This document shows, piece after piece, positions 1 through 64,000 of a stretch of 64,000 nucleotides of DNA. Positions within the stretch are counted from its first letter, which is position 1. Each line of letters starts with the position of its first letter. The position numbers and the translations under genes were made by a program. Source of the DNA: Candidatus Micrarchaeota archaeon (GTDB taxonomy: Archaea > Iainarchaeota > Iainarchaeia > JAADDC01). Location of the stretch: positions 20,364-84,363 of the forward strand of contig JALVAT010000013.1 in NCBI GenBank assembly GCA_027011045.1, written 5' to 3'. A model generated the notes under the pieces. It did not search any database. It had not been told where the DNA came from and worked only from the letters and a program-made list of their open reading frames with translations.

Positions 1-357
1 GTGGTGCGCGGTGGCAAGGCGGTGCGCCGAATGATCTCGATTACGGAGATAGAGCGGTACCACGCACCCAGCGGGAGTATTATTACGCGTGACGTCTTCC
101 TCTGGGATCCAGTCCAGGACAAGCACGACTTCCGCGCATGGTATAACTCGTACATCCTGGAGCAGATGGTAGCCCCGGTCCTTGGGCTGGCAAAGGATGA
201 GCTCTATCAGGAGCTTCAGACCCGCGCATCCGTGCTCGAGGAGATGGCAAAGCGCCACATAACCGACTACTTCCAGGTATACGACCTCATCCGAAGGTAC
301 ACCGAGTTCGGGCTGGAGGGACTCCCGTTCCCCGTCGAGGTGAGAGAATGGCAATGA
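1..357 (+). CDS. flaI: Archaellum assembly ATPase FlaI, C-terminal fragment (gene begins upstream of window)
   Basis: C-terminal region typical of FlaI / type II-IV secretion ATPases; overlaps the following flaJ-like gene by 10 nt, as flaI-flaJ pairs usually do. Confidence 0.55.
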   Translation: MVRGGKAVRRMISITEIERYHAPSGSIITRDVFLWDPVQDKHDFRAWYNSYILEQMVAPVLGLAKDELYQELQTRASVLEEMAKRHITDYFQVYDLIRRYTEFGLEGLPFPVEVREWQ

Positions 358-2063
358 ACATCGAGAAATACGTCCACATCCTGGGCGTAGACACCATAAG
401 CGGCCTGGTACAGTACATAGGCATAGTCTGGCTAGCGTCCTTCATCGCGCTCATCATTATGACGTACCCTTTCTATCTCCTGGGGATAATCAACGGGAGC
501 AACCTTCCAGCCATAATCGCGGTCGACTTCTTCCTTGCACTAATCGCCGCAGTCCTGGCAGTCAAGATACCGGCAAGCATAAAGGCGGTAAACATCGAGA
601 AGAACTTCCCGGCATTCCTCGCATACCTTGGCGCCATGACAACCGCCAAGAGCAACTACGAAGAGTTCTTCCGGGCGCTGGCAGAGACAGAGGAATACGG
701 AGAAATTTCCAAGGAGATGAAGCGACTATACCACCTGGCGAAGGACTGGAAGCTCGGGTACGCAAGAGCGTGCCGCGTGGTGGCAGATACAACGCCGTCA
801 CCCCTCTTCTCAAACTTCCTGGCAAGGCTATCGCAGGTAGTGGAGTACGGTGAAGACATAGAGTCCTTCTTCAAGAACCAGTACCACGACATCATGCGCG
901 ACATGACAACGCGCTACCAGCAGACCGCACACAAGATAAACACAGTCGCCGAGCTTTTCTCCGCGCTCTTCGTGTCGGTAGCATTCCTGCTTGCCTTCGC
1001 CATGCTCATGCCAATCTTCTTCCCCATAAGCTCCACGGCCATCGCCATCGGCGCAACGGTGCTCGTCCTCATGATCGACGGAATTATAATAGGAATGGCG
1101 AAGGCGTCCACACCCAGCGAGGAATTCGTCCTCCCCTTCTGGAGGGGCGCGCCGGAGCACATGATGGCCGTTGCCGCAACGGTGTTCGGCATACTCGCCT
1201 CCGTTCTAGCATTCCTCATCCTCTGGGTAATTGGCGTTCCCCCCATCCTCCAGGTGCTCATCTCCGCAATACCCCTGGCAGTGCCCGCATACCTCACAAC
1301 ACACGTGGAGAACCTCATAAGACGAAGGGAAAAGTCATACATCCCGTTCATACGCACCCTGGGTGACCTCACGGCCATTAGAGAGGGTGCGGTTACCCCA
1401 GTACTCAGGAGGCTGCGCAGGCACATATATCCGGGCCTGAACAGGGGTCTGGATAGGCTCTACAAGAGGTTGGCGATAACGAGGCAAATCTTTGACGCCT
1501 TCGATCTGTTCTCCAGGGAAATGGGGTCGGCATTGATATCGAAGTTCAACGAGCTCTTCGTCAACGCACTGTACGCCGGTGCGGACCCTAAGAGAACAGG
1601 AGAAATCATAGGAGATCAGATGCACGCAATGCTGGATTCAAGGAAGCTGAGGCTGCAAATAGCCTCCGGCGCACGGGGCGTCATATACGGCACGTACATT
1701 GGAGTAGCCCTGGGCGTCTTCCTGGCTGTAAAGTCCATAGCACAGGTGTTCAACATCTTCGCATCGGTTCTTAACACGATACAGAGCAACGTCATGGCGT
1801 ATTTCAGCTTCTTCAACTTCAGCGTAAACTTGAACCCCCTCGTTGACTACATGGTGTACCTTTTCGCCATGGAGGCAGCAGCCCTTGCCGTGGTAATAAA
1901 GATACTTGACGGGGGGCTCATGAGCAACGCGACAAAGCACTACCTCGTCATGATTATCGCCCTCACCATCGTCTACTACATAACGGACTACGTCGTCCGA
2001 ATGCTCTTCCCCCTTACTGCAGAGGCTGCCAGCGTCAGCGTGCCCGGCGCCAGCGGACCGTAA
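348..2063 (+). CDS. flaJ: Archaellum polytopic membrane protein FlaJ (TadC/GspF-like)
   Basis: 571 aa with many predicted TM helices and cytoplasmic helical domains; directly follows the FlaI fragment. Confidence 0.75.
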   Translation: MAMNIEKYVHILGVDTISGLVQYIGIVWLASFIALIIMTYPFYLLGIINGSNLPAIIAVDFFLALIAAVLAVKIPASIKAVNIEKNFPAFLAYLGAMTTAKSNYEEFFRALAETEEYGEISKEMKRLYHLAKDWKLGYARACRVVADTTPSPLFSNFLARLSQVVEYGEDIESFFKNQYHDIMRDMTTRYQQTAHKINTVAELFSALFVSVAFLLAFAMLMPIFFPISSTAIAIGATVLVLMIDGIIIGMAKASTPSEEFVLPFWRGAPEHMMAVAATVFGILASVLAFLILWVIGVPPILQVLISAIPLAVPAYLTTHVENLIRRREKSYIPFIRTLGDLTAIREGAVTPVLRRLRRHIYPGLNRGLDRLYKRLAITRQIFDAFDLFSREMGSALISKFNELFVNALYAGADPKRTGEIIGDQMHAMLDSRKLRLQIASGARGVIYGTYIGVALGVFLAVKSIAQVFNIFASVLNTIQSNVMAYFSFFNFSVNLNPLVDYMVYLFAMEAAALAVVIKILDGGLMSNATKHYLVMIIALTIVYYITDYVVRMLFPLTAEAASVSVPGASGP

Positions 2064-2136
2064 CTACTACACAGTTACGAAAAAGAACGCAGACACGAGA
2101 TCTACGTTTAAAACAGGGTGAGGAGCTATTTTTACG

Positions 2137-2946
2137 ATGCGTGGCCAGTCCGGGATAGGCACCATTATCGTATTCATCGCCATGATCCTCGCCGCCGTTG
2201 TGGTAGCCATTGTCATTCTCCAGATAACAGATTCGCTCCGCGGACAGGCCATGCTCACGAACAGACAGGCCCAACAGACCATGAGCGCGCGCTACGACAT
2301 AATAGGCGTCTCCGCGGTAGCATACAAGGACGCAAACACTGGGGACTATAAAGTCTATTACCTAATACTCCGCGTCCGTCCCGGACTGGGCGCGCGCAGC
2401 CTGGACCTCAAGAAAACGTACCTCACGTATAACGGTCCACAGGTAACGATTCCGGGCGTCAAGTACGAACCGATTACGGAGGTCCTCAAGAACAATGCCA
2501 CGTACATCGCAGCGGCGGCGGACTTGGGAAACACAGACGTGAACGACATACTCTCCAAGATCACGGGGGCGTGCAGTGCGTCCATGTATAACATAATGAC
2601 CGCCCTGGGGACGTATAACTACATCACTGTGGTCCCTTACATCGCGCCAGCCAGAAAATCGGACGTTGCGTACGCCCCAGGTACAGTGACAGCCGCAACG
2701 GTTGTGGCGAACAGAGATCCCGCGCACTTCACTGCAATCTGGGAGGAGTGCGCGGGAAAGGACGACCTCGGAAGCGTTTCTGATGGTCAAACCGTGTACA
2801 TAATATACCCCCTCCCCAAGCCCGTGGGCTCGAGCACATACATAACCATAAGCCTGGAAACGGCAGACGGCTGGAGCGCCCCCATGACGCTCCGCATCCC
2901 CGCGGGCCTGGATCAGGGGTACGTCACGATCTACCCCGCAACCTAA
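2137..2946 (+). CDS. flaB: Archaellin (FlaB) with class III signal peptide
   Basis: N-terminus MRGQSGIGTIIVFIAMILAAVVVA matches the archaellin prepilin motif (basic residue-G-x-GIGTLIVFIAM). Confidence 0.8.
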   Translation: MRGQSGIGTIIVFIAMILAAVVVAIVILQITDSLRGQAMLTNRQAQQTMSARYDIIGVSAVAYKDANTGDYKVYYLILRVRPGLGARSLDLKKTYLTYNGPQVTIPGVKYEPITEVLKNNATYIAAAADLGNTDVNDILSKITGACSASMYNIMTALGTYNYITVVPYIAPARKSDVAYAPGTVTAATVVANRDPAHFTAIWEECAGKDDLGSVSDGQTVYIIYPLPKPVGSSTYITISLETADGWSAPMTLRIPAGLDQGYVTIYPAT

Positions 2947-2950
2947 GGAG

Positions 2951-3673
2951 GTGTATGCTGTGTTCGAAAACCTGTTTGGAGGCGGCGGAAAGCAGCAGAA
3001 TAAAAGCCCAAAGAAGCCAGCTGCTGGAATAAAGCCTGCTATTCAGATCGGCGTTGGAGCTCCGACAGTTGGTAGTCCCGCTACAAACGCCGGCGGTCAG
3101 GATCTCGCCGCAGAGCTCGAGAACGTCAAGCAGGACGTTGAGAAGCTCAAGGACTCCGTCAACGCGATTAGGTCCTCACTTAAGAACCTGAACGAAAAAA
3201 TGGACAAACTCGAAAAGCACATTGCAGAGCTCGCATCCATCTACGAGCTTGTTACAAACCAGACAAACCCATTCCTTGACGAAGACGAGAGAAAAGCCGC
3301 TGCAAAAAAGGTTGGGACCATTCAGACAGTCCCAGCGGCAGCGCCAGCTGCCCCCGTAGCACCAAAGGAAGAGGAGCCTGAGGTCGTGCTGCCCAGCGTG
3401 GATCTCACGAATCCAAAGGTAATTCAGACGATCCTTGACTGGATGCAGTTCATCGTGGAACGTGTGGGCCACGCCGGCGTCGATGACGTGCTCCAGTACT
3501 ACGTGGACATCCACTGGATCTCCCAGGAAGTAGCGGAGATCCTCAAGCGCTACGCAGACGGAATAAGGGTTGAAATTGAGCCAGAGGTGGAGGAACCCGT
3601 GCAGCTCGATCCCGAGGACCACATGAAGAGCCTGGACTACATTATGCAGATCAAGGAGTTCCAGGGTCAGTGA
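2951..3673 (+). CDS. FlaD/E-domain archaellum accessory protein (FlaC/D/E family); the true start may be the GTG about 9 nt downstream of a GGAGG
   Basis: Soluble coiled-coil N-terminus plus C-terminal block ...LQYYVDIHWISQEVAEIL... resembling the FlaD/E domain signature (YY..IGWIS.EV). Confidence 0.6.
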   Translation: MYAVFENLFGGGGKQQNKSPKKPAAGIKPAIQIGVGAPTVGSPATNAGGQDLAAELENVKQDVEKLKDSVNAIRSSLKNLNEKMDKLEKHIAELASIYELVTNQTNPFLDEDERKAAAKKVGTIQTVPAAAPAAPVAPKEEEPEVVLPSVDLTNPKVIQTILDWMQFIVERVGHAGVDDVLQYYVDIHWISQEVAEILKRYADGIRVEIEPEVEEPVQLDPEDHMKSLDYIMQIKEFQGQ

Positions 3674-3674
3674 T

Positions 3675-4373
3675 ATGTTTTACTTTGACATCCCCAGGGA
3701 CGAGCTGGGCCGACGTCTCGGCAAGGGTGTGGCAGAGGGTACTGTAACCCTGATCGAGGGGGACGACGGTTCTGGAAAAACGGTGCTCACCCAGAGATTT
3801 ACCTACGGGTTCCTGCGCAACGGGCACAGCGTCACGTACATATCCACGGAACTGTCGACGAGGGACTTCGTCAAACAGATGATGTCCCTCCGCTACGACG
3901 TGACCGAGTACCTCTTGAACGGCAAGCTCCTATTTCTCCCCGTCTACCCCCCCACGGCGAGGCACCTAAAGCGCAAGAAGGACCTTCTGCGGCGAGTGGT
4001 AGACCACGCGGACCAGCTCTTCAAGAGAGACATCACGATCATCGACACACTCACGCTGCTGCTGCCGGAGGGCGGGGTGAGCGACAAGACAGCCTTCGAC
4101 TTCCTAACACTCCTGAAAAAGGTCACACTCAAGGGGAAGAGCGTCATCATCACCGCAGATCCTGGCGCCACGGATGAAAAGCTCCTGGAACCCCTACGGG
4201 AGATTGCAGACAACTACCTGATCATGAAGGCGGAGGTTTCAGGGGAGGACATCAAGAACGTCATCTACGTCCAGCGATGGAAGCGCGCAGAGACTGAGGT
4301 CTCCAAAATCGTGAAGTTCCGCGTGGAGCCCAATTTCGGAATCGTGATCGACATCTCGTCCTTCGCGATCTGA
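3675..4373 (+). CDS. flaH: Archaellum KaiC/RecA-like ATPase FlaH
   Basis: Walker A GDDGSGKT near N-terminus; ~230 aa; KaiC-like. Confidence 0.8.
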   Translation: MFYFDIPRDELGRRLGKGVAEGTVTLIEGDDGSGKTVLTQRFTYGFLRNGHSVTYISTELSTRDFVKQMMSLRYDVTEYLLNGKLLFLPVYPPTARHLKRKKDLLRRVVDHADQLFKRDITIIDTLTLLLPEGGVSDKTAFDFLTLLKKVTLKGKSVIITADPGATDEKLLEPLREIADNYLIMKAEVSGEDIKNVIYVQRWKRAETEVSKIVKFRVEPNFGIVIDISSFAI

Positions 4374-4450
4374 GGTTTTGTAACCACCGAATCGTAGAGA
4401 AAAGCTCGCCACGCCGCGGATTAGCTTTTTAAGTATGGAAAGCATATTCT

Positions 4451-5077
4451 TTGCGACAAAATACGGAGGGATATATGATGAAGGGCCAACAGGCTATCGG
4501 TACGCTGTTTATCTTTATAGCGCTGGTGATTACAGCAGCGCTTGCGGCCTTTGTTCTTGTGAGCACGACCAACACGCTGCAGTCCAAGTCCGTGGCAGTG
4601 GCCAACCAGACCATGAACAAGGCCACCATGGGCTTCTCAGCGCGCCAGGTCGAGGGCATCTCCCACGCCGACAACCAGATCAGCGAGATCCTCATGGGTG
4701 TGGAGCTCGCACCCGGTTCTGGCGTGATTGACCTCAGCGACGCCAAGATCATCTGGACCGCCAACGGCGGTAAGGTCTACGGCGAGTATGAGTACAACAG
4801 CACCCTCGTTACCTTTGACGCCACGACGCTGTCCTTCAGCCCAGCGCTCCAGGCCGGCCAGTACTACGTTGTTCAGAACAGGACCTCTGGCGACGACGAC
4901 AAGTTCCTCGAGTCTGGTGAGGTCTACGTCCTCGGCTTCCAGCTCCCACAGCCCCTGCTGAAGGGCCAGGACTGGTCCATCACCATGCGCGCGCCCTACA
5001 CACAGGACCTCTACATCACGGGCTACGCGCCTCCTGTGATCGAGGCCAACACCATCGTGACCCTGAAGTCCGCGTAA
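4451..5077 (+). CDS. flaB: Archaellin (second copy)
   Basis: N-terminus MMKGQQAIGTLFIFIALVITAALAAFVL is a class III signal plus hydrophobic helix; about 200 aa. Confidence 0.75.
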   Translation: MRQNTEGYMMKGQQAIGTLFIFIALVITAALAAFVLVSTTNTLQSKSVAVANQTMNKATMGFSARQVEGISHADNQISEILMGVELAPGSGVIDLSDAKIIWTANGGKVYGEYEYNSTLVTFDATTLSFSPALQAGQYYVVQNRTSGDDDKFLESGEVYVLGFQLPQPLLKGQDWSITMRAPYTQDLYITGYAPPVIEANTIVTLKSA

Positions 5078-5087
5078 GGGCGGACTT

Positions 5088-5105
5088 CTAAACCCCTCTT
5101 TTTCT
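5088..5105 (+). terminator. Oligo-T tract downstream of archaellin gene (putative archaeal terminator)
   Basis: ctctttttcttgttttcc immediately after the stop codon. Confidence 0.35.
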
Positions 5106-5506
5106 TGTTTTCCACAGGCAACAGGTTTATAGCGTATTCTTAGCAAAATAATTCTGCGGCCTGGCTGCGCCCGGGGAGCGCGAAGCAATGAACCGGTGTC
5201 ACGAAGGCCGCATACAACCCAAACAATAGAAAGATTCACAAGAGAAGACTGTAACAAGATAATAACCGGCTGCAAGTCCGTCTGGCAGACAATAGGAATA
5301 ATGTTAAAAGAGGGTGCCGTGCAATCAGCGCCTTGCTCTTCTTCTCCTGCGCTTAAGGCGGCGCATCTTCTTCTTTCTCCACTTCCAGCGCTGCATTGCG
5401 TGGGGCTTCTTGAAACGCGATGTGTCCTTCTTTCGTATGCCCAAGTGAGCACCTCCTGAGGTGTGAACGCTATGCTAAGGGTCAAAGGAGTTAATAAAGG
5501 TGTGGG

Positions 5507-5530
5507 TATGCTCCGGCCAGCATTTGAAGG
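5507..5530 (-). repeat. Degenerate duplicate of the tRNA-Glu 3' end (T-loop plus acceptor 3' strand)
   Basis: tatgctccggcc (12/12) and atttgaa (7/7) match the 3' part of the tRNA-Glu gene about 100 bp away. Confidence 0.5.
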
Positions 5531-5629
5531 CCAAATTCTCTGGCCGGGCGAGTGTGGGTGGGGTCTACCGACCCCACGCCCGGGCGCGGCGACAGAGACG
5601 ATATCACCGCGCCAGCAACGCAGCTGTTA

Positions 5630-5704
5630 TGCTCCGGCCGGGATTTGAACCCGGGTCTCGGGCTCGAAAGGCCCGAATGCTTGACCGGGCTACACCACCG
5701 GAGC
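5630..5704 (-). tRNA. tRNA-Glu(TTC): tRNA-Glu (anticodon TTC)
   Basis: Manual fold: acceptor GCUCCGG/CCGGAGC, T-arm CCGGG-UUCAAAU-CCCGG, anticodon stem CGGGC/GCCCG, loop CUUUCGA. Confidence 0.85.
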
Positions 5705-5830
5705 AGCCACCATCCCGGCTGGCGTGATGCTAACTGCCCGTCTTCGACAGGCAATTATGCGTTGGTTGCACGCGGGGTCAAGCACCGCCTGCGGGTGCGA
5801 AACCCGCACCCAACATCCGCCGTAGAATGC
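5705..5830 (-). repeat. tRNA-flanking structured element, copy C (shortest family member)
   Basis: Shares ccatcccgg, gatgctaactg, a hairpin, caattatgc and ggttgc blocks with the elements at 33776 and 46118; lies directly 5' of tRNA-Glu. Confidence 0.55.
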
Positions 5831-5856
5831 TTGGGAGGAATGCTTTAAATTCATGA

Positions 5857-5916
5857 GGATCAGCACTGCTATCTCTCATCATCGCTCCGCTCAGACGAAA
5901 CCTCCCTCATCACCCA
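5857..5916 (-). ncRNA. C/D-box sRNA (2'-O-methylation guide)
   Basis: Minus strand reads GUGAUGA, 12-nt guide, CUGA, spacer, GAUGAUGA, 12-nt guide, CUGA; A/T-rich TATA-like stretch about 25 nt upstream. Confidence 0.7.
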
Positions 5917-5943
5917 TAAAAAGAGATATCTCACGTTTTTATT

Positions 5944-6336
5944 ATGGCCACGACAGTCAAACTCAAGGACGTGGGACTTCTTCTGCTCGGAACGGGTGTG
6001 CTCATAGTGGCCCTGGTCGTCGCGCACTGGTACTTCTTCCAGGTACTCCCTGCATCGGAGGAATCGGCAAGGGTCAACACGTGGTGCTTTGTAGAGGACA
6101 ACCGCGCCTTTGTACACATAAGCACGGGGAACAAAATACGGGACGTTGTCATTGAGATTGGTAAAGCGCGCTGCGAGTACAATGTAATGTATCCAGGCAC
6201 AACCAACGTATGTGAAGCAAACGTATGGGGAACCACGGTGTACAGAGTAAAATACGAGGTGCACGGCAAAGCTGTGGAAGAATCGGACGTGTGCAGGTAC
6301 GGTAGCTTTGTTAAACCCATTCCGATAAGAGGATAA
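5944..6336 (+). CDS. Hypothetical small membrane-anchored protein (N-terminal TM, Cys-containing ectodomain)
   Basis: ORF with hydrophobic N-terminus LLLLGTGVLIVALVVAHWYFF; TATA-like cataaaaaga about 25 nt upstream of the ATG. Confidence 0.4.
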   Translation: MATTVKLKDVGLLLLGTGVLIVALVVAHWYFFQVLPASEESARVNTWCFVEDNRAFVHISTGNKIRDVVIEIGKARCEYNVMYPGTTNVCEANVWGTTVYRVKYEVHGKAVEESDVCRYGSFVKPIPIRG

Positions 6337-6453
6337 TGCGGCGGGATGACCGCATGAACCTCCGCAGGAGCGGGCAACGCGATGATGACGGTGAGCACTC
6401 GCGGACCGCCGCTCCCATCTCTGGCTTTTATCACCTTCGCACCCATTCTGAGC

Positions 6454-7173
6454 ATGGCAAACATGGAAACCCTTATTGAAATGGCGAAGCGGGAGATACG
6501 GGACGAAACGGTAAAGTCGACCGTATTAGATATCCTGAGGAACCCGAGGATCACCTTTGCAGATGTGGAACCAAAAATTTCCCCAGACGAGGCGCCGGCG
6601 GCTCCAAAGGCACATCATTCCTATCCAGGGGGCCTCATAGATCACACAATAGGCGTTACCATCCTTGCAAAGCACTTTTCCAACGCATTCTCCGAGCTCT
6701 ACGGCTACCAAGTAAGACGGGACTACATTATAGGGGCCGCGCTGCTGCACGACATTTTCAAGTACTACCAGTACGAGTACGACGAGGTTACGGGCGGATT
6801 CAGGCAGAGGGAGGACTGGTATCTGCAGCACGACTTCGCCCTCATAGCAGAGCTCTCGCACAGGCATGCACCAGAGTACCTGATACGTGTGTGCGCCGAA
6901 GCCCACGGTTTTAACGTGTTGGCCACGCCGGAGGGCCAGATTGTCCACCTGGCAGACTCCACGGACGCGAGGTTTGCAGCAAAGATACAGGACATCGTCT
7001 ACAGGGCTTGCGTTGATCTTGAAAGGGAAACTGACGGCGACATCCTCGCAGTAAAGGCGTACTACGCCATAGTGAGACGGCACTCACTATACGAGCTTGC
7101 AAGGATCGCCCAAGAGAAGGGAACAAAGGAACTACGTGCATTCATAAAAAGAGAGCTACTTGGGGGTCAGTAG
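6454..7173 (+). CDS. HD-domain phosphohydrolase
   Basis: H...HD motif (HSYPGGLIDHTIGV ... LLHDIFK); cttttatc TATA about 25 nt upstream of ATG 6454. Confidence 0.65.
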   Translation: MANMETLIEMAKREIRDETVKSTVLDILRNPRITFADVEPKISPDEAPAAPKAHHSYPGGLIDHTIGVTILAKHFSNAFSELYGYQVRRDYIIGAALLHDIFKYYQYEYDEVTGGFRQREDWYLQHDFALIAELSHRHAPEYLIRVCAEAHGFNVLATPEGQIVHLADSTDARFAAKIQDIVYRACVDLERETDGDILAVKAYYAIVRRHSLYELARIAQEKGTKELRAFIKRELLGGQ

Positions 7174-7568
7174 CGGCCCCCAAAGCGCCTACCACGGGAG
7201 GGCATGTCAAAGCGGCGCGGACGCTGGACCTCGCGGTCAGACACGTTGTTGTCCGTGTTCGCCTTGAAGTCCTGGGCATCCACAACCTCTATCTTCCCGT
7301 AACGCCCAACGTTGAGACGCATGTGCCCACCAACAACGGCCACATAGCCGTTCTCTATGCGGACGTAGTCACCAGGCTGGAGCATATCCGCCCTGTCATC
7401 CCATAGTGAGAGCAGAATTGATCCGCTTTGATCGCCAACAAGGTACTCCTTTACCCTGTGGGTGCTACCATCCTTGCGGGAGACGACCTCGCGGTCGTCG
7501 GCCACAGAAACAACCTCGACGGTCACGTCCACGTTGCGGGAGGACGGACCGAGATCAGCAACCTTCAT
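7167..7568 (-). CDS. OB-fold nucleic-acid-binding protein (SSB/RPA-like), RGG-like basic tail
   Basis: 133 aa with an OB-fold-like beta-rich core and C-terminal RGRRFGGRY. Confidence 0.45.
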   Translation of the reverse strand: MKVADLGPSSRNVDVTVEVVSVADDREVVSRKDGSTHRVKEYLVGDQSGSILLSLWDDRADMLQPGDYVRIENGYVAVVGGHMRLNVGRYGKIEVVDAQDFKANTDNNVSDREVQRPRRFDMPSRGRRFGGRY

Positions 7569-7602
7569 TCTTTACACCTCGGTACGTTGCTACCACTGGG
7601 AC

Positions 7603-7612
7603 ATTGGTGTAT
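7603..7612. promoter_or_regulatory. Palindromic TATA box (TTTATATAAA) between divergent OB-fold gene and the MBL / reverse gyrase operon
   Basis: tgtatataaacc; about 45 nt upstream of the minus-strand ATG and about 80 nt upstream of plus-strand ATG 7691. Confidence 0.5.
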
Positions 7613-7690
7613 ATAAACCCATTGCAGTCCCTCTCATTCGTGGCAACGCGTTTCAGGATTCTCGCGGCGGACTCCCTCGGCGTCAGATCC

Positions 7691-8515
7691 ATGGCAACGG
7701 CGGTCGAGCATTCGGGAGAGAAGATTATCATCGATCCAAGTGCAGCACTTGGGCCAAGAAGATACGGGCTGCCGCCCCACGAGCTGGAGGAGCTCGCACT
7801 CCGGCTCGCGCTAAAGAGGATTGACCGGGAACTTCAGGACGCCGATTACGTTATCTTCACGCACTACCACTGGGACCACTACAGGCCGGAGGCAGACCTG
7901 GAGGGAAAGGTTGTATACATGAAGGATCCGGAGAACTACATCAATGCGAGCCAGAGAAAGCGGGCAGCGCCGATAACAAAGCGGGAAGGCCTTGACCTGC
8001 GCATTGCAGATGGGCTGAAGGTAGATGAATTGGATATGGAGTTTTCACCACCCCTGCCGCACGGACCGGAAGGAACAAGGCTTGGATACGTCATCGGGGT
8101 AAGAATAGGGGATCTAGTCTTTACATCGGATGTGGAGGGGCCGGTAAGCGAGGCTGCGACACGGTGGATCATCGAAATGAACCCAAGAACGCTGATACTG
8201 GACGGCCCCCTTACGTACATGCTCGGATACAGATTTTCGCAGGAATCGCTGCAGCGCGCCGTGGAAAACCTCCTGGGGATCGCGGAGAGCACAAACGTGA
8301 CGGAAATTATAGCGGAGCACCATTTAGTCCGGGATATCAACGCCCACAAGAACTTCCCCGTGGGTGAAAGACTCGCTGAAATCGGAGTGGAGTATAGGAA
8401 CGCCGCGGAAGCCCAAGAGCTGGAACCGCTCCTTCTGGAACCTTGGCGCCGTATGCTGTGGAAGGGTGAAAAAGAGGTTGACCCAGATATAGTAAGGAGG
8501 GTGTACGATGCGTGA
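7691..8515 (+). CDS. Metallo-beta-lactamase-fold hydrolase
   Basis: VIFTHYHWDHY (HxHxDH motif) about 60 aa from a KIIIDPSAA strand; stop overlaps the reverse gyrase start (ATGCGTGA). Confidence 0.6.
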   Translation: MATAVEHSGEKIIIDPSAALGPRRYGLPPHELEELALRLALKRIDRELQDADYVIFTHYHWDHYRPEADLEGKVVYMKDPENYINASQRKRAAPITKREGLDLRIADGLKVDELDMEFSPPLPHGPEGTRLGYVIGVRIGDLVFTSDVEGPVSEAATRWIIEMNPRTLILDGPLTYMLGYRFSQESLQRAVENLLGIAESTNVTEIIAEHHLVRDINAHKNFPVGERLAEIGVEYRNAAEAQELEPLLLEPWRRMLWKGEKEVDPDIVRRVYDA

Positions 8516-11500
8516 AAGGGCGCTCTTCACAAAGCTCTGTCCAAACTGCGAGGGGGAAATAAACGATATCCGCCTCTCGCTCAAGAACCCGTGCAGCACC
8601 TGTTTGGAAACAGCGGTCGTAGAGAACACATACGAACAGCTTGTAGAGGCGATTTACCGGGCATTAAAGGAGGGGGACAAGCTAAGGAAGTACCAGATGA
8701 TCCACGACGTAATCCATCACCTCACAGAATTCAACGAATTTTTCGAAAGGGCCGTGGGATCCAGGCTATGGAGCGCGCAGAGGACGTGGGCCAAGCGTGT
8801 GTTCTTGGGGAGGTCCTTCTCCATCGTGGCGCCAACGGGCATTGGAAAGACGGCCTTCGGATCCGTTATGGGGATATACCTAGCGAAGCACGGCGAAAAG
8901 GCCTATTTCATCCAGCCCACGACTACGTTACTCATGCAGACAGCGGAAAGGCTGCGGGACTATGCAAAGAGGGCGGGAGTTGACGTCAGGATCGTGGAGA
9001 TCCACGGCAAGATGAAGAAGGGCGAGAAGGAAGAAGCACAGCGGGCCATTGAAGCAGGGGAATTTGATATCCTCGTAACGACCTCGCAGTACCTCACGCG
9101 AAACTTCGACACCCTCGCAAGGCACAGGTTCGACTTCATCTTTGTCGACGACGTTGACGCATTCCTCCGTGCGTCCAAAAACATAGATCGCGTGCTCCAA
9201 CTCCTGGGATTCACGGAGGAGATAATATCGGCTGCATACGAGCTGATACGCGCAAAGTTCACCCTCCTCTTCCGGAGCAACGACCAGCAGCTAAGAAAAC
9301 GCATCGAAGAGCTGCAGGAGAAGATAGATCGGTTCAAGGAAAACAACAGGGTAGGTCAGCTCATCGTTGCATCCGCCACGGGGCGAGCAAGGGGCATCCG
9401 TGTCAAGCTCTTCCGGGAGCTCCTGGACTTTGAGATCGGGAGCACAAGGGCAAACCTGAGGAACATCATCAACGCGTACACGGAGGAAAGGAACTGGAAG
9501 GAGCAGGTGCTGTCAGCGGTGACGGCGCTGGGCAAGGGCGGGCTCGTGTTCGTCCCGACGGATAGGGGCAGGGAGTTCGCGGAGCAGGTTGCACAGTATC
9601 TGCAGAGTTCTGGAGTAAAAGCAATGCTCGCAACGTCCGAAAACGCAGATCAGGTCCTTAAAGCGCTGGAAGCTGGAGACGTGGACGTAGCGGTAGGTGT
9701 TGCCGCGTACTACGGCGTGCTGGTGCGCGGAATTGACCTGCCCGAGCAGATAAGGTATACCATCTTCGTGGGGGTCCCAAAGTTCAAGTTCTCACTACGC
9801 TTCGACAACGCACCGCCCGGAAGGCTGGCGTATCTCCTGGACGTGGTGGCGGACTACGACGAGGACATTGCGAGGGAGGCGAGATCCCTTGCAAACAGGA
9901 TTAGGAGGAACCCGCGCGACGAAGATGTAGAACGGGCAAAGGAAATCCTGCGGAGGGCCTTTGAGAACAGGGAACTGGTGGAACGCATAAAGCAGAGCAA
10001 GGAAATCGCTGTGGTCGAGGAAAATGGCGAACTAAAGATCCTCATAGCAGACGTACGCACATACATCCAGGCAACGGGAAGAACATCGCGCATGTACGCC
10101 GGGGGAATTACGCCGGGGTTCTCTTTAGTCCTCGTGGACGACGAACGCGTCTTCGATCAGCTTAGAAGGTACATGCGCATAGTACTCGATGAGGAGTTTA
10201 AACCGCTGGAGGAAATAGATCTCGCCGAAATACGGCGCTGGCTAGAGGAGGGCAGAAGAAAGAGGGAAAAGCTGGCGGAAGATCCCGTTAAAACAGTTCT
10301 ATTCATCGTTGAATCGCCAAACAAGGCGAGAACAATTGCACACTTCTTCGGAACACCTTCATCATACCGCATAGGCAACATCCGGGGCTACGAGGTGGCC
10401 ACGGGCAAGTACATCCTTAACATCGTGGCTACCAGGGGGCACATGTTCGACCTAGTCACGGACCGCGGATTCCACGGGGTGCTCGTGGAGGAGGACGCGC
10501 ACTGGTTCGTACCGGTATACACGACGATCAAGCTCTGCCGCCGCTGCGGCGTACAGACGGTGGAGGATAAATGCCCAGTTTGTGGATCGGATGAGTATCT
10601 GGACGACGCAATATGGCGTGTTAACGCTCTGCGCCTCTTTGCCCTTGAAAGCGACTTCGTGATCATTGGAACGGACCCCGATCGAGAGGGAGAGAAAATA
10701 GCCTGGGATACAGCCCTCGCAATAAGCCCCTACGTCCCCACCATTGTCAGGGCGGAGTTCCACGAGGTAACGCGAAGTGCCATTCTGCGGGCCCTGGAGG
10801 AAACGAGAAACATCGACGAAAACATAGTAAACGCCCAGATCGTCCGCAGGGTGGAGGACCGCTGGATTGGATTCGAGCTGTCGCGGAAACTCTGGGAAGC
10901 ATTCGGCATAAAGATCCTGTCTGCGGGGAGAGTACAGACGCCGGTACTTGGATGGATCATAAGGCGCTATGAGGAGCACAAGGACAGCGTACGCATATTC
11001 CTCGACGTGAAAACAGAAACTGGTAGAGTTGTGTTCGAAACGCCGTTCAAGAGTGTCAAGGAGCTTCGATCAGCGGAAATACCAAGCACGTTAGAGGTGC
11101 GCGTGGAAAAAAGGGAGGAAACGGAGCTCGGGGCGCCGGCACCATTCACAACGGACACGATGCTCAGGGAGGCAGGAGAACGGATGGGCATAGGTGCAAA
11201 GGATATCATGCAGCTCGCGCAGGACCTATTCGAAGCGGGTCTCATCACATACCACAGGACCGACTCTACGCACGTGTCCGCCGCAGGGCGCGCCCTCGCA
11301 AGGGAGTACATATCGGAACGCTTCGGAGAGGAGTACTACAGGGGCCGCAGCTGGGGTGAAGAGGGTGCCCACGAATGTATTCGCCCCACAAAGCCCTTGG
11401 ATACGGACACGCTGATCCGCATGGTGCGCGAGGGCGAAATTAACGTTCAGGGGCTCCGAAAGAAGCACCACCGTCTATACTCCATCATATTCGAACGCTT

Positions 11501-12017
11501 TATGGCTTCCCAGATGCGGAATCCCACGGTAGAGAGGGCAGAAGTCGTCTACAGGCTGGGGGAGTTTGAAAAGAGGGAAACAGCAATAACAAGAATCGTG
11601 AAGGACGGGTGGAACCTCGTGAGGCCCGTGCGCACGCGAGAAGTACGGGAAGGGGCCTTCAGGGTCGTGGAGATTCGGAACTTTAAGGCGGCAACGGTCC
11701 CGCTATACACACAGGCAGACGTAGTGGCCCTAATGAAGGAGCGAGGAATAGGAAGACCCAGCACATACGCAACAATCATACAGAAGCTCCTGGATAGGAA
11801 GTACGTGCGCGAATCCCAGCAGAAGAAGCGGCTGTACCCAACCCAGCTTGGAATACGCGTATACAACTTCCTTTCCGAGAACTACGAAGATCTCGTATCG
11901 GAGGAGCGGACGAGGATTCTCGAGGAGACCCTTGACGCCATTGCCGCAGGGGAAAGGGATTATCAGGACGCGCTGCGCGAGATGTACCTCGAAATAAGGG
12001 GGGCCGTAGGTGAGTAG
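8508..12017 (+). CDS. rgy: Reverse gyrase (single-chain helicase-like plus topoisomerase IA fusion)
   Basis: 1169 aa; N-terminal Zn finger (CPNCEGE...CSTC), Walker A APTGIGKT, DEAD-like DDVD, Toprim and topo IA C-terminal half. Confidence 0.9.
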   Translation: MRERALFTKLCPNCEGEINDIRLSLKNPCSTCLETAVVENTYEQLVEAIYRALKEGDKLRKYQMIHDVIHHLTEFNEFFERAVGSRLWSAQRTWAKRVFLGRSFSIVAPTGIGKTAFGSVMGIYLAKHGEKAYFIQPTTTLLMQTAERLRDYAKRAGVDVRIVEIHGKMKKGEKEEAQRAIEAGEFDILVTTSQYLTRNFDTLARHRFDFIFVDDVDAFLRASKNIDRVLQLLGFTEEIISAAYELIRAKFTLLFRSNDQQLRKRIEELQEKIDRFKENNRVGQLIVASATGRARGIRVKLFRELLDFEIGSTRANLRNIINAYTEERNWKEQVLSAVTALGKGGLVFVPTDRGREFAEQVAQYLQSSGVKAMLATSENADQVLKALEAGDVDVAVGVAAYYGVLVRGIDLPEQIRYTIFVGVPKFKFSLRFDNAPPGRLAYLLDVVADYDEDIAREARSLANRIRRNPRDEDVERAKEILRRAFENRELVERIKQSKEIAVVEENGELKILIADVRTYIQATGRTSRMYAGGITPGFSLVLVDDERVFDQLRRYMRIVLDEEFKPLEEIDLAEIRRWLEEGRRKREKLAEDPVKTVLFIVESPNKARTIAHFFGTPSSYRIGNIRGYEVATGKYILNIVATRGHMFDLVTDRGFHGVLVEEDAHWFVPVYTTIKLCRRCGVQTVEDKCPVCGSDEYLDDAIWRVNALRLFALESDFVIIGTDPDREGEKIAWDTALAISPYVPTIVRAEFHEVTRSAILRALEETRNIDENIVNAQIVRRVEDRWIGFELSRKLWEAFGIKILSAGRVQTPVLGWIIRRYEEHKDSVRIFLDVKTETGRVVFETPFKSVKELRSAEIPSTLEVRVEKREETELGAPAPFTTDTMLREAGERMGIGAKDIMQLAQDLFEAGLITYHRTDSTHVSAAGRALAREYISERFGEEYYRGRSWGEEGAHECIRPTKPLDTDTLIRMVREGEINVQGLRKKHHRLYSIIFERFMASQMRNPTVERAEVVYRLGEFEKRETAITRIVKDGWNLVRPVRTREVREGAFRVVEIRNFKAATVPLYTQADVVALMKERGIGRPSTYATIIQKLLDRKYVRESQQKKRLYPTQLGIRVYNFLSENYEDLVSEERTRILEETLDAIAAGERDYQDALREMYLEIRGAVGE

Positions 12018-12549
12018 GCGATACAGCGACTCCGAGTACGGGGAGTTCCTGCGGGCAATAAGGGCGCACCATCCGATACAGAAGAGGTGGGAAGCGCTGA
12101 AGAGCAATTCAGAACGGCTCAGGGAATATCTGGAGGAAGTCAAAAGATACACGCTGCACGAGGGGAACCAAGATATGGCGAAGGCGTCGGGGCTTATGGT
12201 AATCCAACACCTGGAGGAGCTGGCAAGGAATCGCTGGCTACGGGAGCAGCTGAAGGACGCCCTTGGGAGCAGGGCGTTCTGGCGGGTTATGGCCATGGCT
12301 GCCGCGGCGGTGGCGCCCAAGATGGACGAAGATGATAGAATCACCCTGAATACGGCAAGGGCAATACTGGAAACGGAGGGCTGGGAGCACGTGCCGGAGG
12401 CGTGGGATACGCTCTACTTCCTGGCCCCTGCAAACAGGGGAAAACTCCAAGAGTTCCGCCGAGCTCTGCGGAGAAAGCTATGGAAAATCAACGTGGGGGA
12501 GCTCCCAGAACCTGTCCAGAAGCGGCTGCGGGAACTCAAGGAGCTTTGA
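12010..12549 (+). CDS. Hypothetical alpha-helical protein, translationally coupled to reverse gyrase (8-nt overlap, GTG start)
   Basis: Overlap GTGAGTAGG spanning the rgy stop; no recognisable domain. Confidence 0.45.
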   Translation: MSRRYSDSEYGEFLRAIRAHHPIQKRWEALKSNSERLREYLEEVKRYTLHEGNQDMAKASGLMVIQHLEELARNRWLREQLKDALGSRAFWRVMAMAAAAVAPKMDEDDRITLNTARAILETEGWEHVPEAWDTLYFLAPANRGKLQEFRRALRRKLWKINVGELPEPVQKRLRELKEL

Positions 12550-12603
12550 GGGATACCCTTTTAACGTTCTCCCAACAAAGTTTTCCCGTTAGGAGGGATG
12601 CTC

Positions 12604-12759
12604 ATGGTATCCAAGCGATGCGTTACCTGCGGGAGGGAAACAACGGACTACGTCCAGTTCAAGTGTCCAAACTGCGGCACGGTCATCGTGCGCTGCCAGC
12701 GCTGCCGTGCCAGTGGAAAGGAGTGGATCTGCCCAACCTGCGGCTTCGAGGGTCCATAA
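12604..12759 (+). CDS. Small Zn-ribbon protein (51 aa, two CxxC pairs), the conserved archaeal partner found upstream of aEF-1beta
   Basis: MVSKRCVTCG...FKCPNCG...RCQRC...CPTCG; absent from the ORF track because under 60 aa. Confidence 0.55.
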   Translation: MVSKRCVTCGRETTDYVQFKCPNCGTVIVRCQRCRASGKEWICPTCGFEGP

Positions 12760-12776
12760 TCTAAGAGGTGAAGAGA

Positions 12777-13040
12777 ATGGGAACTGTTCTTGCTGTCTTC
12801 AAGATCATGCCGGACGATATGGACCACTTTGAGGAGATTAAGGAGGCCATAAAGTCCGCAATCCCCGAAGGGGCTCAGCTCCAGGAAATCCGGGAGGAGC
12901 CCATTGCCTTTGGTCTCAAGGCGCTCAAGGTTGGCGTTACCATGGAGGACACGGGGGGCATCCTGGACAAGGTGGAGGATGCGCTCCGCAACGTGCCCCA
13001 CGTGGAGAGCGTAAACCTGGAAACGACAACCCTCATTTAA
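12777..13040 (+). CDS. Translation elongation factor aEF-1beta
   Basis: About 88 aa, MGTVLAVFKIMPDD...; typical aEF-1beta length and sequence. Confidence 0.75.
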   Translation: MGTVLAVFKIMPDDMDHFEEIKEAIKSAIPEGAQLQEIREEPIAFGLKALKVGVTMEDTGGILDKVEDALRNVPHVESVNLETTTLI

Positions 13041-13528
13041 GAGCTCTGCAGGAGGCGCTTCACCTCCTGCACCGTTTCCCTGATTTTCTTCCAATGCCTA
13101 CCTTCCCAGTAGATCTGACCGCAGCTCTGGCACATCCAGAACTTCTGGTGCGTGTCCATAACCGTGCCGGGCACGAGGCCCACAACCTCTCGCTTGGAAA
13201 CCTCCACGAGTCTGCCGTTGCACGACGGGCAGAACATGGTGGACGGCGTCTCCCTTAGCTCTATGCCAACTTCCCTGACGAGCTGTGCCAGCTGTTCAGC
13301 TATGTCCTTGCTCTGAACAAGCACTGCCTTGATACCTGCATCCTCTGCACGGGAATAAAGCTCCCGATCCATTGTCAGGAGAATTCGATCCTCATCAAGG
13401 GCGATATTGAGCAAATCGTCATCGTCAACGGGCATATCTGCGGCGCAGAGGGTATCGTAGCCCATCATTCGCAACCAGCGGGCAAGTTTGCCCAGCATCG
13501 CGTCCGCAAGGAACCGCATAAAGCTCAC
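13037..13528 (-). CDS. Mut7-C (DUF82) PIN-like RNase-domain protein with C-terminal Zn ribbon
   Basis: Hallmark MLGKLARWLRMMGYD N-terminus; C-terminal CPSCNG...CQSCG. Confidence 0.7.
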   Translation of the reverse strand: MSFMRFLADAMLGKLARWLRMMGYDTLCAADMPVDDDDLLNIALDEDRILLTMDRELYSRAEDAGIKAVLVQSKDIAEQLAQLVREVGIELRETPSTMFCPSCNGRLVEVSKREVVGLVPGTVMDTHQKFWMCQSCGQIYWEGRHWKKIRETVQEVKRLLQSS

Positions 13529-13582
13529 GCTCCACCGTCATTCAAGGTTTTTATGTTGCGTGATGCTTATAAACAGAGCATG

Positions 13583-16147
13583 ATCCACCGGCTCCACCTT
13601 GTGAACTGGAAGAGTCACGCAAAAACGGAAATACGCTTCTCTAAGGGCACCAACGTCATTGTGGGAATCAACGGAGCGGGGAAATCGTCCATTCTCGAGG
13701 CAATCCTCTTCGCGCTATACGGGGAGCTACCCGGAGGGGCCACGTACGAAAAGGTGCTACGGAGGGGAACAACAAGGGATGCAAGGGGCGTTGTGGAGCT
13801 TGAAATGGACGTCGGGGGCAAACACATCGTAATAACGCGTGAGTTCTCGCGGAAGGGGCAAACACGGGCGCGAATAAGGGGGGATGTAAAGACACTCACC
13901 GAGAAACCGTCCCAGGTAACCGAAGAGGTCATAAAGCTCCTGGGAATGGACAGAAAAACCTTTGAAAAGGCCGTTTACGGCAGGCAGGGGGAGATTGCCG
14001 CACTCCTGAACGATAGATCCGAAAGAAAGAGGCTGATAAATCGAATCTTGGGCATAGAAAAACTCCAAGTGCTCCAGACGGCAATAAACTCGGCGATAAC
14101 AAGGCTCAGGAGAATAGCCGGCAGCGCAGATCTTGGCACAATGGAAAGGGACCTGGAGAACGCCAGACAACGGCTAAAAGAAGTGTCCGCTGAGCTTGAG
14201 GGTACGCAACGACTACTGGCAGAGTGGAAGAGCAGGGAAAGGGAACTCGATACTGCGATTGCAAGGACAAGAGAAGAGCTCCAAGAGTTAGAGAAAAGTC
14301 TGGCAGAGGCGCGCTCCGCCCGCCAGGAGCTGGCACGCCTAAAAGGCATGGAGAAAAACCTTGAAGAACGGGCTCTGGAACTCAGGAGAGAAGGAATCAC
14401 ACCAAAACGCCCCGAAGACGTGGAAAAATTGCGCGGTAAGCTAAAGGAGTTGGAAAGAAGGGCAAAACAGATAGATGAGCTCCTCACACTGGAGAAACGC
14501 CTATTAGAACTGGCAAATAAGCGAGTGGAGAAGCCAGACGCCGAATCTGCAAGGAAATCGGTAGAGGAACTCGAAGGGCAACTGCAAAGAGTGAGGGAAG
14601 AGCTCGCGGAGAAAAGGAGGGCACTACAGGAAACGGAGAAGAGGATCCGCGAGCTCGAAGCTGAAGCCGCCGAGCTTGACAGGAGGATTCGCACCCTCAC
14701 GGGCGTCGAGCAAAGGATAAAGGAGCTTGAGAAGAGGGTTGAAGAGCTCGGATCTGTTGAGGAGATTGAAAAGGCACTGCGTGAGCTCTCCGAGGAAATA
14801 TCCGCCGCAGAAACGGAAATAAAGCAGGAAAGCACCTTCGTGAGCGCGCTTCGCTCCGCATCCCAATGCCCTGTATGCGGATCGGCCCTGGACGATGAGA
14901 GGAGAAGGGAACTGCTGGAGGAGCACACGAAAAGAATGGCAAAGCTAAGAGAACGCGTAGAGGAGCTCCGAAGAAAGGTTGCAGAGCTCAAGCGCAGACA
15001 AGCCGAGAGCAAAGGAATACAGGAGGAGTTGCGAAGGCTTTCCGCAAAGATCGGGATCCTTGAAGAGCTTCGGCGTAGAAGGGAGGAGATCAGGGCCAAG
15101 CTGTCCGAAGGGGCCGCCATGAGGGAGAAGCTAAGAAGAACGATCGCCGAGCTCGAGGCCAGGGCACGGGAACTGTCAGAGCAGCTCAGGGAGAAGAGGG
15201 CAGCCCTGGAACAGCTGGAAAAGCAACTACGCGAGTACGAAGAGGTTGAGAAGGCACGCAGGGAGCTGGCAAGCATAGAGGAAAGGCTGAGGATACTTGG
15301 GGAACGTCCCGACCTGGAGGACATTAGAAGACAAATCACGCTGGCGGAAAAGGGCGTAGAGCTGTCAAGAATAGAGGAAAGGCTCGCTCAGATACGCCAG
15401 AAGATCGAGGAGCTGGAGTCTCGGGCACAAAACGTGGAAGAGCTGGAGAACAAGGTCCAAACCACAAGAGATGCACTATCAAAGCTTGTGGCGGAGCGCA
15501 GGGCATTGGAGGCAAAGATTTTGACGGAAGAGAGGCGAGTCAAAAACCTTGAGGAGCTCAAGGCAACCCTTGAAAGAAGAATCGAGGAACTAGAACGCAG
15601 GATCGCCGAAATAACAGATGCAGCAGAGAGAAAGGCAATACTGGAAAACGTGGCGAAGATCGTCTCCGCCGCCGCGGAGCAGGTCAAGGAGAGCAGGCTG
15701 GCGGCGATAAACACGATCTTAAACACGGTATGGGCGACGCTCTACCCCAGGAAGGACATTACGGAGCTTCGCATTGTGCCTGAGAAGAATGACTACAGAA
15801 TATATGCAAAAACCGCGAACGGAGAAACGGTGGATGTAGACTCGTTATCTGGGGGAGAGCGCTTTGACGTGGCCCTTGCCCTGAGGATCGCTGTGGCTGC
15901 TGCGTGGGGGAGGAGCATGGGGCTGCTCGTGCTGGATGAGCCCACCCACAACCTGGACGAAGAGGCGACCGACGCGCTCGCCGAGGTGCTGAGACACCTG
16001 CCCGGGGACAGCTTTGAACAGATCATAATCATAACGCACAACGAGGCCCTCAAGAAGGCAGCAACGGGCAAAATCATCGTCGTAGAAAGGGATAAGGAAA
16101 GGGGCAGGCCGAGCATCGTGCGAGAAGTGCCCGTGACCGCGGAGTAA
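13583..16147 (+). CDS. rad50: Rad50 (SbcC-like) DNA double-strand-break repair ATPase with CxxC zinc hook
   Basis: Walker A GINGAGKSS, long coiled coil, central CPVCG hook, C-terminal LSGGE signature and DEPT D-loop. Confidence 0.8.
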   Translation: MHRLHLVNWKSHAKTEIRFSKGTNVIVGINGAGKSSILEAILFALYGELPGGATYEKVLRRGTTRDARGVVELEMDVGGKHIVITREFSRKGQTRARIRGDVKTLTEKPSQVTEEVIKLLGMDRKTFEKAVYGRQGEIAALLNDRSERKRLINRILGIEKLQVLQTAINSAITRLRRIAGSADLGTMERDLENARQRLKEVSAELEGTQRLLAEWKSRERELDTAIARTREELQELEKSLAEARSARQELARLKGMEKNLEERALELRREGITPKRPEDVEKLRGKLKELERRAKQIDELLTLEKRLLELANKRVEKPDAESARKSVEELEGQLQRVREELAEKRRALQETEKRIRELEAEAAELDRRIRTLTGVEQRIKELEKRVEELGSVEEIEKALRELSEEISAAETEIKQESTFVSALRSASQCPVCGSALDDERRRELLEEHTKRMAKLRERVEELRRKVAELKRRQAESKGIQEELRRLSAKIGILEELRRRREEIRAKLSEGAAMREKLRRTIAELEARARELSEQLREKRAALEQLEKQLREYEEVEKARRELASIEERLRILGERPDLEDIRRQITLAEKGVELSRIEERLAQIRQKIEELESRAQNVEELENKVQTTRDALSKLVAERRALEAKILTEERRVKNLEELKATLERRIEELERRIAEITDAAERKAILENVAKIVSAAAEQVKESRLAAINTILNTVWATLYPRKDITELRIVPEKNDYRIYAKTANGETVDVDSLSGGERFDVALALRIAVAAAWGRSMGLLVLDEPTHNLDEEATDALAEVLRHLPGDSFEQIIIITHNEALKKAATGKIIVVERDKERGRPSIVREVPVTAE

Positions 16148-16154
16148 ATGGTAG

Positions 16155-16227
16155 TAGCCCCGCCGGGATTCGAACCCGGGTCGCGGGATCCAAAGTCCCG
16201 CATGCTTGACCGCTACACCACGGGGCT
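16155..16227 (-). tRNA. tRNA-Gln(TTG): tRNA-Gln (anticodon TTG)
   Basis: Manual fold: acceptor AGCCCCG/CGGGGCU, anticodon stem CGGGA/UCCCG, loop CUUUGGA. Confidence 0.8.
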
Positions 16228-16261
16228 CTCCAAGATATTTAACGCAAAAAGGGGTTTTATA

Positions 16262-16888
16262 ATGGTGCTGGAGCGTTACCTCCGACAGGAGAAGCTACTG
16301 GACCAAGACGTGCTTAGCCGAAAGAGAGCTTTGGTGGTGGGAGCTGGCGGACTGGGAAATTTCGTGGCCACGGAGCTCGTTCTTGCAGGCGTAGGGCACG
16401 TGACCGTCGTAGATCCTGACGTCGTAAAGGTACATAATCTCAACCGGCAGTTCCTGTTTGCGGAAGGAGATGTGGGGCAGCCGAAGGCACGGGTGATCGC
16501 AAGGAGGCTCGCGGAGCTGAACCCGACCGTAGAGGTGCTTGGCATCATAGGGTCCTGGAGAGACGTGAACGTAAACCATTACGACGTGGTCTTCGACTGC
16601 ATGGATATCTGGGAGGAAAAGCGGGAGCTCATGCGGAAAAGGTCCGGCACCATTGTCTTCGGAAGCGTGGGGGACAGTATCGGAATGGTTTCCGTTCTAC
16701 TTCACAAAAGACTGCCTTTCGAGAAGATTTCAGGGGGGAGGCAGGTCCTAGCGGCTCAAGTGGGCATCGTGGGATCCATCATGGCGCTCGAGGGGCTCAG
16801 GGAGCTGAACGAAGTGCCTTCTCCGCTGAGGGACCGGCTGCTGCACATAGACTTCCGGAGGATGTTGTTCACAGTGCTGGAGGTATGA
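16262..16888 (+). CDS. ThiF/MoeB/TcdA-family E1-like adenylyltransferase
   Basis: Rossmann motif VVGAGGLGN, NLNRQ motif; no C-terminal CxxC pairs or rhodanese domain. Confidence 0.7.
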   Translation: MVLERYLRQEKLLDQDVLSRKRALVVGAGGLGNFVATELVLAGVGHVTVVDPDVVKVHNLNRQFLFAEGDVGQPKARVIARRLAELNPTVEVLGIIGSWRDVNVNHYDVVFDCMDIWEEKRELMRKRSGTIVFGSVGDSIGMVSVLLHKRLPFEKISGGRQVLAAQVGIVGSIMALEGLRELNEVPSPLRDRLLHIDFRRMLFTVLEV

Positions 16889-16891
16889 AAC

Positions 16892-17677
16892 GTGGGCAGA
16901 TTCGAAGGAACGCCCTGGAACGTAAACGATGTGGGTGCACTACTCCGACTGTACTCAAAATACAGGGACATTTGGCTAAAGACATATGGAAAGCGCGTTC
17001 AGGATCTGCTAAAAGCGGTGGTAGATGCCAGCAAGGCAAAAAAGATCCTCGTCCTCGGGGCAGGAACTCCCATTCGATTCCCCGAGGATTTGGACGACAG
17101 AATGACCGTTGTTGACCGCAGCCCACAGGTAAAGGAACTATGGGAACAGGAAGAGCGAAGGGCACGCTTTATACTCGACGATGTGGTAAATGCTGCACGA
17201 AACTTAACAAAGGGGCACGATATTATCGTATTGCCCGCAATACTAAGCTGGCTGCCGGAAGAAAAACGCATTGAGCTCAAGAATATCCTTAGACCCGCAC
17301 TAGAGGGGAGAAAAGTAATTCTCGCGTACGATACGACCCATCAAAGCACAGGTTATCACGGTACCGAAAAACGGGCGTCACAGGTGCTGCCAGCGGACTG
17401 GCACGATCGGTACATAGGGGGCCCAAGGCGCGTATTGCCCTGTTGCGTCTGGACAGTTGTCCCACGCCCGATAGCGACGAAGGGGCATATTGTAGATCCT
17501 GGAGAAGAGTGGGGAGTGGAGGCGAGCATCCATGGGCCGTGGGAGGTACTGGACAAGATAGAACCAAAAATTGAGGATATCGCAAGGGCTGGTTACAAGG
17601 ATTGGGCCACGCACAGCAAAGATTTGCGAAAATACGTTGAGCTCAAGCACGGGCGGTGGGCCCACAAACTCCTTTAA
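16892..17677 (+). CDS. Hypothetical protein with Rossmann-like (possible SAM-methyltransferase-like) N-terminal domain
   Basis: ILVLGAGTPIRFPE followed by acidic strand MTVVDRSP and DIIVL; C-terminal 100 aa unassigned. Confidence 0.4.
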   Translation: MGRFEGTPWNVNDVGALLRLYSKYRDIWLKTYGKRVQDLLKAVVDASKAKKILVLGAGTPIRFPEDLDDRMTVVDRSPQVKELWEQEERRARFILDDVVNAARNLTKGHDIIVLPAILSWLPEEKRIELKNILRPALEGRKVILAYDTTHQSTGYHGTEKRASQVLPADWHDRYIGGPRRVLPCCVWTVVPRPIATKGHIVDPGEEWGVEASIHGPWEVLDKIEPKIEDIARAGYKDWATHSKDLRKYVELKHGRWAHKLL

Positions 17678-17705
17678 AACTTCCCACACAACAATCATCT
17701 GGGAT

Positions 17706-17814
17706 CCGGGGGTAGCTCAACCTGGTAGAGCGGCCGGCTGTAGTCTGGCTTGGGCCCAACCTGCAACAACAGGCAGAAACCGGCAGGTTGGGGGTTCAAA
17801 TCCCTCCCCCCGGA
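17706..17814 (+). tRNA. tRNA-Tyr(GTA): tRNA-Tyr (anticodon GTA) with 35-nt intron at the canonical 37/38 position (17744..17778)
   Basis: Acceptor CCGGGGG/CCCCCGG, anticodon stem GCCGG/CCGGC interrupted by a 35-nt insert after CUGUAG. Confidence 0.8.
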
Positions 17815-17845
17815 CTCCTTTTCAAAACATTGTGGCGAATTCTTA

Positions 17846-17901
17846 TGCGATGATGACGAGGTATTACCCTGACCGGTGATGAAAAAAGCCTCAGCTGAGC
17901 A
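17846..17901 (+). ncRNA. C/D-box sRNA
   Basis: GAUGAUGA, 12-nt guide, CUGA, spacer ccg, GUGAUGA, 12-nt guide, CUGA, directly downstream of tRNA-Tyr. Confidence 0.65.
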
Positions 17902-17999
17902 CCTTTAAATATGAGAAGCGCCCCTATCATATGGATGGGTGTCCGCCTTTGCCCGTGTAACTGATCTGATTCTTGAGCGCGGGCAGCCCGTAGTAGGAG

Positions 18000-19394
18000 G
18001 TGGAAACGGTGGTTCTAAGAATATACGACACACTTAGTCGTCAGAAGAAAGAGTTCAAAACGATTGAGCCGAATCACGTCAAGATGTACGTCTGTGGACC
18101 CACCACGTACGACCACTCGCACATAGGACACATGAGAACCTTTGCGTTCTTCGACGTGGTCCGCAGGTGGCTAGAGTACAGGGGCTACCGCGTCACCATG
18201 CTCATAAACATAACAGACATCGACGACAAGACCATACGACGGGCAAACGAGGAGGGGGTCTCCTTTGCAGAGATTGCTGATCGCTACATGTTCGACTTCA
18301 TAAGGGCGCTCAGATCCTTCAACATCCGGCTACCCAACATCATGCCAAAGGCCACTAGCGTCATAGCGGACATGTACTACGTCATACAGACGCTCATAGA
18401 CAAGGGATATGCGTACGTGGCCGAAGACGGCGTGTACTTCGACGTCTCCAAGTTTGAGGACTATGGGAAGCTGTCGGGCCAGAAGAGGGAGTTCCTCCTT
18501 ACGGGAGTGCGCATAGAGCCGTCGCCGTACAAGAGAAACGCGGGTGACTTCGCACTTTGGAAGCGCAGAAAGGAGGGAGAGCCCTTCTGGCATGCACCGT
18601 GGATGGATGGAAGGCCCGGCTGGCACATAGAATGTTCCACGATGATCTGGAAGTACTTGGGAGAGCAGATTGACATCCACGGCGGAGGTACTGACCTGAT
18701 CTTCCCGCACCACGAGAACGAAATAGCGCAGAGCGAAGCGTTCACAGGGAAAAAGCCCTTCGTCCGCTACTGGATGCACGTGGGCATGCTAAAGATCGAG
18801 GGCGAGAAGATGAGCAAGAGCCTGGGCAACTTCATCACCTGGTTCAAGGCCCTCGAAATGGCGCCAGCAGCGGCGTGGCGTCTCTACTACGCAACGAACG
18901 CATATCGCCAGCCCATGAACATCACGGAGCAGGGAATACACCAGGCATACGAAACGGTAAAGAGGATCTACAGAGCACAGCAGGCGCTAAGGCAGGCCAT
19001 AGCAGATAACGAGCTAGGAGATGAGAGCGTAGACGTAACGGAATACATGAAGCGCTTCGAGGACAGAATGGACGACGACTTTGACACACCGGGAGCAGTT
19101 GCAGCGATGATGGACTTCATCAACGCATTCCAAGGCAAGATATACCGGCTCAACGAGGAATCCGCAAGGACCGTCCTGAAGACGCTGGAAACAATGATGT
19201 ATATACTAGGACTGCCAGAGGTAAGCGTGGACGAGCGCACGGCAAGGATCATCGACGAGATAGTGAGGATACGGAGCGAAATGCGCAGGGAGAAGAGGTA
19301 CGACGTTGCGGACAGGATTCGCGAGGAACTCGCGGCTGCAGGCATAGAGCTGCACGATGGGAAGGAAGGAACCCGCTGGTTTGTTCTCCCGTGA
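18000..19394 (+). CDS. cysS: Cysteinyl-tRNA synthetase
   Basis: HIGH motif (HIGH at aa ~41) and KMSKS motif, class I aaRS, 464 aa. Confidence 0.9.
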
Positions 19395-19425
19395 GGTTTT
19401 TAACCCCACAATTCCTTTTTCTTCC

Positions 19426-20217
19426 ATGGAGTTCGCTGAGGCAAAGGAGCACGGAGATATAACGATTGTTGGGATACCCTACGAGGGCATCCTCTCCGGG
19501 CTGCCGGGAATGCGGGAGGGGCCCCATTTCATACGCAAAGCATCCTACCTCCTGGAGTCCTACGTACCCGCCCTGGACATAGATCTCTCAGACGCAGCGT
19601 TTTCGGACATGGGGAACGTGGAACTCTTCGGGGCGCCGGAAAAGATCACGGAGGAAGTCTCCGAAGTTGTGGCGGGCATAAAGTATCCGGTTATACTCGG
19701 AGGAGACCACACAGTAACCATTGGCGTCGTAAAGGACCTCATACAGCGGTACGGACGGCTCAAGGTGCTATATTTCGACGCACACTGGGATCTCAGGGAG
19801 AGCTACGGCGAGTCCACCCATTCCCACGCGTGCACGGCTGCAAGGATTGTAGACCTGGGCGCAGAGGTAATCTTTTTCGGCATTCGATCGGGCAGCAAGG
19901 AGGAATGGGAACGGGGCAAAGGCTTCGAGCTCTACCCGGACGAAGGCATGCCGTGGCCCACGCGCTTCGGGGATGAGCCCGTCTACATAACAGTGGACAT
20001 GGACGTCTTCGACCCCGCCTTCGCCCCAGGGGTGGGAACACCTGAGCCAGCGGGGATAACACCCAAGGCATTCCTGAACTGGCTGTACGAACTGGATGCG
20101 AACATCGTAGGGTTCGACGTGGTTGAGACGAACCCCATGGTAGAGGATACGATCACCCCCGTCCTAGCCGCGCGAATAGTGAGGGACTTGATAGCAAAGA
20201 TGGCCGCGCGCAGGTGA
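19426..20217 (+). CDS. speB: Agmatinase / arginase-family ureohydrolase
   Basis: GGDHTVT, DAHWD and VDMDVFDP metal-binding motifs. Confidence 0.75.
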   Translation: MEFAEAKEHGDITIVGIPYEGILSGLPGMREGPHFIRKASYLLESYVPALDIDLSDAAFSDMGNVELFGAPEKITEEVSEVVAGIKYPVILGGDHTVTIGVVKDLIQRYGRLKVLYFDAHWDLRESYGESTHSHACTAARIVDLGAEVIFFGIRSGSKEEWERGKGFELYPDEGMPWPTRFGDEPVYITVDMDVFDPAFAPGVGTPEPAGITPKAFLNWLYELDANIVGFDVVETNPMVEDTITPVLAARIVRDLIAKMAARR

Positions 20218-20221
20218 TCCG

Positions 20222-20794
20222 ATGCTCCGCAGGGTCAAAGAGTGGGGGAGAAGGAAGCTCATAGAACACCGGCTGAGGGAATACCCGCACATAAGGGAGC
20301 ACGTGTATCCAAGGGTGGGGGAAGAGCACGCAAAGAACCTCGAGCAGGTGCTCAGGGAGCACGGACCGTGGATCGAAAATACGCTCTCCAGCCTTGCGCA
20401 GAGGGAGCGTGTCGACGCAGTGGAAAAAATAGCGCAGATCGTCAGCGGATACGTGCGGCAGAATCCGAGGCTCATCTCAAAGTTAAGACCGATCCTTCCA
20501 AGGGACGAGAGAGAACTCGCGCGCATCCTCGCCCTGGTAGAACCGCGGAAGGACCACCGAGAAATGGTGGGTCAGATCGTTCTGTACAGCCAGATCGGGG
20601 ACGAAGCCAAGAGGACAGAGATGAGAAAACTCCTCGACGTTCTCACTCCGGAGGAGAAGAAATTGCTGTGGATAAAAATCCACAACCACGCAGTCCTCAG
20701 CCTGCCACGCACCGCAATAAAATCCGTACTCAACGAAATAGCGCACAAACGCCCGGACCTGAGGGATACGGTGGAGCGCATATTATCGGATTAG
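20222..20794 (+). CDS. Hypothetical alpha-helical protein
   Basis: ORF only; no recognisable motif. Confidence 0.4.
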   Translation: MLRRVKEWGRRKLIEHRLREYPHIREHVYPRVGEEHAKNLEQVLREHGPWIENTLSSLAQRERVDAVEKIAQIVSGYVRQNPRLISKLRPILPRDERELARILALVEPRKDHREMVGQIVLYSQIGDEAKRTEMRKLLDVLTPEEKKLLWIKIHNHAVLSLPRTAIKSVLNEIAHKRPDLRDTVERILSD

Positions 20795-20942
20795 GGGAAC
20801 ACAGGCGTCTCGCAAGGAATATTAACCCACGGCACAATATGGATCCGTGCGTCGGGTGGGCCACGCCGACCTAAGGCTGTGCACGGGACCAGTACCACAT
20901 TACAAACAAATCGTGCAGCTTGGCGGGGCGTTGGTAGAATAT

Positions 20943-21908
20943 ATGGTGGACGAGCTGGGGCCCGCGGAAACGCTACGCCGATTCTCGCACCCCATTTGGT
21001 TCGAGGCAATGGCATCCGCCATGGGGTTCGAGTGGCAGTACTCCGGGGCTACAACAGTCACGATCCGAGCTATTGCGGAGGCAATACGCGGTAGGGAGGA
21101 CGAACTGGGCATACGCGTGGTGGGTGGCAAGGGGGAGCAGGCAAGAACGGCGGACAAGATCCCCGAAGAGTTAAGAGACCCAGATATCGTCACGACGAAG
21201 GTGGACTCCGCCCTGGTGCAGGATGGGTACCAAATATACTTCCACTCGATTCTCTACACGGATTCGGGGGAGTGGGTGGTCATAAACCAAGGGATGAACG
21301 TGGGGGAGCGTTTAGCACGGAGGTACCACTGGTCCTGGGACGAAGGGCGTTTTCTAAACGATGCAGAGGCGATAGCCGGAAAACGGGAAAAGCGGGTGCT
21401 CGATCTCCAAGCAAAATCGAGCAAAGAAGCCAGAAAAACAATATTGGACATTGTGCGCGACGAATCACCAAGGAAAATAGTATACCTTATCCTATCGCTT
21501 CGCCGCAGGCCAGGTCAGAGGACACTTGCTGACTACGGCATAGGCGGCACCGTAAAGGTAGAGTACATGCCCTTCGAATTCCGAATACCGCGGCGCATAA
21601 ACGAGGAGGCGCTACGCACAGCGAAAAACGCCGAAAGCTTCATCGAGCTCATAAAGACGCCGGGGATCGGCCCATCAACGGTAAGGGGCCTTGCATTCGT
21701 GGCATCCCTTGTGTACGGGGCGCCGGTCTCGTGGAAGGATCCCGTCAAGTATACCTACGCCTTCGGAACAAAGGCGGGAAAGCCGTGGATGGTGGAACGC
21801 GAGGAGATGACAAAGGCGGCTGCATTTCTCAGGAGTGCCATAGAAGAAGCAAAGTTGGGGGATAAAACAAAGAAAAGGGCCTTGGAGAGGCTCTCAAGGC
21901 TTGTTTAG
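20943..21908 (+). CDS. Conserved hypothetical protein (possibly DUF763-like)
   Basis: ORF with mixed alpha/beta composition; family assignment from memory only. Confidence 0.4.
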   Translation: MVDELGPAETLRRFSHPIWFEAMASAMGFEWQYSGATTVTIRAIAEAIRGREDELGIRVVGGKGEQARTADKIPEELRDPDIVTTKVDSALVQDGYQIYFHSILYTDSGEWVVINQGMNVGERLARRYHWSWDEGRFLNDAEAIAGKREKRVLDLQAKSSKEARKTILDIVRDESPRKIVYLILSLRRRPGQRTLADYGIGGTVKVEYMPFEFRIPRRINEEALRTAKNAESFIELIKTPGIGPSTVRGLAFVASLVYGAPVSWKDPVKYTYAFGTKAGKPWMVEREEMTKAAAFLRSAIEEAKLGDKTKKRALERLSRLV

Positions 21909-24838
21909 CCCTCAAGCTTGCGCACGACGATGCGCAGATAGTTCCCATCTATGCTGTCCTCAAGAACCTCTCCGTTAAGCTTGCGATCCTCGCTTACCAC
22001 GAGATCCTCGACGCCGGCACGGGAAGTGATCAGATCCCTGTACTCCTCAACCGCATCAACGAGCTCCCTGTCGCCCCAGAGCTCCACGAGGATCCTGTCC
22101 TTCTCCACAAGGCCCATGCGCTTGCGCATCTGCTGTATTCTGCGGAGCACCTCACGGGCAAGGGCCTCCCTGTAGACCTCCGGCGACAGCTGAGAAGGTA
22201 TTGCTACAATTCCATCGCTGAACTCCTTGGAAACGTAGCCCTCTGGAACGGCCTCTGCAAACTGCAGTTCCTTCGCATTGACGTAACGCAGGAATGCATC
22301 CTTGAACGTCTCAAAGGGCTCCCGGCGATCAGAAACGACCACCACGTGCTGCACTGGCCAGCGCAGACGTATCCCTGCGTCGTGACGCGCCGCGAGAACC
22401 GCCTCTGCAGCATCCATGACTGTGCGGAACTGCTCCTCGAGCTCTGGCTTCCTCAGATAGTCCAGGGGTTTAGGATAGTCGAACATGTGCACGCTCTCCG
22501 GACCGCCGAAGGGCCTCACAACGTCCTGATAGATCTTCTCCGATATGAAGGGTATGAAGGGCGCCGTGAGGACAACGGTACGCTTGAGAACGTCGTATAT
22601 TGTCTGGTACGCTGCAGTCTTGCTGGGATCGCCCTCCGGCAGCCTCATACGCTCACGGACGAGCTTAACGTACGTCCTGCTGAAGTCCTCCAGTATGAAG
22701 TCACGGAGCAGCTGCATGGCACGGTCGTGGCGGCGCTTGGACATGTAGTCGCGCACCTGCCCCGTGACGGTCTGGAGACGGGACAGGATCCACTGATCCT
22801 CCGGTGCAAGGTAGCTCGTCCTGTTCTTCTCCGGGTTAAACCTGAACTGGTCCACGTAGCGCTTGAGCAGCTGTGCCAGGTTCCAGTAGGTATTCAAAAA
22901 GTTGTAGTACTCCTTAACCTCCTCCCAATCGAAGCGTATATCCTCTCCCACTGGACGGGATATCAGGTAAGCGCGGAGCGTATCCCTCGTGTACTTCTCT
23001 ATGACATCCTCTGGCGCCACCACGTTGCCAAGGGACTTGCTCATCTTTATGCCGTGGACGTCCAGGACAAAGCCGTGCATGACGATGTTCTCGTAGGGCC
23101 TGCGGTCAAAGACAATGACGCTGGTGATCATCTGGGAGTTCCACCAGCCGCGCACCTGGTCCACACCCTCTATCTCAAGATCCGCGGGCCAATAGCGCTT
23201 GAAGAGCTCCTCGTTCTTCGGATAGCCAAGAGCTGCCCACGTGGTAATCCCCGAGTCGAACCAGACGTCCAGCACGTCCTGCGTCCTGTGCATCTCTCCG
23301 CCACACTTGGGGCATTTGAGGACCACCTGGTCCACCCAGGGGCGGTGGAGCTCCAAATGCTCGGGTAGCTTCACTGCCTTCTGGACAAGCTCCTCCTTGG
23401 ATCCAATAACCTCGACGTGGCCACATTTGTCACAGACCCAAATGGGCGTGGGTATGCCCCAGAAGCGCTGACGGCTGATGGGCCAGTCCCGAAGGTTCTC
23501 CACCCAATCCAAGAATCGATCCTTTGCCCATTCGGGGGTCCAGTTTACCTTCTTGGCCTCCTCGCGAATCTTGTCGTGGGTTTTCTCGTCTATGCGGTAA
23601 AACCACTCGTCCACGGATAGGAAGAGCAAGGGCGTCTTACAGCGCCAGCATATGGGGTACTGGTGCCGTACGGTGCCCGCGTGGACAAGATAGCCCTTCC
23701 TCTTGAGATCCTCTATTATCACGGGATCCGCGTCCTTGACGAACATGCCCGCATACTTGCCCGCCTCCTCCGTGTAAGTGCCGTCGATCTTCACGGGGGA
23801 GAAGACGGGAAGACCGTACTCCTGGCCCACGAGGAAGTCCTCGCGCCCGTGACCCGGAGCAGAGTGGACGAGGCCCGTACCATCCTCCATGCTCACGTAG
23901 CGCTCGGACATAACAACGATGTGGGGCATCTCACGCTGCTTTGGCACTTCCTCCTCGAGCACGCCCCGGTACTTCAGCCCCTTGAGCTGCTCGCCGGGGA
24001 ACTCCTCGAGTACCTCATAGTCCTCCCAGCCAACCGTCTGCGCAACGGCCTCCAATCTGGGCTTTGCAAGGATGTAGACGCGATCGCCTACGCGCACGCG
24101 GACGTAGGTCTCCTTGGGGTGCGCCATAATGGCCACGTTCGCCGGCAGGGTCCACGGAGTTGTCGTCCAGACGAGGAGGAACTCGTTTTCCTTGCCCTCT
24201 ACGGGGAACGCCACGAAGATGGACGGATCCTCCTTCTCCTTGTACTCAACCTCCGCGAAGGACACCACGGTACCGCAGTGGGGGCAGACGTGCACAGGAT
24301 ACTTTCCCTTGTAGAGCAGGCCCTTCTCGTAGGCCTTCTTGAAGGTCCACCAGCCAGACTCAATGTACTCGTCCCGCAGGGTGATGTACGGGTTCTCCCA
24401 GTCCATCCAGACGCCGAGGTTCTTGAACTGCTCCGTCATGGCATCTATGTGCTCCGTGGCGAACTCCTTGCACAGCTCCACGAAGCGCTCAACACCTATT
24501 TTCTCCTCGATCTCCCGCTTCGACGAAACGCCCAGCTTCTTCTCCACCTTGTTCTCAATGGGCGTGCCGTGGGTATCGAAACCGGGGCGGTCGAAGACGT
24601 CGTAGCCATTCATGCGGTAGAAACGAATGTACGTGTCCTTTAGGATCTTGTTCCAGGCAGTTCCAAGGTGAATGCGGCCAGTAGCATAGGGGGGGCCATC
24701 CATGAAGAAGAAGGGCTTTCCACCCTTTCGCATCTCCTTAACACGCCGATACACATCCTTATCTTCCCAAAATCTACGCACTTCAGACTCTACATCCTTC
24801 GTATACCTTGCCATAAGAATCCCTCCAAGGATGAGCAC
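21905..24838 (-). CDS. leuS: Leucyl-tRNA synthetase
   Basis: 977 aa; HIGH-like region P(Y)ATGRIHLG, KMSKS, CP1 editing domain. Confidence 0.9.
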   Translation of the reverse strand: MLILGGILMARYTKDVESEVRRFWEDKDVYRRVKEMRKGGKPFFFMDGPPYATGRIHLGTAWNKILKDTYIRFYRMNGYDVFDRPGFDTHGTPIENKVEKKLGVSSKREIEEKIGVERFVELCKEFATEHIDAMTEQFKNLGVWMDWENPYITLRDEYIESGWWTFKKAYEKGLLYKGKYPVHVCPHCGTVVSFAEVEYKEKEDPSIFVAFPVEGKENEFLLVWTTTPWTLPANVAIMAHPKETYVRVRVGDRVYILAKPRLEAVAQTVGWEDYEVLEEFPGEQLKGLKYRGVLEEEVPKQREMPHIVVMSERYVSMEDGTGLVHSAPGHGREDFLVGQEYGLPVFSPVKIDGTYTEEAGKYAGMFVKDADPVIIEDLKRKGYLVHAGTVRHQYPICWRCKTPLLFLSVDEWFYRIDEKTHDKIREEAKKVNWTPEWAKDRFLDWVENLRDWPISRQRFWGIPTPIWVCDKCGHVEVIGSKEELVQKAVKLPEHLELHRPWVDQVVLKCPKCGGEMHRTQDVLDVWFDSGITTWAALGYPKNEELFKRYWPADLEIEGVDQVRGWWNSQMITSVIVFDRRPYENIVMHGFVLDVHGIKMSKSLGNVVAPEDVIEKYTRDTLRAYLISRPVGEDIRFDWEEVKEYYNFLNTYWNLAQLLKRYVDQFRFNPEKNRTSYLAPEDQWILSRLQTVTGQVRDYMSKRRHDRAMQLLRDFILEDFSRTYVKLVRERMRLPEGDPSKTAAYQTIYDVLKRTVVLTAPFIPFISEKIYQDVVRPFGGPESVHMFDYPKPLDYLRKPELEEQFRTVMDAAEAVLAARHDAGIRLRWPVQHVVVVSDRREPFETFKDAFLRYVNAKELQFAEAVPEGYVSKEFSDGIVAIPSQLSPEVYREALAREVLRRIQQMRKRMGLVEKDRILVELWGDRELVDAVEEYRDLITSRAGVEDLVVSEDRKLNGEVLEDSIDGNYLRIVVRKLEG

Positions 24839-24924
24839 TCTTCACGGTGAGGAGATCAGAAGAAGCGCAGGATTTGGCAATCCCTCCTCACCACGGGAAG
24901 AATATGCCGCCGAAATATTTAAAA

Positions 24925-25386
24925 TTAGGCGGAGCGGCGGAGGAAAAACACCCCCAACCAGCCCCCGAGTATGCCCGGAAGTGCCGCCCAGTACGGCAGG
25001 AAGAAGAAGTCGTTGTAGACGGTCTGCCAGTAGGACCAGCCCATTATGCGAGCGGTGACGCCGCCCGTAAAGTGGAACGTAAGGTCGAATATGTAGAGAC
25101 CAACCCAGTACGCCACGAAGTATATGGCAAGAAGCACGGCCAGCGTCCAAACACTGTCAGACACGCGCTTACCAAGGTACTCGTCCAAATAGAGAAGACC
25201 GTAGAACGTGAACACTGCAATCACAAAGGGGAGAACGTAATGGGTCCACGTCAGGCGGTAGTGGACGTTTTCCCCCGCGTAGAAGGTAGCATTAACGTAA
25301 GATGCTACAAAGGGGTACATGGCGGCGAATATGGCATATGCAACAACCACAGCAACGAAGAGGAACAGCTCACGGCTCTTCTTCAT
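24925..25386 (-). CDS. Hypothetical integral membrane protein (4-5 TM)
   Basis: Hydrophobic ORF overlapping the next gene by 17 nt. Confidence 0.45.
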   Translation of the reverse strand: MKKSRELFLFVAVVVAYAIFAAMYPFVASYVNATFYAGENVHYRLTWTHYVLPFVIAVFTFYGLLYLDEYLGKRVSDSVWTLAVLLAIYFVAYWVGLYIFDLTFHFTGGVTARIMGWSYWQTVYNDFFFLPYWAALPGILGGWLGVFFLRRSA

Positions 25387-25738
25387 TCTTAATCACCTCC
25401 ACAGCAGTCCCGTAGGCAAAAGCCTCGTAAAACCCGTAGCCCACGCGGTAAAAGGAAATCCGGACTCCAACCACCGCGTTCGCCCCGAGCTTTCTCGCAT
25501 TCTCCATGAGGCGCAGAAGAGCCCTGTGGCGTATGCTCCTGAAGAGTCGATCATATGGCTCAGTCCTGCGCTCCGGGTGAATAAGAGATGCCAGGAACGA
25601 ATACAGGGCTGAATTCGCATGAACGGTGCCAGATGCGCTGCCTGTGACGAAACCGAGGCTCCTTCGAATGGAAAACCCTGGAATGGAGTCGGTTGAGGAA
25701 AGGAGCACGTTTATATCTTCTCCCTTCCCTTTTTTCAT
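25370..25738 (-). CDS. YbjQ/UPF0145-family protein
   Basis: ~120 aa, GFVTGSASGTVHANSALYSF... typical of YbjQ-like proteins. Confidence 0.6.
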   Translation of the reverse strand: MKKGKGEDINVLLSSTDSIPGFSIRRSLGFVTGSASGTVHANSALYSFLASLIHPERRTEPYDRLFRSIRHRALLRLMENARKLGANAVVGVRISFYRVGYGFYEAFAYGTAVEVIKNEEEP

Positions 25739-25770
25739 GTTAGGCTTGTGTTATAAGGTGCATATAAACC

Positions 25771-26745
25771 ATGGTGGTGCGAATGGAGTACGACTTGCCC
25801 TGGACGGAGAAGTACCGCCCAAAGACGCTGGACGAGATGGTCGGACAGGAGGACGTGGTGGCGCGCCTCAAGGCATACGCCGAAAAGAAGGAGATGCCGA
25901 ACCTCCTCTTCGCAGGCCCCCCGGGAACAGGCAAGACAACAGCTGCAATGGCCCTCGCGCGCGAAATCTTTGGAGATACCTTCGAGCAGAACTTCCTGGA
26001 GCTGAACGCGTCTGATGAGCGTGGTATTAACGTTGTGCGCGAGACAATAAAGGAGTTCGCGCGAACCCTGCCCTTTGGAGGTGCGAAGTTCAAGATCATC
26101 TTCCTGGACGAGGCGGACGCGCTCACGGCGGACGCCCAGCACGCCCTTCGCAGGACCATGGAGAAGTACGCAGCAACATCAAGGTTCATCCTCTCCTGTA
26201 ACTACTCGTCAAAGATCATAGAGCCCATCCAGTCGAGGTGTGCGATCTTCCGCTTCAGACCGCTTTCTGAGGATCAGATAAAGGCAAGACTCAAGTATAT
26301 TGCCGAGAAGGAAGGGCTAGAACTCACGGAAGACGGTGCTAATGCCCTTGTCTACGTGTCTGAAGGAGATATGAGAAAGGCCATAAATCTGCTCCAGGCA
26401 TCCGCCGCGCTCAGCAACAGAATTGACGAAAAGCTTGTCTTCCAGGTTGCGTCCAAGGCAAAACCACAGGAAATACGCAAGATGATGCAGCTGGCAATGG
26501 ATGGAAAGTTTATGGACGCACGAAAGATGCTCTACCAGATAATGATCGAATACGGCGTGAGCGGGGATGATGTGATCCGCCAGATGCACAAGGAGGTCTT
26601 CAACCTAGACGTGGACGACAAAACAAAGGTGAAACTCATAGACCTCATAGGAGAATACGAGTTCAGGCTTGTAGAGGGTGCTTCGGAGCGCATTCAGCTG
26701 GAAGCGCTACTGGCACAGTTTATGAGGGTTAAACCACAGGGTTAA
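25771..26745 (+). CDS. rfcS: Replication factor C small subunit (clamp loader), no intein
   Basis: Walker [13 protein letters not shown]-like DEADAL, SRC motif (SRCAIFRF). Confidence 0.85.
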
Positions 26746-26782
26746 ATATGAAGTCGCGATAAATAACTACGGGTGATGTGAT

Positions 26783-27442
26783 ATGCTGAGCGCACAGGCA
26801 ATATGGATCGGGTTCGTGTACCCCGCAATAATGGCGGCGATCCTTGCCGTCGTGGGCTACATAGTGGGTTGGATCGCCGAGATAATCACGAAGAAGATCC
26901 TCAAGGGTCTATATTACGAGGAGTGGTTCAAGGCGCACGGCATCGACCACGCGCTCCTCGGAATCAACACCACGGACCTCATTGCCAAGATCGTGAAGTG
27001 GTGGGTGTTCCTCGGCTTCTTCGCGCAGGCAGTGGCATTCTTCCAGCTGCCCGTGGTCGTCCAGATGGCCGCAACACTCTACGCGGCATACGTTAGCATT
27101 GCCCTTGGCATCATATACCTGGCCATCGGTGCCATCATCGCCCAGTACGTGGGCATCAAGATGAGGGAGAGCAACTTCTACGGTGGCGAGCTCGGCGTAA
27201 AGGCCGTGCAGGCAATCATCATGTATTTCGCCATCGTGACGGCCTTCCCATACTTCGGCATCAAGGACACGTACATCATAACGAAGGCCGTGGAGATATT
27301 CCTCTGGGCAGCCGCAGCAACCGTGGCCATTGGGCTAGGCATCGCCATCGGGCTCGGCGCCCAGGACGTGGTGAGGGACATTGTCAGCAAGCACAAGAAG
27401 GACATCGAGGGATTCTTCTTCGAGAAGAAGGGTGCTCGATAG
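26783..27442 (+). CDS. Hypothetical integral membrane protein
   Basis: Multiple TM helices; no assignable family. Confidence 0.45.
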   Translation: MLSAQAIWIGFVYPAIMAAILAVVGYIVGWIAEIITKKILKGLYYEEWFKAHGIDHALLGINTTDLIAKIVKWWVFLGFFAQAVAFFQLPVVVQMAATLYAAYVSIALGIIYLAIGAIIAQYVGIKMRESNFYGGELGVKAVQAIIMYFAIVTAFPYFGIKDTYIITKAVEIFLWAAAATVAIGLGIAIGLGAQDVVRDIVSKHKKDIEGFFFEKKGAR

Positions 27443-27917
27443 CGGCGCCCTTCTCAACACAAATTCTTTTTCCCACATCGAAGGGGCTATTACAACACCA
27501 CGCGTGGCCGACGAGATAAAATCAAGGGCTCCCCTAATCGAAGCGTACGTTGAAAGTGGTCTCCTGGAAATACGGGAGCCAAGGGAGCAGTCAATCGAAG
27601 AGATAAGGAAAATTGCCAAAAGCATCGGCGAACTAGACAAGCTATCGGGTGCAGACGTCGAAGTCCTTGCCCTGGCCTTGGAAACAGAGGCAACCCTCGT
27701 GACGGACGACTACCACGTGCAAAACGTAGCTGCCGCCGCAGGAATACCCTTCGAAGGGGTGACGGGAAAGATCCGAAGGGCGATACGATGGATAAAAAGG
27801 TGTACCGGTTGCGGAAGGGTCTTCCCGTATAGCTACAGGGGGAAAAGGTGCCCATACTGCGGAGGAAGAATCGTAGTCACTCCTCAAAGGCAGAGTTCTC
27901 CTCGACGTAGCGCTTAA
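27432..27917 (+). CDS. nob1: Nob1-like PIN-domain endonuclease with C-terminal Zn ribbon (16S rRNA 3'-end maturation); GTG start
   Basis: PIN-like N-terminus (VLDSGALL...TDDY) plus CTGCG...CPYCGG; the ORF-track N-terminal extension overlaps the upstream gene. Confidence 0.6.
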   Translation: MLDSGALLNTNSFSHIEGAITTPRVADEIKSRAPLIEAYVESGLLEIREPREQSIEEIRKIAKSIGELDKLSGADVEVLALALETEATLVTDDYHVQNVAAAAGIPFEGVTGKIRRAIRWIKRCTGCGRVFPYSYRGKRCPYCGGRIVVTPQRQSSPRRSA

Positions 27918-28653
27918 TCATCTGCTTGAAGTATTCTCTCTTCCAGAAGAGCGCCAGGGCGAGTAGCACCATTACCACGCCGAAGTAAAAGCCGTAGCCG
28001 GGTCTGGTAAGGAAGGATACGAGGGATGGCGCCGCAACAGGCCGGGGAATGGCGTACCTTATGAACCACTGGTTCGTGCTCATGGGCCCCTCCCAGCTCA
28101 CAATGTTCGTGCTTCGCAGGGCAGATTCCGTCTGGGGGGCGTAGGAGAGGATCTTGGCGTTCGACGGGAGGACAATCTCCACAGAGTATCCCGCCGGGAG
28201 CTCGTATGTGCCGCCAGGACCGCGGGGAAAGTGGAAGCGGTTGAGCAGATACACGAGTTCCGTGGGCTTCTCCTCCACGAGCACGGCAACGGGAACCACG
28301 TAGCGGACGGTGAGGCGGTAGACGTTATTGGACACCTTTTGCGTGTAGAGAACCACGTTACTGAGTTCCGAATAGCTGCGGCCAAGATGGAAGTCTACTC
28401 CCGGCACAGAGGCTATCCAAAGCTGGAAGGAGTATCCTGCAGTCTGGACAAGGGATTCAAAGGCATTGAGCTCGTTCTGATCGCGGAGAATGAAGAGATA
28501 ATCCTCGCGCACGTCAGCAACGCCCTTGCCGCTAACCACAGCAGTTATGGTAACGGAGGACGGTTTTAGCTGAGCTGCGGCAGACACCGGCTGTGCCACA
28601 AGCACGAAGAACGCAAAGATGACGACCGTGAGCAGCAAGAACGATGAGCGCAT
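27877..28653 (-). CDS. Hypothetical secreted protein with signal peptide and C-terminal TM anchor
   Basis: N-terminal MRSSFLLLTVVIFAFFVLVAQPVSAAA; C-terminal hydrophobic helix then KREYF. Confidence 0.4.
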   Translation of the reverse strand: MRSSFLLLTVVIFAFFVLVAQPVSAAAQLKPSSVTITAVVSGKGVADVREDYLFILRDQNELNAFESLVQTAGYSFQLWIASVPGVDFHLGRSYSELSNVVLYTQKVSNNVYRLTVRYVVPVAVLVEEKPTELVYLLNRFHFPRGPGGTYELPAGYSVEIVLPSNAKILSYAPQTESALRSTNIVSWEGPMSTNQWFIRYAIPRPVAAPSLVSFLTRPGYGFYFGVVMVLLALALFWKREYFKQMIKRYVEENSAFEE

Positions 28654-28657
28654 AGTA

Positions 28658-29557
28658 TTATTGGCGTGGGGGCTTTTTTATTTCCACCGTCAGGCCGTCG
28701 TAGGCGGCGGTCACGCTGGGAAAAACGGCGGACGCTTCCGCAACAACCTGAGCGAGGTCGTCGATACGCGGTGAAAAGTGGGTGAGCACCAGCTGGCGAA
28801 CTTCAAGTCTGGATGCAAGCTCTGCAGCCTCTTTAGCCGTGGAATGTAGACGTTCAAGGGCCATCTCGCGGTCCGCATCGAGATACGTGGCCTCATGGAT
28901 CAGAAGATCGGCCCCACGTGCAAGCTCGTTGTAAACAGGGCGCGTGTCGGTGGCGTAAACGAGTTTCCTCCCGGGCGTCGTGTATACCACGTCCTCCGGA
29001 CGGATAACGCGGTCGCCCAAGCGCACTGTTTCCCCCCGCTTTAATCGGGCAACGAGAGGTCCTTCTATCCCAAGCGCTCGGACCACGGAGCGCCGTGCAC
29101 GCACAATGGGCTTCTCCCGCAGGACGTAGGCAAGAGTGGGAACTCCGTGCTTCAGCTCGTAGGCGAGGACCTCAAAATCCCCTAGATCAAGGAGTAAACC
29201 GGGCTCGGCAGGGTGAAATTCCAGGGGATAGTCCACGCCCAGGGGTATGGCGTTCAAATAGTCGCGCAGAGCATCCAAGGATCGCGCTGGAACCCACAAA
29301 TGAAGGGGACGCCGCCTACCGTAGAGAGACATCGTGCTCAGAAGGCCGGGAAGACCAAAAACATGATCTCCGTGGATGTGAGAAATGAAAATGTGCTCCA
29401 CACGCATAAAAGAGCGTCCAAAAACCATAAACTGGCGTTGAACACCCTCTCCAGCATCGAAGAGAAGAGAACGACCCTTGAACTCTACAAGGACCCCTGG
29501 CAGCCCGCGCTCCTTTGTTGGAACCGACGCGCTGGTGCCCAGAAACGTCACCCTCAT
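28658..29557 (-). CDS. rnz: Ribonuclease Z (tRNA 3'-processing endonuclease, MBL fold)
   Basis: MRVTFLGTSASVP start, HIHGDHVFG motif, ~300 aa. Confidence 0.75.
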   Translation of the reverse strand: MRVTFLGTSASVPTKERGLPGVLVEFKGRSLLFDAGEGVQRQFMVFGRSFMRVEHIFISHIHGDHVFGLPGLLSTMSLYGRRRPLHLWVPARSLDALRDYLNAIPLGVDYPLEFHPAEPGLLLDLGDFEVLAYELKHGVPTLAYVLREKPIVRARRSVVRALGIEGPLVARLKRGETVRLGDRVIRPEDVVYTTPGRKLVYATDTRPVYNELARGADLLIHEATYLDADREMALERLHSTAKEAAELASRLEVRQLVLTHFSPRIDDLAQVVAEASAVFPSVTAAYDGLTVEIKKPPRQ

Positions 29558-30513
29558 TTCTGACACACGAAAACCCTCCTGGTAAGGCTGGAGTGCACGT
29601 ACCACTTGAAGGACCGAATCAGCTTAAATCCAGCCGCGGAGAGGGGCCCGGATATATCCTTGTCGCAGACCACAACGGCTCGCCGCCCCCGCTTCAAAAC
29701 ACGGTACATCTCGCGGAAGGAAGAGAGATAGAGCTCACGCAATCTGCCAACGACCTTGGACGAGCGACCGTAGGGAAGATCCGTGACTATTGCATCCACA
29801 GAGCTGTCCTCAAGGGGTAAATCCCGCGCATCGCCATGGAGGACATCTGCAAACAGCCCATAATGCTCAAGATTCTCGCGGGCTCCCGAAACCATTTCCT
29901 CTACGGCATCAACGCCAATTGCATGGGCACCCACCGCAGCAGCCTCCAGAAGTATGCCTCCGGCGCCGGCGAAGGGATCCAGGAGCACCTCGCCGGGCAA
30001 AACTCCCGAGACGTTGACCAAAAGGCGTGCTTCCCTCGCATTCATGGAGGTGGGGTGGTGAAACGGCCTGTTCTTCACGTCTCTTGGGAAGAAGCGCGTA
30101 GGGCTGAGCTCATGGGCAGGTGCAAGAACGTGGTATCTTCCCGAAGCGGGAACGATGTAGACAACGGTTCTTGGATTGCGAAGGTCCACGGATCCGTCGA
30201 GATACCAGCCAACACGACGGTTAAAGCCTGGCCCAAGGGGAGAACGAACGGCAAAGGGGGCATTCTGAACCACGTATCGCCTCAGCCCGCTAATCGTGGC
30301 AAGCGTGCCAAAATCCATCAACCGAGTAAAGGAAAACCAGCGCCTACCCACAATCTGTGTGTACGAGAGCCTTTGCCAAGGGTATTGGGAACACCTGCAG
30401 AGAACGAGTCGATCCGCTACGACACGGCACGGACAGCCCATACGCTGCGCCAGTGCAAGCACCTCTTCCCGGGCAAGCCCCGTAAGACGACCGGAAACCC
30501 TAAAGGCAAGCAC
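29554..30513 (-). CDS. THUMP-domain tRNA (guanine-N2) methyltransferase, Trm11/Trm-G10 family
   Basis: SAM motif I DPFAGAGGILLEAA and motif IV DLPYG; N-terminal THUMP-like region; GTG start chosen to avoid the spurious antisense extension over lon. Confidence 0.6.
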   Translation of the reverse strand: MLAFRVSGRLTGLAREEVLALAQRMGCPCRVVADRLVLCRCSQYPWQRLSYTQIVGRRWFSFTRLMDFGTLATISGLRRYVVQNAPFAVRSPLGPGFNRRVGWYLDGSVDLRNPRTVVYIVPASGRYHVLAPAHELSPTRFFPRDVKNRPFHHPTSMNAREARLLVNVSGVLPGEVLLDPFAGAGGILLEAAAVGAHAIGVDAVEEMVSGARENLEHYGLFADVLHGDARDLPLEDSSVDAIVTDLPYGRSSKVVGRLRELYLSSFREMYRVLKRGRRAVVVCDKDISGPLSAAGFKLIRSFKWYVHSSLTRRVFVCQK

Positions 30514-30562
30514 AAGAAAAGAAGGGTGAAGCAGTATAAAAGCTTCCAGCCAAGTAGCTAAC

Positions 30563-32488
30563 GTGGGCGTACTCGATGATATGGACTTCAAAACGACGGA
30601 GGAAATTCCCGTCCCCGAAAGGCTCATAGACCAGGTCATTGGACAGGAAAGAGCGGTGGAAATCGTCAAGCAAGCGGCGAAGCAGAGACGCCACGTACTC
30701 CTCCTCGGCCCGCCAGGCACGGGAAAGAGCATGCTGGCACGGGCGATGGCAGAGATCCTCCCCGCGGAGGATCTAGAGGACTTTCTGGTATATCCGAACC
30801 CAAAGGACGAAAACGAGCCCATAATAAAGACAGTTCCAGCGGCGGAAGGCAGGAAGATCGTTGAGAAGGCACGCATAGACGCAGCGGCCCGCTTCCAGAA
30901 TATGTACTTCCTGGCGCTGCTTATCCCCCTCCTGTTCTTCGCCTTCGTTACCTGGCTATGGCAGGCGGGCGTGTATCCGGACGTTGTATACGCCGCCTTC
31001 GTCCTGCTCTCCGGAATAATGGGCATTGCCACGGTTATGGGTGTTAGGCAGCGCTACAGGATAGACTACAACATTCCGAAGCTCCTCATAGATAATTCCG
31101 ACAAAAAGAGGGCCCCCTTTGTAGATGCCACAGGCGCAAGATCCTCGTCCTTGCTGGGGGACGTTAGGCACGATCCCTTCCAGTCCGGTGGGCTCGGAAC
31201 ACCTGCGCACCTGCGAGTGGAGCCGGGCGCAATCCACAAGGCTCACAAGGGCGTGCTCTTCATAGACGAGATCGGTACAATATCCTACCGCGTGCAGCAG
31301 GAGCTCCTCACAGCGATGCAGGAGAAGAGGTATCCCATCAAGGGGCAGAGCGAGCGCAGCGCAGGATCCCTTGTGCGGACAACGCCCGCACCGTGCGATT
31401 TCATACTCGTGGTGGCGGGAAACTGGGAGGACCTGAAGAAGATGCATCCCGCCCTGCGATCCAGAATAAGGGGCTACGGATATGAAGTCGTGGTTAACGA
31501 GGACATGGATGATACCCCTGAGAACAGGAAGAAGCTCGTGCAGTTCGTGGCGCAGGAAGTCCGCAGGGACGGAAAAATCCCGCACTTCACGAAGGAAGCT
31601 GTGGAGCTGATAATCCTCGAGGCAAAGAATAGAAGCGGAAAGAAGGGCAAACTCACCCTCCGGCTAAGGGAGCTCGGCGGACTCGTGAGAGCGGCAGGAG
31701 ATATCGCGGTGGAACGGGGGCACAAGTACGTGCTGCCCGAGGACGTGTATACGGCGCTGGAGCGCTCCAAGACCCTTGAGGAGCAGGAGGCGGAGCGCAT
31801 CGTAAAGCTCTACAGGGACTACTCCATCGTCCAGACAGAAGGGTACGTGGTGGGCCGCGTCAATGGGCTAGCGGTGCTCGGACAATCCAACACGGGCGTG
31901 GTCCTCCCGATAGAAGCAGAAGTAACGCCCGCGCAGTCCAAGAGCGGCGGAAAGATCATAGCAACCGGACAACTCCAGAGAATAGCCCGGGAAGCGGTTC
32001 AGAATGTCGCCGCAATCATAAAGAAGGTTGCCAACAAGAATGTGAAGGACTACGACATACACGTGCAGTTTGTCCAGGCCCCGGGTGGCGTAGAGGGAGA
32101 CTCTGCCAGCATATCCATTGCCACCGCAATAATATCGGCAATGACAGGGATTCCCGTAGATCAGAGCATTGCGATGACTGGTTCGCTGTCCATAAAGGGA
32201 GAGGTACTGCCCGTCGGAGGCGTTTCGGCGAAAATCCGTGCCGCCCACGCCGCAGGCATCAAGAGGGTAATAATACCATACGCAAACAAGGATGATGTGA
32301 TCCTGCCTCCCGAGATCGCAAAGGACATTGAAATAATACCGGTGAAAACCATTGACGAGGTGCTAAAGCACGCCCTAAAGCCAGAACCAGGTCTAAAGAA
32401 GATACTTGCACGGCTAGCTGAAATCATAGAGCCCATCGTGGATGCGGTGGTGGACGGAAACACCACCCCTACGCCCGGTGCGGCGTGA
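30563..32488 (+). CDS. lon: Archaeal membrane-bound Lon protease (LonB)
   Basis: Walker A GPPGTGKS, two TM helices inserted in the AAA+ domain, C-terminal Lon protease domain with Ser-Lys dyad (MTGSLSIKGEV). Confidence 0.9.
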   Translation: MGVLDDMDFKTTEEIPVPERLIDQVIGQERAVEIVKQAAKQRRHVLLLGPPGTGKSMLARAMAEILPAEDLEDFLVYPNPKDENEPIIKTVPAAEGRKIVEKARIDAAARFQNMYFLALLIPLLFFAFVTWLWQAGVYPDVVYAAFVLLSGIMGIATVMGVRQRYRIDYNIPKLLIDNSDKKRAPFVDATGARSSSLLGDVRHDPFQSGGLGTPAHLRVEPGAIHKAHKGVLFIDEIGTISYRVQQELLTAMQEKRYPIKGQSERSAGSLVRTTPAPCDFILVVAGNWEDLKKMHPALRSRIRGYGYEVVVNEDMDDTPENRKKLVQFVAQEVRRDGKIPHFTKEAVELIILEAKNRSGKKGKLTLRLRELGGLVRAAGDIAVERGHKYVLPEDVYTALERSKTLEEQEAERIVKLYRDYSIVQTEGYVVGRVNGLAVLGQSNTGVVLPIEAEVTPAQSKSGGKIIATGQLQRIAREAVQNVAAIIKKVANKNVKDYDIHVQFVQAPGGVEGDSASISIATAIISAMTGIPVDQSIAMTGSLSIKGEVLPVGGVSAKIRAAHAAGIKRVIIPYANKDDVILPPEIAKDIEIIPVKTIDEVLKHALKPEPGLKKILARLAEIIEPIVDAVVDGNTTPTPGAA

Positions 32489-33677
32489 ACGCAAAGCCCT
32501 CTGGAGTCCTCGGCTTTATTATCTCCCTAAGCAGAAGCGTGGCGTAGCTCCCCTTCTCCAGGAAGAACCGCACCGTATCGCCCTCTACGCGCATTTCCTT
32601 GGCAGTCTGAAGGATCTTGCGACGGCCGCCCTGTGACGATAGCTTCCGGAAACGGCGGAAAGCAGAAAGATCAACGCCCTCTTCCTCGAGAACGGCTCGC
32701 TCAATTTCTCCCTGAATACCTCCAGCAAACTTGGCCGCGTAACCGGGGATCATGGCAGTGGGGGTACCGTGTAGGAGGATATCACCCCCTGCAGGCTCCG
32801 TACCCTCTTCTAACCTCCGGGAAAGAATCACGTTGAAAAGGTAGGACTGGTACGCGTGGATAAACAGGGATAGAAGGCGGGGATGGAGCTGACGGAATGC
32901 GGACTCGTAGCTTTTCCCTCGGGCCAGCGCACGGAGTATGGTAAACTCCTGACGGAGCCTACGAGGATAGTACGAGAGCGCCTCTCGGAAATTACCCCAA
33001 TCCTCGCTGAGCCTCAGCCGAGCGGCCCTCGTCTGTGGTGGTTCCCACGGAGAGGTTCTCGCAAGGTACTCGCGGGCGGCCAGCTCCCAGTCACCGCGCA
33101 GAATCGCCCTACCAACGAGATGGGATACAAAACGGTATGATCCAAAGCGCTGGTAGCCAAAATAGTTAGGAAACCTGCGAACAACGGGTATGGGTGCCCT
33201 TGCGCCCCGAATGCGAATAGTAAAATAATTTCCAAGCAGCTGACCGAGACGAAGCCTGTGCGGAAGATATACGGGCGTGTGGAACGCCATGTCCTTTAGT
33301 TCAAGTGAGCGGAGATCGCGCCAGCGGACGCCCCGCAGGGATATCCACTGCGCAGTAACCGCAAACTTGTCCTTCGTTCCAGCGAAACCCACATGCCGCC
33401 TGGGAATCTTCAGTAGAGACGCGATACGATTTACCGCATCAATGGTCGCCCAGTCCCTCTTTTCCAGAACAACCCACAGGAAGTCTCCGCTACCTTCCGG
33501 ATCACGGGGAGCCTTTTCGCCCCTAAGAATGCGGAGCTCAGCCATCCCGAGCTCAGGATGTACCTCTTCAACGATGAAATCCTCCGAACGCTCCTTTATT
33601 CTTCCTCCAATCCCTTCAAAATCTGTGAGATAGTACAGAAGCCCAATCTCCTGCTCCCAGTCTTGTGCCTCGCGCAC
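32469..33677 (-). CDS. truD: tRNA pseudouridine synthase TruD/Pus7 family
   Basis: GIGGRIKERSEDFIVEE and FAGTKDKFAVT motifs; the ORF-track N-terminus is spurious because it runs through tRNA-Val. Confidence 0.75.
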   Translation of the reverse strand: MREAQDWEQEIGLLYYLTDFEGIGGRIKERSEDFIVEEVHPELGMAELRILRGEKAPRDPEGSGDFLWVVLEKRDWATIDAVNRIASLLKIPRRHVGFAGTKDKFAVTAQWISLRGVRWRDLRSLELKDMAFHTPVYLPHRLRLGQLLGNYFTIRIRGARAPIPVVRRFPNYFGYQRFGSYRFVSHLVGRAILRGDWELAAREYLARTSPWEPPQTRAARLRLSEDWGNFREALSYYPRRLRQEFTILRALARGKSYESAFRQLHPRLLSLFIHAYQSYLFNVILSRRLEEGTEPAGGDILLHGTPTAMIPGYAAKFAGGIQGEIERAVLEEEGVDLSAFRRFRKLSSQGGRRKILQTAKEMRVEGDTVRFFLEKGSYATLLLREIIKPRTPEGFAFTPHRA

Positions 33678-33700
33678 GCAAACACCCGGAGAATTTTGAA

Positions 33701-33775
33701 GTGGGGCCGCCCGGATTTGAACCGGGGACCTTCGCCGCGTGAAGGCGACGTCATGCCAGGCTAGACCACGGCCCC
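33701..33775 (-). tRNA. tRNA-Val(CAC): tRNA-Val (anticodon CAC)
   Basis: Acceptor GGGGCCG/CGGCCCC, anticodon stem UCGCC/GGCGA, loop UUCACGC. Confidence 0.85.
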
Positions 33776-33905
33776 AACCGCCATCCCGGTTGACATCGCA
33801 AGCTCCGCTTGCGTGCACGCGAACGGAGTTCGCGATGCGTGAGTGTGCATGGGGCTTGCAGCCCCATACTCAGCCGGTTGTGTGGTCGGTTGCTTGCAAC
33901 CGGCC
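33776..33905 (-). repeat. tRNA-flanking structured element, copy A (first 69 nt identical to copy B)
   Basis: ccaaccgccatcccggttgacatcgcaagctccgcttgcgtgcacgcgaacggagttcgcgatgcgtga is identical at 46118; contains a ~17-bp near-perfect hairpin centred on the palindrome gcgtgcacgc. Confidence 0.6.
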
Positions 33906-33998
33906 TCGCACAGCGCCGGCCAATGTGGCGGCCGCTCTACAGACCAGAGTGATTTATGGGGAGAGGAATTAAAAAACTACGAGTCTGGAAAGAACGTG

Positions 33999-34727
33999 GC
34001 CAGCTTTCTGAACGTACTTGTGGCAACGGTTATAGACAGCCTTGCGGGGCTCGTGGGGATATTCTCCCTCTACGTGAGTGAAGAAACCCTGAGAAAAATC
34101 GTTGAGTACATGGTGGCCTTCGCGGCAGGCGCAATGCTCGCGGGAGCGCTCGTACACCTGTTTCCAAAGGCGCTGAGCCTCTGGCCCCACGCACCCATCG
34201 TGGCAATCCTGGGGTTCGCCACGTTCTTCCTGCTCGAGCGAATCCTACACTGGCACCACTGCCATGAAACGGGTGTTTGCGAAGTCCATCCCGTCACAAC
34301 GCTGACGATCATTGGAGATGCGATCCACAACTTCATAGACGGTATTGTAATGGCCGCGAGCTTCCTCGTGGGTTCTGCAACAGGATGGATAACAACTGCC
34401 CTCGTCGTGGGACACGAGGTGCCCCAGGAGCTCGGAAACTTCTCGGTGCTCGTCTATGGCGGTTACGACAAGAAAAGGGCCATTGCATGGACATTCTTTT
34501 CCCAGGCCACGTGCATCCTTGGCGGTATTGTAGGGTGGTTCTTCATGCCCCTCTGGCTCAGGGGGCCGCTACTCGCGTTCGCCGCGGGCGGATTCCTCTA
34601 CATCGGTGCCTCTGACCTCGTTCCTGAGCTCCACAAGGAAAAGGACCTGAGAAAGAGCCTCAGATACTTTGGCCTCTTTCTCCTCGGCACCGCGTTCATG
34701 ATCGCAATAAAGGTGATCGCACATTGA
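33999..34727 (+). CDS. ZIP-family metal (zinc) transporter; GTG start
   Basis: HEVPQELG ZIP signature, multiple TM helices; GGGGAGAGGAA Shine-Dalgarno-like upstream. Confidence 0.7.
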   Translation, partial: ASFLNVLVATVIDSLAGLVGIFSLYVSEETLRKIVEYMVAFAAGAMLAGALVHLFPKALSLWPHAPIVAILGFATFFLLERILHWHHCHETGVCEVHPVTTLTIIGDAIHNFIDGIVMAASFLVGSATGWITTALVVGHEVPQELGNFSVLVYGGYDKKRAIAWTFFSQATCILGGIVGWFFMPLWLRGPLLAFAAGGFLYIGASDLVPELHKEKDLRKSLRYFGLFLLGTAFMIAIKVIAH

Positions 34728-35872
34728 TGCCCTTTGTAGAGGTAAACGAGCGCGCAGCCCGCGAGATAGAGCGAGGGGGGCTCCACGTATATGCGCAAAA
34801 CGTAAAGAAAGCCAAAGCAGACGACGGAGAATGGGTGGAGATCAGGTACGGGCAGAAGACCCTCGGATACGGCTTCTACAGCAAAAGGTCCTCGATACCC
34901 GTTAAACTATTTGCAAGGGAGGAAAAAGAGCCAAAAGAGGTAATTTGGGAGCGAATGGGATTTGCACATGGCTGGAAAAGCAGAATATACGGAGATGTAT
35001 ACCGCTGGATATTCGGAGAGGGCGATCTACTCCCGGGCCTTATTGTAGATAGGTACGGCGATGTAGCCGTTGTAAAGAACAACACCCTCGGGCTAGAAAG
35101 GTATTTAGACACGGTGGTGGAAGTTCTCTCGGACCACGGGGTGGAACACGTTCTACTCCGCGGAGAGGGTCAGGCACGACTAAGAGAAGGGCTCCCAAAG
35201 CGCGTGGAGTGGCTATTGGGGAGGAAGGACAGGACCATCATCGAAGAGGGGCATGCTAGGTTCATCGTGGACGTGTCCGGCGGGCAAAAGACGGGGTTCT
35301 ATTTGGACCAAAGGGAGAACAGAAAGGAGCTCGAGAGATACGTCGAAAGAGGGGATCGGGTTCTAGACGTGTTCGCATCAACGGGAGGATTTGGCATACA
35401 CGCGGCCGTAGCCGGCGCGTCCGTGGAATTCGTGGAGCTCGGAAAGCTGGCAACGGAGCTTATTGGGGAAAATCTGAAGCTAAACGGGGTTAAGGGCAGA
35501 ATCCGCCAGGGAGACGCCCTGGATATAATGAAGCGCCTCGCGGAAAAGGGTAAAAAATACGATGTCGTCGTTCTGGACCCACCAGCACTTGCGAAGGGAA
35601 AAGCAGACCTCAACAGGGCAAAAAAGATGTACTTCCGGATTAACGAGCTTGGAATCGGGCTTCTGAAGGAGGGCGGGCTACTCGTGACGTGCTCCTGCTC
35701 GCACCCTATCACGCCAAGGGAATTCCTGGGGATCGTGGAGGGGGCAGCGGAGAAGCACGGGAAAAACGTACAGATGCTTGGGGAGCTAAGGGGCCAGGCC
35801 CCAGATCACACGGTGTACCTCCCTCAGCCGGAAACGAAGTACCTGAAGTGCCTCTTTGCCCACATCATATAA
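34724..35872 (+). CDS. PUA-domain class I SAM-dependent RNA methyltransferase (RlmI/RlmK-like)
   Basis: N-terminal PUA-like region, central LDVFASTGGFG motif I, DPPA motif IV. Confidence 0.7.
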   Translation: MMPFVEVNERAAREIERGGLHVYAQNVKKAKADDGEWVEIRYGQKTLGYGFYSKRSSIPVKLFAREEKEPKEVIWERMGFAHGWKSRIYGDVYRWIFGEGDLLPGLIVDRYGDVAVVKNNTLGLERYLDTVVEVLSDHGVEHVLLRGEGQARLREGLPKRVEWLLGRKDRTIIEEGHARFIVDVSGGQKTGFYLDQRENRKELERYVERGDRVLDVFASTGGFGIHAAVAGASVEFVELGKLATELIGENLKLNGVKGRIRQGDALDIMKRLAEKGKKYDVVVLDPPALAKGKADLNRAKKMYFRINELGIGLLKEGGLLVTCSCSHPITPREFLGIVEGAAEKHGKNVQMLGELRGQAPDHTVYLPQPETKYLKCLFAHII

Positions 35873-35896
35873 AAACGCCCGCTTCGTATTACACCC

Positions 35897-36649
35897 ATGG
35901 GCCTGTTTGATAGGGCACGCGCATTCATAAGGGGGCTACGGGAAGGTGCAGAGATCGCAAACAGCCTCAATACAGTGGTGGCCATAGCACAGGAAGAGGG
36001 GATTGTAGACAAAATGCCCCAAGACCATGTTGACACATTCGTGGAGGCACACAGGCTGCTCAGGGACCACGAAAACAGGGATCAAATCATCCGGGAGCTC
36101 ATTAGAACCTACGCGCAGCACAAGAAGAGAAACAAGGAGGAAATTGTGGAACTCATGATGAAGCACCTCTCCAGGGCAACAAGGCGTGAGCACATCATCG
36201 CGCTCCACAGAACGCTTCGAACACTGGAGGAGCACAACGTGCCCCACGAACACAGGGCAAAAATCCTAAGGGCGATTCAGGATCCTGAAGACCTCGTGAA
36301 GGTTGCAAATGCTCTAGAAAAGCTTGAAAGAATGAACTTGAAGCACCTGCAGCCAGAGGCCCTCCTCGCAGCGATTAAATACGACAAACCAGGGGAGTTC
36401 CTGGAGCGCAGCGCCGGAGATGTTGAAATAGCAAGGAAGAAGATGTCCATGGCATTCAATAAGATATCCGAGCTAGAACCGGGGGAGTCTGGCCCGAACA
36501 GATATGAAATGCTGGCAATACTCGGAAAGGACTACAGATTGGCTAATGCAGAGGGCAAAAACGCCGAAAAAGAGTACATTGCAAGGGTGAGGGAGCTCTC
36601 CACAAACGGAGGGATAAGAAAGCTCGCTGAAAGGAGGTACGAGCTCTAA
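35897..36649 (+). CDS. Hypothetical alpha-helical protein
   Basis: ORF only. Confidence 0.4.
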   Translation: MGLFDRARAFIRGLREGAEIANSLNTVVAIAQEEGIVDKMPQDHVDTFVEAHRLLRDHENRDQIIRELIRTYAQHKKRNKEEIVELMMKHLSRATRREHIIALHRTLRTLEEHNVPHEHRAKILRAIQDPEDLVKVANALEKLERMNLKHLQPEALLAAIKYDKPGEFLERSAGDVEIARKKMSMAFNKISELEPGESGPNRYEMLAILGKDYRLANAEGKNAEKEYIARVRELSTNGGIRKLAERRYEL

Positions 36650-36716
36650 TAAAAGTCACTACCTGTCCCTGCGGCGGTAGAGGGACATATAAAAACAGTT
36701 CACCCCTCTTCCCATC

Positions 36717-37031
36717 ATGTACTTCGATAAAAACGCAATGAAGATGCTACAGCGCATGGGGCTAAAGGTAGAGGAGCTACAGGCAGAAGAAGTCGTAATA
36801 AAGCTAAAGGGGGGAAAGAAGCTCATTTTCGAAGCTCCTCAGGTGGTAAAAACCACAATGCAGGGGCAATCAGCGTTCCAAATAGTGGGAACGCCGCGGG
36901 TCGAGGAGGAGATACCCGAAGAGGACATAAAGCTCGTCATGGAAAAGACGGGAGCACCGAGAGAAGAAGTAGTACGCGTACTGAAGGAGGTAAAGGGAGA
37001 TATTGCGGAGGCGATAATGCGGCTCATGTAG
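36717..37031 (+). CDS. Nascent polypeptide-associated complex alpha subunit (NAC plus UBA)
   Basis: KKLIFEAPQV...GQSAFQIVG NAC domain and C-terminal UBA-like REEVVRVLKEVKGDIAEAIMRL; catataaaaac TATA about 30 nt upstream. Confidence 0.75.
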   Translation: MYFDKNAMKMLQRMGLKVEELQAEEVVIKLKGGKKLIFEAPQVVKTTMQGQSAFQIVGTPRVEEEIPEEDIKLVMEKTGAPREEVVRVLKEVKGDIAEAIMRLM

Positions 37032-37042
37032 TTGCGGGAACG

Positions 37043-37522
37043 CTAGCCGGTGCGCGGCCCTAGCACCTCCTGTGCCCGGGCGTAGACGTTGCCCATCTGA
37101 TCTATCGTCACCTCGTAGTAGATGGGGATAACGTCGCCTACGCGGTGATATGGGAGCACGTAGGCGTAGAGGTTCATATCCCTAACCGTACCGTCCAGGT
37201 TAACATTGGCTTCGACGATGGCATCCCTGTAAAAGAGACCCACATTGTCCTCCTTTAGGATCTGGAGCGTCTTGTTCACGTCCCCAACGGAAATGACAAC
37301 GTAACTACCGTTGCGCGAAACAACGTAAAGACCATTGGTATCCTGGGGAGATACGAGCACCCAATGCGTATCCACGAAGGAGCGGATCACGCCAAAGGTT
37401 TCTCCAGAATACGTGCCCGGTCTAACAGCGGTAGAGGGTACAGGAGAATACACAATGGCGGCGAGGGATGAAAGCGCGAGGAAAATGCCCACAGCCAAAA
37501 CAATGATTTTATTCCTTTCCAT
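37043..37522 (-). CDS. Hypothetical secreted / membrane-anchored protein
   Basis: N-terminal hydrophobic anchor; no family assigned. Confidence 0.4.
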   Translation of the reverse strand: MERNKIIVLAVGIFLALSSLAAIVYSPVPSTAVRPGTYSGETFGVIRSFVDTHWVLVSPQDTNGLYVVSRNGSYVVISVGDVNKTLQILKEDNVGLFYRDAIVEANVNLDGTVRDMNLYAYVLPYHRVGDVIPIYYEVTIDQMGNVYARAQEVLGPRTG

Positions 37523-37559
37523 GGTAGTATTCTTGGTTAAAACGTTTTAAGGTGGTTGT

Positions 37560-38201
37560 ATGGCAAGAGTTCTGCTCATCGCTTACGAAGGACGGGACAA
37601 GGAGACAGGCGAGGTTTTTGACCGCGTCGAGGAGGAGGAACCATATCCCGTCATACTCGGGGAGGATTCCCTTCTCCCTGGGCTTGCCGAGGCCCTAGAG
37701 GAGATGGGTGAGGGCGAGGAACGAGAGATCGAGCTCCCACCCGAAAAGGCATTCGGCGAGCGAAAGAAGGAACTCGTGGTGCTCATTCCACTCAAGGAGT
37801 TCAAGAAACGAGGAATAACCCCTGTTCCGGGCCTCGTCATAGAGGCCGATGGCCGCAAGGGAAGGGTGGTCTCCGTATCGGGAGGCAGAGTTCAGGTAGA
37901 CTTCAACCCCGAGCTTGCAGGCAGAACCGTTGTATACAAGGTCAAGGTGCTGGCAGAGCTCAAGGAAGTCAAGGAAGTGGCCGAGGCTCTCTTCCGCAGG
38001 TACTTCCGGACCAAGCTGGACAGCGTCGACTTCAAGGACGGCGTGCTCGAAGTGGTATATACGCCGACGAGCGCCAAGGACATTCAGCTCCAGAAGCTGC
38101 TCTTCGTGAGCACCATGCTCAAGGCGTTCCCAGAGATAAAGGAAGTGCGGATTGTGGAGCGCTACGTGCGCCGCGAGGAAAAGGAGAGCGAGGAGCAGTA
38201 A
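37560..38201 (+). CDS. FKBP-type peptidyl-prolyl cis-trans isomerase (long archaeal SlyD-like type)
   Basis: FKBP core with insert-in-flap, ~213 aa. Confidence 0.75.
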   Translation: MARVLLIAYEGRDKETGEVFDRVEEEEPYPVILGEDSLLPGLAEALEEMGEGEEREIELPPEKAFGERKKELVVLIPLKEFKKRGITPVPGLVIEADGRKGRVVSVSGGRVQVDFNPELAGRTVVYKVKVLAELKEVKEVAEALFRRYFRTKLDSVDFKDGVLEVVYTPTSAKDIQLQKLLFVSTMLKAFPEIKEVRIVERYVRREEKESEEQ

Positions 38202-38202
38202 A

Positions 38203-38260
38203 GGGTCAGGGGGTAACAGAGTCATCACGGCCTCAGCGAGGTCGTAGACTCATCATCCCC
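38203..38260 (-). ncRNA. C/D-box sRNA; D-guide complementary to 23S rRNA 59125..59136
   Basis: Minus strand: GGAUGAUGA, 13-nt guide, CUGA, ggcc, GUGAUGA, cucuguuacccc, CUGA; TTTATTTT TATA box 20-28 nt upstream. Confidence 0.75.
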
Positions 38261-38285
38261 CTCTTCTTTGAACCGATGAAAATAA

Positions 38286-38346
38286 AGGTCAGCTACCCCA
38301 GGGAGCATCATCGCCGCGCTCAGGGGTGCTGTCTCTCATCATCCCG
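38286..38346 (-). ncRNA. C/D-box sRNA (tandem with the previous one)
   Basis: Minus strand: GGAUGAUGA, 12-nt guide, CUGA, gcgcgg, CGAUGAUG, 12-nt guide, CUGA; cttttatg TATA-like about 22 nt upstream. Confidence 0.7.
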
Positions 38347-38375
38347 CTTCTAAGAAGGCAGAGGTGCATAAAAGC

Positions 38376-38630
38376 ATGGCGCGCTTAAGGGTGCGGGCAC
38401 ACCCCGGAGCAAAGCGAAACGAGATACGAGTAGAGGGAGATACGATCCACATCTGGGTAACAGCCCCCGCAAGGGAGGGTAAAGCAAACAGGGCGATCAT
38501 AGAGCTGCTCGCAAGGGAAATGGGGGTAAAGAAATCGGAAGTAAGCATCGTACGGGGCGAGCACGGGAGAGAAAAAATTATAGAAGTCCCCGACGACGCA
38601 GCCAGTCGTCTATTGGGCCGGACTGCTTGA
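38376..38630 (+). CDS. DUF167 / YggU-family small protein
   Basis: ~85 aa MARLRVRAHPGAKRNEIRVEGDTIHIWVTAPAREGKAN pattern. Confidence 0.55.
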   Translation: MARLRVRAHPGAKRNEIRVEGDTIHIWVTAPAREGKANRAIIELLAREMGVKKSEVSIVRGEHGREKIIEVPDDAASRLLGRTA

Positions 38631-39114
38631 TTATTTCCCCAAACCACGGCGTGTAGACCTCAGGGTGCTTTTTCACATCCTCTTTCACCCAGTCCCAGCG
38701 CACCCAGGCATATCCGTCCGCTTCCTCCGGATCCGGGCGCACGTCACCGTCGTACACCCCGACGAGAACGTGATCATACTCGTACTCCGTGAGGCCGTTG
38801 CCCAGGTCTGCCCTGTAAATGAAGGAGAAGATCTCCTCGAGTTCCGTGTCAAAGCCCATCTCCTCTCGAAGGCGACGGTGGGCCGCATCCACCACGGATT
38901 CGCCGGGCAGGGGATGGGAGCAGGTGGTATTTGTCCACAATCCGCCAGCGTGGTACTTCTTTCGGGCGCGGAGCTGAAGGAGAAACAGACCGTCAGGGTT
39001 GAAAACGAAGATCGAAAATGCCCTGTGGAGATGTCCGCCGTTCCTATGGGCTTCTATCTTCTCCATGGTGCCAATCTCACGATCCTGTTCGTCAACGAGT
39101 ACAACATCGACCAT
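38578..39114 (-). CDS. idi: Isopentenyl-diphosphate delta-isomerase, type 1 (Nudix fold)
   Basis: WTNTTCSHPLPGES and Nudix-box-like REEMGF, clearly alignable to bacterial Idi by eye. Confidence 0.7.
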   Translation of the reverse strand: MVDVVLVDEQDREIGTMEKIEAHRNGGHLHRAFSIFVFNPDGLFLLQLRARKKYHAGGLWTNTTCSHPLPGESVVDAAHRRLREEMGFDTELEEIFSFIYRADLGNGLTEYEYDHVLVGVYDGDVRPDPEEADGYAWVRWDWVKEDVKKHPEVYTPWFGEIIKQSGPIDDWLRRRGLL

Positions 39115-39144
39115 GAAAAGAAGGGGGAGGGGCAGAATAAAAAA

Positions 39145-39336
39145 TCACTCCTCGATCTTGATGGACTGTGTGGGGCATGACATGGCTGCGTTACGCACCT
39201 TCTCCTCGTCACCGGGGGCAACTTCCTCCTTAATAGCAACGGACTTTCCGTCAGAATCTATCTTGAAGTACTCCGGTGCGAGGGCAACACAGACACCACA
39301 GCCAATGCAGGTTTCCTTGTCGACGTGGACCTTCAT
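39145..39336 (-). CDS. Small 4Fe-4S ferredoxin
   Basis: 63 aa; CIGCGVC ... CP cluster ligands. Confidence 0.7.
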   Translation of the reverse strand: MKVHVDKETCIGCGVCVALAPEYFKIDSDGKSVAIKEEVAPGDEEKVRNAAMSCPTQSIKIEE

Positions 39337-39382
39337 GGTATCACCACTTTCAATTGGGGGCGGCGGATTTAAACCTATGGGA

Positions 39383-39802
39383 TCAAAGGTCGAGGAGCAC
39401 CTCGGCGTGCCAGCCAGAGGCGTCGCGCCAAACCCTAAAACCGTGCCAGGATATTGCCTTCACGTCGGCACGGGGATTGTGCTCCGGACGGACCCGCTCA
39501 CCGCAGGCGCGAACCAGGGCGATCAAGCTGCCACCCTCGCGGGACAGGGAGACGTCAAACCGGGAAAAAACGAGGGCATCTGCATCCTTGTAGACAAGGA
39601 GCTCCTCCAGAAAATTGTACAGAAGATCCTGCTCATCACGGCCCGAAACGGAGAACTCCACGCAATCCACGGGCCTAACAGCATCCAAATCAACCATCAC
39701 AGCGGTAAGAGCCCTGCCAGCATCGGAAAGAAGGGATTCGAGATCAGGGGCATCCACGCGGATAACGATATCGGCCACGTGATCCAGAAACCTGAAGGGC
39801 AT
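39383..39802 (-). CDS. Archease (RtcB tRNA-ligase cofactor family)
   Basis: MPFRFLDHVADIVIRV N-terminus (FxxHTAD-type motif), ~140 aa. Confidence 0.65.
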   Translation of the reverse strand: MPFRFLDHVADIVIRVDAPDLESLLSDAGRALTAVMVDLDAVRPVDCVEFSVSGRDEQDLLYNFLEELLVYKDADALVFSRFDVSLSREGGSLIALVRACGERVRPEHNPRADVKAISWHGFRVWRDASGWHAEVLLDL

Positions 39803-39833
39803 GCATAAAAGGAGCACGGGAGATGATAAAAGC

Positions 39834-40034
39834 ATGAAGATTCGCTGGAGGATCCTCGGCGCAGGATGGAATGAGGCTGAAACACAGGCAAAAACAGTAA
39901 AGGAGCTCATGGAGGAGCTAAAGCTGTCCTCAGAGGAGTACGTGGCTACAATCGGCAACAGGATCGTCACGGAGGACCACCCGATAAAAGAGGGGGATGA
40001 GATAACCTTCGTTCCGGTGGTATCCGGTGGCTAA
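39834..40034 (+). CDS. Small ubiquitin-like sulfur carrier (SAMP/TtuB/MoaD-ThiS fold) ending in Gly-Gly
   Basis: 66 aa ending ...ITFVPVVSGG immediately upstream of and overlapping the TtuA-like gene. Confidence 0.65.
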   Translation: MKIRWRILGAGWNEAETQAKTVKELMEELKLSSEEYVATIGNRIVTEDHPIKEGDEITFVPVVSGG

Positions 40035-40992
40035 GTGTTCCGTCTGTGGAAAACCAGCTGTATACGTGGCAAAGTACGAAGGAAAGGCGTACTGCGCAGA
40101 TCACTTCCTCAAGTGGTTCGACAAGCGCGTGCGGAAAACCATAAGGAAGTACAGGATGTTCGGGCCGAAGGAACACATAGTGGTGGCCGTTTCCGGCGGC
40201 AAGGACTCCCTCGCAGCACTCCACTACATGAGCAGGCTATCCAAGCGCGTTCCAGGGTGGACCGTCGAAGCCTTGCTCATAGACGAGGGGATTGAAGGGT
40301 ATAGACCCATCACGATCCGGGATTTCAAGCGCTGGGCAGAGGAATGGGGCGTATCGTACCGCATCGTGTCCTTCAAGGAAGAAATAGGGGCAAGCCTTGA
40401 CGAAATCATAAAGCTTGGCCTGGAAAAGGGCCTGCCGTATCAACCGTGCACATACTGCGGCGTCTTTCGAAGGTACCTCTTGAACAAGGCAGCTCGGGAA
40501 ATGGATGCCACGGTCCTCGTGACGGGGCACAACCTGGACGACGAGGTTCAAACATTCATGATGAACATCCTGCGCCACGATATGGATAGAATGTCGCGTC
40601 TGGGGCCAACAACGGACGCCGGAACGGAGTACTTCGTAAGGAGGGCAAAGATCTTCTACGAGATCCCCGAAAAGGAGATCGTAATATACTCCATGCTCCA
40701 CGGCTTCTTCCCCGAGTTTGTTGAATGTCCCTACGCGCGGCTGGGCTTCAGATGGGACGTTAGACACTACATAAACCTCCTGGAAGAGCGGTACCCGGGC
40801 ATAAAGTACAACATCCTCAAATCAGCGCTCGACGTATCCCAAGCGGTGAGGAAGACGCGGCCGCCCCAGCACCCCCAGCTCTGCAAGATCTGTGGAGAGC
40901 CGTCCAAGGGCCCGGTATGCCGCGCCTGCGAGCTGCGCATTATGCTGGGGCTCCTTGAGAAGCCAGACTGGTTCGAACTCCCGAAAAAATGA
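40027..40992 (+). CDS. ttuA: TtuA/NcsA-family tRNA 2-thiolation PP-loop ATPase with N- and C-terminal Zn fingers
   Basis: SGGKDS PP-loop; CSVCG...C..H and CKICG...CRAC zinc fingers; GHNLDD motif. Confidence 0.8.
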   Translation: MAKCSVCGKPAVYVAKYEGKAYCADHFLKWFDKRVRKTIRKYRMFGPKEHIVVAVSGGKDSLAALHYMSRLSKRVPGWTVEALLIDEGIEGYRPITIRDFKRWAEEWGVSYRIVSFKEEIGASLDEIIKLGLEKGLPYQPCTYCGVFRRYLLNKAAREMDATVLVTGHNLDDEVQTFMMNILRHDMDRMSRLGPTTDAGTEYFVRRAKIFYEIPEKEIVIYSMLHGFFPEFVECPYARLGFRWDVRHYINLLEERYPGIKYNILKSALDVSQAVRKTRPPQHPQLCKICGEPSKGPVCRACELRIMLGLLEKPDWFELPKK

Positions 40993-42193
40993 CCCGTTCC
41001 AGAATGCCAAGTACCTTGCGCGGCTCCGGACCCGCAACGGACACACGAAGCTTGGGTTCTGTGTTTGAAGGACGAACTAGCACCCAATGGCCGTCTACGC
41101 TGAGCTCAACCCCGTCGATCTCGGAGACGACTGGAAACGAGCTTCGCAAGCGCGACATCGCCGCACCTGGATCCGAAATGCGATAGGATTTCGTAACGTG
41201 GGGGATCCTCGGAATCTCCGGGCGAAGCACTTCGGTCTGAAGGGCAAGGAGCCCGAAGTATATGGGATCTGAGCTGTAGGAGAAATCATAGGCCGTAAAG
41301 TGGCCGGACATCTCCGCTGAGAAGCGAGCCCCAACATCAAGAGCCATGGAAACAATGTTACTCGTTCCAACGGGTGCCCGGTAAACGTTTTCCCCATTTG
41401 GGAGGAACATTGGGGGAATATCGATAGAGGCGACCACGGGACCTCCAAGAGCGCGGTAAAAGGCGTGCAACAATTGATACGACGGGATAACGCCCTGCTC
41501 ATCCACTATAACGACGCGATCCCCGTCTCCATCTGTGGCAATGGCCAAGTCCGCCGCACCGTTGCGCAGGAGATCCACTAAATCCGACACACGGTCGTGA
41601 GTTGGTTCCGGCCCCCTATCCGGAAACCCAGGGTGGATGTCTGGACGCACATGAACAACCCGCACAAAACGCCTCAACACATCGCCGTAAAGGGCACCAA
41701 CGCCGTTCCCTGAGTCTAAAAGAATTGATGCATCCGTTCGAGGAAAGCGGCGAGAAAGGGCATCTGCGTAAAGACCCCATGCATCCACACGGGCAAGCGT
41801 TCCCCCTTCCTTCCGATCAACAGCATCTAAGCTCCGCCAGAAGGACCTCATCTGATCCATAGAAAGCGGCAGGCCATCCCGTCCAAAGAGCTTGAACCCG
41901 TTATACTCGGGCGGGTTGTGGGATGCGGTTACCATAACAGCGGCATCTGTGGCAAGCCCCTTCGCCGCGTAGACAAGCACGGGGGTGGTAACCAGCCCCG
42001 CAGCAAGGGCGCTCCCGCCAGCATCTATAACGCCGTCGACAACCGCCCGGTAAAGGGATACGCTGCCCCTCCGGGCGTCGTGACCGACGATCACATTGCC
42101 AGCGCCGCCAACCCTCAGGCCAACCCTGTAGGCAAGCTCCTCATCTATGTCCTCGCCGTAGATTCCCCTGATATCATAGCCAACCCTCAGCAT
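40940..42193 (-). CDS. Phosphohexomutase (phosphoglucosamine mutase / phosphomannomutase family)
   Basis: Active-site TASHNPPEYNG and metal-binding DGDGDR. Confidence 0.8.
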   Translation of the reverse strand: MLRVGYDIRGIYGEDIDEELAYRVGLRVGGAGNVIVGHDARRGSVSLYRAVVDGVIDAGGSALAAGLVTTPVLVYAAKGLATDAAVMVTASHNPPEYNGFKLFGRDGLPLSMDQMRSFWRSLDAVDRKEGGTLARVDAWGLYADALSRRFPRTDASILLDSGNGVGALYGDVLRRFVRVVHVRPDIHPGFPDRGPEPTHDRVSDLVDLLRNGAADLAIATDGDGDRVVIVDEQGVIPSYQLLHAFYRALGGPVVASIDIPPMFLPNGENVYRAPVGTSNIVSMALDVGARFSAEMSGHFTAYDFSYSSDPIYFGLLALQTEVLRPEIPRIPHVTKSYRISDPGAAMSRLRSSFPVVSEIDGVELSVDGHWVLVRPSNTEPKLRVSVAGPEPRKVLGILERVIFSGVRTSLASQGAPA

Positions 42194-42281
42194 ACAAACC
42201 GCTCGCCCCCGGCGTTTAAAAGCGCTCCTTAAGCGGGCCCTTTAGGGAAAACCTCTTTTTGTTATTGCACCCAATGGATAC

Positions 42282-43937
42282 ATGAACGCGTTTCTTGACG
42301 TTAAAAGATACCTTGAAGAGCTCGCAAGGGAAAGCAACGCAGGGGTTCCTGTTCAGTATCCGCCAGAGGAAAAGATGGGGGATCTCGCACTTCCAGTTGG
42401 TTTTAAGCTCGCAAAGATCCTAAAAAAGAGCCCACAGGAGGCCGCAGCAGAATTTTCCAAGAAAATAGAGCACCCGCTCATAGAAAGGGTTGGTGTGGTG
42501 GGCGGGTACGTGAACGTGTTCCTCCGCAGGGCAGAGATTGCTAAGGACGTGCTGAAAAGGGCAGTAAGTGAGGACTACGGAAAGGAAAAGCCCACGGGGG
42601 AGCGCGTGGTCATAGACTACTCCTCCATCAACGTGGCGAAACCCATGCACGTGGGGCACCTCCGCTCCACGATCATCGGAGGATCGCTGAGAAGAATCTA
42701 CCGATTCAGAGGCGTAGAAGCTATCGGAATAAACTATCTCGGGGATATCGGAACGCAGTTCGGAAAGCTCATCGTCGCATACAAGAAATGGGTCGACGAG
42801 GATGCCCTTGAAAGAGAACCCATAAAGGAACTCCTCAGAATATACGTCAAATTCCACGAAGAAGCCGAAAAGAACCCAGATCTTGAGAGGGAGGCACGAG
42901 AGGCATATAAGAGGCTGGAAGAGGGGGACGAGGAGTACGTTCAGCTCTGGAAGCGCTTCAGGGAGCTCACTATCAAGTACGCAGAGAAAATATACAGGCT
43001 CCTGGGGGTGGAGTTTGACGAAATCAGCGGAGAGTCGTTCTACGTGGAGAAGGCAAGAGAACTGGCGGAAACGCTCCTGAAGATGGGAATAGCCGAGAGA
43101 GATCCGGAAACGGGGGCAATACTTGTCGATTTTGGAAATCTCGGCAAGGATATCATCCTGAAGTCCGACGGAACAACTCTTTACCTTTCCAGGGATCTCG
43201 CAGCCCTCCTGGACCGCGTAGAGCGCTACAACCCCAAAAAGCTCGTATACGTCGTTGGCTCGGAGCAGAGTGACCACTTCAGAAAGCTATTCTGGCTGGC
43301 AAGAAAGCTCGGGGTGGACAGAGAGCTCGTGCACGTGTCCTTCGGTCTCATAAACCTCCCAGAGGGAAAAATGTCCACAAGGAAGGGGCGCGTCATTTTC
43401 CTGGAGGACGTGCTGAACAAGGCAATCGCCCTTGCAGGGGAAGAAATGAGAAAGAGGGGCACATACAACGAAGAGGACGCGAGAAAAATAGGGGTAGGCG
43501 CCCTCAACTACGCGATACTCAAGGTGGAGCCGGAGAAAAACATCACGTTCCAGTGGTCAAGGGTGCTCTCCTTCGAGGGCGACACCGGGCCGTATCTGCA
43601 GTACTCGGCGGTCAGGGCCAGGAAAATACTTGAAAAGGCGGGAGATTGGGAATTCAAGGCAGCAGACACGGTGAACGATGACGAATGGCGATTAATAAAG
43701 CTGATAGCAAGGTTCCCAGAGACGTTGAGCGACGTTATGGCAAAGGACAGGCCCCACATCCTCGCCAGATACGCCTACGATCTTGCAAGGACGTTCCACA
43801 GCTTCTACGACAGAAATCCCGTCCTGCAGTCCGACGAACCCACAAGATCCTTCAGGATTGGCATTGTCAAGGCGTTCTACAACGTGCTCTCGAGGTCACT
43901 AAACCTGCTGCTCATAGACGTGCCGGAGAGGATGTAA
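42282..43937 (+). CDS. argS: Arginyl-tRNA synthetase
   Basis: 551 aa; class I aaRS with HVGH HIGH-variant and C-terminal anticodon-binding domain. Confidence 0.9.
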   Translation: MNAFLDVKRYLEELARESNAGVPVQYPPEEKMGDLALPVGFKLAKILKKSPQEAAAEFSKKIEHPLIERVGVVGGYVNVFLRRAEIAKDVLKRAVSEDYGKEKPTGERVVIDYSSINVAKPMHVGHLRSTIIGGSLRRIYRFRGVEAIGINYLGDIGTQFGKLIVAYKKWVDEDALEREPIKELLRIYVKFHEEAEKNPDLEREAREAYKRLEEGDEEYVQLWKRFRELTIKYAEKIYRLLGVEFDEISGESFYVEKARELAETLLKMGIAERDPETGAILVDFGNLGKDIILKSDGTTLYLSRDLAALLDRVERYNPKKLVYVVGSEQSDHFRKLFWLARKLGVDRELVHVSFGLINLPEGKMSTRKGRVIFLEDVLNKAIALAGEEMRKRGTYNEEDARKIGVGALNYAILKVEPEKNITFQWSRVLSFEGDTGPYLQYSAVRARKILEKAGDWEFKAADTVNDDEWRLIKLIARFPETLSDVMAKDRPHILARYAYDLARTFHSFYDRNPVLQSDEPTRSFRIGIVKAFYNVLSRSLNLLLIDVPERM

Positions 43938-44830
43938 TGGCAAAGAGCATAGAGGAGCGAGTCCTTGGACTAATACGGGGGCAACGTCTCGTCAAGCGCG
44001 GCGACAGGGTAATGGTGGCCGTCTCCGGGGGCAAGGATAGCAGCACAACGGCGTGGATCTTGGCGAAGCACGCCGAAGACCTCGGGATAAAGGTAGCCCT
44101 GCTCCACCTCTATCAGGGGATCCCCAGATACTCCGACAACGCCCTAAAGGACGTCAAAAAGCTTGCTGATAAGCTAAAGGTGCCGCTCTACGTTCACCAC
44201 TGGGAAGACGAATGGGGAATGGGGCTGCCGGGCATCGTCGGCCGTATGAGAAAGGCGTCCTGCTACATCTGCGGCATCCTGAAGAGGTATTACCAGAATG
44301 TACTGCCCCTCGAAATGGGGTATAACGTGGTGGCCACGGGACACAACCTGGATGACGCCGTGGGATTTACCATAAACAACCTCATAACGGGCCAGTTTGA
44401 GTACATAGCTCGCCTCTCCCCCGTGCTGCCAGAAAGCGAGCTCACGCCGAGAAAGATAAAACCGCTCTTCTGGATACAGGAGAAGGAAATCCTCGCCTTT
44501 GCGGAGGAGAATAACATCCCGTTCTCCCGCTGCCAGTGTCCCTTCCAGCAGCTCGCCCCTACGTACCACATACGGCGCGCCTTTGACGTTGTGGAGGAGA
44601 GGCGCCCGGGAACAAGAAAGGCCTTCGTAAAGAACGTGATGCGGCTCGTGGAAAGGGCAAAGGTAGCGCCAGAGGAATCGAAGCCCAACAAATGCAAGTA
44701 CTGTGGAGCCCCAACGCGCGGGAAGGTATGCGCGGTCTGTAAGATGAAGATAAGGCTCGGGATAAAGCCAGAGCGCCCAAGGATCCAAAAGGAGCACGTC
44801 TACGTGCCCGAGGGAGCAGAGGGTATTTAA
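43937..44830 (+). CDS. Second PP-loop tRNA-thiolation paralogue (NcsA/Ncs6/Ctu1-like); ATG overlaps argS stop (TAATG)
   Basis: SGGKDS PP-loop, GHNLDD, C-terminal CKYCG...CAVC. Confidence 0.7.
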   Translation: MAKSIEERVLGLIRGQRLVKRGDRVMVAVSGGKDSSTTAWILAKHAEDLGIKVALLHLYQGIPRYSDNALKDVKKLADKLKVPLYVHHWEDEWGMGLPGIVGRMRKASCYICGILKRYYQNVLPLEMGYNVVATGHNLDDAVGFTINNLITGQFEYIARLSPVLPESELTPRKIKPLFWIQEKEILAFAEENNIPFSRCQCPFQQLAPTYHIRRAFDVVEERRPGTRKAFVKNVMRLVERAKVAPEESKPNKCKYCGAPTRGKVCAVCKMKIRLGIKPERPRIQKEHVYVPEGAEGI

Positions 44831-44852
44831 TCCAGTACTGCGATATACTAGC

Positions 44853-46085
44853 GTGGTAAGCATCGAAGAGATCACGCACAGGTATCCGGGCTTCGAGCGG
44901 GGCTACCGGCGGGGTAGGGAAGAGGCTGCCCTCCTCCACGACAGCGAGCAGGACATCAGGCAGATTCTCACCACACTCAAGGAAGTGAACGATCAAGAAA
45001 AGTACGTGCCGCCAGCAGTTGCAGAATACCTTAAGCAGCTCGAGGGCGTGCCGCTCAGCGAAGAGGCCCTGCGAGAATACGGGACATCCAACGCGGGAGA
45101 AGCACTGGGGTATATCGTAGGACACGCTGTAGGGCTTTTGGGAAAGAAGGGTCTGAAGCACGCAAAAAACATCCTGATGAGCATCACCGCACTACCCCCC
45201 GAAGCAGCCGCGAGAATTCTGGAAGAGCACATACTCCCCCTGGTCAAGACCCCAAGATACCTCTTGGGGGAAGCGCGCAGAGAACACCGGGATCCAAGAA
45301 TAGATCGTGCCCTGCGCGCGATTACGCGGATAAGAAAGAAGGCCGCAATACGCACCACAGCAAGGCACCTGCAAGAAGTATACGCCGCCACAGGAGGCAA
45401 GCTACACCAGCTTGAACGGGCAAAGAAGGATATTTCAGCAGCGAGAGCCTCCCTCGAGCAGGGGAGCACAGCCGCCGCGAAAAAGGCGATACAGTCAAGG
45501 ATCGAAGCAATTAGAAGCCGGGAGGATCTGCGAGAGTATCAGAAAACCAGGGCAATTGAGCGATACCAACGAATCATGGAAGCCATCGACAGGGGCAGCC
45601 ACCAGGCAGCCGTTGCAGAGTTAAAGCGCATAGAGAAGGCAATTGACCACGACATTTCGATCCTGAGCAAAAACGGGGACCGCTACAGCAGAAGCTCAAT
45701 GCGACACATGGGAAAGACAGCCGCCCTGAGCATAGGCCGCAGCGAGTTCGACGTAGAAGACTATACACGGGTGAAACACCTGGCAGAATCCGATGTGGAA
45801 CTCATAAAACTTATAGAGAATTCTCTGGATGAAATGGACGCCGAGATCGGACACGCAAACAGATTGTCACACTACCTGCGCGATGAAAGGATCTTGAAAA
45901 ATCTGGCAAAGCTCCACGGGATATACTGGATGATGCGCGACGAGAATGGGCTGAGAGTGCTCAAGGAAACAATAGGGGAACTTGCAAAGGGCAACAGCAC
46001 AGTCGCCGAAAGATTACGTGAACAGTACAAAAATACCCGTGAGCTAGAAGAAGCAGTCCGTTCAGTCGTAGAGCCAAGGGAATAA
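44853..46085 (+). CDS. Hypothetical alpha-helical protein
   Basis: ORF only. Confidence 0.4.
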   Translation: MVSIEEITHRYPGFERGYRRGREEAALLHDSEQDIRQILTTLKEVNDQEKYVPPAVAEYLKQLEGVPLSEEALREYGTSNAGEALGYIVGHAVGLLGKKGLKHAKNILMSITALPPEAAARILEEHILPLVKTPRYLLGEARREHRDPRIDRALRAITRIRKKAAIRTTARHLQEVYAATGGKLHQLERAKKDISAARASLEQGSTAAAKKAIQSRIEAIRSREDLREYQKTRAIERYQRIMEAIDRGSHQAAVAELKRIEKAIDHDISILSKNGDRYSRSSMRHMGKTAALSIGRSEFDVEDYTRVKHLAESDVELIKLIENSLDEMDAEIGHANRLSHYLRDERILKNLAKLHGIYWMMRDENGLRVLKETIGELAKGNSTVAERLREQYKNTRELEEAVRSVVEPRE

Positions 46086-46097
46086 AACGTGTGGAAA

Positions 46098-46112
46098 AAG
46101 CCGCGGGCGGGA
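46098..46112 (-). repeat. Duplicate of the last 15 nt of tRNA-Thr (acceptor 3' strand plus T-stem), followed on the minus strand by TTTTT
   Basis: agccgcgggcgggat is identical to 46322..46336 of the intact tRNA-Thr gene 208 bp away. Confidence 0.55.
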
Positions 46113-46117
46113 TCCAA

Positions 46118-46262
46118 ACCAACCGCCATCCCGGTTGACATCGCAAGCTCCGCTTGCGTGCACGCGAACGGAGTTCGCGATGCGTGACGCTAACTGGGGA
46201 TCTGCGATCCCCAATTATGCACCGGACGTGTAGTCGGTTGCTTGCAAAAGGTGTGCGCGGTG
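46118..46262 (-). repeat. tRNA-flanking structured element, copy B
   Basis: First 69 nt identical to copy A; distal part shares gctaactg, a hairpin, caattatgc and ggttgc with copy C. Confidence 0.6.
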
Positions 46263-46322
46263 GCCAGAAACTGCGATAGTAAAGCTCGGCAGCAGTAAGA
46301 ACAGGCCATAATTAAGAAGAAG

Positions 46323-46396
46323 AGCCGCGGGCGGGATTTGAACCCGCGACCTGCCGCTTACAAGGCGGCCGCTCTACCGGACTGAGCTACCGCGGC
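46323..46396 (-). tRNA. tRNA-Thr(TGT): tRNA-Thr (anticodon TGT)
   Basis: Acceptor GCCGCGG/CCGCGGC, anticodon stem GCCGC/GCGGC, loop CUUGUAA. Confidence 0.85.
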
Positions 46397-46439
46397 ACCC
46401 CCTTCGCAATAGGATGAAATAAAACAACGGTTAAAAGGG

Positions 46440-48668
46440 TTAGCCGAAGTAGTCGGGCTCGTGCTTCTTGCGCTTCACCAGCTTCTTGATGACCTTCTGG
46501 GAGAGCGCCTTCGCCATGGCCTCGTAGAGTAGAACCGTGTCCTTATCCAGCGAGGGGCCCACCACAGCCATTGCCTTCCTGAAATCCTCCATGGTAACCG
46601 CTGTGGGCTCCAGGTTGTTCCTGCGAAGCGCGTTAAGAGCAGCCTCACGTACAAGGGCTTCTAGATCCGCTCCCGTGTAAAACTCCGTCTCCTTGGCGAT
46701 CTCCGCAAGATCCACATCATCCGCGAGCGGCACGTTGCGCGTGTGCACCTTCAAAATCTCAAGACGCGCCTTCTCATCGGGTGGCGGCACGTAGATGATC
46801 CTGTCGAAGCGCCCGGGCCTGAGAAGGGAGGGGTCCAGGATATCGGGCCTATTTGTGGCTGCGATGACGACCACGTCCTTCAGTTCTGAGATACCGTCCA
46901 TCTCGGTTAGCAGCTGGTTCACAACACGGTCCGTAACGTGCGTAACATCCGTACCCCTCATGCCCGCAATGGCATCGATCTCATCAATGAATACAACACA
47001 AGGAGCCGCCTGTCTGGCCTTCTGGAAGATTTCTCGTATCGCACGCTCGCTTTCGCCCACCCACTTGCTCAGGATCTCAGGGCCCTTAACGGAGATAAAG
47101 TTAGCCTCGGACTCCGTGGCAACAGCCTTCGCCAGGAGGGTCTTGCCCGTTCCAGGTGGACCGTAGAGGAGTATGCCGCGTGGGGGACGTATGCCCATCT
47201 TCTCAAAGGCTTCCCTGCGCTTCAACGGCAGCTCTACAGCCTCGCGCAGCTTCTCCTTTACCTCTTCAAGGCCGCCAACATCCTCCCAGTGAACCGATGG
47301 AACCTCCACGAACACCTCGCGGAGAGCGGAGGGCTTTACCTCCTTGAGCGCAGCCTCGAAGTCCTTTCGGGTAACCTTTAGCTGCTCCAGGACCTCCGGG
47401 GGGATTTCCTCCTCATCGAGATCTATCTTGGGCAGGATACGGCGGATCGCCTTCATAGCAGCCTCCTTGACGAGAGCTGCCAGATCTGCACCCACAAAGC
47501 CGTGCGTTACCTCGGCCAACCAGTCCACATCCACATCCTCGGCAAGGGGCACATTCCTCAAGTGTATCTGAAGGATTTCCTTTCTCGCGTTCTTATCGGG
47601 AACGGGGAGCTCAATTTCCCTGTCGAAGCGCCCAGGACGGCGAAGCGCGGGGTCTATCGCGTTGGGCCTGTTTGTAGCAGCAATGACGACAACGTTGCCG
47701 CGACTCTCCATGCCATCGAGGAGCGTAAGGAGCTGGGCAACAACGCGCCGCTCCACCTCGCCCAAAACATCCTCGCGCTTGGGCGCAATGGCGTCGATCT
47801 CATCGATGAAGATGATTGCAGGGGCATTCTCCTGGGCCTCCTCGAAGACCTTCCTGAGCCGCTCCTCCGCCTCACCCACGAACTTGCTCATGATCTCCGG
47901 CCCGTTAATGGCTATAAAGTAGGCGTTGGCCTCGTTGGCAACCGCCTTCGCCAGGAGGGTCTTGCCCGTGCCGGGTGGGCCGTAGAGCAGCACGCCCTTG
48001 GGCGGTTCGATACCCAGACGGTTGAATATTTCCGGGTGTCTCAATGGGAGCTCGACCATCTCCCGGATCTTCTGGATCTGATCCCTGAGACCCCCAATAT
48101 CATCGTATGTGATGTTGGGGACGTTGCTCGTCTTCACGGGCTTGTCCATCACCACAAGCTGCGTCTTGGGCCCTACCCGCACCACACCGGTGGGCTTAGT
48201 GGATACCACAACGTATATGCTCTTGCGGAAGAAGGGAACGAGTACCTTGTCGCCCTTCACAAAGGGCCTGCCCAAAAGATGCTTCTTCAGGTATCCCTCG
48301 TAGCCACGGAGAATAACCTCGTTCTCTGACGCCGGGGCGAGCACAATCTTTTCAGCATCCTTCCATTTTGCCGGACGGACAACCACCTTGTCTCCAATGG
48401 ACACGCCGGCATTGTTGCGTATTATAGAGTCCATATGGATGACATTCTGGCCCCTCTCCTCCGCAGGGGACGGCCAAACGATGGCTGCGGTCTTCCGGCT
48501 GCCCTCTATCTCAACTATATCTCCAGAGGTCAACCCGAGACGGTTCTTTACGTCAAGATCTATGGCAACGATTCCCCTGCCGACGTGGGACGGCAGCGCC
48601 TCCAGAACGCGAAGAACAGCCTCATTCTTGTCCTTTCCTGCCAGGTCCGCCCCGGCCGATTCCGCCAT
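46440..48668 (-). CDS. Cdc48/VCP-like AAA+ ATPase (two AAA domains)
   Basis: 742 aa; N domain plus two Walker A GPPGTGKT blocks. Confidence 0.9.
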
Positions 48669-48747
48669 GAAACAAGGTATCCCAAAAGATCATATAAAGC
48701 GACACGCGGTTTCCCCTGTTTTAAAGGGTTCGGCGCAAATATCTCCC

Positions 48748-49203
48748 ATGGAATGGAGGCTCCGCATAGAGGCGCAAGCAGTGGCGTTCACGGTTGATGA
48801 GAGCGGGGCCTATTTTCTGCTCGTCAAAAAGCACAACGGGTGGAGAATACCCAAGGGCGGCGTGGAAAAGGGGGAAACCTTCGAGGAAACAATAAAGCGA
48901 GAGCTCTGGGAGGAGGTTGGCTTTAAACCGGAGGACATCGTAGTGCTCCAGAAGTTCAATGAGTATATGTACGAGGACCACAGGGCACAGATCCTCCGAA
49001 ACCCCCACGTCTACCTCGTCTACATCCGAGGGAAACCAAAGCCCCGTCCAGACTACGAAGAAATAAGCGACGCAATGTGGGTCCCGTACCGGCGAGCTCT
49101 GCAAATGCTGAGGTTCAGAGAGGAGAAAAACACCATTAGAATGGCTCGAGATCTTATCGGGAAGCTTTCTCAAGAACTTTTGAGCCGCCTGGAGGCAAAA
49201 TAG
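48748..49203 (+). CDS. Nudix hydrolase
   Basis: Nudix box GGVEKGETFEETIKRELWEEVG. Confidence 0.7.
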   Translation: MEWRLRIEAQAVAFTVDESGAYFLLVKKHNGWRIPKGGVEKGETFEETIKRELWEEVGFKPEDIVVLQKFNEYMYEDHRAQILRNPHVYLVYIRGKPKPRPDYEEISDAMWVPYRRALQMLRFREEKNTIRMARDLIGKLSQELLSRLEAK

Positions 49204-49936
49204 CCATTAAATAATCATAAAGATCCCTTCTACCCTTAAGACCCAGAATCGCAAGTATGCGGCGTGCAACCTCCGACTTATCCGTATCCCCTGGGACGAT
49301 CGCCACCGAGCCTTCTGCAGGAAAGGGAGATGCAAACACGCGATCCCTTTCAGAGTCGTAGCCAAAATACAGCTGTAGGGGGACCTTCCTTACCCAACGT
49401 TTTTCCCCGTAGACCATCACACCGCCCTTGGGCCTGTACTCGCCGGATGGGGGTGCCAGGGATGCCTGATCCGGCGGAACGTAGAAGACATCCACCGTTG
49501 GCCAGCCAGCCTTCCACGCACGGGAGTAAGAGGCAGCAATCACGGCAGCGTCGAAAATATCGTCCTCTGTGGCGTCTATACCTCCCTTCAAGACCGTGGC
49601 GGGGGCACCAACCACGTCGGCATGGAAAAACAGATCCTTATCGTCCAGATACTTGCGCACGATGATCTCGTTGGTCCTGGCATCCCGCCCTGCAATGACA
49701 AGAAGTCCGTTCCGGGTAAACGCCCAGCGGAAGCGTTCATACCAGTCGCGCTTCCTTTTCCGGAGGAGCTGAACTTCACCCGGGGATTCCCTGGGCTCAT
49801 CGCGCTTCGGGGGGTTGCGAATAAGCTCTTCGAGCTTCCGGATCTTCCTCTTCAGCTTCTTGGCCCGCTCGTGATAATCCCCGAGGTTCTCCCAGAGGCT
49901 CCTGGAAAGGTCAAGACGAAGCTCCACCGAAGGCAC
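49154..49936 (-). CDS. Stand-alone NFACT-R/NFACT-C (DUF814) protein lacking the NFACT-N domain
   Basis: ...ERFRWAFTRNGLLVIAGRDARTNEIIVRKYLDDKDLFFHADVVGAP... matches the DUF814 core; 5' end overlaps the topo IA stop by about 26 nt. Confidence 0.5.
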   Translation of the reverse strand: MPSVELRLDLSRSLWENLGDYHERAKKLKRKIRKLEELIRNPPKRDEPRESPGEVQLLRKRKRDWYERFRWAFTRNGLLVIAGRDARTNEIIVRKYLDDKDLFFHADVVGAPATVLKGGIDATEDDIFDAAVIAASYSRAWKAGWPTVDVFYVPPDQASLAPPSGEYRPKGGVMVYGEKRWVRKVPLQLYFGYDSERDRVFASPFPAEGSVAIVPGDTDKSEVARRILAILGLKGRRDLYDYLMAILPPGGSKVLEKASR

Positions 49937-51674
49937 CCCGCACCTCGTCGCCGCGCTCCAAGAGCTCCTTCAGAACGCGCTCAAGAACGGTCTTGGACTC
50001 CTGGACAACGGCACCGCGGTCTTTTTCACCCTTAGCAACGGCCTCAAGTTCCTGCTCGAGCTTTGCCGTCATATCCGCCGTAACAATATCGGGGGCGAAA
50101 CGGCGGAGAAGATCCACGAGCTGCTCCCCTAGCTCTGTGGGCTTTATGCGACGCTTCCCAGACAAGTACTTGCGGGAGAAAAGCTTAGCCAAAATTTCAG
50201 CCCGAGTACTCTTGGTGCCAAGCCCCAGTGCCTCCATACGCTTTATGAGCTCGCCCTGCGTGTAGCGAGAGGGTGGCTGCGTCTTCTTGGCAAGCAGCTG
50301 AATACGTACGATGCCCAGTCGATCGCCCTCTACAAGCTCCGGGATTATTACCTCCCGGACAGATGCGGGATAAACTGCGGTCCAGCCCTTCTGCGTGATA
50401 ACGCGGCTCTCCGCAACGAAGGGCACGCCATTGATGTTTATGTACGCCCGGTTGCGCTGAAGAGTGCCAGGGGCCATCAAAGTGGCCAAGAAACGGCGCG
50501 CGATGAGATCATAGACCTTGCGCTCCTTCTCGGAGAGCTTGCCCTTGGGAATGCCCACGGGGTGTATAGGCGGGTGATCCTCGGCTTTTCTCCCGGAAGA
50601 GGGACGGAACACGTCCTGCTGTAGCAACTCCTCGGCATAGGGCTTGTATTCGGGAACCTTCGAAAGCATGGAAACGATCTTGCGAAGATTCAGGGAAGGT
50701 GGATACGTCTGATTGTCCGTTCGCGGATAGGAAATGAGACCCTTCATATACAGGGATTCCGCGACGGATAGCGCCTCCGCGGCGGAAAGCCCAAGCTGTG
50801 CGTTGGCCTCCTTCAGGAACGTGGTCGTATCAAAGGGTACCGGGCGCGGGATCTTGTCAGACCGCCGCTCAATGCGCTGAACAACCGCCTCCTTCGCCCC
50901 TGCAGCCGTGCGGTAGAGCATCTGCGCCATGGGCTCCTGCCAGATCTTCCCCTCGGCGTACTCGGCTGAGAACTCCCCAGATCCCTTCTTCAGACGTGCG
51001 AGGATAGTCCAGTATGGAATGGGCACAAAGTTCCGGATCTCCCGTTCCCGCTCAACAACGAGCGCAAGCGTGGGGGTCTGCACACGTCCAACGGAGAGGA
51101 AATCCTTGCCACGGCGATCGGTGAGCAAAGATACAGCCCGTGTGAGCACCGCGCCCCAGAGGAGGTCCACCTCTCGGCGGGCAAAGGCAGAGGCAGCGAG
51201 GTTGTAGTCGGGCTCCCGCAAGTTCTCGAAGGCACGGCGTATTTCCTCCTCCGTAAGGGCAGAAAAGTAGGCACGCTTCACGGGGATATCCCTGCCAGCA
51301 GCTTCGCGCACGATTTCATACGCCTCGAGACCGATGGCCTCCCCCTCGCGATCGGCGTCAGTGGCAATGATCACAAGGTCAACGGAGGGAGCAAGCTTCT
51401 TGAGCAGGTTAACAATAGTGGGGTTTGTGGTCCTCCTCTGAAGATCCGCCTCCAGAAGCTCGTGAATTGTCTTGAGATCCCACCGATTCAGCTCTGGGGG
51501 AAAGTCCACGTCCACAACATGGCCCTTCAGAGGAACAAGGACTGCTGGCTGTCCATTCAGCGTGAACTCCCAGTATGGGTGCTTTCGATAGGTCTTCTGC
51601 GCCATCTTGCCCCCAGACAGGATTTTAGCAATGCGCCTACCTGCAATGGGCTTTTCAGCCAGTATCAAGATCAT
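49911..51674 (-). CDS. DNA topoisomerase IA (archaeal Topo III-like), no C-terminal Zn ribbons
   Basis: Toprim IIATDADREGEAIGLE, catalytic-Tyr region GLISYPRTDNQ. Confidence 0.85.
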   Translation of the reverse strand: MILILAEKPIAGRRIAKILSGGKMAQKTYRKHPYWEFTLNGQPAVLVPLKGHVVDVDFPPELNRWDLKTIHELLEADLQRRTTNPTIVNLLKKLAPSVDLVIIATDADREGEAIGLEAYEIVREAAGRDIPVKRAYFSALTEEEIRRAFENLREPDYNLAASAFARREVDLLWGAVLTRAVSLLTDRRGKDFLSVGRVQTPTLALVVEREREIRNFVPIPYWTILARLKKGSGEFSAEYAEGKIWQEPMAQMLYRTAAGAKEAVVQRIERRSDKIPRPVPFDTTTFLKEANAQLGLSAAEALSVAESLYMKGLISYPRTDNQTYPPSLNLRKIVSMLSKVPEYKPYAEELLQQDVFRPSSGRKAEDHPPIHPVGIPKGKLSEKERKVYDLIARRFLATLMAPGTLQRNRAYININGVPFVAESRVITQKGWTAVYPASVREVIIPELVEGDRLGIVRIQLLAKKTQPPSRYTQGELIKRMEALGLGTKSTRAEILAKLFSRKYLSGKRRIKPTELGEQLVDLLRRFAPDIVTADMTAKLEQELEAVAKGEKDRGAVVQESKTVLERVLKELLERGDEVRGAFGGASS

Positions 51675-52162
51675 TGAGTCCTCGCCCCCAGGGGTCTTTG
51701 GGCTATCTTGCTCGATATATCCAGGGGCTTCATCCTGTGATCGAGGGAAACCGCCGTCTTGAGCTCAAGGACGCCGTCCAGCTTTGATATTTGGTCAACA
51801 AGGGATCTAATTGCCGCCACATCGGGAGCAACAGCCTTAACAAGAATGGGATACTCTCCAACGAGCATATGCGCCTCCACAACCGTCGGAATGGAGAGGA
51901 CCTTTTCGAACACGGCATTTGCAAGGGGCGGGTCTGGTTTTATTTCGATGAACACCACGTACGGATACCCCACCTTCTTGAGGTCGAGATCCACAACAAA
52001 GCCCCGGATTATGCCCCGCTGGATGAGTTTTTCAACGCGCTTCTTCACAGCCACGTCTGAAATGTTGAGATTCCTCGCAATGTGGGAAAACGGTATCCTG
52101 GCGTCGTTCATGAGGAATCGAAGGATCTTCACATCCAGTGGGTCTGGTCCCTGCTGATCCAT
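51671..52162 (-). CDS. lrp: Lrp/AsnC-family transcriptional regulator (start likely internal Met at 52162), stop overlaps the topo IA start
   Basis: HTH LDVKILRFLMNDARIPFSHIARNLNISDVAVKKRVEKL plus C-terminal RAM domain. Confidence 0.7.
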   Translation of the reverse strand: MDQQGPDPLDVKILRFLMNDARIPFSHIARNLNISDVAVKKRVEKLIQRGIIRGFVVDLDLKKVGYPYVVFIEIKPDPPLANAVFEKVLSIPTVVEAHMLVGEYPILVKAVAPDVAAIRSLVDQISKLDGVLELKTAVSLDHRMKPLDISSKIAQRPLGARTQ

Positions 52163-53309
52163 GGCAGTAGAAATATGGGGTGAAGCCATTAATACGGTTT
52201 GCTTTCCAATCTTAGAGATGGGTGTTCCGGAAAGATTTCTATCCGTGGCTGCCAAGCTAAGGGAACTGGGAGCAGATAACGTGGAGATTGCCTACGTTTG
52301 GGAGCGAACAAAGGCCGGTGACGCGTATCTGAACGACGAGAGAATCCACGAAGCGCTTAAGGAAATAAACCCAGAGCTCGCAGAAAAGTTCTTCAGGGAA
52401 ATGCGCATCAAGGTGTGGAGGACCGATCTCCGACAGGAGCACTTTAACAGGAGGCGCATCGTGGAGTCGCTGCTGAGGGAGACGCACATTCCCCGTTCCC
52501 TTGCCGAGAGGATTGCCCGGGACGTGGAGCAAAAGATTCGCGAAACGGACATAACGATCATCACATCGCCCCTCATAAGGGAGCTCGTTCTGGCTCGCCT
52601 CATAGAGATGGGCCAGACTGACGCGTATTCGAGATACATGCGCCTCGGAATCCCTGTTTTTGACCTCGAGAAGGCCATGGAACGGGGTAACGCCGACGAT
52701 GAGATCCTAAAGCGCATATTCACGCAGTACGTGATCTTCGAAATACTGCCCCAGCCTGCCGCAGAGCTTCTTATGTGCGGATGTTGGGAGATTGCAGGCA
52801 TAGGAAGACCATACGTGCCGTACGCCCGCGCCTTCGTCATGAGAACCCCAAGCAAGGCGGCGTGGCTCCGAGAGCTAATGAAATACCTGATGCACATGGA
52901 TTACATATCAAAACCCTCCGTCATGGTGCCGGAGCACCTAAAGAACGACAGAACGGTTCAGGAGCTCATATCCGCCCTCAAGTCAGAGGTCATATTCTGG
53001 ACGGGGAACGGGAATGAAGCACAGTACGAGTTCGGAACAGGCCCAAGGGTGGTTGCAGACGTAATCACCGTGCACGCAGACAGACTCGCCGGAAAAGCCA
53101 CCACCCTGGCGCATATGTCCCTGAACGCAGAGAAAATAGCAAAGGGCATCCAGAGCTACAAGGAATTCAAGAGGCGCTTCGTGAAGCGGGGAGAGATAAT
53201 AGTGCTGGTGCAGGGGATAGACAGGGCTGCCGAGAGACTAGTGGTTAAAAGGGAGGATGTGGAGGAGGCCCTTGCGCCGCTAAACCCCTTCGAGCCTAGA
53301 TTCTCCTAA
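52161..53309 (+). CDS. ATP-cone-domain protein of unknown function (start probably the Met near 52218)
   Basis: N-terminal segment resembles the ATP-cone (as in NrdR / RNR regulatory domains); no P-loop found downstream. Confidence 0.45.
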   Translation: MAVEIWGEAINTVCFPILEMGVPERFLSVAAKLRELGADNVEIAYVWERTKAGDAYLNDERIHEALKEINPELAEKFFREMRIKVWRTDLRQEHFNRRRIVESLLRETHIPRSLAERIARDVEQKIRETDITIITSPLIRELVLARLIEMGQTDAYSRYMRLGIPVFDLEKAMERGNADDEILKRIFTQYVIFEILPQPAAELLMCGCWEIAGIGRPYVPYARAFVMRTPSKAAWLRELMKYLMHMDYISKPSVMVPEHLKNDRTVQELISALKSEVIFWTGNGNEAQYEFGTGPRVVADVITVHADRLAGKATTLAHMSLNAEKIAKGIQSYKEFKRRFVKRGEIIVLVQGIDRAAERLVVKREDVEEALAPLNPFEPRFS

Positions 53310-53970
53310 GGGCTGCCACGACGATGGGATACCGGCGCAGGTAGGAAACAACGACAAACCCAACGAGCCAGGGCAGTACTATGAGCACGGAGAGCGTCGT
53401 CGCAACGATGGGCCCAACGATACCACCAAGCTGATCGAGCACGGCGAGAACGGAGAACAGCACGAAGGAAAGGGCGATGAACTCAAAAACATCCACGTAA
53501 ACATCCCGTATAACGTAGAGGGCCTCTAGCAAGGCGCCGGTTATGGAATATCCGTCGATGGCCACGATTACCGAAGCGTACAGGGCAATCAAAGATACGG
53601 GGAGCCCCAAGACGAGGAGTACAAGGGGCCCCACATAGGAAAGAGCAAACAGCACCGCAAAACCAACAAGTAGAATGAGGAATACCCTTGCACTCCTGAG
53701 GAAAAAGGATTCACGGTCCAAATACGTGTTATGGCCGAGCTCCTCAGAGATCTCGGTGGACAGGTACACAACAAGCATTGCAAGAAGGAATAGATACGCA
53801 AGGAACAGCACCACAAGATATGTGGGCTCCCACGGGTTCAGTGCTGCCTGTCCGGCAAGCAGAAAGCCACCTCCCCAGACGAAAACCGCGAGGAGCACGA
53901 GCAGAAGTCCGAAGGATAACGGGCGATCGAGCCTGCCAAGGGCCATTCGAGCAGCGGAGAGTGACAGCAT
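53296..53970 (-). CDS. Hypothetical integral membrane protein
   Basis: 6 or more hydrophobic helices. Confidence 0.45.
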   Translation of the reverse strand: MLSLSAARMALGRLDRPLSFGLLLVLLAVFVWGGGFLLAGQAALNPWEPTYLVVLFLAYLFLLAMLVVYLSTEISEELGHNTYLDRESFFLRSARVFLILLVGFAVLFALSYVGPLVLLVLGLPVSLIALYASVIVAIDGYSITGALLEALYVIRDVYVDVFEFIALSFVLFSVLAVLDQLGGIVGPIVATTLSVLIVLPWLVGFVVVSYLRRYPIVVAALRRI

Positions 53971-54001
53971 AGTAATAAAGGAACACGCACATATTTAAAC
54001 C

Positions 54002-54934
54002 GTGGAGCGAAACTGGGCAGACCTCAGTTCATACGTAAGAAAGGGGGATGTGCAGGGAAAGGTCGTGGCGCTTCAGCTACCAGAGGGTCTAAAACACAAG
54101 ATGAGCCTATTTGTAGATCAGCTAAAGGAGATGGGGGCACGTGAAGTCATTGCGTTCGTGGATCCCAACTACGGGGCCTGCGACGTAAGAGATGCGGAAG
54201 CTAAGCGGCTCGGTGCGGATATACTCGTCCACGTGGGACACAATCGCTTTGGCAACGTCAAAAAAACGGATCTTCCCGTGATATACGCCCCCCTTGAGCT
54301 ACCTGCAGATGTAGACGCCATAGAAAAGAGCATACGCGAAATAGAGGGCAAGGTTGCCCTGTGCGCGACTGTTCACTACCTTTGGGTGATCCGGGAGCTA
54401 AAGGGGCGTCTGGCGGACAAGGTAGTGGTGGGAAGGGGTAGCCTAGCCACGGAAGAGGGACAGGTGCTCGGCTGCGATCCCGGCGCCTGTAATGTAGACT
54501 CTGACGCTGCCGCAATCATAACGGACGGGCAGTTCCACACGATCCTTGCCGCGCTCGGGGCGAAAAAGCCCGTATACATCATCCGGCCAGATGGGAGCGT
54601 GGAAAGAATCGACACGAAGATGGACAGCATACTGCGTCAGAGAGAGGCTGCCAAGGCAATAGCCGCGTCCGCCAGATCTGTGGCAATAGCCATTTCCACG
54701 AAAAGAGGGCAGATGAACGTGGAAGTGGCGAAGAAACTGGCGGAGCTCATCAGGAAGAGGGGACTGCGCGCGGATATAATCGCCTCCGACTTCCTGTTCC
54801 CCGAATATGTCGAATATCTACCGCACGACATCCTTGTATTCACTGGGTGCCCCAGGGTGCCCATTGACGATTACACACGCTTCAAGAAGCCGATTCTGAC
54901 GGTGGCGGAGGCTGTAGAAGTATGGGGAAGGTAG
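54002..54934 (+). CDS. dph2: Diphthamide synthesis radical-SAM-like enzyme Dph2
   Basis: ~310 aa; Dph2-family sequence with three conserved Cys in separate domains. Confidence 0.7.
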   Translation: MERNWADLSSYVRKGDVQGKVVALQLPEGLKHKMSLFVDQLKEMGAREVIAFVDPNYGACDVRDAEAKRLGADILVHVGHNRFGNVKKTDLPVIYAPLELPADVDAIEKSIREIEGKVALCATVHYLWVIRELKGRLADKVVVGRGSLATEEGQVLGCDPGACNVDSDAAAIITDGQFHTILAALGAKKPVYIIRPDGSVERIDTKMDSILRQREAAKAIAASARSVAIAISTKRGQMNVEVAKKLAELIRKRGLRADIIASDFLFPEYVEYLPHDILVFTGCPRVPIDDYTRFKKPILTVAEAVEVWGR

Positions 54935-56037
54935 AACGCTCGCTGGAAAGCTTCAGGGAGATCCTTCGGCGCTCAGGGGTAGAGGGCACAGTGGACATAG
55001 CCAAGATGCCCAAGCATGGAAAGTACGTTCGCGTGCGAGCAAGGCTGGCCGGAACGGATTTACCGGAGCTCTTCGAGCTGGCTGAAAATGTAAGAAGGCT
55101 GGCAGAGGAAGCAAAGCTCCACGCAGCAACACAGATAGGGATCCCTGGACCGCCAAGATACATACTCCACGTTCCCGCAAACTACAGCAGAAAAAGGGAG
55201 CCTTTACCGATAGTGGGCGGCAGAACATACCACCACGGACCCCCCAGCGAAAGACCAGGCAAGGTTGTCCTTGCGGTGCCCCTCTCCAAGAATAGGGGTG
55301 TGGGGGCACGAATATTCGACGATGTGGGCGTTTTCAGGGCGGGAGATAACGGAAGGCTCCGCGTTCTGACAGACTTCGATATCCTGCAGGTGATTCCTCA
55401 GCGAAAGGGAGCAAAACTCATAACAGGAGAGGTTCTAACGAGCAAACACGGAAGAATAAACCACAAGGCGGTCGTTTGGCGCGACGTACTTGAGCAGATT
55501 GAGCACGTGAACGACGTAGAACCGCTTATTCTCGTAGTGCGGCCAGAGAACGAGTTGTTAGCAAAGGATATCGACGAGGAAATACGCAGGGCGATGAGAG
55601 CGACGGGCTTCAAGAACTTCGGGGACATACACGTGAACAGGGGGATCTATAGGATGTGGGGAGAACTCGTCCGACGGGCCGCAGGACTACGATTCCCAGA
55701 CCATACTGCAGTGCTGGCCCCAGCAAGGCGGGCACTGGTGGAGGGAAGGAGTACGGAGCTAGCCCTTTGGAACCAACTGTTTGGCACGCTTGCCAGCGTA
55801 CGCAAGGAAATAAACAAGGGCAAGGAAATAAACAAGGGTATAAAAGCCCAGAAAGCGTGGGCAATACAAACAGAGATTCTTCGATTCCCGGAGTACCTGC
55901 AGAGCGCTGGGAATGTAAACGACGCCCTCGAACGCGTGATATGGGGAATAACTCAGCATCTCCCGCCAGACGCGGCAAACAGGCTAAAGAAAAAGTATCC
56001 GAGCAGGAGCATAAAATATAAGAGCTTGCACAACTAA
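54922..56037 (+). CDS. Hypothetical protein with internal in-frame tandem duplication (KEINKG x2)
   Basis: ORF; 18-bp perfect tandem repeat at about 55803..55838. Confidence 0.4.
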   Translation: MGKVERSLESFREILRRSGVEGTVDIAKMPKHGKYVRVRARLAGTDLPELFELAENVRRLAEEAKLHAATQIGIPGPPRYILHVPANYSRKREPLPIVGGRTYHHGPPSERPGKVVLAVPLSKNRGVGARIFDDVGVFRAGDNGRLRVLTDFDILQVIPQRKGAKLITGEVLTSKHGRINHKAVVWRDVLEQIEHVNDVEPLILVVRPENELLAKDIDEEIRRAMRATGFKNFGDIHVNRGIYRMWGELVRRAAGLRFPDHTAVLAPARRALVEGRSTELALWNQLFGTLASVRKEINKGKEINKGIKAQKAWAIQTEILRFPEYLQSAGNVNDALERVIWGITQHLPPDAANRLKKKYPSRSIKYKSLHN

Positions 56038-56049
56038 GATTGTCGGCAA

Positions 56050-56144
56050 TTTTTAGGAGCCGGGGTGCCCGAGTGGTCTAAGGGGTCGGACTTGAGATCC
56101 GATGGGCCGACTGGCCCGCAGGGGTTCAAATCCCCTCCCCGGCG
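56050..56144 (+). tRNA. tRNA-Ser(TGA): tRNA-Ser (anticodon TGA), class II with long variable arm
   Basis: Acceptor GCCGGGG/CCCCGGC, anticodon stem UCGGA/UCCGA, loop CUUGAGA, 16-nt variable arm. Confidence 0.85.
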
Positions 56145-56173
56145 TGCACCCCTTCTACCAAACGCAAGCAAGA

Positions 56174-56252
56174 TCAGCCAAGGCTGAAGTCATCATCGGT
56201 CAGACGCGCCTTACTTCATCACACCTCAGCATTGGACTCATTCATCATCCCG
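56174..56252 (-). ncRNA. C/D-box sRNA with an abutting extra C-guide-D half-unit (56174..56197)
   Basis: Minus strand: GGAUGAUGA, 12 nt, CUGA, ggu, GUGAUGA, 12 nt, CUGA, cc, GAUGAUGA, 12 nt, CUGA; AAATTTATTT TATA box about 22 nt upstream. Confidence 0.65.
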
Positions 56253-56297
56253 TAGAACCGTAACATGGTAAGAAATAAATTTTGTAATAGAAGTTTG

Positions 56298-56354
56298 AGG
56301 TCAGGGGGTAACAGATTCATCACCCGTCAGGGGAACGACCGACTCATCATCCCA
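56298..56354 (-). ncRNA. C/D-box sRNA, paralogue of 38203..38260 (same D-guide cucuguuacccc)
   Basis: Minus strand: GGAUGAUGA, 13 nt, CUGA, cgggu, GUGAUGA, ucuguuaccccc, CUGA; ATATTTTTT TATA-like about 25 nt upstream. Confidence 0.7.
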
Positions 56355-56556
56355 GTTTCTTTAAGAGGGGTGCAAAAAATATGCTTAACCCCTGCCAAGA
56401 TGGGTGCAGATTCCCGCTTAGGTACCTTTAAAAACGCTACTATCCTACCATACTACCGGAGCCGAGGGGTGACGGTGGCTGATTTTAACCCCGCGGCGCA
56501 GGTGGGTATCACACTCACACTGCTTTCAAGATGCACCTCGTGAGCTCACGCTCGCG

Positions 56557-56575
56557 GGGGAAGGGCAGACGGCGG
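56557..56575 (+). other. 5' strand of the 23S processing helix (pairs with 59623..59644)
   Basis: gggaagggcagacggcg upstream versus cgtttgccgtctgcctttctcc downstream: 10 contiguous bp (GGCAGACGGC/GCCGUCUGCC) plus flanking partial pairing. Confidence 0.5.
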
Positions 56576-56576
56576 G

Positions 56577-59620
<3,044 letters not shown>

Positions 59621-59849
59621 GGCGTTTGCCGTCTGCCTTTCTCCGAATTTTCGCCATCAGAAATAGCCTAGTTCTAGCCGATAGGTTCCCTGTGCGTGGC
59701 TGCACATTTATACATAACAATGTGAAAAATAGTCTGACCATTTTGAAATAGAAATTAAAAATGGTCGCCAGCAGAAACGCAGTATCACAGAAAAACGTGT
59801 GGTACAAAAAACATCACAAAATAAAATCCAGGAAAAACTGAATATACAC

Positions 59850-60425
59850 ATGGCCAGATCCATAATTCTCACCGACGGAGAAGTGGCCCTCGCCGTTCCA
59901 GAACGAGGGGATTTTCAGCTGGACGTTCTAAACGACCCCTTCGTCCGCACGTGGGCGAGCAACCCCGCGCTCTTCTACACGGATTCGGAGGAAGCGTATA
60001 AGGAAGCAAAACAGAACGGACCAGAGAAGACATTCTCAATACTTTACAAGGGAGAGTTCGTGGGGCTCTGCGGATGGAAGTGGAAGGAGGCGCCCATCCC
60101 ACAGATATGGTTCGGGCTATACAGGAACCGCTTTCAGGGAATTGGAACTCGAACAATAAAGCTCCTACTGCTGTTCCTCTTCCTCTTCGATAATCAGGAC
60201 GCGGCATTTGCAATAACGAGGGAAAGCAATGTAGCGGCGCAGCGAGCAATGGAAAAGGCGGGAATGAAGATATTTGGAAAAACACGGAAATCCTTCAGAA
60301 CAGGAAGAAAGGTGGAAGGTGCAGTGTGGATGATCGCCTACGCAGATCGCTGGCTCAGGGAAAACAGAGAATACGTGAAAAGAGTCCTCGAAGTCTCTGG
60401 GTATCCGTCTGAGATTCTCGTCTGA
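59850..60425 (+). CDS. GNAT-family N-acetyltransferase
   Basis: Acetyl-CoA-binding-like RFQGIGTRTIKLL; lies in a lower-GC segment. Confidence 0.6.
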   Translation: MARSIILTDGEVALAVPERGDFQLDVLNDPFVRTWASNPALFYTDSEEAYKEAKQNGPEKTFSILYKGEFVGLCGWKWKEAPIPQIWFGLYRNRFQGIGTRTIKLLLLFLFLFDNQDAAFAITRESNVAAQRAMEKAGMKIFGKTRKSFRTGRKVEGAVWMIAYADRWLRENREYVKRVLEVSGYPSEILV

Positions 60426-60436
60426 GGTGTGTACGG

Positions 60437-61111
60437 ATGGAGGGAATCTCGCTGGATGAACGTGCGGTCAGAAGGATACGGCGCGCTAAAGATCCAGTAA
60501 GAATAAACCTTGAGGCAGCAAGCTTCAGGAACTACAGCATAGGAAGCATAGGGATAATTCCCGCCAAGGAATTCGTTAGACAGTTTCCGCGAAACGCAGT
60601 GCCAGTATACATTATAAGTAAAACCGGTAAAAGAGTGCTGCCCGCCGTCGTGAAGAACGCGAGATCGACAAGTATAGAAGTAATGAAGCGTATAATGCCA
60701 ACGGTAGTTGCAGCGAACCCGTATCTGAACATTCACAACACAGTCCATTACTCAGAAGGCCCCATTATACAAATCGCTAGCTTTCCGAAACCAAAGAACC
60801 CTGAAATACTCGTGGAGAGATATTTGAAGAAGGCAGAGGAGGCTACAGCCGTTAACGTCATGCTCACGGATCCACGACCCGAAAACACGAGCTACTTGGA
60901 GCACTTCGACCCGATAACCATAGACATACCAGAGGGCACGTCAAAGCGAAGAGCCCTCCAAATGCAGCTGGCGGACGCGCTAGCAATGGTGGGCATGCGG
61001 GACGCCCCCGAGTGGGCACTCCGCAGAATCAAAACGTACGATGAAACAGAAGCACGGCGTCGGATAATCGAAACAAAACGATGGATAGCACGGATCCTCG
61101 AGGGCATATAG
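60437..61111 (+). CDS. Hypothetical protein
   Basis: ORF only. Confidence 0.4.
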   Translation: MEGISLDERAVRRIRRAKDPVRINLEAASFRNYSIGSIGIIPAKEFVRQFPRNAVPVYIISKTGKRVLPAVVKNARSTSIEVMKRIMPTVVAANPYLNIHNTVHYSEGPIIQIASFPKPKNPEILVERYLKKAEEATAVNVMLTDPRPENTSYLEHFDPITIDIPEGTSKRRALQMQLADALAMVGMRDAPEWALRRIKTYDETEARRRIIETKRWIARILEGI

Positions 61112-61146
61112 ACAAAGCATTTTAACGCACAAATCCCTTTTTTACC

Positions 61147-61410
61147 ATGGGCTTCGATAAATTCGTTTGGCACGTGGACGCAAGGGAAGATCGGAGCGAG
61201 ATAGAGGCTGCTTATATTCACGGGATCACAGAGTGGGCATCAAGGAAGCTGGGCAAAAAATACAGGCGAATACTTGACGTGCCCTGTGGAACTGGTCGTC
61301 TGCATCCATTCCTGCGGGATTGCGGCTACGAAGTGGAGGGTATGGACCTTTCAGAGGAGATGGTCGGGGAAGCGAAGGAGCGGGGACTGAACTGCTCTGA
61401 GGAATGCTAA
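61147..61410 (+). pseudogene. N-terminal fragment of a class I SAM-dependent methyltransferase (truncated after motif I)
   Basis: ILDVPCGTGRL motif I, then stop after 87 codons. Confidence 0.4.
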
Positions 61411-61422
61411 TGCGGTGGTTTC

Positions 61423-62229
61423 ATGAAGAGGTTAGTAGTACTCATTCCATCCACGCTCACATCGGTGGAAAAGAACCGCCTCGTAAGGGCCAGGATTATC
61501 GGGGAGCTCGCGCGCTTCCTTGGGATGTACAGGGTTACCCACGTGGTCGTTTACCATGATGAGGATCCGTACTTCGACTCCCATGCCCTGGGCAAGTACA
61601 TCGTAAAAACGCTGAAGTACGCGGTAACACCGCCCTGGCTAAAGAAGGAAGCGTTCCCCCTTGGTTCTACGGACAGGAACTGGGGGGTAATGCCTCCGTT
61701 GCAGATAAGGAGCCACATAAAGCCAGGAAAGCGACGGTGGGCAGTCTGGAAGGATGGGATAGTCACGGACGGGAAGGAGCGCTGGAGAGTAGAAGAGCAC
61801 GTACTCAAGGGGGCGGGGATAAAGCCGGTCAGCCCCAGCCTCGTACCCGTAGAGGGGAAGCGCGTAATACCCGTGGACAGACTCGACAGAATGCAGTACA
61901 TTGGATTCTGGCCAGAGTATTGGAACGTAGGACTCCACAGGGCGATAGTAAGGCTAAGAAAGAGATTCAAGGGAATTTACGTGCTGGGCACGACAAGACA
62001 CGGGGAAACGGCGGAGCGCGCCATGGCGGGATGCGAGGGGCCGAGGGATCTGGCGCTCATCTTCGGGGGACACCACAGGGGCATTCTGGAGATGGCAGAC
62101 TACAGGGAAAGCGATTACGACGGACTTCTAAACCTATTTGAACGTCAGGAGACGAAAACGGTGCGCACGGAAGAAGCGGTACCCCTCGTCCTTGAGCACC
62201 TGCACGCAAGGGGATACGTTGATGTATAA
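61423..62229 (+). CDS. Hypothetical protein, possibly a SPOUT-class RNA methyltransferase (DUF171/COG2106-like)
   Basis: Weak recollection-level similarity only. Confidence 0.3.
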   Translation: MKRLVVLIPSTLTSVEKNRLVRARIIGELARFLGMYRVTHVVVYHDEDPYFDSHALGKYIVKTLKYAVTPPWLKKEAFPLGSTDRNWGVMPPLQIRSHIKPGKRRWAVWKDGIVTDGKERWRVEEHVLKGAGIKPVSPSLVPVEGKRVIPVDRLDRMQYIGFWPEYWNVGLHRAIVRLRKRFKGIYVLGTTRHGETAERAMAGCEGPRDLALIFGGHHRGILEMADYRESDYDGLLNLFERQETKTVRTEEAVPLVLEHLHARGYVDV

Positions 62230-62247
62230 GAAGAGAACGGATCCGTT

Positions 62248-63544
62248 ATGAACGTGGATCCCCTGCTAACAATCTCCGCCATCATCTCAGGATTCTTCCT
62301 CTTTGTCTACATAAGTGCAGCGCTTTCCTGGCACAGGGGAGCGAGGAAAATCCCCGACGATGAGCTACCGGGCGTCAGCATAGTTGTACCTGCATACAAC
62401 GAGGAGGGGAACATAGGGGATACCATAGAATCGCTTCTTCGCCTCGACTATCCAAAGGACCGGCTGGAAATCATTGTGGTGGACGATGGGAGCACCGACG
62501 GGACCTACGCGGAAGCAAAAAGATACGAGGGGCCAAACGTAAGGGTAATACGGAAGGAAAACGGTGGAAAGAGCTCAGCCCTCAACCGGGGAATCAGGGA
62601 GGCAAAGTATGAGATCGTGGCGTGCATGGACGCAGATTCCGTGGCAACGCCCGGAGCCCTAAGGGAACTGGTGTATCACCTTGTCGGAGAAGACGGAGAT
62701 GCGGCAACGCCAGTCATGCACGTCTGGAAACCGAGAAACCTCGTGGAAAAATTCCAGTGGGCGGAGTACATACTGTCGAACCTCTTCAGAAGGGCGCTTG
62801 ACGGTCTAAACGCACAGTACGTAACCCCAGGACCGTTCTCGATATTCAGACGCGACGCCTTCGAGCGCTTCGGCGGGTTCGACGAGGAAAACATCACCGA
62901 AGATATGGAGATGGCCATGCGCATACAGGCGGCGGGCGGAAAGGTGATCCACGTCCCCACGGCCATCGTGTATACAAAGGTGCCCCGAAGCATTGTTGCC
63001 CTCATAAAGCAGAGGGTGCGATGGAACCTGGGCTTCGTGGACAACGCCATAGCGTACAGAAAACGCATACGCGAGCGGGGCGGCGACTTGGGGTACTTCG
63101 TGATGCCAGCAATATGGCTTGGGCTTGCAATCATGTCCCTGCTGACGTACAAGCTCGTGAAGGACCTGCTCACCCAGACGTATGTGCTCGTGCAGAGTCT
63201 GCTGAACGGGGGAATCTGGGCAGTTATTCATCCCGAGTCCTGGAGCCTAAACAACATTGCCCCTCAACACAGCCTTTGCGTGGGCATCCTTCAACCCCAT
63301 CTACTACGCAACCCTTGCGTTCACGGTGCTCACTGTGCTCATGATCGTATACTACGCGAAGCAAACGGGGGAGGATAAAATATACTGGTCGGGCATCGTG
63401 CTCTTCCTGCTCTTCTACTTCGTTTTTATGGCCGTCGTGTGGAGCATTATATTGGCAGTCAAGATCTTTGGCAAGGAGCTCCGATTCGGGGGAGTAGTAT
63501 GGAGGAACAGCATAAGAAACCGCTTAGCTGGCATGTCTACGTAG
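62248..63544 (+). CDS. Processive family-2 glycosyltransferase (DxD, QxxRW) with an apparent +1 frameshift near 63255 separating the catalytic domain from its C-terminal TM region
   Basis: VVPAYNEE, DDGSTDGT, DADS, QRVRW; the C-terminal TM helices continue in ORF 63257..63544 in another frame. Confidence 0.55.
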
Positions 63545-64000
63545 CGGCCCTCGCGGCAACGGCACTCGTGTTCCTCATTGGAGCTGGCGTGGGGTGGACA
63601 GCGGCCAGCTGGAGGGCAAGCTACGTTCAGAACCGCCTCACGAGCCTTTTCATCAATATGCTATCATATACGGAGATCGCCAACGTGCAGAACCCCTGCG
63701 ACACCAGCCAGTACGTGTGGATCATGGGCGGAGAGCTTGACAAGATCGGAGAAAGGCTCTCCCAGGGCGACTACCCCCCGTACCTGTTGAACTACTACGT
63801 TCTCCTCGAGTACAAGCACGCCGAGCTGATAAGAAGGATTAAGGAAGAGTGCAACAGGCCTGTAAACTGGATATTCTACTTCTACGGCCCCCAGTGCTCC
63901 CAGTGTGACGCCCAGGCGAACGTCCTCTCCGCAGTAAAGAGGCTTGCACAAAAGAAAATTTTCATATACTCCTTCAGGACGAACCTCGATTCGCCGATCA
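63499..64000 (+). CDS. Membrane-anchored thioredoxin-fold protein with CxxC (partial, runs off window end)
   Basis: N-terminal TM helix then ...FYFYGPQCSQCDAQ...; not in the ORF track because no stop within the window. Confidence 0.4.
   Translation, partial: MEEQHKKPLSWHVYVAALAATALVFLIGAGVGWTAASWRASYVQNRLTSLFINMLSYTEIANVQNPCDTSQYVWIMGGELDKIGERLSQGDYPPYLLNYYVLLEYKHAELIRRIKEECNRPVNWIFYFYGPQCSQCDAQANVLSAVKRLAQKKIFIYSFRTNLDSPI

Follow-up and report, generated by a model that had tools for sequence, protein, structure and literature searches.

The partial copies of tRNA gene ends described here are probably duplication scars of a non-autonomous, tRNA-targeting hairpin insertion element, family E. 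The window, that is, the whole stretch of 64,000 nucleotides that was analysed, belongs to a metagenome contig of 126 kb (ERZ27262679) on which archaellum genes and a reverse gyrase are encoded, and the organism is therefore taken to be a hyperthermophilic archaeon. The features of the window and of related loci (L numbers) are collected in Table 1.

Table 1. Positions of tRNA-end copies, E elements and related inserts in the window (unless a locus is named).
Feature	Position	Strand	Basis or match
tRNA-Glu(UUC), intact	5630..5704	-	Rfam, 61.5 bits
Partial tRNA-Glu 3' copy: U54 to A73 plus trailer UA	5507..5528	-	20/22 identical
Module hp3, 3' terminal hairpin CCGGCCAGAGAAUUUGGCC	5529..5547	-	regular-expression match
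Module beta: hairpin GUGGGGUC-GGUA-GACCCCAC, then CCACACUCGC	5548..5576	-	85% conserved with L005
5' part of tRNA-Glu trailer insert: two hairpins, diverged alpha-type module	5577..5627	-	
Second element copy, in tRNA-Glu 5' leader	5706..5821	-	module matches, alignment to relatives
Element abutting 5' end of tRNA-Val(CAC) (33701-33775)	33776..33934	-	75.4 bits
Element in trailer of tRNA-Thr(UGU) (46323-46396)	46120..46321	-	
Partial tRNA-Thr 3' copy: 15 nt exact plus decayed T-loop positions	46099..46119	-	
3' copies from U54	L012 Leu; L042 Gly; L047 Gly; L005 Glu; window Glu		22/22; 23/23; 22/23; 23/24; 20/22, respectively
5' copies	tRNA(CAU) L038/L043/L045; tRNA-Thr(CGU) L047; tRNA-Thr(UGU) L052; tRNA-Arg L010		
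Second insert type, sites	L012 9986-10185; L037 7761-7823; L044 4092-4154; L010 2224-2290		

The original prediction of a tRNA-Glu 3'-end copy with T-stem mutations was borne out by direct comparison. Positions 5507-5528 match 5628-5649, i.e., the last 20 nt of tRNA-Glu and two trailer bases, at 20 of 22 positions; on the plus strand, the 12-mer TATGCTCCGGCC is identical at 5507-5518 and 5628-5639, and ATTTGAA is present at both 5522-5528 and 5643-5649. In the RNA sense, the gene (bounded by ARAGORN at 5629-5705, minus strand) ends in ...GGGUUCAAAUCCCGGCCGGAGCA followed by UA, with no encoded CCA, and the copy, read from 5528 to 5507, is UUCAAAUGCUGGCCGGAGCAUA. The comparison is thus UUCAAAU-GCUGG-CCGGAGCA-UA in the copy versus UUCAAAU-CCCGG-CCGGAGCA-UA in the gene: the copy comprises the T-loop, the 3' strands of the T-stem and the acceptor, the discriminator and both trailer bases, and the two mismatches fall in the T-stem 3' strand. 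The gap between the gene and its downstream copy is 98 nt. The chance expectation of the 12-mer with at most one mismatch is 0.39 in the whole 64-kb window, and the 22-nt alignment has a blastn expect value of 0.098 against the whole window, so that a same-strand match within the 450 nt just downstream of tRNA-Glu is far less likely. Neither ARAGORN nor Rfam recognised a tRNA or pseudo-tRNA in this copy or in that of tRNA-Thr; the tRNA-Glu copy lacks the T-stem 5' strand and all upstream parts, and it is not a split or permuted tRNA half gene. As part of the insertion-element reading, positions 5507-5528 are likely to be a decaying direct repeat of the tRNA-Glu 3' end.

A 39-codon ORF (5325-5444, minus strand), with a TTG start after GGAGGTG and the C-terminal end MQRWKWRKKKMRRLKRRRRRARR, resembles ribosomal protein eL41 with an N-terminal extension. 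Its DNA is approximately 93% conserved in L004 and L005 (estimated from the alignment), the partial tRNA-Glu copy is followed, 8 nt downstream, by the TTTATTAA box of this ORF, and Pfam gave no match for it or for two neighbouring ORFs.

The spacer between tRNA-Glu and the copy (5529-5627) consists of a series of stable hairpins that belong to the modular repeat family E. In its hp3 module, at 5529-5547, CCGGCCAG pairs with CUGGCCGG of the partial tRNA-Glu copy, and hp3 also terminates elements at tRNA-Gly (L042, L047) and tRNA-Thr (L052). The idea that E spreads only between tRNAs with similar ends, to which hp3 at tRNA-Gly and tRNA-Glu had pointed, was weakened by this tRNA-Thr case. The segment at 5577-5627 cannot be aligned with L005, where the counterpart is an alpha module by its score with a covariance model (R1). 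In the leader of tRNA-Glu, a gamma-like hairpin, CAGCC-GGGAUGG-UGGCUG (5706-5724), abuts tRNA position +1 and is accompanied by a beta' module (5729-5760) and further hairpins.

Two more tRNAs of the window carry related inserts. The tRNA-Val element contains alpha (33876-33934), beta (33839-33866), a 44-nt palindrome (33794-33837) and gamma (33775-33792), and the tRNA-Thr trailer contains a decayed alpha, beta' (46189-46220), the palindrome (46139-46182) and gamma (46120-46137); in a self-comparison of the window, 46119-46187 and 33774-33842 were identical at 69 of 69 positions. The parallel geometry that had been claimed for tRNA-Thr is real, as 46099-46113 equals 46323-46337 (15/15) about 208 nt downstream of the gene; a T5 run follows this copy directly (minus strand, 46095-46099, base 46099 being common to both). 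Within the window, the matches of gamma, beta, beta', palindrome and hp3 were confined to the Glu, Val and Thr loci, and the ORF lists showed no plausible gene, integrase or other mobilising gene inside or beside the inserts. A 14-mer at 33927-33940, considered as a tRNA-Thr-like fragment upstream of tRNA-Val, is better read as the start of the alpha module.

Across the family, module alpha is composed of hairpin 1, ACGCUG..ACGCGAG, hairpin 2 and ACACAA; the other components are a long GGGG...CCCC hairpin in the form of beta (...UGAGUAUGGGGCU-GCA-AGCCCCAUGCACACUCACG) or beta' (GCAUAAU-hairpin-GUUAGCGUCACG), the optional 44-nt palindrome and a terminal hairpin, which is either gamma (CAACCG-GGAUGG-CGGUUG) or hp3 (CCGGCCAAAGAACUUGGCC). 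CGUC precedes many, not all, of the gamma and hp1 hairpins, and the modules combine into tandem and mosaic arrays in which module content and copy number vary freely. Both alpha hairpins covary: among 13 alpha modules, their 16 pairs are 90.6% paired and seven are changed on both sides, while none of 500 shuffles matched the observed covariation score, one of 500 matched the number of double-change pairs, and sliding of the partner strands abolished the signal. In six complete elements, the 5' end compared with the reverse-complemented 3' end was no better than shuffles, i.e., there were no terminal inverted repeats. Searches with Rfam 15 at gathering and permissive thresholds (the window, positions 5300-6000 and a rich array in L039) returned only tRNAs and a sub-threshold C/D box match, the remaining overlaps with the region being weak and at chance level. 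A suggestion from MAFFT that the element carries a decayed tRNA-Glu tail was rejected, as the stretch concerned is the gamma hairpin.

The near-perfect palindrome, CATCGCGAACTCCGTTCGCGTGCACGCAAGCGGAGCTTGCGATG, occupies the same position in the two window copies, is also present in L036 and L044, is missing from otherwise similar copies and is not flanked by a duplication; it may have been inserted as a unit of its own. The hairpin loops of the elements (5548-5576, 5729-5760, 46189-46220 and related loci) include many GNA triloops (GCA, GAA, GGA) closed by C-G or U-A, and other loops are UUCG tetraloops. GNA triloops and UUCG tetraloops are unusually stable in DNA and RNA, respectively.

Syntenic loci, found with the neighbouring HD-domain protein as a probe, belong to uncultured vent archaea labelled Ca. 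Iainarchaeum, Micrarchaeota and Methanobacteriota. The comparison of the tRNA-Glu locus that had been proposed gave the same copy in L005 (23/24), a different insert in L004 and none in L009 and L010. L005 has the same layout, and over the distal 86 nt, which extend beyond the copy into flanking DNA, it shares 85% identity with the window. The insert in L004 is a different family member, homologous to the tRNA-Val copy and enclosed in a perfect 36-nt repeat that comprises 18 nt of the tRNA and 18 nt beyond the gene.

A scan of metagenomes with a 20-base signature yielded 18 stretches, 11 of which are family members with a G + C content of 0.52-0.58; these come from four JGI vent samples and all lie beside a tRNA, on the tRNA strand. 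Their hosts are tRNAs for Arg, Pro, Leu (two isoacceptors), Lys, Gly and Ser and a tRNA with a CAU anticodon, and the elements are often in tandem (2-4 units), so that the tRNA and its promoter-like box can be up to approximately 370 nt apart. Model R1, built from alpha modules, gave 21 tRNA-strand matches (E <= 0.0015) across 371 kb, all of them in tRNA flanks, and no match in 11 Thermoprotei control loci (L013-L023); weaker opposite-strand matches overlap the same palindromic places. In the related genomes and vent metagenomes, E was found nowhere but in tRNA transcription units (leaders, trailers, spacers between tRNAs and one probable intron), every well-scoring copy is on the tRNA strand, and inserts homologous to each other are found at more than 10 different tRNAs.

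Several observations from these loci stand beside the main pattern. In L038, a weak alpha-like match (17 bits, 1172-1237) lies in an apparent intron of approximately 125 nt in the anticodon loop of tRNA(CAU); the related L045 seems to have a short intron at tRNA(CAU), but its contig ends there. A second insert type, with the motif ACGGGGUNAUAGGGGCGG(G)AGCCCC, was found at tRNA-Leu (three cases) and at tRNA-Arg (L010), where its orientation is opposite to the tRNA, and the bare hairpin of this type also follows tRNA-Gly in L012. A viral link through the tRNA-Leu/Arg hairpin motif, which matched 10 viral contigs, was discarded, since the matches are simple GGGGCGGAGCCCC palindromes in unrelated low-GC contexts and are taken to be convergent. 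L044 encodes an archaeal SRP RNA (2857-3133, 146 bits) about 700 nt from tRNA-Asn and 1 kb from a tRNA-Leu with a long element array.

The original prediction of a recurrent process at tRNA ends, with a scan for partial 3'-end matches downstream of tRNA genes as its check, is supported by a clear enrichment. Of 36 tRNAs from this lineage whose downstream flank was long enough, 10 are followed by a copy of their own 3' end (score >= 13), whereas the three types of control were empty (wrong side, 0/35; reverse complement, 0/36; shuffled flanks, 0/720); one of the 10 positives, tRNA-Ala of L047, lies at a contig end and is possibly an assembly artefact. Most 3' copies start at U54, the first T-loop base, and end 2-4 nt past the discriminator, some start only at position 58-61, and the repeat lengths vary (14, 15, 17, 22-24 and 36 nt). 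Mirror-image 5' copies run from approximately 3 nt upstream of the gene to position 11-16 in the D-loop and are followed by E and then by the intact tRNA. The flank bases included in the repeats vary from locus to locus and even from one related genome to another (UCC in L042, CUC in L047), whereas at any one site they are identical in both repeat copies. Old copies keep their last 11-15 nt intact, and their T-loop and T-stem positions are changed, differently in each copy. At the contig end of L047 (1933-2024), the 5' part of tRNA-Thr(CGU) is fused, at the T-loop, with the 3' end and downstream flank of the tRNA-Ala that lies 300 nt upstream; either this is an artefact of assembly at a repeat, or the T-loops of two tRNAs have really recombined.

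Filled and empty sites were found among close relatives. The tRNA-Glu leader contains an element of 110 nt in the window and is empty in L004, L005, L008 and L009, in which a conserved C/D box small RNA and a TTTAAA box run straight to tRNA-Glu. Similarly, L042 and L047 have a filled tRNA-Gly(CCC) site and L039 an empty one. At the syntenic tRNA-Thr, the 3' element of the window ends in gamma and the 5' side is empty, while in L052 the 3' element ends in hp3 and a 5' element with a 14-nt 5' repeat is present. On the 3' side of tRNA-Glu, L009 and L010 have neither insert nor copy but have different downstream genes, and no strictly orthologous empty site for this insertion was found among the relatives compared. 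Nor was a strict empty site found for tRNA-Thr: a search for orthologs of the neighbouring gene returned just two relatives, the first lacking the tRNA and the second carrying inserts on either side of it. Just upstream of the tRNA-Glu promoter, the window has a candidate C/D box small RNA (5858-5917, minus strand) with sub-threshold Rfam matches to Pyrococcus sR families (best 28 bits; gathering score 42), the 3' part of which is conserved in L004, L005, L008 and L009.

We propose that a short, non-coding, hairpin-rich element was probably inserted at the T-loop of tRNA-Glu and left a decaying direct repeat. E units, single or in tandem and on the strand of the tRNA, occupy only those parts of a tRNA transcription unit that are disposable. 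After an insertion in the T-loop or D-loop, the gene would work only if the segment from the insertion point to the gene end were duplicated, and this requirement would lead to fixed outcomes, either intact tRNA-E-3' copy or 5' copy-E-intact tRNA. The distal copy would be the displaced original gene end, and the functional gene end would be the one adjoining the element, because, as judged by eye, the copy at tRNA-Thr retains the T5 run and that at tRNA-Glu retains the AT-rich TATA-like box belonging to the next gene. E is presumably transcribed within the pre-tRNA, as it abuts position +1 and TATA-like boxes (by eye) lie upstream of it, and it may be mobilised in trans, since it has no ORF and no terminal inverted repeats. 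We infer the mobility of E from its distribution only. Candidate routes would include a duplicative insertion in which the staggered cut is long, recombination of a small circle that bears one copy of the repeat, and template switching; the variable length (14-36 nt) and start (54 or 58-61) of the repeats argue against a fixed-ruler transposase. Integration at tRNA ends, as originally suggested, is partly supported, in the form of recurrent insertion and not of classical virus or plasmid integration and excision, as non-coding hairpin modules of approximately 60-210 nt recur at many tRNAs. Likewise, the process placed at tRNA 3' ends is real, but it extends to 5' leaders (some with 5'-end duplications), to inter-tRNA sites and to a probable intron.

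A different view, which we regard as unlikely, is that E together with the tRNA copy forms a host-selected structured leader or trailer of the pre-tRNA. Such an RNA might guide or delay RNase P or tRNase Z, stop exonucleases or transcription, or yield a stable small RNA, and the tRNA-end copy might be kept for closing a terminal stem or for mimicking a tRNA end. That all well-scoring copies are on the tRNA strand would suit this view, and such a strict sense orientation could reflect an RNA-level role; the abutment of E on position +1, which implies transcription, the T5 run after the tRNA-Thr copy and the covariation of the hairpins point the same way. The window and L005 both conserve the terminal stem CCGGCCAR...YUGGCCGG, of which the tRNA-Glu copy is part, and the two changed T-stem bases together with an opposite A-to-G change extend it from 6 to 8 bp, the terminal stem being lengthened by paired changes in L047 as well; such changes hint that the copy is under selection and not decaying freely. 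In addition, the segment from beta through hp3 to the copy is 85% conserved between the window and L005 versus approximately 70% for the adjacent promoter spacer (the latter by eye), and this difference, like the intact last 11-15 nt of old copies, counts against the insertion-scar reading. However, presence or absence at the same tRNA differs between close relatives, so that E is dispensable, and its module content and copy number are free to vary. The T-loop positions of the copies are not conserved, and the different decay of T-loop and T-stem in each copy argues against tRNA 3'-half mimics with a role in processing or termination, the other original suggestion, whereas the conserved terminal stem and the T5 run at tRNA-Thr leave room for it. 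No Rfam family matched. Folding energies and G-U counts are equal for sense and antisense, with no G-U excess on the sense strand, and in the absence of strand asymmetry an RNA role is neither proven nor excluded by folding.

A more far-reaching reading, which we hold to be rather improbable, is that E is a selfish element of a new kind that lives on tRNA transcription units and moves through or with the pre-tRNA, or else a leader and trailer system recruited by the host for tRNA maturation in a hyperthermophile. Movement through the pre-tRNA might involve the endonuclease and ligase of tRNA splicing, break repair templated by RNA, or recombination at the universally conserved sequences of the D-loop and T-loop. 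Such a route would explain the constant sense orientation, the sites in leaders, trailers, spacers and an intron, and the junctions at 11-16 and 54.

A classical att scar is more doubtful still. Here a virus, plasmid or island would have used a tyrosine or SSV-type integrase to enter tRNA-Glu in its 3' part and would later have been deleted to approximately 100 nt between attL and attR. T-loop starts fit the T-loop sublocation of att sites that Williams is said to have described in 2002. An intact tRNA with a partial 3' copy is the textbook integrase signature (PMC9897764), and partial tRNA genes flank integrated elements of 9-23 kb in Thermococcaceae (PMC9897764). Indeed, integrase att duplications (Reiter 1989, Williams 2002, PMC9897764) resemble those of E in surrounding the insert with an intact tRNA and a partial 3' direct repeat that begins within a tRNA loop and ends slightly beyond the gene. 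A precedent for the 5' side is tRNA-Thr of Caldiarchaeum subterraneum, in which a 1.8-kb recombinase-encoding element lies between a 5' tRNA fragment and the gene (PMC3293823). In contrast to att systems, the inserts of E measure 60-210 nt rather than 9-23 kb, and no integrase or other ORF is found inside or beside them; in the 98-nt tRNA-Glu insert (5529-5627), the ORF lists contain no kb-scale cargo, integrase or recombinase gene. The E inserts are homologous to one another, with covarying hairpins, at more than 10 tRNAs, unlike random deletion remnants, and they also produce 5'-end duplications and occur in leaders without duplication and between clustered tRNAs. The E signature had no match in 2.9 million viral contigs (IMG/VR).

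Chance similarity, an assembly artefact or a split or permuted tRNA half gene is very improbable, even though the window is a metagenome assembly and the tRNA-Thr/Ala case at the L047 contig end looks chimeric, because the same layout occurs in independent NCBI, ENA and JGI assemblies, the shuffled, wrong-side and reverse-complement controls are empty, and the copy has no upstream tRNA parts and no tRNA call.

If E is an insertion element, as we consider probable, its traits overlap with those of several known systems. Like the bacterial REP/BIME, RPE and Correia sequences (PMC3733652), E comprises short, non-coding, multi-copy hairpins that form mosaics and tandems in transcribed intergenic DNA. 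The CGUC found before many, not all, of its gamma and hp1 hairpins recalls CGTC-tagged REPs. Unlike REP/BIME, however, E is archaeal, restricted to tRNA units, locked in orientation to the tRNA and associated with tRNA-end duplications of 14-36 nt, and it is not known to be accompanied by a RAYT or any other transposase; a general extragenic distribution was not found, all model and module matches being in tRNA units. E shares with MITEs a small size, a non-autonomous nature, multiple copies and presence/absence polymorphism, but it has no terminal inverted repeats, and the repeats that flank it are long and vary in length, where those of MITEs are short and fixed. Casposons, i.e., Cas1-dependent transposons at tRNA 3' ends, reportedly show target-site duplication, fixed orientation and tandem accumulation, and would thus be like E in tRNA 3'-end duplication, orientation and tandem build-up; the casposon traits missing from E are a size of 8-20 kb, Cas1 and PolB, terminal inverted repeats and 14-15-bp duplications. 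The Caldiarchaeum model and archaeal tRNA intron transposition have in common with E that related sequences occur in disposable parts of tRNA genes, and a 5' tRNA fragment upstream of an intact gene is common to the Caldiarchaeum model and E, whereas the tRNA-Glu element is no intron but is located outside the mature tRNA, and a single possible copy in an intron (L038) was seen in the family. We found no description of small hairpin repeats specific to archaeal tRNA genes in the literature, of which our coverage is incomplete, and an earlier description is possible.

Other RNA genes were also noted in the window. Directly after an intron-containing tRNA (17706-17814), positions 17840-17900 (plus strand) read GATGATGA ... 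CTGA ... GTGATGA ... CTGA and, as judged by eye, may be another C/D box small RNA; several similar box pairs occur at approximately 56160-56350, between tRNA-Ser and 23S rRNA. The large-subunit rRNA gene is located at 56607-59598 (plus strand), with tRNA-Ser(UGA) approximately 460 nt upstream, and as the 64-kb window contains no small-subunit rRNA, the rRNA genes appear to be unlinked.

On the insertion-element reading, partial tRNA copies, which are usually landmarks of integrated viruses and islands, would here mark tiny non-coding hairpin elements that colonise tRNA genes, and a tRNA-end duplication could thus arise without a kb-scale mobile element. This would bear on the annotation of tRNA fragments and pseudo-tRNAs, and the loci may provide natural intermediates for models of tRNA gene disruption, splitting and intron gain. 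E would give some tRNAs leaders of up to approximately 370 nt, and its distribution raises the question of which enzyme might recognise the D-loop and T-loop regions of tRNA genes or transcripts.

What the first reader, a model, noticed from the sequence alone, without database searches (positions are those of the whole stretch)
7167..12549. Reverse gyrase embedded in a translationally coupled three-gene operon (MBL-fold hydrolase, rgy, unknown 179-aa protein) driven from a palindromic bidirectional TATATA box
Seen directly: the MBL-fold ORF stop overlaps the rgy start (ATGCGTGA), and the rgy stop overlaps a GTG start of a 179-aa all-alpha ORF (GTGAGTAGG). A perfect TTTATATAAA box at about 7603 lies between this operon and the divergent OB-fold gene. 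Established knowledge: the MBL fold includes DNA/RNA nucleases (beta-CASP, SNM1/Artemis-like, RNase J), and reverse gyrase has proposed DNA-protection and repair roles at high temperature. Inference: the tight coupling suggests the MBL-fold protein and the 179-aa protein are functional partners of reverse gyrase (for example a damage-processing nuclease and an adaptor or regulator). No reverse-gyrase accessory proteins are established, so a conserved partnership would be new.
Basis: partly seen in the sequence, partly recalled or inferred. Interest (0 to 1): 0.6.

Follow-up and report, generated by a model that had tools for sequence, protein, structure and literature searches.

The report
Lineage-specific hydrolase–reverse gyrase–orphan gene operon
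A normal reverse gyrase gene is packed into a three-gene operon with a pan-archaeal metallo-hydrolase and a small orphan helical-repeat protein, but this arrangement occurs in only one uncultured hot-vent archaeal lineage, so it does not look like a general reverse-gyrase partner system.

Summary
The two stop/start overlaps are real: ATGCGTGA at 8508-8515 and GTGAGTAG at 12010-12017. The sequence is GTGTATATAAACC, with TATATAAA at 7610-7617.

rgy is a canonical full-length reverse gyrase. The upstream gene (GTG 7640 to 8515, 291 aa) belongs to the large PRK04286-type MBL family. That family is found across Archaea, including mesophiles. Its model resembles phosphodiesterase/nuclease-type MBLs most closely, but it has no beta-CASP domain. 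The 179-aa gene is real (dN/dS 0.15) and models as an ARM/HEAT-like alpha-solenoid. It is an orphan, with about 8 relatives.

MBL-rgy adjacency holds in 11 of 11 genome-collection rgy loci of the window's own clade, and in the other clade contigs fetched. The clade's MAGs are labelled Iainarchaeum or Micrarchaeota. There the whole ~10-kb block is syntenic. Adjacency was found in 0 of 69 other rgy loci, 1 of 80 metagenomic MBL loci, and none of 5 individually inspected loci. The orphan is missing from the deeper clade branch.

Tight gene packing is the norm in this window. The most likely reading is a lineage-specific co-expression unit, not a conserved partnership. Reverse gyrase partners are already known in Sulfolobus (SSB, PolY). 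The divergent neighbour here is an SSB-like gene.

The parts
7167..7568 (-). Divergent 133-aa Ssb-like OB-fold gene (Sulfolobus-SSB type) with a basic RG-rich C-terminal tail
   Evidence: PF21473 scores 56.6 bits against GA 24. The best NCBIfam match is PRK06461.1-3, single-stranded DNA-binding protein, E 9e-36, below its cut-off. The gene is conserved in the same position in all clade loci. dN/dS is 0.02.
7575..7580 (-). Shine-Dalgarno-like GAGGTG for the OB gene, 6 nt upstream of its ATG (7568-7566)
   Evidence: Read directly from the sequence. CACCTC is conserved in 11 of 13 relatives' intergenic regions.
7610..7617 (.). TATA box TATATAAA (TTTATATA on the minus strand), the only AT-rich element in the 71-nt divergent intergenic region
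   Evidence: It is the only match to either 8-mer in the 64-kb window. Its centre lies about 26 nt from the MBL GTG at 7640, and about 26 nt from a point 7 nt upstream of the OB Shine-Dalgarno. A TATA box (mostly TTTATAAAA) sits at the same relative position in all 13 relatives. Its use as a promoter, and use in both directions, is inferred.
7640..8515 (+). 291-aa MBL-fold metallo-hydrolase of the PRK04286-type pan-archaeal family; GTG start, probably on a leaderless mRNA
8496..8501 (+). Shine-Dalgarno-like GGAGGG inside the MBL 3' end, 6 nt upstream of the rgy ATG
   Evidence: Read from the sequence. GGAGGG followed by ATGnnTGA is conserved in L001, L003, L005, L006, L013, L014, L015 and L049, and GGAGGG followed by ATGA in L009.
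8508..12017 (+). Reverse gyrase, 1169 aa, single polypeptide, canonical
   Evidence: TIGR01054 scores 1364.9 bits over model positions 3-1170 of 1172. Pfam finds zf_Rg, DEAD, Toprim and Topoisom_bac. dN/dS is 0.056.
12010..12549 (+). 179-aa orphan alpha-solenoid (ARM/HEAT-like) protein; its GTG start overlaps the rgy stop
12604..12759 (+). 51-aa four-cysteine-pair Zn-ribbon ORF, 54 nt downstream of the 179-aa gene and directly upstream of aEF-1beta (12777-13040); possibly part of the same transcript
   Evidence: The translation is. tblastn finds it in every clade locus that extends that far. In L009, L017, L018 and L058 it directly follows rgy. aEF-1beta is PF00736.

Best explanation
This is a lineage-specific co-transcription unit in a very compact genome of an uncultured hydrothermal archaeal clade. 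The clade's MAGs are mostly labelled Ca. Iainarchaeum, Diapherotrites or Micrarchaeota.

One TATA box (7610-7617) most likely drives a leaderless mRNA that starts at or near GTG 7640. The mRNA encodes three proteins:
1. The clade's version of a pan-archaeal, uncharacterised MBL-fold di-metal hydrolase. By fold it is most probably a phosphodiesterase acting on a nucleotide or nucleic-acid substrate.
2. A canonical reverse gyrase, translated by re-initiation at ATGCGTGA with help from an embedded GGAGGG.
3. In one sub-clade only, a fast-evolving orphan alpha-solenoid protein, translated by re-initiation at GTGAGTAG.

The same near-symmetric TATA box probably also serves the divergent SSB-like gene.

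The coupling gives co-expression. However, the MBL protein and the orphan are not general reverse-gyrase accessory factors, and the adjacency is best explained by inherited synteny and genome compaction.

Shown: the gene identities, overlaps, motif conservation, phyletic and synteny pattern, folds and purifying selection. Inferred: promoter use, leaderless start, co-transcription, the phosphodiesterase chemistry and the absence of a dedicated partnership.
For: - Overlaps and Shine-Dalgarno motifs are read directly from the sequence and are conserved in the sub-clade.
- TATA position is conserved in 13 relatives, about 26-28 nt from the GTG start.
- The MBL family has 1841 homologues across Archaea, including mesophiles. 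There is one copy in the window.
- On the rgy side, MBL is upstream in 11 of 11 genome-collection clade loci. The clade contigs fetched through MBL or U179 homologues show the same order.
- MBL is upstream in 0 of 69 other rgy loci, 60 of which have at least 1.2 kb of upstream sequence.
- On the MBL side, 1 of 80 metagenomic loci has rgy, and that one belongs to the clade. Sixty-three of the 80 have at least 600 nt downstream.
- Archaeoglobus, Thermoprotei, Altiarchaeales and Thermoproteota MBL loci lack rgy.
- The whole block HD / OB / MBL / rgy / (U179) / Zn-ribbon / aEF-1beta / Mut7-C / Rad50-like is syntenic throughout the clade, so adjacency is not specific to the MBL-rgy pair.
- U179 is absent in L009, L017, L018 and L058.
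- About 57% of same-strand neighbours in the window are 20 nt apart or closer.
- Other lineages show different rgy neighbours, such as KaiC-family ATPase and CN-hydrolase-like genes.
Against: - MBL-rgy adjacency survives down to 39% MBL identity and 58% rgy identity.
- Synonymous sites are saturated between the window and L001 (dS about 2), so the pair has stayed together for a long time.
- The ATGnnTGA-plus-GGAGGG junction is itself conserved.
- The local neighbourhood is rich in DNA-related genes (SSB-like, HD, Mut7-C nuclease, Rad50-like).
- The MBL fold sits on the nuclease/phosphodiesterase side of the superfamily.
- An alpha-solenoid coupled to the rgy stop codon is what a binding adaptor would look like.
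- The rgy-side scan used two peptide patterns (LCPNCEGE, WSAQRTWA). It therefore sampled TACK, Asgard and DPANN-type rgy but not Thermococcales, Methanococcales or bacteria.
Confidence: 0.7

Rival explanations
1. This is a genuine clade-specific DNA-maintenance module. The MBL phosphodiesterase trims damaged or nicked DNA ends. Reverse gyrase binds and renatures the lesion. The alpha-solenoid tethers or regulates them. The SSB-like protein, made from the same TATA box, stimulates reverse gyrase as Sulfolobus SSB does.
For: - Translational coupling and Shine-Dalgarno motifs are conserved.
- The pair stays together down to 39% MBL identity.
- The MBL fold is closest to the phosphodiesterase, RNase Z and CPSF73-core group.
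- The solenoid fold is typical of binding scaffolds.
- An SSB-reverse gyrase interaction is known in Sulfolobus (PMC2715243; PMC8185306).
- The SSB-like gene is divergent from the operon in every clade locus.
Against: - The MBL family is present in mesophiles that need no reverse gyrase.
- It has heterogeneous contexts elsewhere.
- No adjacency is seen outside the clade.
- Whole-block synteny that includes translation genes makes the adjacency uninformative.
- The solenoid is dispensable in the sister sub-clade.
- There is no interaction or expression data.
Confidence: 0.17
2. Only the 179-aa alpha-solenoid is tied to reverse gyrase, as a recently evolved sub-clade-specific regulator or adaptor. 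The MBL gene is merely a housekeeping gene that shares the promoter.
For: - The start codon overlaps or abuts the rgy stop in all sub-clade members.
- The gene is under purifying selection, dN/dS 0.15.
- The fold is a confident ARM/HEAT-like solenoid.
- The family is found only immediately downstream of rgy.
Against: - The family has about 8 members and is only 20-47% identical within it.
- It is absent from L009, L017, L018 and L058, whose rgy is otherwise orthologous.
- The position could simply mark where a new gene was inserted, between rgy and the Zn-ribbon/aEF-1beta pair.
- No interaction test was possible.
Confidence: 0.1
3. One or both flanking ORFs are not real genes, so the apparent operon is an artefact of ORF calling in a GC-rich compact genome.
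For: The 179-aa ORF has no Pfam hit, only a noise-level NCBIfam hit and no meaningful PDB sequence match. It has almost no homologues.
Against: - dN/dS is 0.15 for the 179-aa ORF and 0.09 for the MBL gene against L173.
- Both AF2 models are confident.
- The MBL catalytic motifs are conserved.
- Homologues of both are conserved at the protein level across relatives.
Confidence: 0.02

Closest known systems
Reverse gyrase (TIGR01054; helicase-like domain fused to topoisomerase IA)
   Same: It is full-length and a single polypeptide. It has the N-terminal zinc finger, a helicase-like domain with APTGIGKT and DDVD, a Toprim domain with a second zinc ribbon, and a Topo IA domain with the ITYHRTDS tyrosine motif. 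It scores well above the curated cut-off.
   Different: Nothing in the protein differs. Only its gene context differs, with an MBL gene upstream and an orphan downstream in this clade.
PRK04286-type archaeal MBL-fold hydrolases (NCBIfam NF003287-NF003290, named 'hypothetical protein'; from memory this corresponds to UPF0282/COG2248, not verified here)
   Same: Homology runs the full length (E 6e-60 over profile positions 5-290 of 308). All MBL metal-ligand motifs and about 37 invariant columns are shared with 51 homologues. It is a single-domain protein of about 290 aa.
   Different: It scores below the curated cut-offs of all four narrow NCBIfam sub-models (203 bits against 286 at best). Elsewhere the family is not next to rgy. 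No member has a known substrate, as far as the libraries and a paper search show.
Phosphodiesterase/nuclease branch of the MBL superfamily (RNase Z/ELAC, PhnP, the MBL core of CPSF73 and RNase J, PDE tw9814)
   Different: Sequence identity is only 11-20%. There is no beta-CASP insertion. No RNase Z exosite was identified. The C-terminal helical extension (residues about 235-291) is specific to this family.
Sulfolobus SSB-reverse gyrase (and PolY/Dpo4) functional interaction
   Same: An Ssb-like single-OB protein is encoded right beside rgy, divergently and probably from the same TATA box. In Sulfolobus, SSB binds and stimulates reverse gyrase (PMC2715243; PMC8185306).
   Different: No interaction was tested here. 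In the 69 non-clade rgy loci no OB homologue was found nearby. The C-terminal tail here is basic.
ARM/HEAT alpha-solenoid repeat proteins
   Different: It belongs to no sequence family. It is very small at 179 aa. The similarity is generic to the fold class and does not point to a function.

Membership tests
Reverse gyrase (TIGR01054) | Whole-protein score above the curated equivalog cut-off with end-to-end coverage | tested here: met
   The score is 1364.9 bits against a cut-off of 471.7, over residues 4-1164 and model positions 3-1170 of 1172.
Reverse gyrase (TIGR01054) | Fusion of an N-terminal Zn-finger and SF2 helicase-like domain to Toprim and topoisomerase IA domains in one polypeptide | tested here: met
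   Pfam finds PF17915, PF00270/PF04851, PF01751 and PF01131 in that order. The motifs APTGIGKT, DDVD and ITYHRTDS are present in the translation and invariant in A4.
Reverse gyrase (TIGR01054) | ATP-dependent positive supercoiling activity | not testable with these tools
   This needs a biochemical assay.
Metallo-beta-lactamase superfamily (PF00753) | Pfam gathering score, plus the HxHxDH, His, Asp and His metal-ligand motifs on an alpha-beta/beta-alpha sandwich | tested here: met
PRK04286-type archaeal MBL hydrolases (NCBIfam NF003287-NF003290) | Score above the curated cut-off of one of the equivalog sub-models | tested here: not met
   The best is NF003287 at 203.2 bits against a cut-off of 286. 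The others score 172, 135 and 97 against 526, 526 and 409. The protein is a full-length homologue of the broad family but belongs to none of the four narrow sub-models.
beta-CASP nucleases (CPSF73, RNase J, SNM1/Artemis) | A beta-CASP domain of roughly 150 residues or more (figure from memory) inserted between MBL motifs 4 and 5 | tested here: not met
Glyoxalase II / lactonase-type MBLs | Closest structural and sequence similarity to hydroxyacylglutathione hydrolases or AHL lactonases | tested here: not met
Ssb-like OB fold (PF21473), for the divergent gene | Pfam gathering score over the OB domain | tested here: met
   The score is 56.6 bits against 24, over residues 7-95. The NCBIfam SSB equivalog models fall below their cut-offs.
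   Adjacency holds in 11 of 11 own-clade loci but in 0 of 69 other rgy loci. One of 80 MBL loci has rgy. Five individually inspected MBL loci lack rgy. Thermococcales, Methanococcales and bacteria were not sampled.
   No multimer prediction or experiment was available.
Archaeal single-TATA bidirectional promoter | Transcription start sites about 26 nt from the TATA centre on both strands | not testable with these tools
   The geometry fits. The centre at 7613.5 lies 26.5 nt from GTG 7640, and 26 nt from position 7587, which is 7 nt upstream of the OB Shine-Dalgarno. TATA position is conserved. No TSS data exist.

The most novel reading that the evidence does not exclude
In this uncultured hydrothermal, DPANN-labelled clade, reverse gyrase may work as part of a dedicated module. 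Its parts would be a pan-archaeal MBL phosphodiesterase recruited as a damage-processing nuclease, a newly evolved alpha-solenoid adaptor bound to reverse gyrase, and an SSB-like protein co-regulated from the same bidirectional TATA box. That would be the first operon-encoded reverse-gyrase accessory system. It would also give a first functional handle on the uncharacterised PRK04286/UPF0282-type family.
Probability: 0.15. Interest if true: 0.55.

Novelty: new member of a known kind. Interest (0 to 1): 0.25.

Why it matters
Reverse gyrase is the hallmark enzyme of hyperthermophiles, and its cellular role is still debated, so a genuine operon-encoded partner would be valuable. The evidence here points the other way. 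The operon is confined to one lineage. The upstream hydrolase is a housekeeping-type pan-archaeal protein that also occurs in mesophiles. The downstream gene is a sub-clade orphan.

Three modest points remain:
- A conserved example of a probably leaderless, GTG-initiated, translationally coupled operon fired from a single TATA box shared with an SSB-like gene.
- A confident model that places the uncharacterised PRK04286-type family on the phosphodiesterase side of the MBL superfamily.
- A small orphan alpha-solenoid found only downstream of rgy, which could be tested cheaply for binding.

Tried and rejected
- **Sequence searches with the 179-aa protein.** Pfam gave nothing. NCBIfam gave one weak IS607 TnpB hit (E 0.0039, 16 bits), treated as noise. 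The only PDB hit with a low E-value is a designed repeat protein with no stretch passing on its own (7rdr), so it was discarded. Exhaustive HMMER over 1.84 billion representatives found one cluster.
- **A relocated copy of the 179-aa gene in L009.** I tested the 176-aa ORF between HD and OB. hhalign probability was 0.1%, so this was rejected.
- **beta-CASP nuclease identity for the MBL protein.** Rejected on length and domain content.
- **An internal promoter for rgy.** The only AT-rich stretch upstream is ATATAGTAA at 8486-8494. It is 14-22 nt from the ATG, which is too close, and it is not conserved in relatives.
- **A recurrent neighbour of the MBL family as a functional clue.** The contexts are heterogeneous. 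The largest clusters were acylphosphatase-like (12 of 80), a tRNA-synthetase-like gene (10) and a macro-domain-like gene (10). These were named from their sequences by eye, not by a family search.
- **Structure library search.** The afdb50 library was unavailable.
- **Literature searches.** 'UPF0282/COG2248' found only a 2007 list of archaea-specific proteins. 'reverse gyrase' with 'metallo-beta-lactamase' found nothing relevant.
- **The sigma-70 promoter/terminator scanner.** Not used, because it does not apply to archaeal promoters.
Full report
**Observation**

The ORF table and the raw sequence confirm the two junctions.
- The MBL-fold ORF stops at TGA 8513-8515 and rgy starts at ATG 8508, giving ATGCGTGA.
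- rgy stops at TAG 12015-12017 and a 179-aa ORF starts at GTG 12010, giving GTGAGTAG.

- The sequence is GTGTATATAAACC.
- TATATAAA lies at 7610-7617, which reads TTTATATA on the minus strand.
- It is the only match to either 8-mer in the 64-kb window.
- The 10-mer TTTATATAAA does not occur, and the position is 7 nt off.

The mechanical MBL ORF begins at 7406, but the real start is almost certainly GTG 7640.
- The conserved N-terminal strand, with invariant G14, R16 and S17, lies upstream of the first ATG.
- No other start codon lies between the TATA box and 7640.
- Relatives start with GTG at the same place.

**Gene identities**

*rgy (8508-12017).* This is a canonical single-chain reverse gyrase.
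- TIGR01054 scores 1364.9 bits against a cut-off of 471.7, end to end.
- Pfam finds zf_Rg, DEAD, Toprim and Topoisom_bac.

*The upstream protein (291 aa).* This is an MBL-superfamily member (PF00753 above its gathering score) and a full-length homologue of the NCBIfam PRK04286 'hypothetical protein' models.
- It scores below the cut-off of each narrow sub-model.
- It has 1841 homologues in the large protein collection. Source names include Methanothrix, Thermoplasmata, Altiarchaeota, Syntropharchaeia, Archaeoglobus, Geoglobus and Thermoprotei. The family is therefore pan-archaeal and not restricted to hyperthermophiles.
- All metal-ligand motifs (H75-x-H77-x-D79-H80, H141, D164, H227/H228) and several basic residues are invariant across 52 sequences.
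- The AlphaFold model is very confident (pLDDT 95.8).
- It has no beta-CASP domain. No close relative has a solved structure.

*The 179-aa protein.*
- It has no meaningful family or PDB sequence match.
- It has only 2, 8 and 1 relatives in three searches, one of them exhaustive.
- It is nevertheless a real gene. dN/dS against the closest relative is 0.15, compared with 0.09 for MBL and 0.056 for rgy.
- Its model is confident (pLDDT 89.5).

*Neighbours.*
- The divergent gene at 7167-7568(-) is an Ssb-like single-OB protein.
- Upstream lies an HD-domain gene.
- Downstream lie a 51-aa Zn-ribbon, aEF-1beta, a Mut7-C nuclease gene on the minus strand, and a Rad50-like ATPase.

**Conservation, starting from rgy**

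I scanned one genome per species with an rgy alignment. This returned 80 loci.

HMM and tblastn searches of their six-frame ORFs gave a clear split.
- The MBL gene lies directly upstream of rgy in all 11 loci of the window's own clade. These have rgy at least 56% identical and are labelled Ca. Iainarchaeum, Ca. Micrarchaeota, 'Methanobacteriota SZUA-1452' or uncultured archaeon.
- Clade contigs fetched through MBL or U179 homologues show the same order.
- It is upstream in none of the 69 other loci. These come from Thermoproteota, Bathyarchaeia, Asgard, Nitrososphaerota, Methanomethylicia and others, with rgy 37-47% identical. Sixty of them have at least 1.2 kb of upstream sequence.

Within the clade the entire block HD+ / OB- / MBL+ / rgy+ / (U179+) / Zn-ribbon+ / aEF-1beta+ / Mut7-C- / Rad50-like+ is syntenic. 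The MBL-rgy adjacency is therefore no better conserved than the adjacency of rgy to translation genes.

The 179-aa family is present only in one sub-clade: the window, L173, L001, L003, L005, L006, L013, L014, L015 and L049. In L009, L017, L018 and L058, rgy is followed after about 40-60 nt by the Zn-ribbon gene. In L017, L018 and L058 the tblastn matches leave about 30-70 nt between MBL and rgy rather than meeting at an overlap.

Other lineages have their own recurrent rgy neighbours. Among the 69 non-clade loci:

| Neighbour | Position relative to rgy | Loci |
|---|---|---|
| KaiC-family ATPase | upstream, mostly same strand | about 22 |
| CN-hydrolase-like ORF | downstream | 20 |
| CDC48 | upstream | 14 |
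| aIF5A | downstream | 10 |

**Conservation, starting from the MBL gene**

- Of 80 metagenomic loci retrieved with the MBL alignment, only one carries rgy. It is 59% identical and belongs to the clade. Sixty-three of the 80 have at least 600 nt downstream.
- MBL homologues in Archaeoglobus (L008), Thermoprotei (L011, L012), Altiarchaeales (L176) and Thermoproteota (L177) are not near rgy.
- The Geoglobus locus (L175) is too short downstream to judge.
- The neighbours of the family are heterogeneous.

**Promoter and coupling**

- The 71-nt OB-MBL intergenic region has one AT-rich element, the TATA box.
- Its centre (7613.5) lies 26.5 nt from GTG 7640. That predicts a leaderless or nearly leaderless MBL mRNA.
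- On the other strand, the centre lies about 26 nt from position 7587. That is 7 nt upstream of the GAGGTG Shine-Dalgarno (7580-7575) of the OB gene.
- All 13 relatives have a TATA box in the same relative position, mostly TTTATAAAA. Most also keep CACCTC and the GTG start.
- The MBL-rgy junction is conserved as GGAGGG-N6-ATGnnTGA in the sub-clade.
- These features support a single operon fired from a TATA box shared with the SSB-like gene. There are no transcript data, so this remains an inference.
- Tight packing carries little specific weight here. By a crude ORF call, 12 of 37 same-strand neighbour pairs in the window can overlap and 9 more lie within 20 nt.

**Comparison with the literature**

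- Reverse gyrase partners are already documented in Sulfolobus. SSB interacts with and stimulates reverse gyrase. PolY/Dpo4 binds it and is inhibited by it (PMC2715243; PMC8185306).
- The premise that none are established is therefore inaccurate.
- The most literature-relevant neighbour in this locus is the SSB-like gene, not the MBL gene.
- I found no paper linking reverse gyrase to an MBL-fold protein.
- Reverse gyrase in thermophilic DPANN lineages is already reported.

**Verdict**

The anatomy is real and neatly conserved, but only in one lineage with global local synteny. The best explanation (confidence about 0.7) is a lineage-specific co-expression unit in a compact genome.
- A pan-archaeal, probably phosphodiesterase-type MBL hydrolase and a canonical reverse gyrase share a leaderless transcript.
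- A sub-clade-specific orphan alpha-solenoid gene lies between rgy and the Zn-ribbon/aEF-1beta pair.

A genuine clade-specific functional module is not excluded (about 0.15-0.2). It could be tested by multimer prediction, metatranscriptome mapping and simple biochemistry. The general claim of conserved reverse-gyrase accessory proteins is not supported.

Noticed in passing
L033:3675-4451 (example); about 22 of 69 non-clade rgy loci among L019-L092: In Desulfurococcales and other Thermoproteota-type loci, a KaiC-family ATPase (PF06745, E 9e-90) lies directly upstream of rgy, on the same strand in 20 loci. This is a more widespread rgy neighbour than the MBL gene.
   Followed up: partly
L074:13981-14868, L062:4689-5078, L087:6691-8889(-), L062:5189-5590(-): There are other recurrent lineage-specific rgy neighbours. 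They are a CN-hydrolase-like ORF downstream (20 loci), an unknown 130-aa ORF downstream (17), CDC48 upstream on the opposite strand (14), and aIF5A downstream on the opposite strand (10).
   Followed up: partly
window 12604-12759 and 12777-13040: A 51-aa Zn-ribbon ORF with four CxxC pairs sits immediately upstream of aEF-1beta. It is conserved in every clade locus that extends that far. Only 54 nt separate it from the 179-aa gene, so the rgy operon may read through into these translation genes.
   Followed up: partly
window 56607-59598: Rfam finds a complete archaeal 23S rRNA but no 16S rRNA anywhere in the 64-kb window. This suggests unlinked rRNA genes.
   Followed up: no
window 17706-17814: A tRNA match spans 109 nt, longer than a plain tRNA. 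It probably contains an intron.
   Followed up: no
window 13553-16147: An 864-aa Rad50-like SMC ATPase with a zinc-hook motif has no adjacent Mre11 gene. It is followed at once by another ORF at 16148, and a minus-strand tRNA lies at 16155-16227. It starts 24 nt from the divergent Mut7-C gene.
   Followed up: no
window 7167-7173 and 13037-13040: Convergent genes overlap at their 3' ends: HD with OB by 7 nt, and aEF-1beta with Mut7-C by 4 nt. This illustrates how compact the genome is.
   Followed up: partly
L013-L018, L029, L049, L058, L066, L078 (record titles): MAGs of the window's clade carry conflicting taxonomic labels: Ca. Iainarchaeum, Ca. Micrarchaeota, Methanobacteriota and uncultured archaeon. 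A protein homologue is labelled Diapherotrites. The lineage's placement is unsettled.
   Followed up: no
L093-L172 (MBL loci), e.g. L138:1077-1604 and L113:2056-2340(-): Some PRK04286-type MBL genes are followed by a macro-domain-like ORF (10 of 80 loci) or an acylphosphatase-like ORF (12 of 80). I named these from their sequences by eye, not by a family search. This is a weak hint toward nucleotide or ADP-ribose-phosphate metabolism for the family.
   Followed up: no
window 1-64000: TATATAAA/TTTATATA at 7610-7617 is the only canonical 8-bp TATA match in the whole 64-kb window. Either most promoters of this organism use weaker boxes, or the SSB/MBL-rgy promoter is unusually strong.
   Followed up: no

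Follow-up and report, generated by a model that had tools for sequence, protein, structure and literature searches.

Three hairpin-rich elements that adjoin tRNA genes in a 64,000-nt stretch of DNA from a Candidatus Micrarchaeota archaeon (the window) probably belong to a lineage-specific family of small (∼65–200 nt), non-coding, non-autonomous mobile insertions that colonise tRNA genes, a miniature counterpart of integrase tRNA islands. The family is previously undescribed, and its host is an uncultured hyperthermophilic archaeon. Because a working tRNA is always left at the site, the elements, here called A, B and C, look like miniature mobile DNA rather than a conserved promoter or a known RNA gene.

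Three copies in the window

The original prediction, made from the window alone, was of three homologous, structured elements abutting tRNA genes, and the coordinates, the count of an 18-mer and the folding all agree with it. Copies A and B share an exact 69-nt duplicate (33774–33842 = 46119–46187), as had been proposed for a block 100 percent identical at two tRNA sites, and a third, diverged copy, C, lies at 5704–5816. The window has three matches in total to the 18-mer CARCCGGGATGGYGGYTG (5704–5721, 33775–33792 and 46120–46137), always on the minus strand, where chance predicts ∼0.36 matches; three were reached in none of 100 shuffles. A search of the window with TTGCAAGCAACCGACYACAC finds it confined to copies A and B. 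All three regions fold far better than shuffled sequences (z of −3.1 to −4.9), and the long hairpin is a 44-nt palindrome present in A and B. Copy A terminates at G1 of tRNA-Val(cac) and copy C at the 5′ end of tRNA-Glu(ttc). Copy B terminates at 21 nt that repeat the tRNA-Thr 3′ end, with 15 nt identical, and are followed by TTTTT; the copy is itself downstream of the intact tRNA-Thr. The extents first assigned to the three elements were too short; revised boundaries, approximate for A and C, are given in Table 1.

The copies are real and are not assembly artefacts, since independent assemblies agree with the window. An ENA assembly equals it over 12,063 nt, copy C included, and a Logan assembly is identical to it over 5,667 nt. 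Another Logan contig repeats the junction of gene, tRNA fragment and element B, and then ends inside the repeat.

Table 1. Elements A, B and C, their modules and the adjoining tRNA features, in window coordinates.
Feature	Position	Strand	Remarks
Element A, long form	33776–33949	-	Whole insertion, from ancestral TATA/leader to tRNA-Val; ∼175 extra nt compared with relatives
A, terminal "M-end" hairpin CAACCGGGATGGCGGTTG	33775–33792	-	Last G is G1 of tRNA-Val
A, 44-nt palindrome	33794–33837	-	Optional module (fold)
A, hairpin 1, A-type GAGTATGGGGCTGCAAGCCCCATGCAC	33845–33871	-	Identical hairpin 1 in L160 at 1641–1667
A, palindrome CGGTTGCAAGCAACCG	33885–33902	-	Re-uses CAACCG/CGGTTG hexamers of M-end
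A, left-end hairpin CGGCCGCCACATTGGCCG	33917–33934	-	Inverted, M-end-like; imperfect terminal inverted repeat
A, tRNA D-arm-like fragment CTCTGGTCTGTAGAG	33935–33949	-	Left junction; sequence match to tRNA-Thr
Ancestral TATA box of tRNA-Val	33967–33976	-	Common to divergent Zip gene; kept in L001, L002, L004
tRNA-Val(cac)	33701–33775	-	
Element B	46120–46321	-	Whole insertion, from intact tRNA-Thr to displaced 3′ fragment
B, M-end	46120–46137	-	
B, 44-nt palindrome	46139–46182	-	
B, hairpin 1, B-type	46189–46220	-	
B, TTGCAAGCAACCGAC	46233–46247	-	
B, T-rich terminator-like start CTTCTTCTTAATT		-	
Displaced tRNA-Thr 3′ end GTTTGGATCCCGCCCGCGGCT	46099–46119	-	Genuine end GTTCAAATCCCGCCCGCGGCT; TTTTT terminator follows
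tRNA-Thr(tgt), intact (regenerated)	46322–46396	-	
Element C	5706–5816	-	Insertion, from TATA/leader to tRNA-Glu; without 44-nt palindrome
C, M-end	5704–5721	-	
C, hairpin 1, B-type	5729–5760	-	
C, extra A-type-like hairpin	5787–5814	-	
TATA box of tRNA-Glu	5843–5850	-	Upstream of C; kept in L252, L253, L254
tRNA-Glu(ttc)	5629–5705	-	
Second, related insertion ("Y-end" subtype)	5519–5627	-	3′ of tRNA-Glu; site empty in L252
Y-end terminal hairpin GGCCAGAGAATTTGGCC	5529–5545	-	Adjoins T-loop-like piece
Displaced tRNA-Glu 3′ end GGCCGGAGCATA	5507–5518	-	Runs on as diverged T-loop

Empty and filled sites in related genomes

That the elements are insertions follows from the orthologous sites in relatives (designated by L numbers), which are empty. 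The tRNA-Val site is filled in the window and empty in L001, L002 and L004, which have the same TATA box (TTTTTTAATT) within the same order of Zip, TATA, tRNA-Val and TruD. On the 5′ side of tRNA-Glu the site is filled in the window and empty in L252 and L254, and L253, a 95%-identical relative, has a different family member there. Where the Val and Glu sites are empty, the tRNA starts ∼30–45 nt after the same TATA box, and in L001, L002 and L004 ∼27 nt separate the box from tRNA-Val; in the window, the box of tRNA-Val is now ∼190 nt from its tRNA. Judged from these comparisons, A and C are ∼110–175-nt insertions between promoter and tRNA. The same pattern is seen at the 3′ end of tRNA-Arg(cct), filled in L140 and empty in L002 and L004, and at tRNA-Ser(tga), filled in L140 and empty in L004. 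tRNA-Thr has different insertions in the window (3′ side) and in L134 (5′ side).

At least 16 further copies are present in related metagenome and MAG contigs (three in L160; two each in L140, L148, L174 and L247; one each in L134, L137, L161, L253 and L254). Each lies at a tRNA gene, a point that bears on the question raised originally of whether additional copies in relatives would likewise abut tRNAs; the restriction to tRNA genes is based on ∼20 copies among the matches listed rather than on a genome-wide census. Among the matches listed, a widened 24-mer gave at least seven true loci and ∼110 chance matches in the metagenome_contigs collection, and CARCCGGGATGGYGGYTG gave 119 bacterial chance matches in genome_contigs. 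Three near-identical copies (L137, L140 and L161) are positioned exactly two bases past the discriminator of three different tRNAs, and the B, L174a, L247 and L140 copies are downstream of their tRNA.

The elements occur in both orientations relative to the tRNA. Within subfamilies the orientation is non-random, which counts against mobility: copies with GGGATGG or GAGATGG are all sense, and copies with GATATGG are all antisense. Copies of the window species are all tRNA-sense and are inside tRNA transcription units. Taken with the empty orthologous sites, the variety of tRNAs and the flanking tRNA duplications described below, the two orientations back one of the candidate explanations offered at the outset, that of a small mobile or recombination module, non-autonomous and directed at tRNA genes.

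Junctions and displaced tRNA fragments

Junctions are of three types: exactly at tRNA position 1, at the tRNA 3′ end, or inside the gene, where the insertion is flanked by duplications of 12–36 nt. The terminal hairpin faces the junction, and an intact tRNA is kept at every insertion. The duplicated segments, which begin at the T-loop (3′ side) or end in the D-loop (5′ side), regenerate the tRNA. Exact flanking duplications are of 34 nt (L174), 36 nt (L254), 23 nt (L140) and 14 nt (L134). Imperfect or shorter ones are found for element B (21 nt, 15 identical), for the tRNA-Phe copy of L247 (∼21 nt), and at the 3′ side of tRNA-Glu in the window (12 nt plus a diverged T-loop); across copies, the lengths are 0, 12, 14, 21, 23, 34 and 36 nt. 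L247 has two cases of a displaced tRNA fragment. All six 3′-side fragments start at the T-loop, and most 5′-type copies (C, L160 and L174b) have no displaced 5′ fragment. The displaced tRNA-Thr fragment has mismatches only at the T-loop end that adjoins element B. The Y-end terminal hairpin at tRNA-Glu also closes the tRNA-Ser insertion in L140, there together with a B-type hairpin 1, and the tRNA-Thr 3′ insertion in L134. At the left junction of A, the D-arm-like fragment plus the next 8 nt gives GTAGAGCGGCCGCC in common with tRNA-Thr; whether it is a displaced or a transduced tRNA piece is uncertain.

For integrase islands, crossovers are described in the T loop, at the T/acceptor junction or in the anticodon loop, a regenerated tRNA with a displaced fragment is the signature used for mapping, and 5′ fragments are rarer (PMC4383910). 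Two of the duplications here run 12 and 20 nt into the non-conserved trailer at 100% identity (L174 and L254), and a duplicative mechanism, by staggered cut or copy choice, fits these better than attP × attB recombination.

One way to produce such junctions is spread without a dedicated enzyme, by ectopic gene conversion or replication template switching between tRNA genes. One side would be anchored by shared tRNA sequences (the T-loop GGTTCRAATCC, or the 5′ acceptor and D-arm) and the other by microhomology, e.g., GGTTG. This would account for fusions of the M-end to G1 without a fragment (tRNA-Val(cac), tRNA-Val(tac) and tRNA-Pro(tgg) all begin GGGGCCGTGGT), for 3′ fragments that always start at the T-loop, for fragments whose mismatches cluster nearest the element (B, L254 and the window tRNA-Glu 3′ side), for duplications of variable length that include trailer, and for the foreign tRNA-like piece at the left end of A; it also agrees with no recombinase gene having been found. 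However, it leaves the conserved terminal hairpins, the inverted-repeat ends and the repeated CAACCG hexamers unexplained, and has difficulty in producing inverted insertions that have clean 14-nt duplications (L134) or the placement of the near-identical L137, L140 and L161 copies exactly two bases after the discriminator. We regard it as a serious but rather unlikely alternative.

As a separate matter, copy B was considered as a split or permuted tRNA and rejected: the T and acceptor stems have no 5′ strand in the fragment, whose T-loop also carries mutations.

Modular structure and strand-specific folding

Family members are assembled from three modules: hairpin 1 and the terminal hairpin, each of which has two types, and a 44-nt palindrome that may be present or absent. 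Each hairpin-1 type is found both with and without the palindrome (four combinations in all), and the 69-nt block is identical beside three different tRNAs. The palindrome is found in 4 of ∼20 copies, being identical in A, B and L160, with one mismatch in L174, and absent from the others. The difference between C and the other window copies had been described as a 40-nt hairpin deleted in C; instead, only a minority of family members have the 44-nt hairpin, as an insertion. The second palindrome of A, CGGTTGCAAGCAACCG, is also found in L160, L247 and L254.

Both ends are hairpins in the long forms (A, L160a and L247-Met), which have at the left end an inverted, M-end-like hairpin with 10–15 of 18 positions identical and with compensatory changes in the stem; homologues of the left-end hairpin of A are CAACCGCCACATCGGCCG in L160 and CGACCGCCGTATCGGTCG in L247. 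The short forms (65–81 nt) have no left inverted repeat. These long forms, with their imperfect terminal inverted hairpins (33917–33934 against 33775–33792 in A, and likewise in L160 and L247), suggest a classical MITE mobilised by a transposase with a preference for tRNA genes and with long target duplications of variable length, as would the direct host duplications at the flanks, some of which include non-conserved trailer, and the multi-copy, non-coding character of the family. Long, variable target duplications are known for the IS1634/IS1549 group of the IS4 family. We nevertheless consider a MITE improbable: the short forms are without the left repeat, duplication length varies between 0 and 36 nt, the right junction has a fixed place, at the T-loop or G1, rather than a random one, and no transposase was seen.

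The pairing of the hairpins is conserved through sequence change. Across seven copies, pairing in hairpin 1 and the terminal hairpin amounts to 92.9%, and six pairs differ at both partners, a level reached by none of 500 shuffles; slid controls are at most 52% paired. This count was limited to B-type copies because A-type and B-type hairpin 1 were put out of register by MAFFT. The M-end stem also covaries (CAACC/GGTTG versus CAGCC/GGCTG). In 12 of 13 cores, folding is better for the element strand than for its complement, with 24 versus 4 G·U pairs, and the loop and spacer sequences GGGATGG and GTCACG are conserved.

The G·U asymmetry is evidence against the mobile reading in that it could instead reflect an RNA function. 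The elements would then be pre-tRNA leaders or trailers that aid or regulate maturation, or small RNAs freed by RNase P and RNase Z, spread by selection. Besides the strand-specific, G·U-rich folding, such a role would suit the compensatory stem changes, the conserved loop and spacer sequences, the identity of the 69-nt block in several copies, and the position of all window-species copies in tRNA sense within tRNA transcription units. Against it, the element is missing at the same tRNA genes in sister genomes with 84–88% protein identity, the 95%-identical relative has another variant in that position, related genomes contain copies that run antisense to the tRNA, and indels and module swaps are frequent. 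At the gathering score, only tRNA and rRNA pass in an Rfam comparison of the window, and in Rfam searches at a relaxed E-value, which covered A, B and C as well as five related loci, no match on the elements rose above noise; this agrees with the earlier statement that they belong to no described archaeal RNA family. No Rfam snoRNA model matches the elements, and inspection by eye noted no K-turn, C/D or H/ACA boxes; a C/D-like match at 5858–5917 is outside element C. Selection for RNA function appears an improbable explanation of the family.

Promoter and leader readings

The arrangement CATAATT–hairpin had been proposed as a promoter module, with CATAATT in the role of TATA box, and a protein operator centred on the GCGTGCACGC palindrome was suggested alongside it. 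CATAATT does lie upstream of the end of the element, by ∼50 nt (C) to 95 nt (B), and the 44-nt block is a near-perfect palindrome. The motif is, however, the 5′ strand of a covarying hairpin, in which it pairs with CAGTTAG, and it is absent from A-type copies, including A. An archaeal BRE/TATA module would place a TATA box ∼25 nt upstream of the start in every member, and CATAATT is not common to every member. Upstream of A and C, the original TATA boxes are still present, with the same sequence as in relatives where the element is missing. B and several copies in relatives (L174a, L247 and L140 among the downstream ones) are downstream of, or antisense to, the tRNA. The palindrome, finally, is present in only 4 of ∼20 copies. 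As an explanation of the family, a promoter or operator module appears very improbable.

A long structured 5′ leader, another of the early suggestions, does hold for A and C as a consequence, since the element sits between the TATA box and the tRNA, but it does not account for the family. Transcripts of tRNA-Val and tRNA-Glu would carry structured leaders of ∼85–165 nt, the range depending on where the unmapped start lies, which RNase P would remove, and element B would form part of a tRNA-Thr 3′ trailer removed by RNase Z. Within the mobile-insertion reading, the one-strand, G·U-tolerant folding may represent selection for a compact, harmless RNA.

Possible mechanism of insertion

If the elements are mobile, insertion would occur by recombination at conserved tRNA loops, through a recombinase that acts in trans and is encoded elsewhere. 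The likeliest candidate is a viral or plasmid-borne tyrosine integrase of the lineage that targets tRNA genes, for which the CAACCG/CGGTTG hexamers and the terminal hairpin are putative binding sites. Copies may then recombine with each other, homogenising their sequences and shuffling modules; such recombination would explain the 69-nt identity of A and B. A free circle of 100–250 bp makes a difficult substrate for such an integrase.

Neither a recombinase nor an autonomous parent was found: there is no integrase or transposase among the window ORFs tested or in the Pfam-annotated syntenic loci, and no recombinase gene near the copies. CARCCGGGATGGYGGYTG gave eight chance matches to bacterial coding DNA in viral_contigs, two more specific viral scans gave only chance matches in phage genes, and blastn of element A against plasmids and phages gave nothing. 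No description of an archaeal tRNA-targeting MITE was found in the literature, and look-ups of ArgRS, P0124 and the ORF at 62248–63378 returned nothing on record. We also considered whether the 69-nt repeats bound a 12.3-kb integrated element (33843–46118), and rejected this because the enclosed genes (Zip, methyltransferase, FKBP, Nudix, TtuA, PGM and ArgRS) are housekeeping genes and are syntenic in relatives.

The elements might alternatively define a new class of archaeal mobile element, gene-less, that recognises tRNA-loop architecture and inserts at the exact boundaries of the mature tRNA, or inside the gene with a self-repairing duplication. The strand-specific, G·U-tolerant hairpins hint that a single-stranded DNA or RNA intermediate could be involved. 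The enzyme could be of host or viral origin and not yet tied to transposition, and the element RNA, once freed by RNase P and RNase Z, might act in mobility or in regulation of the tRNA gene. We offer this tentatively, as an unlikely variant.

Comparison with known systems

Tyrosine-integrase tRNA islands (Islander-type, and the archaeal SSV and pNOB8 types) are similar in having a tRNA gene as target, a regenerated gene and a displaced fragment at the far end. Direct-orientation fragments are found here for window B, the window tRNA-Glu 3′ side, L174, L254, L140, L134 and L247, and for neither C nor most 5′-type copies. The T-loop start of all six 3′-side fragments follows the island criterion (PMC4383910). 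As in islands, the T-rich terminator-like stretch that follows the regenerated tRNA-Thr and tRNA-Ser belongs to the insert. The differences are that the inserts here are 65–200 bp and have no gene, hence no integrase, that many copies are at tRNA position 1 without a fragment, that some duplications include trailer, and that near-identical elements occur at many different tRNA species.

CIMEs are att-bounded, integrase-less derivatives of integrative elements that are mobilised in trans, and the elements here resemble them in being non-autonomous, bounded by att-like repeats and presumably dependent on a trans recombinase. Known CIMEs are kilobases long, bacterial and descended from identified ICEs, whereas the present elements are one to two orders of magnitude smaller and without a known parent. 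MITEs and REP/BIME repeats share the short, non-coding, multi-copy, hairpin-rich character, frequent co-transcription with neighbours and, in the long forms, imperfect inverted termini; the elements differ from them in having a strict tRNA association, defined tRNA junction positions and no known partner IS. No autonomous IS with matching ends was found in ∼250 kb of related sequence or in the viral, plasmid and phage collections. In place of the fixed short target duplication of a MITE, the duplications here are long, variable (12–36 nt) and gene-regenerating. Casposon-derived elements are characterised by 14–15-bp duplications, terminal inverted repeats and a Cas1 casposase; two duplications here are of 14–15 nt (L134 and the identical part of B) and others of 23–36 nt, and no cas1 was seen. 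Strand-specific hairpins recall IS200/IS605-derived PATEs, which have subterminal hairpins and insert 3′ of a fixed tetra- or pentanucleotide without a target duplication, and from which the elements are distinguished by their long duplications and by sharing no common target oligonucleotide beyond tRNA features.

Fujishima and colleagues have reportedly described transposed tRNA introns of Thermoproteales and split-tRNA leaders, with related short structured sequences in many archaeal tRNA genes. Thermoproteales introns lie inside the region coding for the mature tRNA and are removed at bulge-helix-bulge motifs. The two groups are alike in occupying several positions of many tRNA genes, which implies movement between them. 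They are unlike in that the mature tRNA here is uninterrupted, the element being outside it and the adjacent tRNAs being called as uninterrupted.

If the mobile-insertion reading is true, over half the tRNA genes sampled in the lineage have a parasitic structured insert in or next to the transcription unit, in several cases between promoter and tRNA, and RNase P and RNase Z would routinely handle structured leaders and trailers of up to ∼200 nt. tRNA genes that are invaded yet intact would amount to a natural experiment on why tRNA genes attract mobile DNA, with a bearing on the origin of disrupted, split and intron-bearing archaeal tRNA genes, and the elements may represent minimal recombination sites, specific to tRNA genes and functional at high temperature. 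At a practical level, they create tRNA fragments that island-finding programs would misread, and they cause breaks in assemblies, as in contigs that end inside copies.

A family of insertion elements at tRNA genes

The original prediction of a structured repeat family next to tRNA genes holds, and the family is larger than was seen there. We read it as a burst, in one lineage, of miniature modular insertion elements that target tRNA genes: the window, together with related metagenome and MAG loci (L-numbers) that have the same element variants, has ∼12 of them at 18 tRNA genes. In more distant sampled relatives, these tRNA genes are for the most part without an element. Of the three elements in the window, located at tRNA-Val (A), tRNA-Thr (B) and tRNA-Glu (C), A and B share an exact direct repeat, and an 18-mer occurs exactly three times (∼0.36 occurrences expected by chance; three copies in 0 of 100 shuffles). 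The element regions have folding z-scores of −3.1 to −4.9 relative to shuffled controls. Independent assemblies are concordant: an ENA contig is identical to the window over 12,063 nt, element C included, a Logan contig over 5,667 nt, and a second Logan contig has the same junction of a 410-aa gene, tRNA fragment and element B, stopping inside the repeat. Each element had been placed immediately 5′ of a tRNA or tRNA 3′ fragment; this describes A and C, and the tRNA-Thr 3′-end copy at which B ends, but B lies downstream of the intact tRNA-Thr and not upstream of a tRNA.

A metagenome scan gave at least seven true loci, most of the matches listed being chance, and more copies came from nhmmer and direct reading. 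Among the copies listed, this multi-copy family appears to be confined to tRNA genes. The two terminal-hairpin subtypes, M-end and Y-end, are assigned to one superfamily because the Y-end hairpin joins a B-type hairpin 1 in L140 and also ends the second window insertion.

Elements and other features of the window and related loci
Feature	Position (strand)	Size	Description
Element A	(−)		terminates at G1 of tRNA-Val(cac)
Element B	(−)		terminates at 21-nt tRNA-Thr 3′-end copy, then TTTTT
Element C	(−)		terminates at 5′ end of tRNA-Glu(ttc)
Exact direct repeat	33774-33842, 46119-46187	69 nt	
18-mer	5704-5721, 33775-33792, 46120-46137 (all −)	18 nt	CARCCGGGATGGYGGYTG
Intact tRNA-Thr	46322-46396		
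tRNA-Val TATA box	33967-33976		retained
A/T-rich box	within 33967-33997		AATTAAAAAA / TTTTTTAATT
Second window insertion	5519-5627		Y-end hairpin GGCCAGAGAATCTGGCC as terminus; flanks GGCCGGAGCATA at 5507-5518 and 5628-5639
L134, 3′ of tRNA-Thr	11545-11694	∼105 nt	ends in AAGAACTTGGCC; then diverged T-loop-to-3′-end fragment TTCAGATTCCGCCCGCGCTTCC
L160			one TATA box, long element, tRNA-Pro(tgg), element, tRNA-Val(tac), tRNA-Arg(cct), element, intron-containing tRNA
L174, first		65 nt	after tRNA-Ser(cga) and 12-nt trailer; then exact 34-nt repeat, T-loop into trailer
L174, second			carries 44-nt palindrome; fused to tRNA-Arg(tcg)
L148			two tandem elements ahead of tRNA-Ala
L247, first		66 nt	after tRNA-Phe; then ∼21-nt copy of tRNA-Phe 3′ end
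L247, second			TATA box, 14-nt tRNA-Met 5′ fragment, left half of long element, intact tRNA-Met
L137, L140, L161		135 nt	three near-identical inverted copies, at tRNA-Lys, tRNA-Arg(cct), tRNA-Pro(cgg)
L254		97 nt	insert 3′ of tRNA-Glu; exact 36-nt repeat on flanks
L140, tRNA-Ser(tga)		81 nt	B-type hairpin 1 and terminal hairpin GGCCAGAGAATCTGGCC; exact 23-nt flanking repeat from T-loop
Intron-containing tRNA	17706-17814 (+)		Rfam 56 bits; missed by ARAGORN; normal TATA, no element
L160 intron-containing tRNA	1693-1803		element at its 5′ end
TTTGGATCCCGC	46107-46118, 16183-16194	12 nt	T-loop of displaced tRNA-Thr fragment; tRNA-Gln(ttg)
GTAGAGCGGCCGCC	33927-33940		left junction of A; cf. 46364-46377, 17724-17736
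Reverse gyrase gene	8508-12017 (+)	1169 aa	
Candidate C/D box sRNA	5858-5917 (−)		related repeats at 38289-38355 and 56225-56252
tRNA-Ser(tga)	56059-56144		precedes 23S rRNA gene
23S rRNA gene	56607-59598		
CDC48 direct repeat	47053-47177, 47872-47996	125 nt	81% identity
L174, 3′ of tRNA-His	4237-4402 (+)		HgcF 27 bits, Pab91 29 bits

Empty and filled sites in relatives

For tRNA-Val, L001, L002 and L004 preserve the order Zip, TATA box (TTTTTTAATT), tRNA-Val and TruD, with the tRNA ∼27 nt past the TATA box; in the window, ∼175 additional nt lie ahead of the tRNA. For tRNA-Glu, the TATA box is 35–45 nt upstream in L252 and L254, with no element, and the window has ∼110 additional nt. At ∼25–45 nt upstream, an A/T-rich TATA-like box is found at ordinary tRNA genes of the window (Gln, Thr, Ser and one with an intron) but not at tRNA-Val or tRNA-Glu. 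A and C are thus insertions between TATA box and tRNA. L253, whose HD protein is 95% identical, has a different family member at the tRNA-Glu site, where the contig breaks. Two sites filled in L140 are empty in relatives: tRNA-Arg(cct) in L002 and L004, and tRNA-Ser(tga) in L004. In the sister genome L134, tRNA-Thr has no B-like element, and an inverted 117-nt relative is found at its 5′ side; this copy ends in CAACCGATATGGCGGTTG and has an exact 14-nt duplication (GGTGCCGCGGTAGC, leader −3 to tRNA +11) on both flanks. Since a second insertion sits 3′ of this gene, family members occur on both of its sides.

The A/T-rich box next to tRNA-Val is the sole such box between this gene and the divergent Zip gene, which starts, essentially leaderless, at a GTG (33997). 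Conserved in L001, L002 and L004, it is probably a bidirectional promoter for both genes.

Modular structure and folding

Read toward the junction, the core consists of hairpin 1, the spacer GTCACG, an optional 44-nt palindrome and the terminal hairpin. Hairpin 1 is A-type (GAGTATGGGG...CCCCATGCAC) or B-type (GCATAATTG...CAGTTAGC), and all four combinations with presence or absence of the 44-nt palindrome were found. Long forms have an extra palindrome, CGGTTGCAAGCAACCG, and repeat the terminal hairpin in inverted orientation at the far end, which gives imperfect inverted termini. The 69-nt block of A and B is identical also in L160, at a third tRNA; because of this recurrence, and because all module combinations exist, the A/B identity points to gene conversion or the sharing of modules among family members and not to local duplication. 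The repeats were also considered as borders of an integrated element, which was rejected because the genes separating A from B are housekeeping genes.

Pairing covers 92.9% of cells across seven B-type cores, with six pairs altered on both sides; none of 500 shuffles equals this, and slid controls are at most 52% paired. Of 13 cores, 12 form a better fold on the element strand than on the complementary one (G·U pairs, 24 versus 4); the 44-nt palindrome, taken by itself, is strand-symmetric. This one-strand, G·U-tolerant folding would fit selection for a compact RNA; alternatively, it could stem from passage through single-stranded DNA or from a function of the RNA. The impression that this is not a described archaeal RNA family was borne out, as Rfam has no match to any part of the elements in the window or the related loci searched.

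A and C lie between a retained TATA box and a tRNA, and the L160 and L174 elements are within polycistronic tRNA units. Because of these positions inside tRNA transcription units, we infer that the elements must be transcribed and then cut away by RNase P or RNase Z. The proposal that CATAATT is the TATA box of a promoter module fails: it is a stem strand, is missing from A-type copies, and is superfluous beside the upstream TATA boxes.

Junctions and mechanism of insertion

For 3′-side events, every fragment starts at the T-loop and reaches the tRNA 3′ end plus 0–20 nt of trailer; for 5′-side events with a fragment, it ends in the D-loop region (positions 11–14). Where there is no such fragment, the terminal hairpin is exactly at tRNA position 1 or 2 bases past the discriminator, the latter in the L137, L140 and L161 copies. 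Tyrosine-integrase islands are recognized by a regenerated tRNA together with a displaced tRNA fragment, the crossover lying at the T loop or T/acceptor junction; 5′ fragments are their rarer class (PMC4383910). The elements too leave a regenerated tRNA and a displaced fragment that starts at the T-loop, with 5′ fragments again rarer. Where fragment and resident tRNA differ, the mismatches concentrate at the T-loop end, next to the element (B, L254 and the window insertion 3′ of tRNA-Glu), as expected if this end derives from an att-like sequence belonging to the element.

Such junctions would be accounted for by a tyrosine integrase supplied in trans, but we consider it a doubtful agent. A simple integrase model sits poorly with inserts that are gene-free and only 65–200 bp, with two duplications that stay 100% identical across 12–20 nt of non-conserved trailer, and with the lack of a displaced fragment at most 5′-type copies. 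Neither a recombinase nor a parent element turned up in the viral, plasmid and phage collections scanned, among the window ORFs tested or in the annotated loci. Two rivals are live: homology between tRNA genes could anchor gene conversion or template switching, or a transposase could make long, variable duplications. In its action the family resembles a miniature tRNA-integrating island, yet it has no integrase, and it differs from MITEs in having no fixed target duplication, so that by these tests it fits neither class. On balance, we lean toward selfish or non-autonomous mobile DNA.

The inserts after tRNA-Thr (window) and tRNA-Ser (L140) have similar T-rich, terminator-like starts. In the displaced tRNA-Thr fragment, the mutated T-loop matches the anticodon loop and 3′ stem of tRNA-Gln(ttg); this match may be accidental or may date from an earlier residence of the element there. 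The left junction of A is identical to the D-arm/anticodon-stem region of tRNA-Thr and not to tRNA-Val, suggesting that the element brought along a piece of another tRNA.

Host and neighboring features

The host is an uncultured archaeon known from metagenomes and MAGs only; its nearest TruD and HD-domain proteins are from MAGs, a few with the submitter label 'Candidatus Diapherotrites'. It is presumably a hyperthermophile, because reverse gyrase is encoded (annotated also in syntenic loci L252, L253 and L257).

The stretch immediately ahead of the tRNA-Glu TATA box contains a candidate C/D box sRNA, with visible boxes ATGATGA...CTGA...GATGATGA...CTGA. Several archaeal C/D models match it below threshold (best sR2, 28 bits, E 2.5e-4), and it is conserved in L252, L253 and L254, with two tandem copies in L252. 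The rRNA genes appear unlinked, because tRNA-Ser(tga) precedes the 23S gene, which is not the usual 16S/tRNA-Ala arrangement, and no 16S gene occurs anywhere in the window. Directly 3′ of tRNA-His in L174, weak sub-threshold H/ACA sRNA matches mark what is possibly a tRNA-linked H/ACA sRNA. The direct repeat in the CDC48 gene represents its two AAA domains, an ordinary internal duplication.

Follow-up and report, generated by a model that had tools for sequence, protein, structure and literature searches.

Predicted tandem box C/D sRNA genes in a DPANN-labelled archaeal metagenome contig, one with a guide complementary to the peptidyl-transferase loop of 23S rRNA

The C/D sRNAs of Pyrococcus and the Thermococcales (Rfam RF00095 and the sR families) are RNAs of 55-61 nt that combine RUGAUGA and CUGA boxes with internal D' and C' boxes, 12-13-nt guides and a short G-C terminal stem in a double-guide design. 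The two units described here are alike in all of these respects and, being of ordinary archaeal design, are further examples of a well-known RNA class. They differ in scoring below the Rfam gathering score, in their guides and targets, and in their uncultured, DPANN-labelled host. By the established mechanism of the class, each sRNA would assemble with L7Ae, Nop5 and fibrillarin, with L7Ae bound to the C/D kink-turn and the C'/D' kink-loop. The guides, 12-13 nt long, would then pair with their target RNAs, and fibrillarin would 2'-O-methylate the target nucleotide that faces the fifth guide base counted 5' from D or D'.

Guides directed against the 23S rRNA block CCGGGGAUAACA of the domain V central loop are carried by M. 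maripaludis sR101, M. kandleri sR7 and I. hospitalis sR414, and the list of sites for seven archaeal species holds none at the U2723 equivalent (E. coli U2449) (Dennis et al. 2015, PMC4644070 supplement). A literature search on U2449 and archaeal methylation returned nothing relevant. In E. coli, U2449 is the dihydrouridine D2449 of the domain V central loop (PMC9176250); this is the same universally conserved uridine, but there the base is reduced by a protein enzyme without a guide RNA, whereas ribose methylation is predicted here. Gene duplication, guide drift and orphan guides have been described for archaeal sRNAs (PMC4644070, PMC7994747). Among hyperthermophilic DPANN archaea, C/D sRNAs are reported for Nanoarchaeum equitans (Randau 2012, PMC3491384), which resembles the present host in having unlinked rRNA genes and sRNA genes near tRNA genes. 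For DPANN lineages other than Nanoarchaeum, the literature search found no paper on C/D sRNAs.

The window (the whole stretch of DNA analysed, 64,000 nt) belongs to a metagenome contig of 126 kb (ENA ERZ27262679 k141_185027), and its closest relatives are metagenome-assembled genomes (MAGs) labelled Candidatus Iainarchaeum, Diapherotrites or Micrarchaeota (DPANN). A 1169-aa protein with reverse-gyrase domain architecture (zf_Rg, helicase, Toprim, topoisomerase) is encoded on the plus strand at ~8508..12017 (18161..21670 of the contig extension L014), which suggests a hyperthermophile, though the relatives are labelled DPANN (Iainarchaeota). Comparisons were made with L003 (GCA_054474175.1), whose FKBP-type prolyl isomerase is 94% identical, with L004-L006 (FKBP 73-79% identical), and with five Iainarchaeota-labelled MAG loci (L007-L011, GCA_964486025.1 among the MAGs) that were recovered with the diphthamide-synthesis (Dph2) gene near a paralogous sRNA, designated P (Dph2 54-57% identical to that of the window).

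The two units, A and B, are arranged head to tail on the minus strand (38346..38203) and fill the greater part of a 174-nt gap separating two plus-strand genes; their elements are listed in Table 1. Minus-strand ORFs that overlap the units are antisense to the flanking plus-strand genes and were not considered credible as genes. All elements of the two C-D'-C'-D units proposed in the initial annotation were located on this strand at the coordinates given there; the C' heptamer of unit A, however, was found by alignment of orthologues to be AUGAUGC, not CGAUGAUG. Unit lengths (58-61 nt) are typical of the class (~50-65 nt for archaeal C/D sRNAs), the D'-C' spacers fall within the 3-9 nt of a kink-loop, and the terminal stems of the relatives' sRNAs read GGGGG...CCCC.

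Table 1. Coordinates of the sRNA units, flanking genes, putative promoter elements and predicted 23S rRNA targets (window numbering)
Feature	Position	Strand	Details
Unit A, box C/D sRNA gene (predicted)	38286..38346	minus	Sequence, regex layout, Rfam, orthologues in L003 and L007-L011
Unit A C box	38342..38336	minus	AUGAUGA
Unit A D' guide	38335..38324	minus	GAGACAGCACCC, 12 nt
Unit A D' box	38323..38320	minus	CUGA
Unit A D'-C' spacer		minus	GCGCGGCG, 8 nt
Unit A C' box	38311..38305	minus	AUGAUGC
Unit A D guide	38304..38293	minus	UCCCUGGGGUAG, 12 nt
Unit A D box	38292..38289	minus	CUGA
Unit A ends		minus	5' GCGGG, 3' CCU; GG...CC terminal pairing
Unit B, box C/D sRNA gene (predicted)	38203..38260	minus	Sequence, regex layout, Rfam, invariant guide core
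Unit B C box	38256..38250	minus	AUGAUGA
Unit B D' guide	38249..38237	minus	GUCUACGACCUCG, 13 nt
Unit B D' box	38236..38233	minus	CUGA
Unit B D'-C' spacer		minus	GGCC, 4 nt
Unit B C' box	38228..38222	minus	GUGAUGA
Unit B D guide	38221..38210	minus	CUCUGUUACCCC, 12 nt
Unit B D box	38209..38206	minus	CUGA
Unit B ends		minus	5' GGGG, 3' CCC; terminal GGG/CCC stem
A/T-rich TATA-like box	38367..38374	minus	CTTTTATG; upstream of unit A; conserved in L003; function putative
A/T box	38279..38286	minus	TTTATTTT; between units A and B; reads TTTATGAT in L003
FKBP-type prolyl isomerase gene	37560..38201	plus	One flank of the 174-nt gap
PF1765-like gene	38376..38630	plus	Other flank of the 174-nt gap
Paralogous sRNA P	56298..56354	minus	Regex layout; syntenic orthologues beside tRNA-Ser in L007-L011
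P D' guide	56343..56331	minus	GUCGGUCGUUCCC
P D guide	56316..56305	minus	AUCUGUUACCCC; 11/12 vs unit B D guide
Archaeal 23S rRNA	56607..59598	plus	
23S target of unit B and P D guides	59125..59136	plus	Predicted 2'-O-methylated base U59129
Candidate 23S targets of unit A guides	59101..59128	plus	Best 23S matches, flanking the unit B site
Perfect targets that would assign the unit A guides and the unit B D' guide			CUACCCCAGGGAG, GGGUGCUGUCUC, CGAGGUCGUAGAC

The full C-D'-C'-D layout was searched as a regular expression (RUGAUGA, 10-14 nt, CUGA, 2-10 nt, NUGAUGN, 10-14 nt, CUGA). Seven full units were found in the window and none in 300 dinucleotide-preserving shuffles, and a chance origin of the layout is thereby excluded. 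Half units numbered 12 in the window against a shuffle mean of 0.25, the C'-guide-D string occurred twice (expected, 0), and a loosened layout pattern recovered the identical set of units. The generic archaeal C/D model of Rfam (snoPyro_CD, RF00095) aligned end to end with exactly 38286..38346 and 38203..38260. The scores of unit A (29.0 bits, E 5e-4) and unit B (29.4 bits, E 4e-4) are below the gathering score of 45, while orthologues of unit A in L007 (49.3 bits) and L008 (46.3 bits) are above it. Across orthologues the boxes and guide cores are conserved and the spacers have diverged, as is expected under purifying selection. Units A and B are thus very probably genes for archaeal box C/D sRNAs of ~58-61 nt, predicted from these sequence features to be methylation guides, and the identity given to them in the initial annotation is upheld by box layout, Rfam matches at the same coordinates, orthologues above the gathering score and conservation.

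A different origin of the motifs, by chance, as a repeat without RNA function or as RNAs that mainly regulate the flanking plus-strand genes by cis-antisense action, was judged highly improbable. The units are antisense to any FKBP-to-PF1765-like read-through transcript, and the stretch in which the PF1765-like gene probably has its promoter is partly covered by unit A. Against this, none of the 300 shuffles produced a full unit, and the strict pattern gave no full unit in unrelated metagenome loci that contain rRNA (517 kb). In addition, conservation tracks the C/D boxes and guide cores, and relatives have the same RNAs at another locus with other neighbours, where the copies retain box conservation. 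By tblastn with approximate query sequences, a weak test, no match to L7Ae or fibrillarin was obtained in the window and ~18 kb of contig (~84 kb of the genome). The two genes add C/D guide RNAs for a poorly studied, uncultured and probably hyperthermophilic lineage; the current picture of C/D RNPs is unchanged by them, and what they offer is annotation and a concrete site open to testing.

This site is defined by the D guide of unit B. The 23S segment 59125..59136 reads GGGGTAACAGAG / GGGGUAACAGAG and is the exact complement of CUCUGUUACCCC, with 12 of 12 positions in Watson-Crick pairs, in agreement with the perfect complementarity first claimed for it. The fifth guide base 5' of the D box is an A and lies opposite U59129, the fifth target base by the N+5 arithmetic applied earlier. 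When the guide was shuffled, 3 of 2000 shuffled guides (0.15%) did equally well anywhere in the 23S rRNA. The target 11-mer has no second sense-strand copy within the window, and the predicted energy of the duplex is -21.7 kcal/mol. U59129 is accordingly predicted, on complementarity and guide register, to be ribose-methylated through the unit B D guide, a step that the unit B RNP would carry out.

In the Rfam archaeal LSU alignment, the target stretch was aligned to the consensus CCcgGGGAUAACaGag. Since U2449 is the sole U in the aligned consensus block, U59129 corresponds to E. coli U2449; the guide duplex spans E. coli 2445-2456, A2451 and C2452 included. The neighbouring G59128 makes position 2448 a G in this 23S rRNA, where the archaeal consensus is a strongly conserved A, and the unit B D guide has a C opposite it. 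The guide is thus suited to its own rRNA and not to a generic archaeal sequence. The string containing G2448, TACCCCGGGGGTAACAGAG, was found in at least 119 metagenome contigs, so that G2448 is neither an assembly error nor unique; all six loci sampled from these are archaeal LSU genes, and none of the six has a 16S gene nearby.

The guides of sR101, sR7 and sR414 (e.g. UGUUAUCCCCGG-CUGA) and the unit B D guide share the 23S block CCGGGGAUAACA. The former are in a register 3 nt further 5' on the target, with G2720 in the site alignment, calculated to be E. coli G2446, in place of U2449, and have U opposite position 2448 where the unit B guide has C. SnoRNAs guide methylation of the homologous stretch in yeast 25S rRNA as well, but at nucleotides different from U2449: Gm2815 (snR38) and Gm2791/Gm2793 (snR48), which we take, by an assumed constant offset, to be E. 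coli 2446, 2422 and 2424. The predicted Um2449 is a modestly new detail, outside the sites predicted for seven archaea in Dennis et al. 2015. Another is that a guide follows the lineage-specific A2448G within rRNA sequence that is among the most highly conserved, and this match to G2448 goes beyond the initial annotation.

In its peptidyl-transferase loop, the 23S rRNA of the window departs from the Rfam archaeal consensus at the strongly conserved positions 59128, 59177, 59179 and 59180 (G/A2448, G/A2497, U/C2499 and C/U2500 in the numbering used here). Most of the at least 119 G2448 23S fragments have CUUCCU ahead of CGAUGUC (U at 2497), and the CUGCUC found at this place in the window was common to just one near-identical contig (L079) among the G2448 fragments. 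When unit B (38203..38261) was folded alone, a hairpin of -27.4 kcal/mol was obtained (z -4.6; 0 of 200 shuffles as stable) in which 5' GGGGG and the C box are paired with the D guide; paralogue P has no such structure. According to this model, the hairpin would sequester the D guide unless proteins remodel the fold.

The history of the pair was examined through the relatives, and this comparison is the most decisive evidence for the two genes. Both units are kept at the FKBP locus of L003, and divergence from it is 3.3% for unit A, 6.7% for unit B and 28% for the spacer between them, with substitutions in the guides confined to the box-proximal position 12 or 13. At the FKBP locus of L004-L006, the neighbours are different, there is no intergenic gap and the sRNAs are absent. 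In each of L007-L011, by comparison, a C/D sRNA cluster lies beside tRNA-Ser, and in all five an A-like sRNA (D guide NCUCUGGGGUAR) is directly followed by an sRNA with the D guide UUCUGUUACCCC. Tandem linkage is kept in six genomes. Because the five relatives have the same arrangement, the tandem of an A-like sRNA and an sRNA with the UCUGUUACCCC guide was taken to be ancestral to the clade. This conserved ancestral unit, which extends the initial annotation, is a further new detail, namely two sRNA genes still linked after moving between loci.

Two alignments were compiled from these copies. The first (A3; eight copies from seven genomes) shows no variation in the C and D boxes or in the 11-nt guide core UCUGUUACCCC; the D' box, the C' box and guide position 12 are variable, with degenerate D' (CGGA or CCGA) and C' (AUGACGA or AUGAAGA) boxes in the relatives. 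In the second (A4; the unit A family in seven genomes), the boxes and the CUGGGGUA core are kept and four unrelated D' guides occur. Exact scans of genome and metagenome collections for TGATGANNCTGTTAYCCCCTGA, in which a canonical UGAUGA C' was required, gave no match. This zero is due to the canonical C' box that was demanded, and the idea of a guide unique to this strain was rejected, given that relatives found through synteny have the same guide behind a variant C' box (AUGACGA/AUGAAGA).

The paralogue at 56298..56354 that had been reported along with the pair was also recovered; its D guide matches that of unit B at 11 of 12 positions, and its D' guide is a different one. P and the five relatives have the D' guide core UCGGNCGUUCC in common, and the D' guide of unit B differs from it. 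From these sequence relationships, P would be a solo copy left at the ancestral locus beside tRNA-Ser, and the A-B pair a copy that was moved or duplicated into the gap between the FKBP and PF1765-like genes, where unit B would have gained its different D' guide. In L009, an extra GCUGUUACCCC-CUGA-CCCC (4636..4693, minus) lies between the P-like and Q-like sRNAs and has no recognisable upstream C, D' or C' box; this copy may be a decayed duplicate.

Unit B itself may likewise be a redundant and partly decaying duplicate, with P as the ancestral functional copy, the D guide of B working and its D' guide orphan; this is a tentative reading that we hold to be rather doubtful. It is favoured by the fact that the locus and the D' guide core of the relatives belong to P, not B. 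The D' guide of unit B matches 23S rRNA and tRNA over no more than 7-8 bp (94% of shuffled guides do equally well on 23S rRNA) and is self-complementary with its own D' box and spacer (CCUCgcuGAGG). From this sequence evidence it looks like an orphan, and orphan guides are common (28% in Pyrobaculum; PMC7994747). However, unit B has intact boxes in L003, where its D' guide is altered at position 13 only, and the orphan call refers to the 23S rRNA and the six tRNAs of the window.

Each unit had initially been assigned a TATA box of its own. The boxes concerned are CTTTTATG, ~25-32 nt upstream of the C box of unit A, and TTTATTTT, ~23-30 nt upstream of that of unit B. In 19 distinct regions upstream of sRNAs, taken from the window and its relatives, the A/T fraction reached 0.79-0.89 at -31..-26 from the C box, versus a background of ~0.4, and both boxes fall at the position of this peak. 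For transcripts that begin a few bases ahead of the C box, the peak would be at the place expected of an archaeal TATA box. Between the D box of the A-like sRNA and the next C box lie 32-33 nt in the window and in L003 and L007, and 16-19 nt in L008-L011; the 16-19-nt spacers contain no counterpart of the TTTATTTT box. As these short spacers leave no space for a second promoter, the ancestral pair was probably transcribed as one unit. In the window, TTTATTTT may serve unit B as a TATA-like box, unit A as an oligo-T terminator, or do both. The assignment therefore holds for unit A, for which the A/T peak of the 19 regions points to a promoter of its own, and is only plausible for unit B, which may be transcribed by read-through from unit A or from its own promoter at TTTATTTT.

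Matching of the guides to rRNA and tRNA, which the initial annotation had proposed as a check, was successful for the D guide of unit B. For the unit A D', unit A D and unit B D' guides, no perfect target was found in the 23S rRNA of the window or its six tRNAs. The D' guide of unit A forms nine Watson-Crick pairs with 23S 59101..59109 (N+5 = G59104), and its D guide forms a 12-bp run (nine Watson-Crick and three G-U pairs) on 59117..59128 (N+5 = C59121). G59104 is presumably E. coli 2424, which would match the site that we take to be yeast Gm2793. The A-like D guides of all relatives have their best 23S match at 59117 as well, and the D' guides of the relatives' A-like sRNAs gave nothing convincing on the 23S rRNA of the window. 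Together the D-guide sites of A and B make up a palindrome (GUUACCCC/GGGGUAAC, one site per arm) that is perfect because of G2448 and is predicted to fold locally into a 7-bp hairpin.

These matches bear on an alternative in which the pair is a two-RNA module acting on a single 23S segment. In such a module, the 5' arm GUUACCCCGGGG would be bound by the A-like D guide and the 3' arm GGGGUAACAGAG by the B/P D guide; C59121 (E. coli 2441) would be methylated via A-like D, U2449 via B/P D and G59104 via unit A D', and methylation of both arms would be combined with prevention of a non-native hairpin of the segment during assembly. We regard such a module as unlikely. Both guides of unit A do find their best 23S match no more than 25 nt from the unit B site, and their predicted duplex energies (-18.0 kcal/mol for D', -21.7 kcal/mol for D) were counted as equal to that of the perfect unit B duplex. 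Within 45 nt of U59129, the shuffled-guide p was 0.01 (D') and 0.0025 (D), this region having been picked after the matches had been seen. The shared best match of the relatives' A-like D guides, the tandem linkage in six genomes and the local hairpin are further points in its favour, and a chaperone role of archaeal sRNAs has already been proposed (PMC4644070). On the other hand, A-like pairing requires two to three G-U pairs, and over the whole 23S rRNA p is only ~0.08 (0.085 for the D' guide, 0.08 for the D guide). In addition, the U at position 8 of the A-like D guide is conserved in seven genomes and points to a target with A at that place (YUACCCCAGRG), a sequence that is absent from the 23S rRNA of the window. 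In its most specific form, as a dedicated peptidyl-transferase-loop module for G2448 23S rRNA that methylates C2441 and U2449 (and G2424 here) and blocks misfolding at high temperature, the proposal is a speculative one that we consider distinctly improbable.

The unit A D guide could plausibly be directed instead at a variable helix in the 5' domain of 16S rRNA; the region was variable between the two unrelated DPANN 16S genes that were compared. The D guide of sRNA Q (56174..56252, minus) appears to fit the GCUACAAUGG region of what we take to be the archaeal 16S sequence. Contiguity of the unit A D and sRNA Q D targets in one RNA (both with YUAC), judged against the same presumed 16S sequence, was set aside as coincidence.

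The 23S rRNA gene itself has no 16S gene beside it, and the contig extensions L013 and L014 gave none either. In the region 56059..59598, tRNA-Ser and a minus-strand sRNA cluster lie ahead of the 23S gene, and the conserved tRNA-Ser/sRNA cluster of the five relatives has no 23S gene within 10 kb. Elsewhere in the window, a 109-nt tRNA, presumably with an intron, was detected by Rfam and missed by ARAGORN, and a C/D sRNA lies 35 nt after it (17850..17898, plus), the two together spanning 17706..17898. The guides of this sRNA match 23S rRNA 18 nt apart, one through 11 Watson-Crick pairs at 58624..58634 (N+5 = A58627) and the other through eight at 58605..58612 (N+5 = G58609). Another C/D sRNA (5860..5913, minus) precedes tRNA-Glu on that strand by ~155 nt, and the window contains no target for either of its guides. 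Of the six sRNA genes in the window, four adjoin tRNA or rRNA genes. In sRNA Q, a third guide unit is joined to the D box (CCG-AUGAUGA-CUUCAGCCUUGG-CUGA). L007 and L009 have both Q guides (xUUCRGCCUUGK and GUAGGGCGCG) in one sRNA in the opposite order, which suggests guide-module shuffling or circular permutation.
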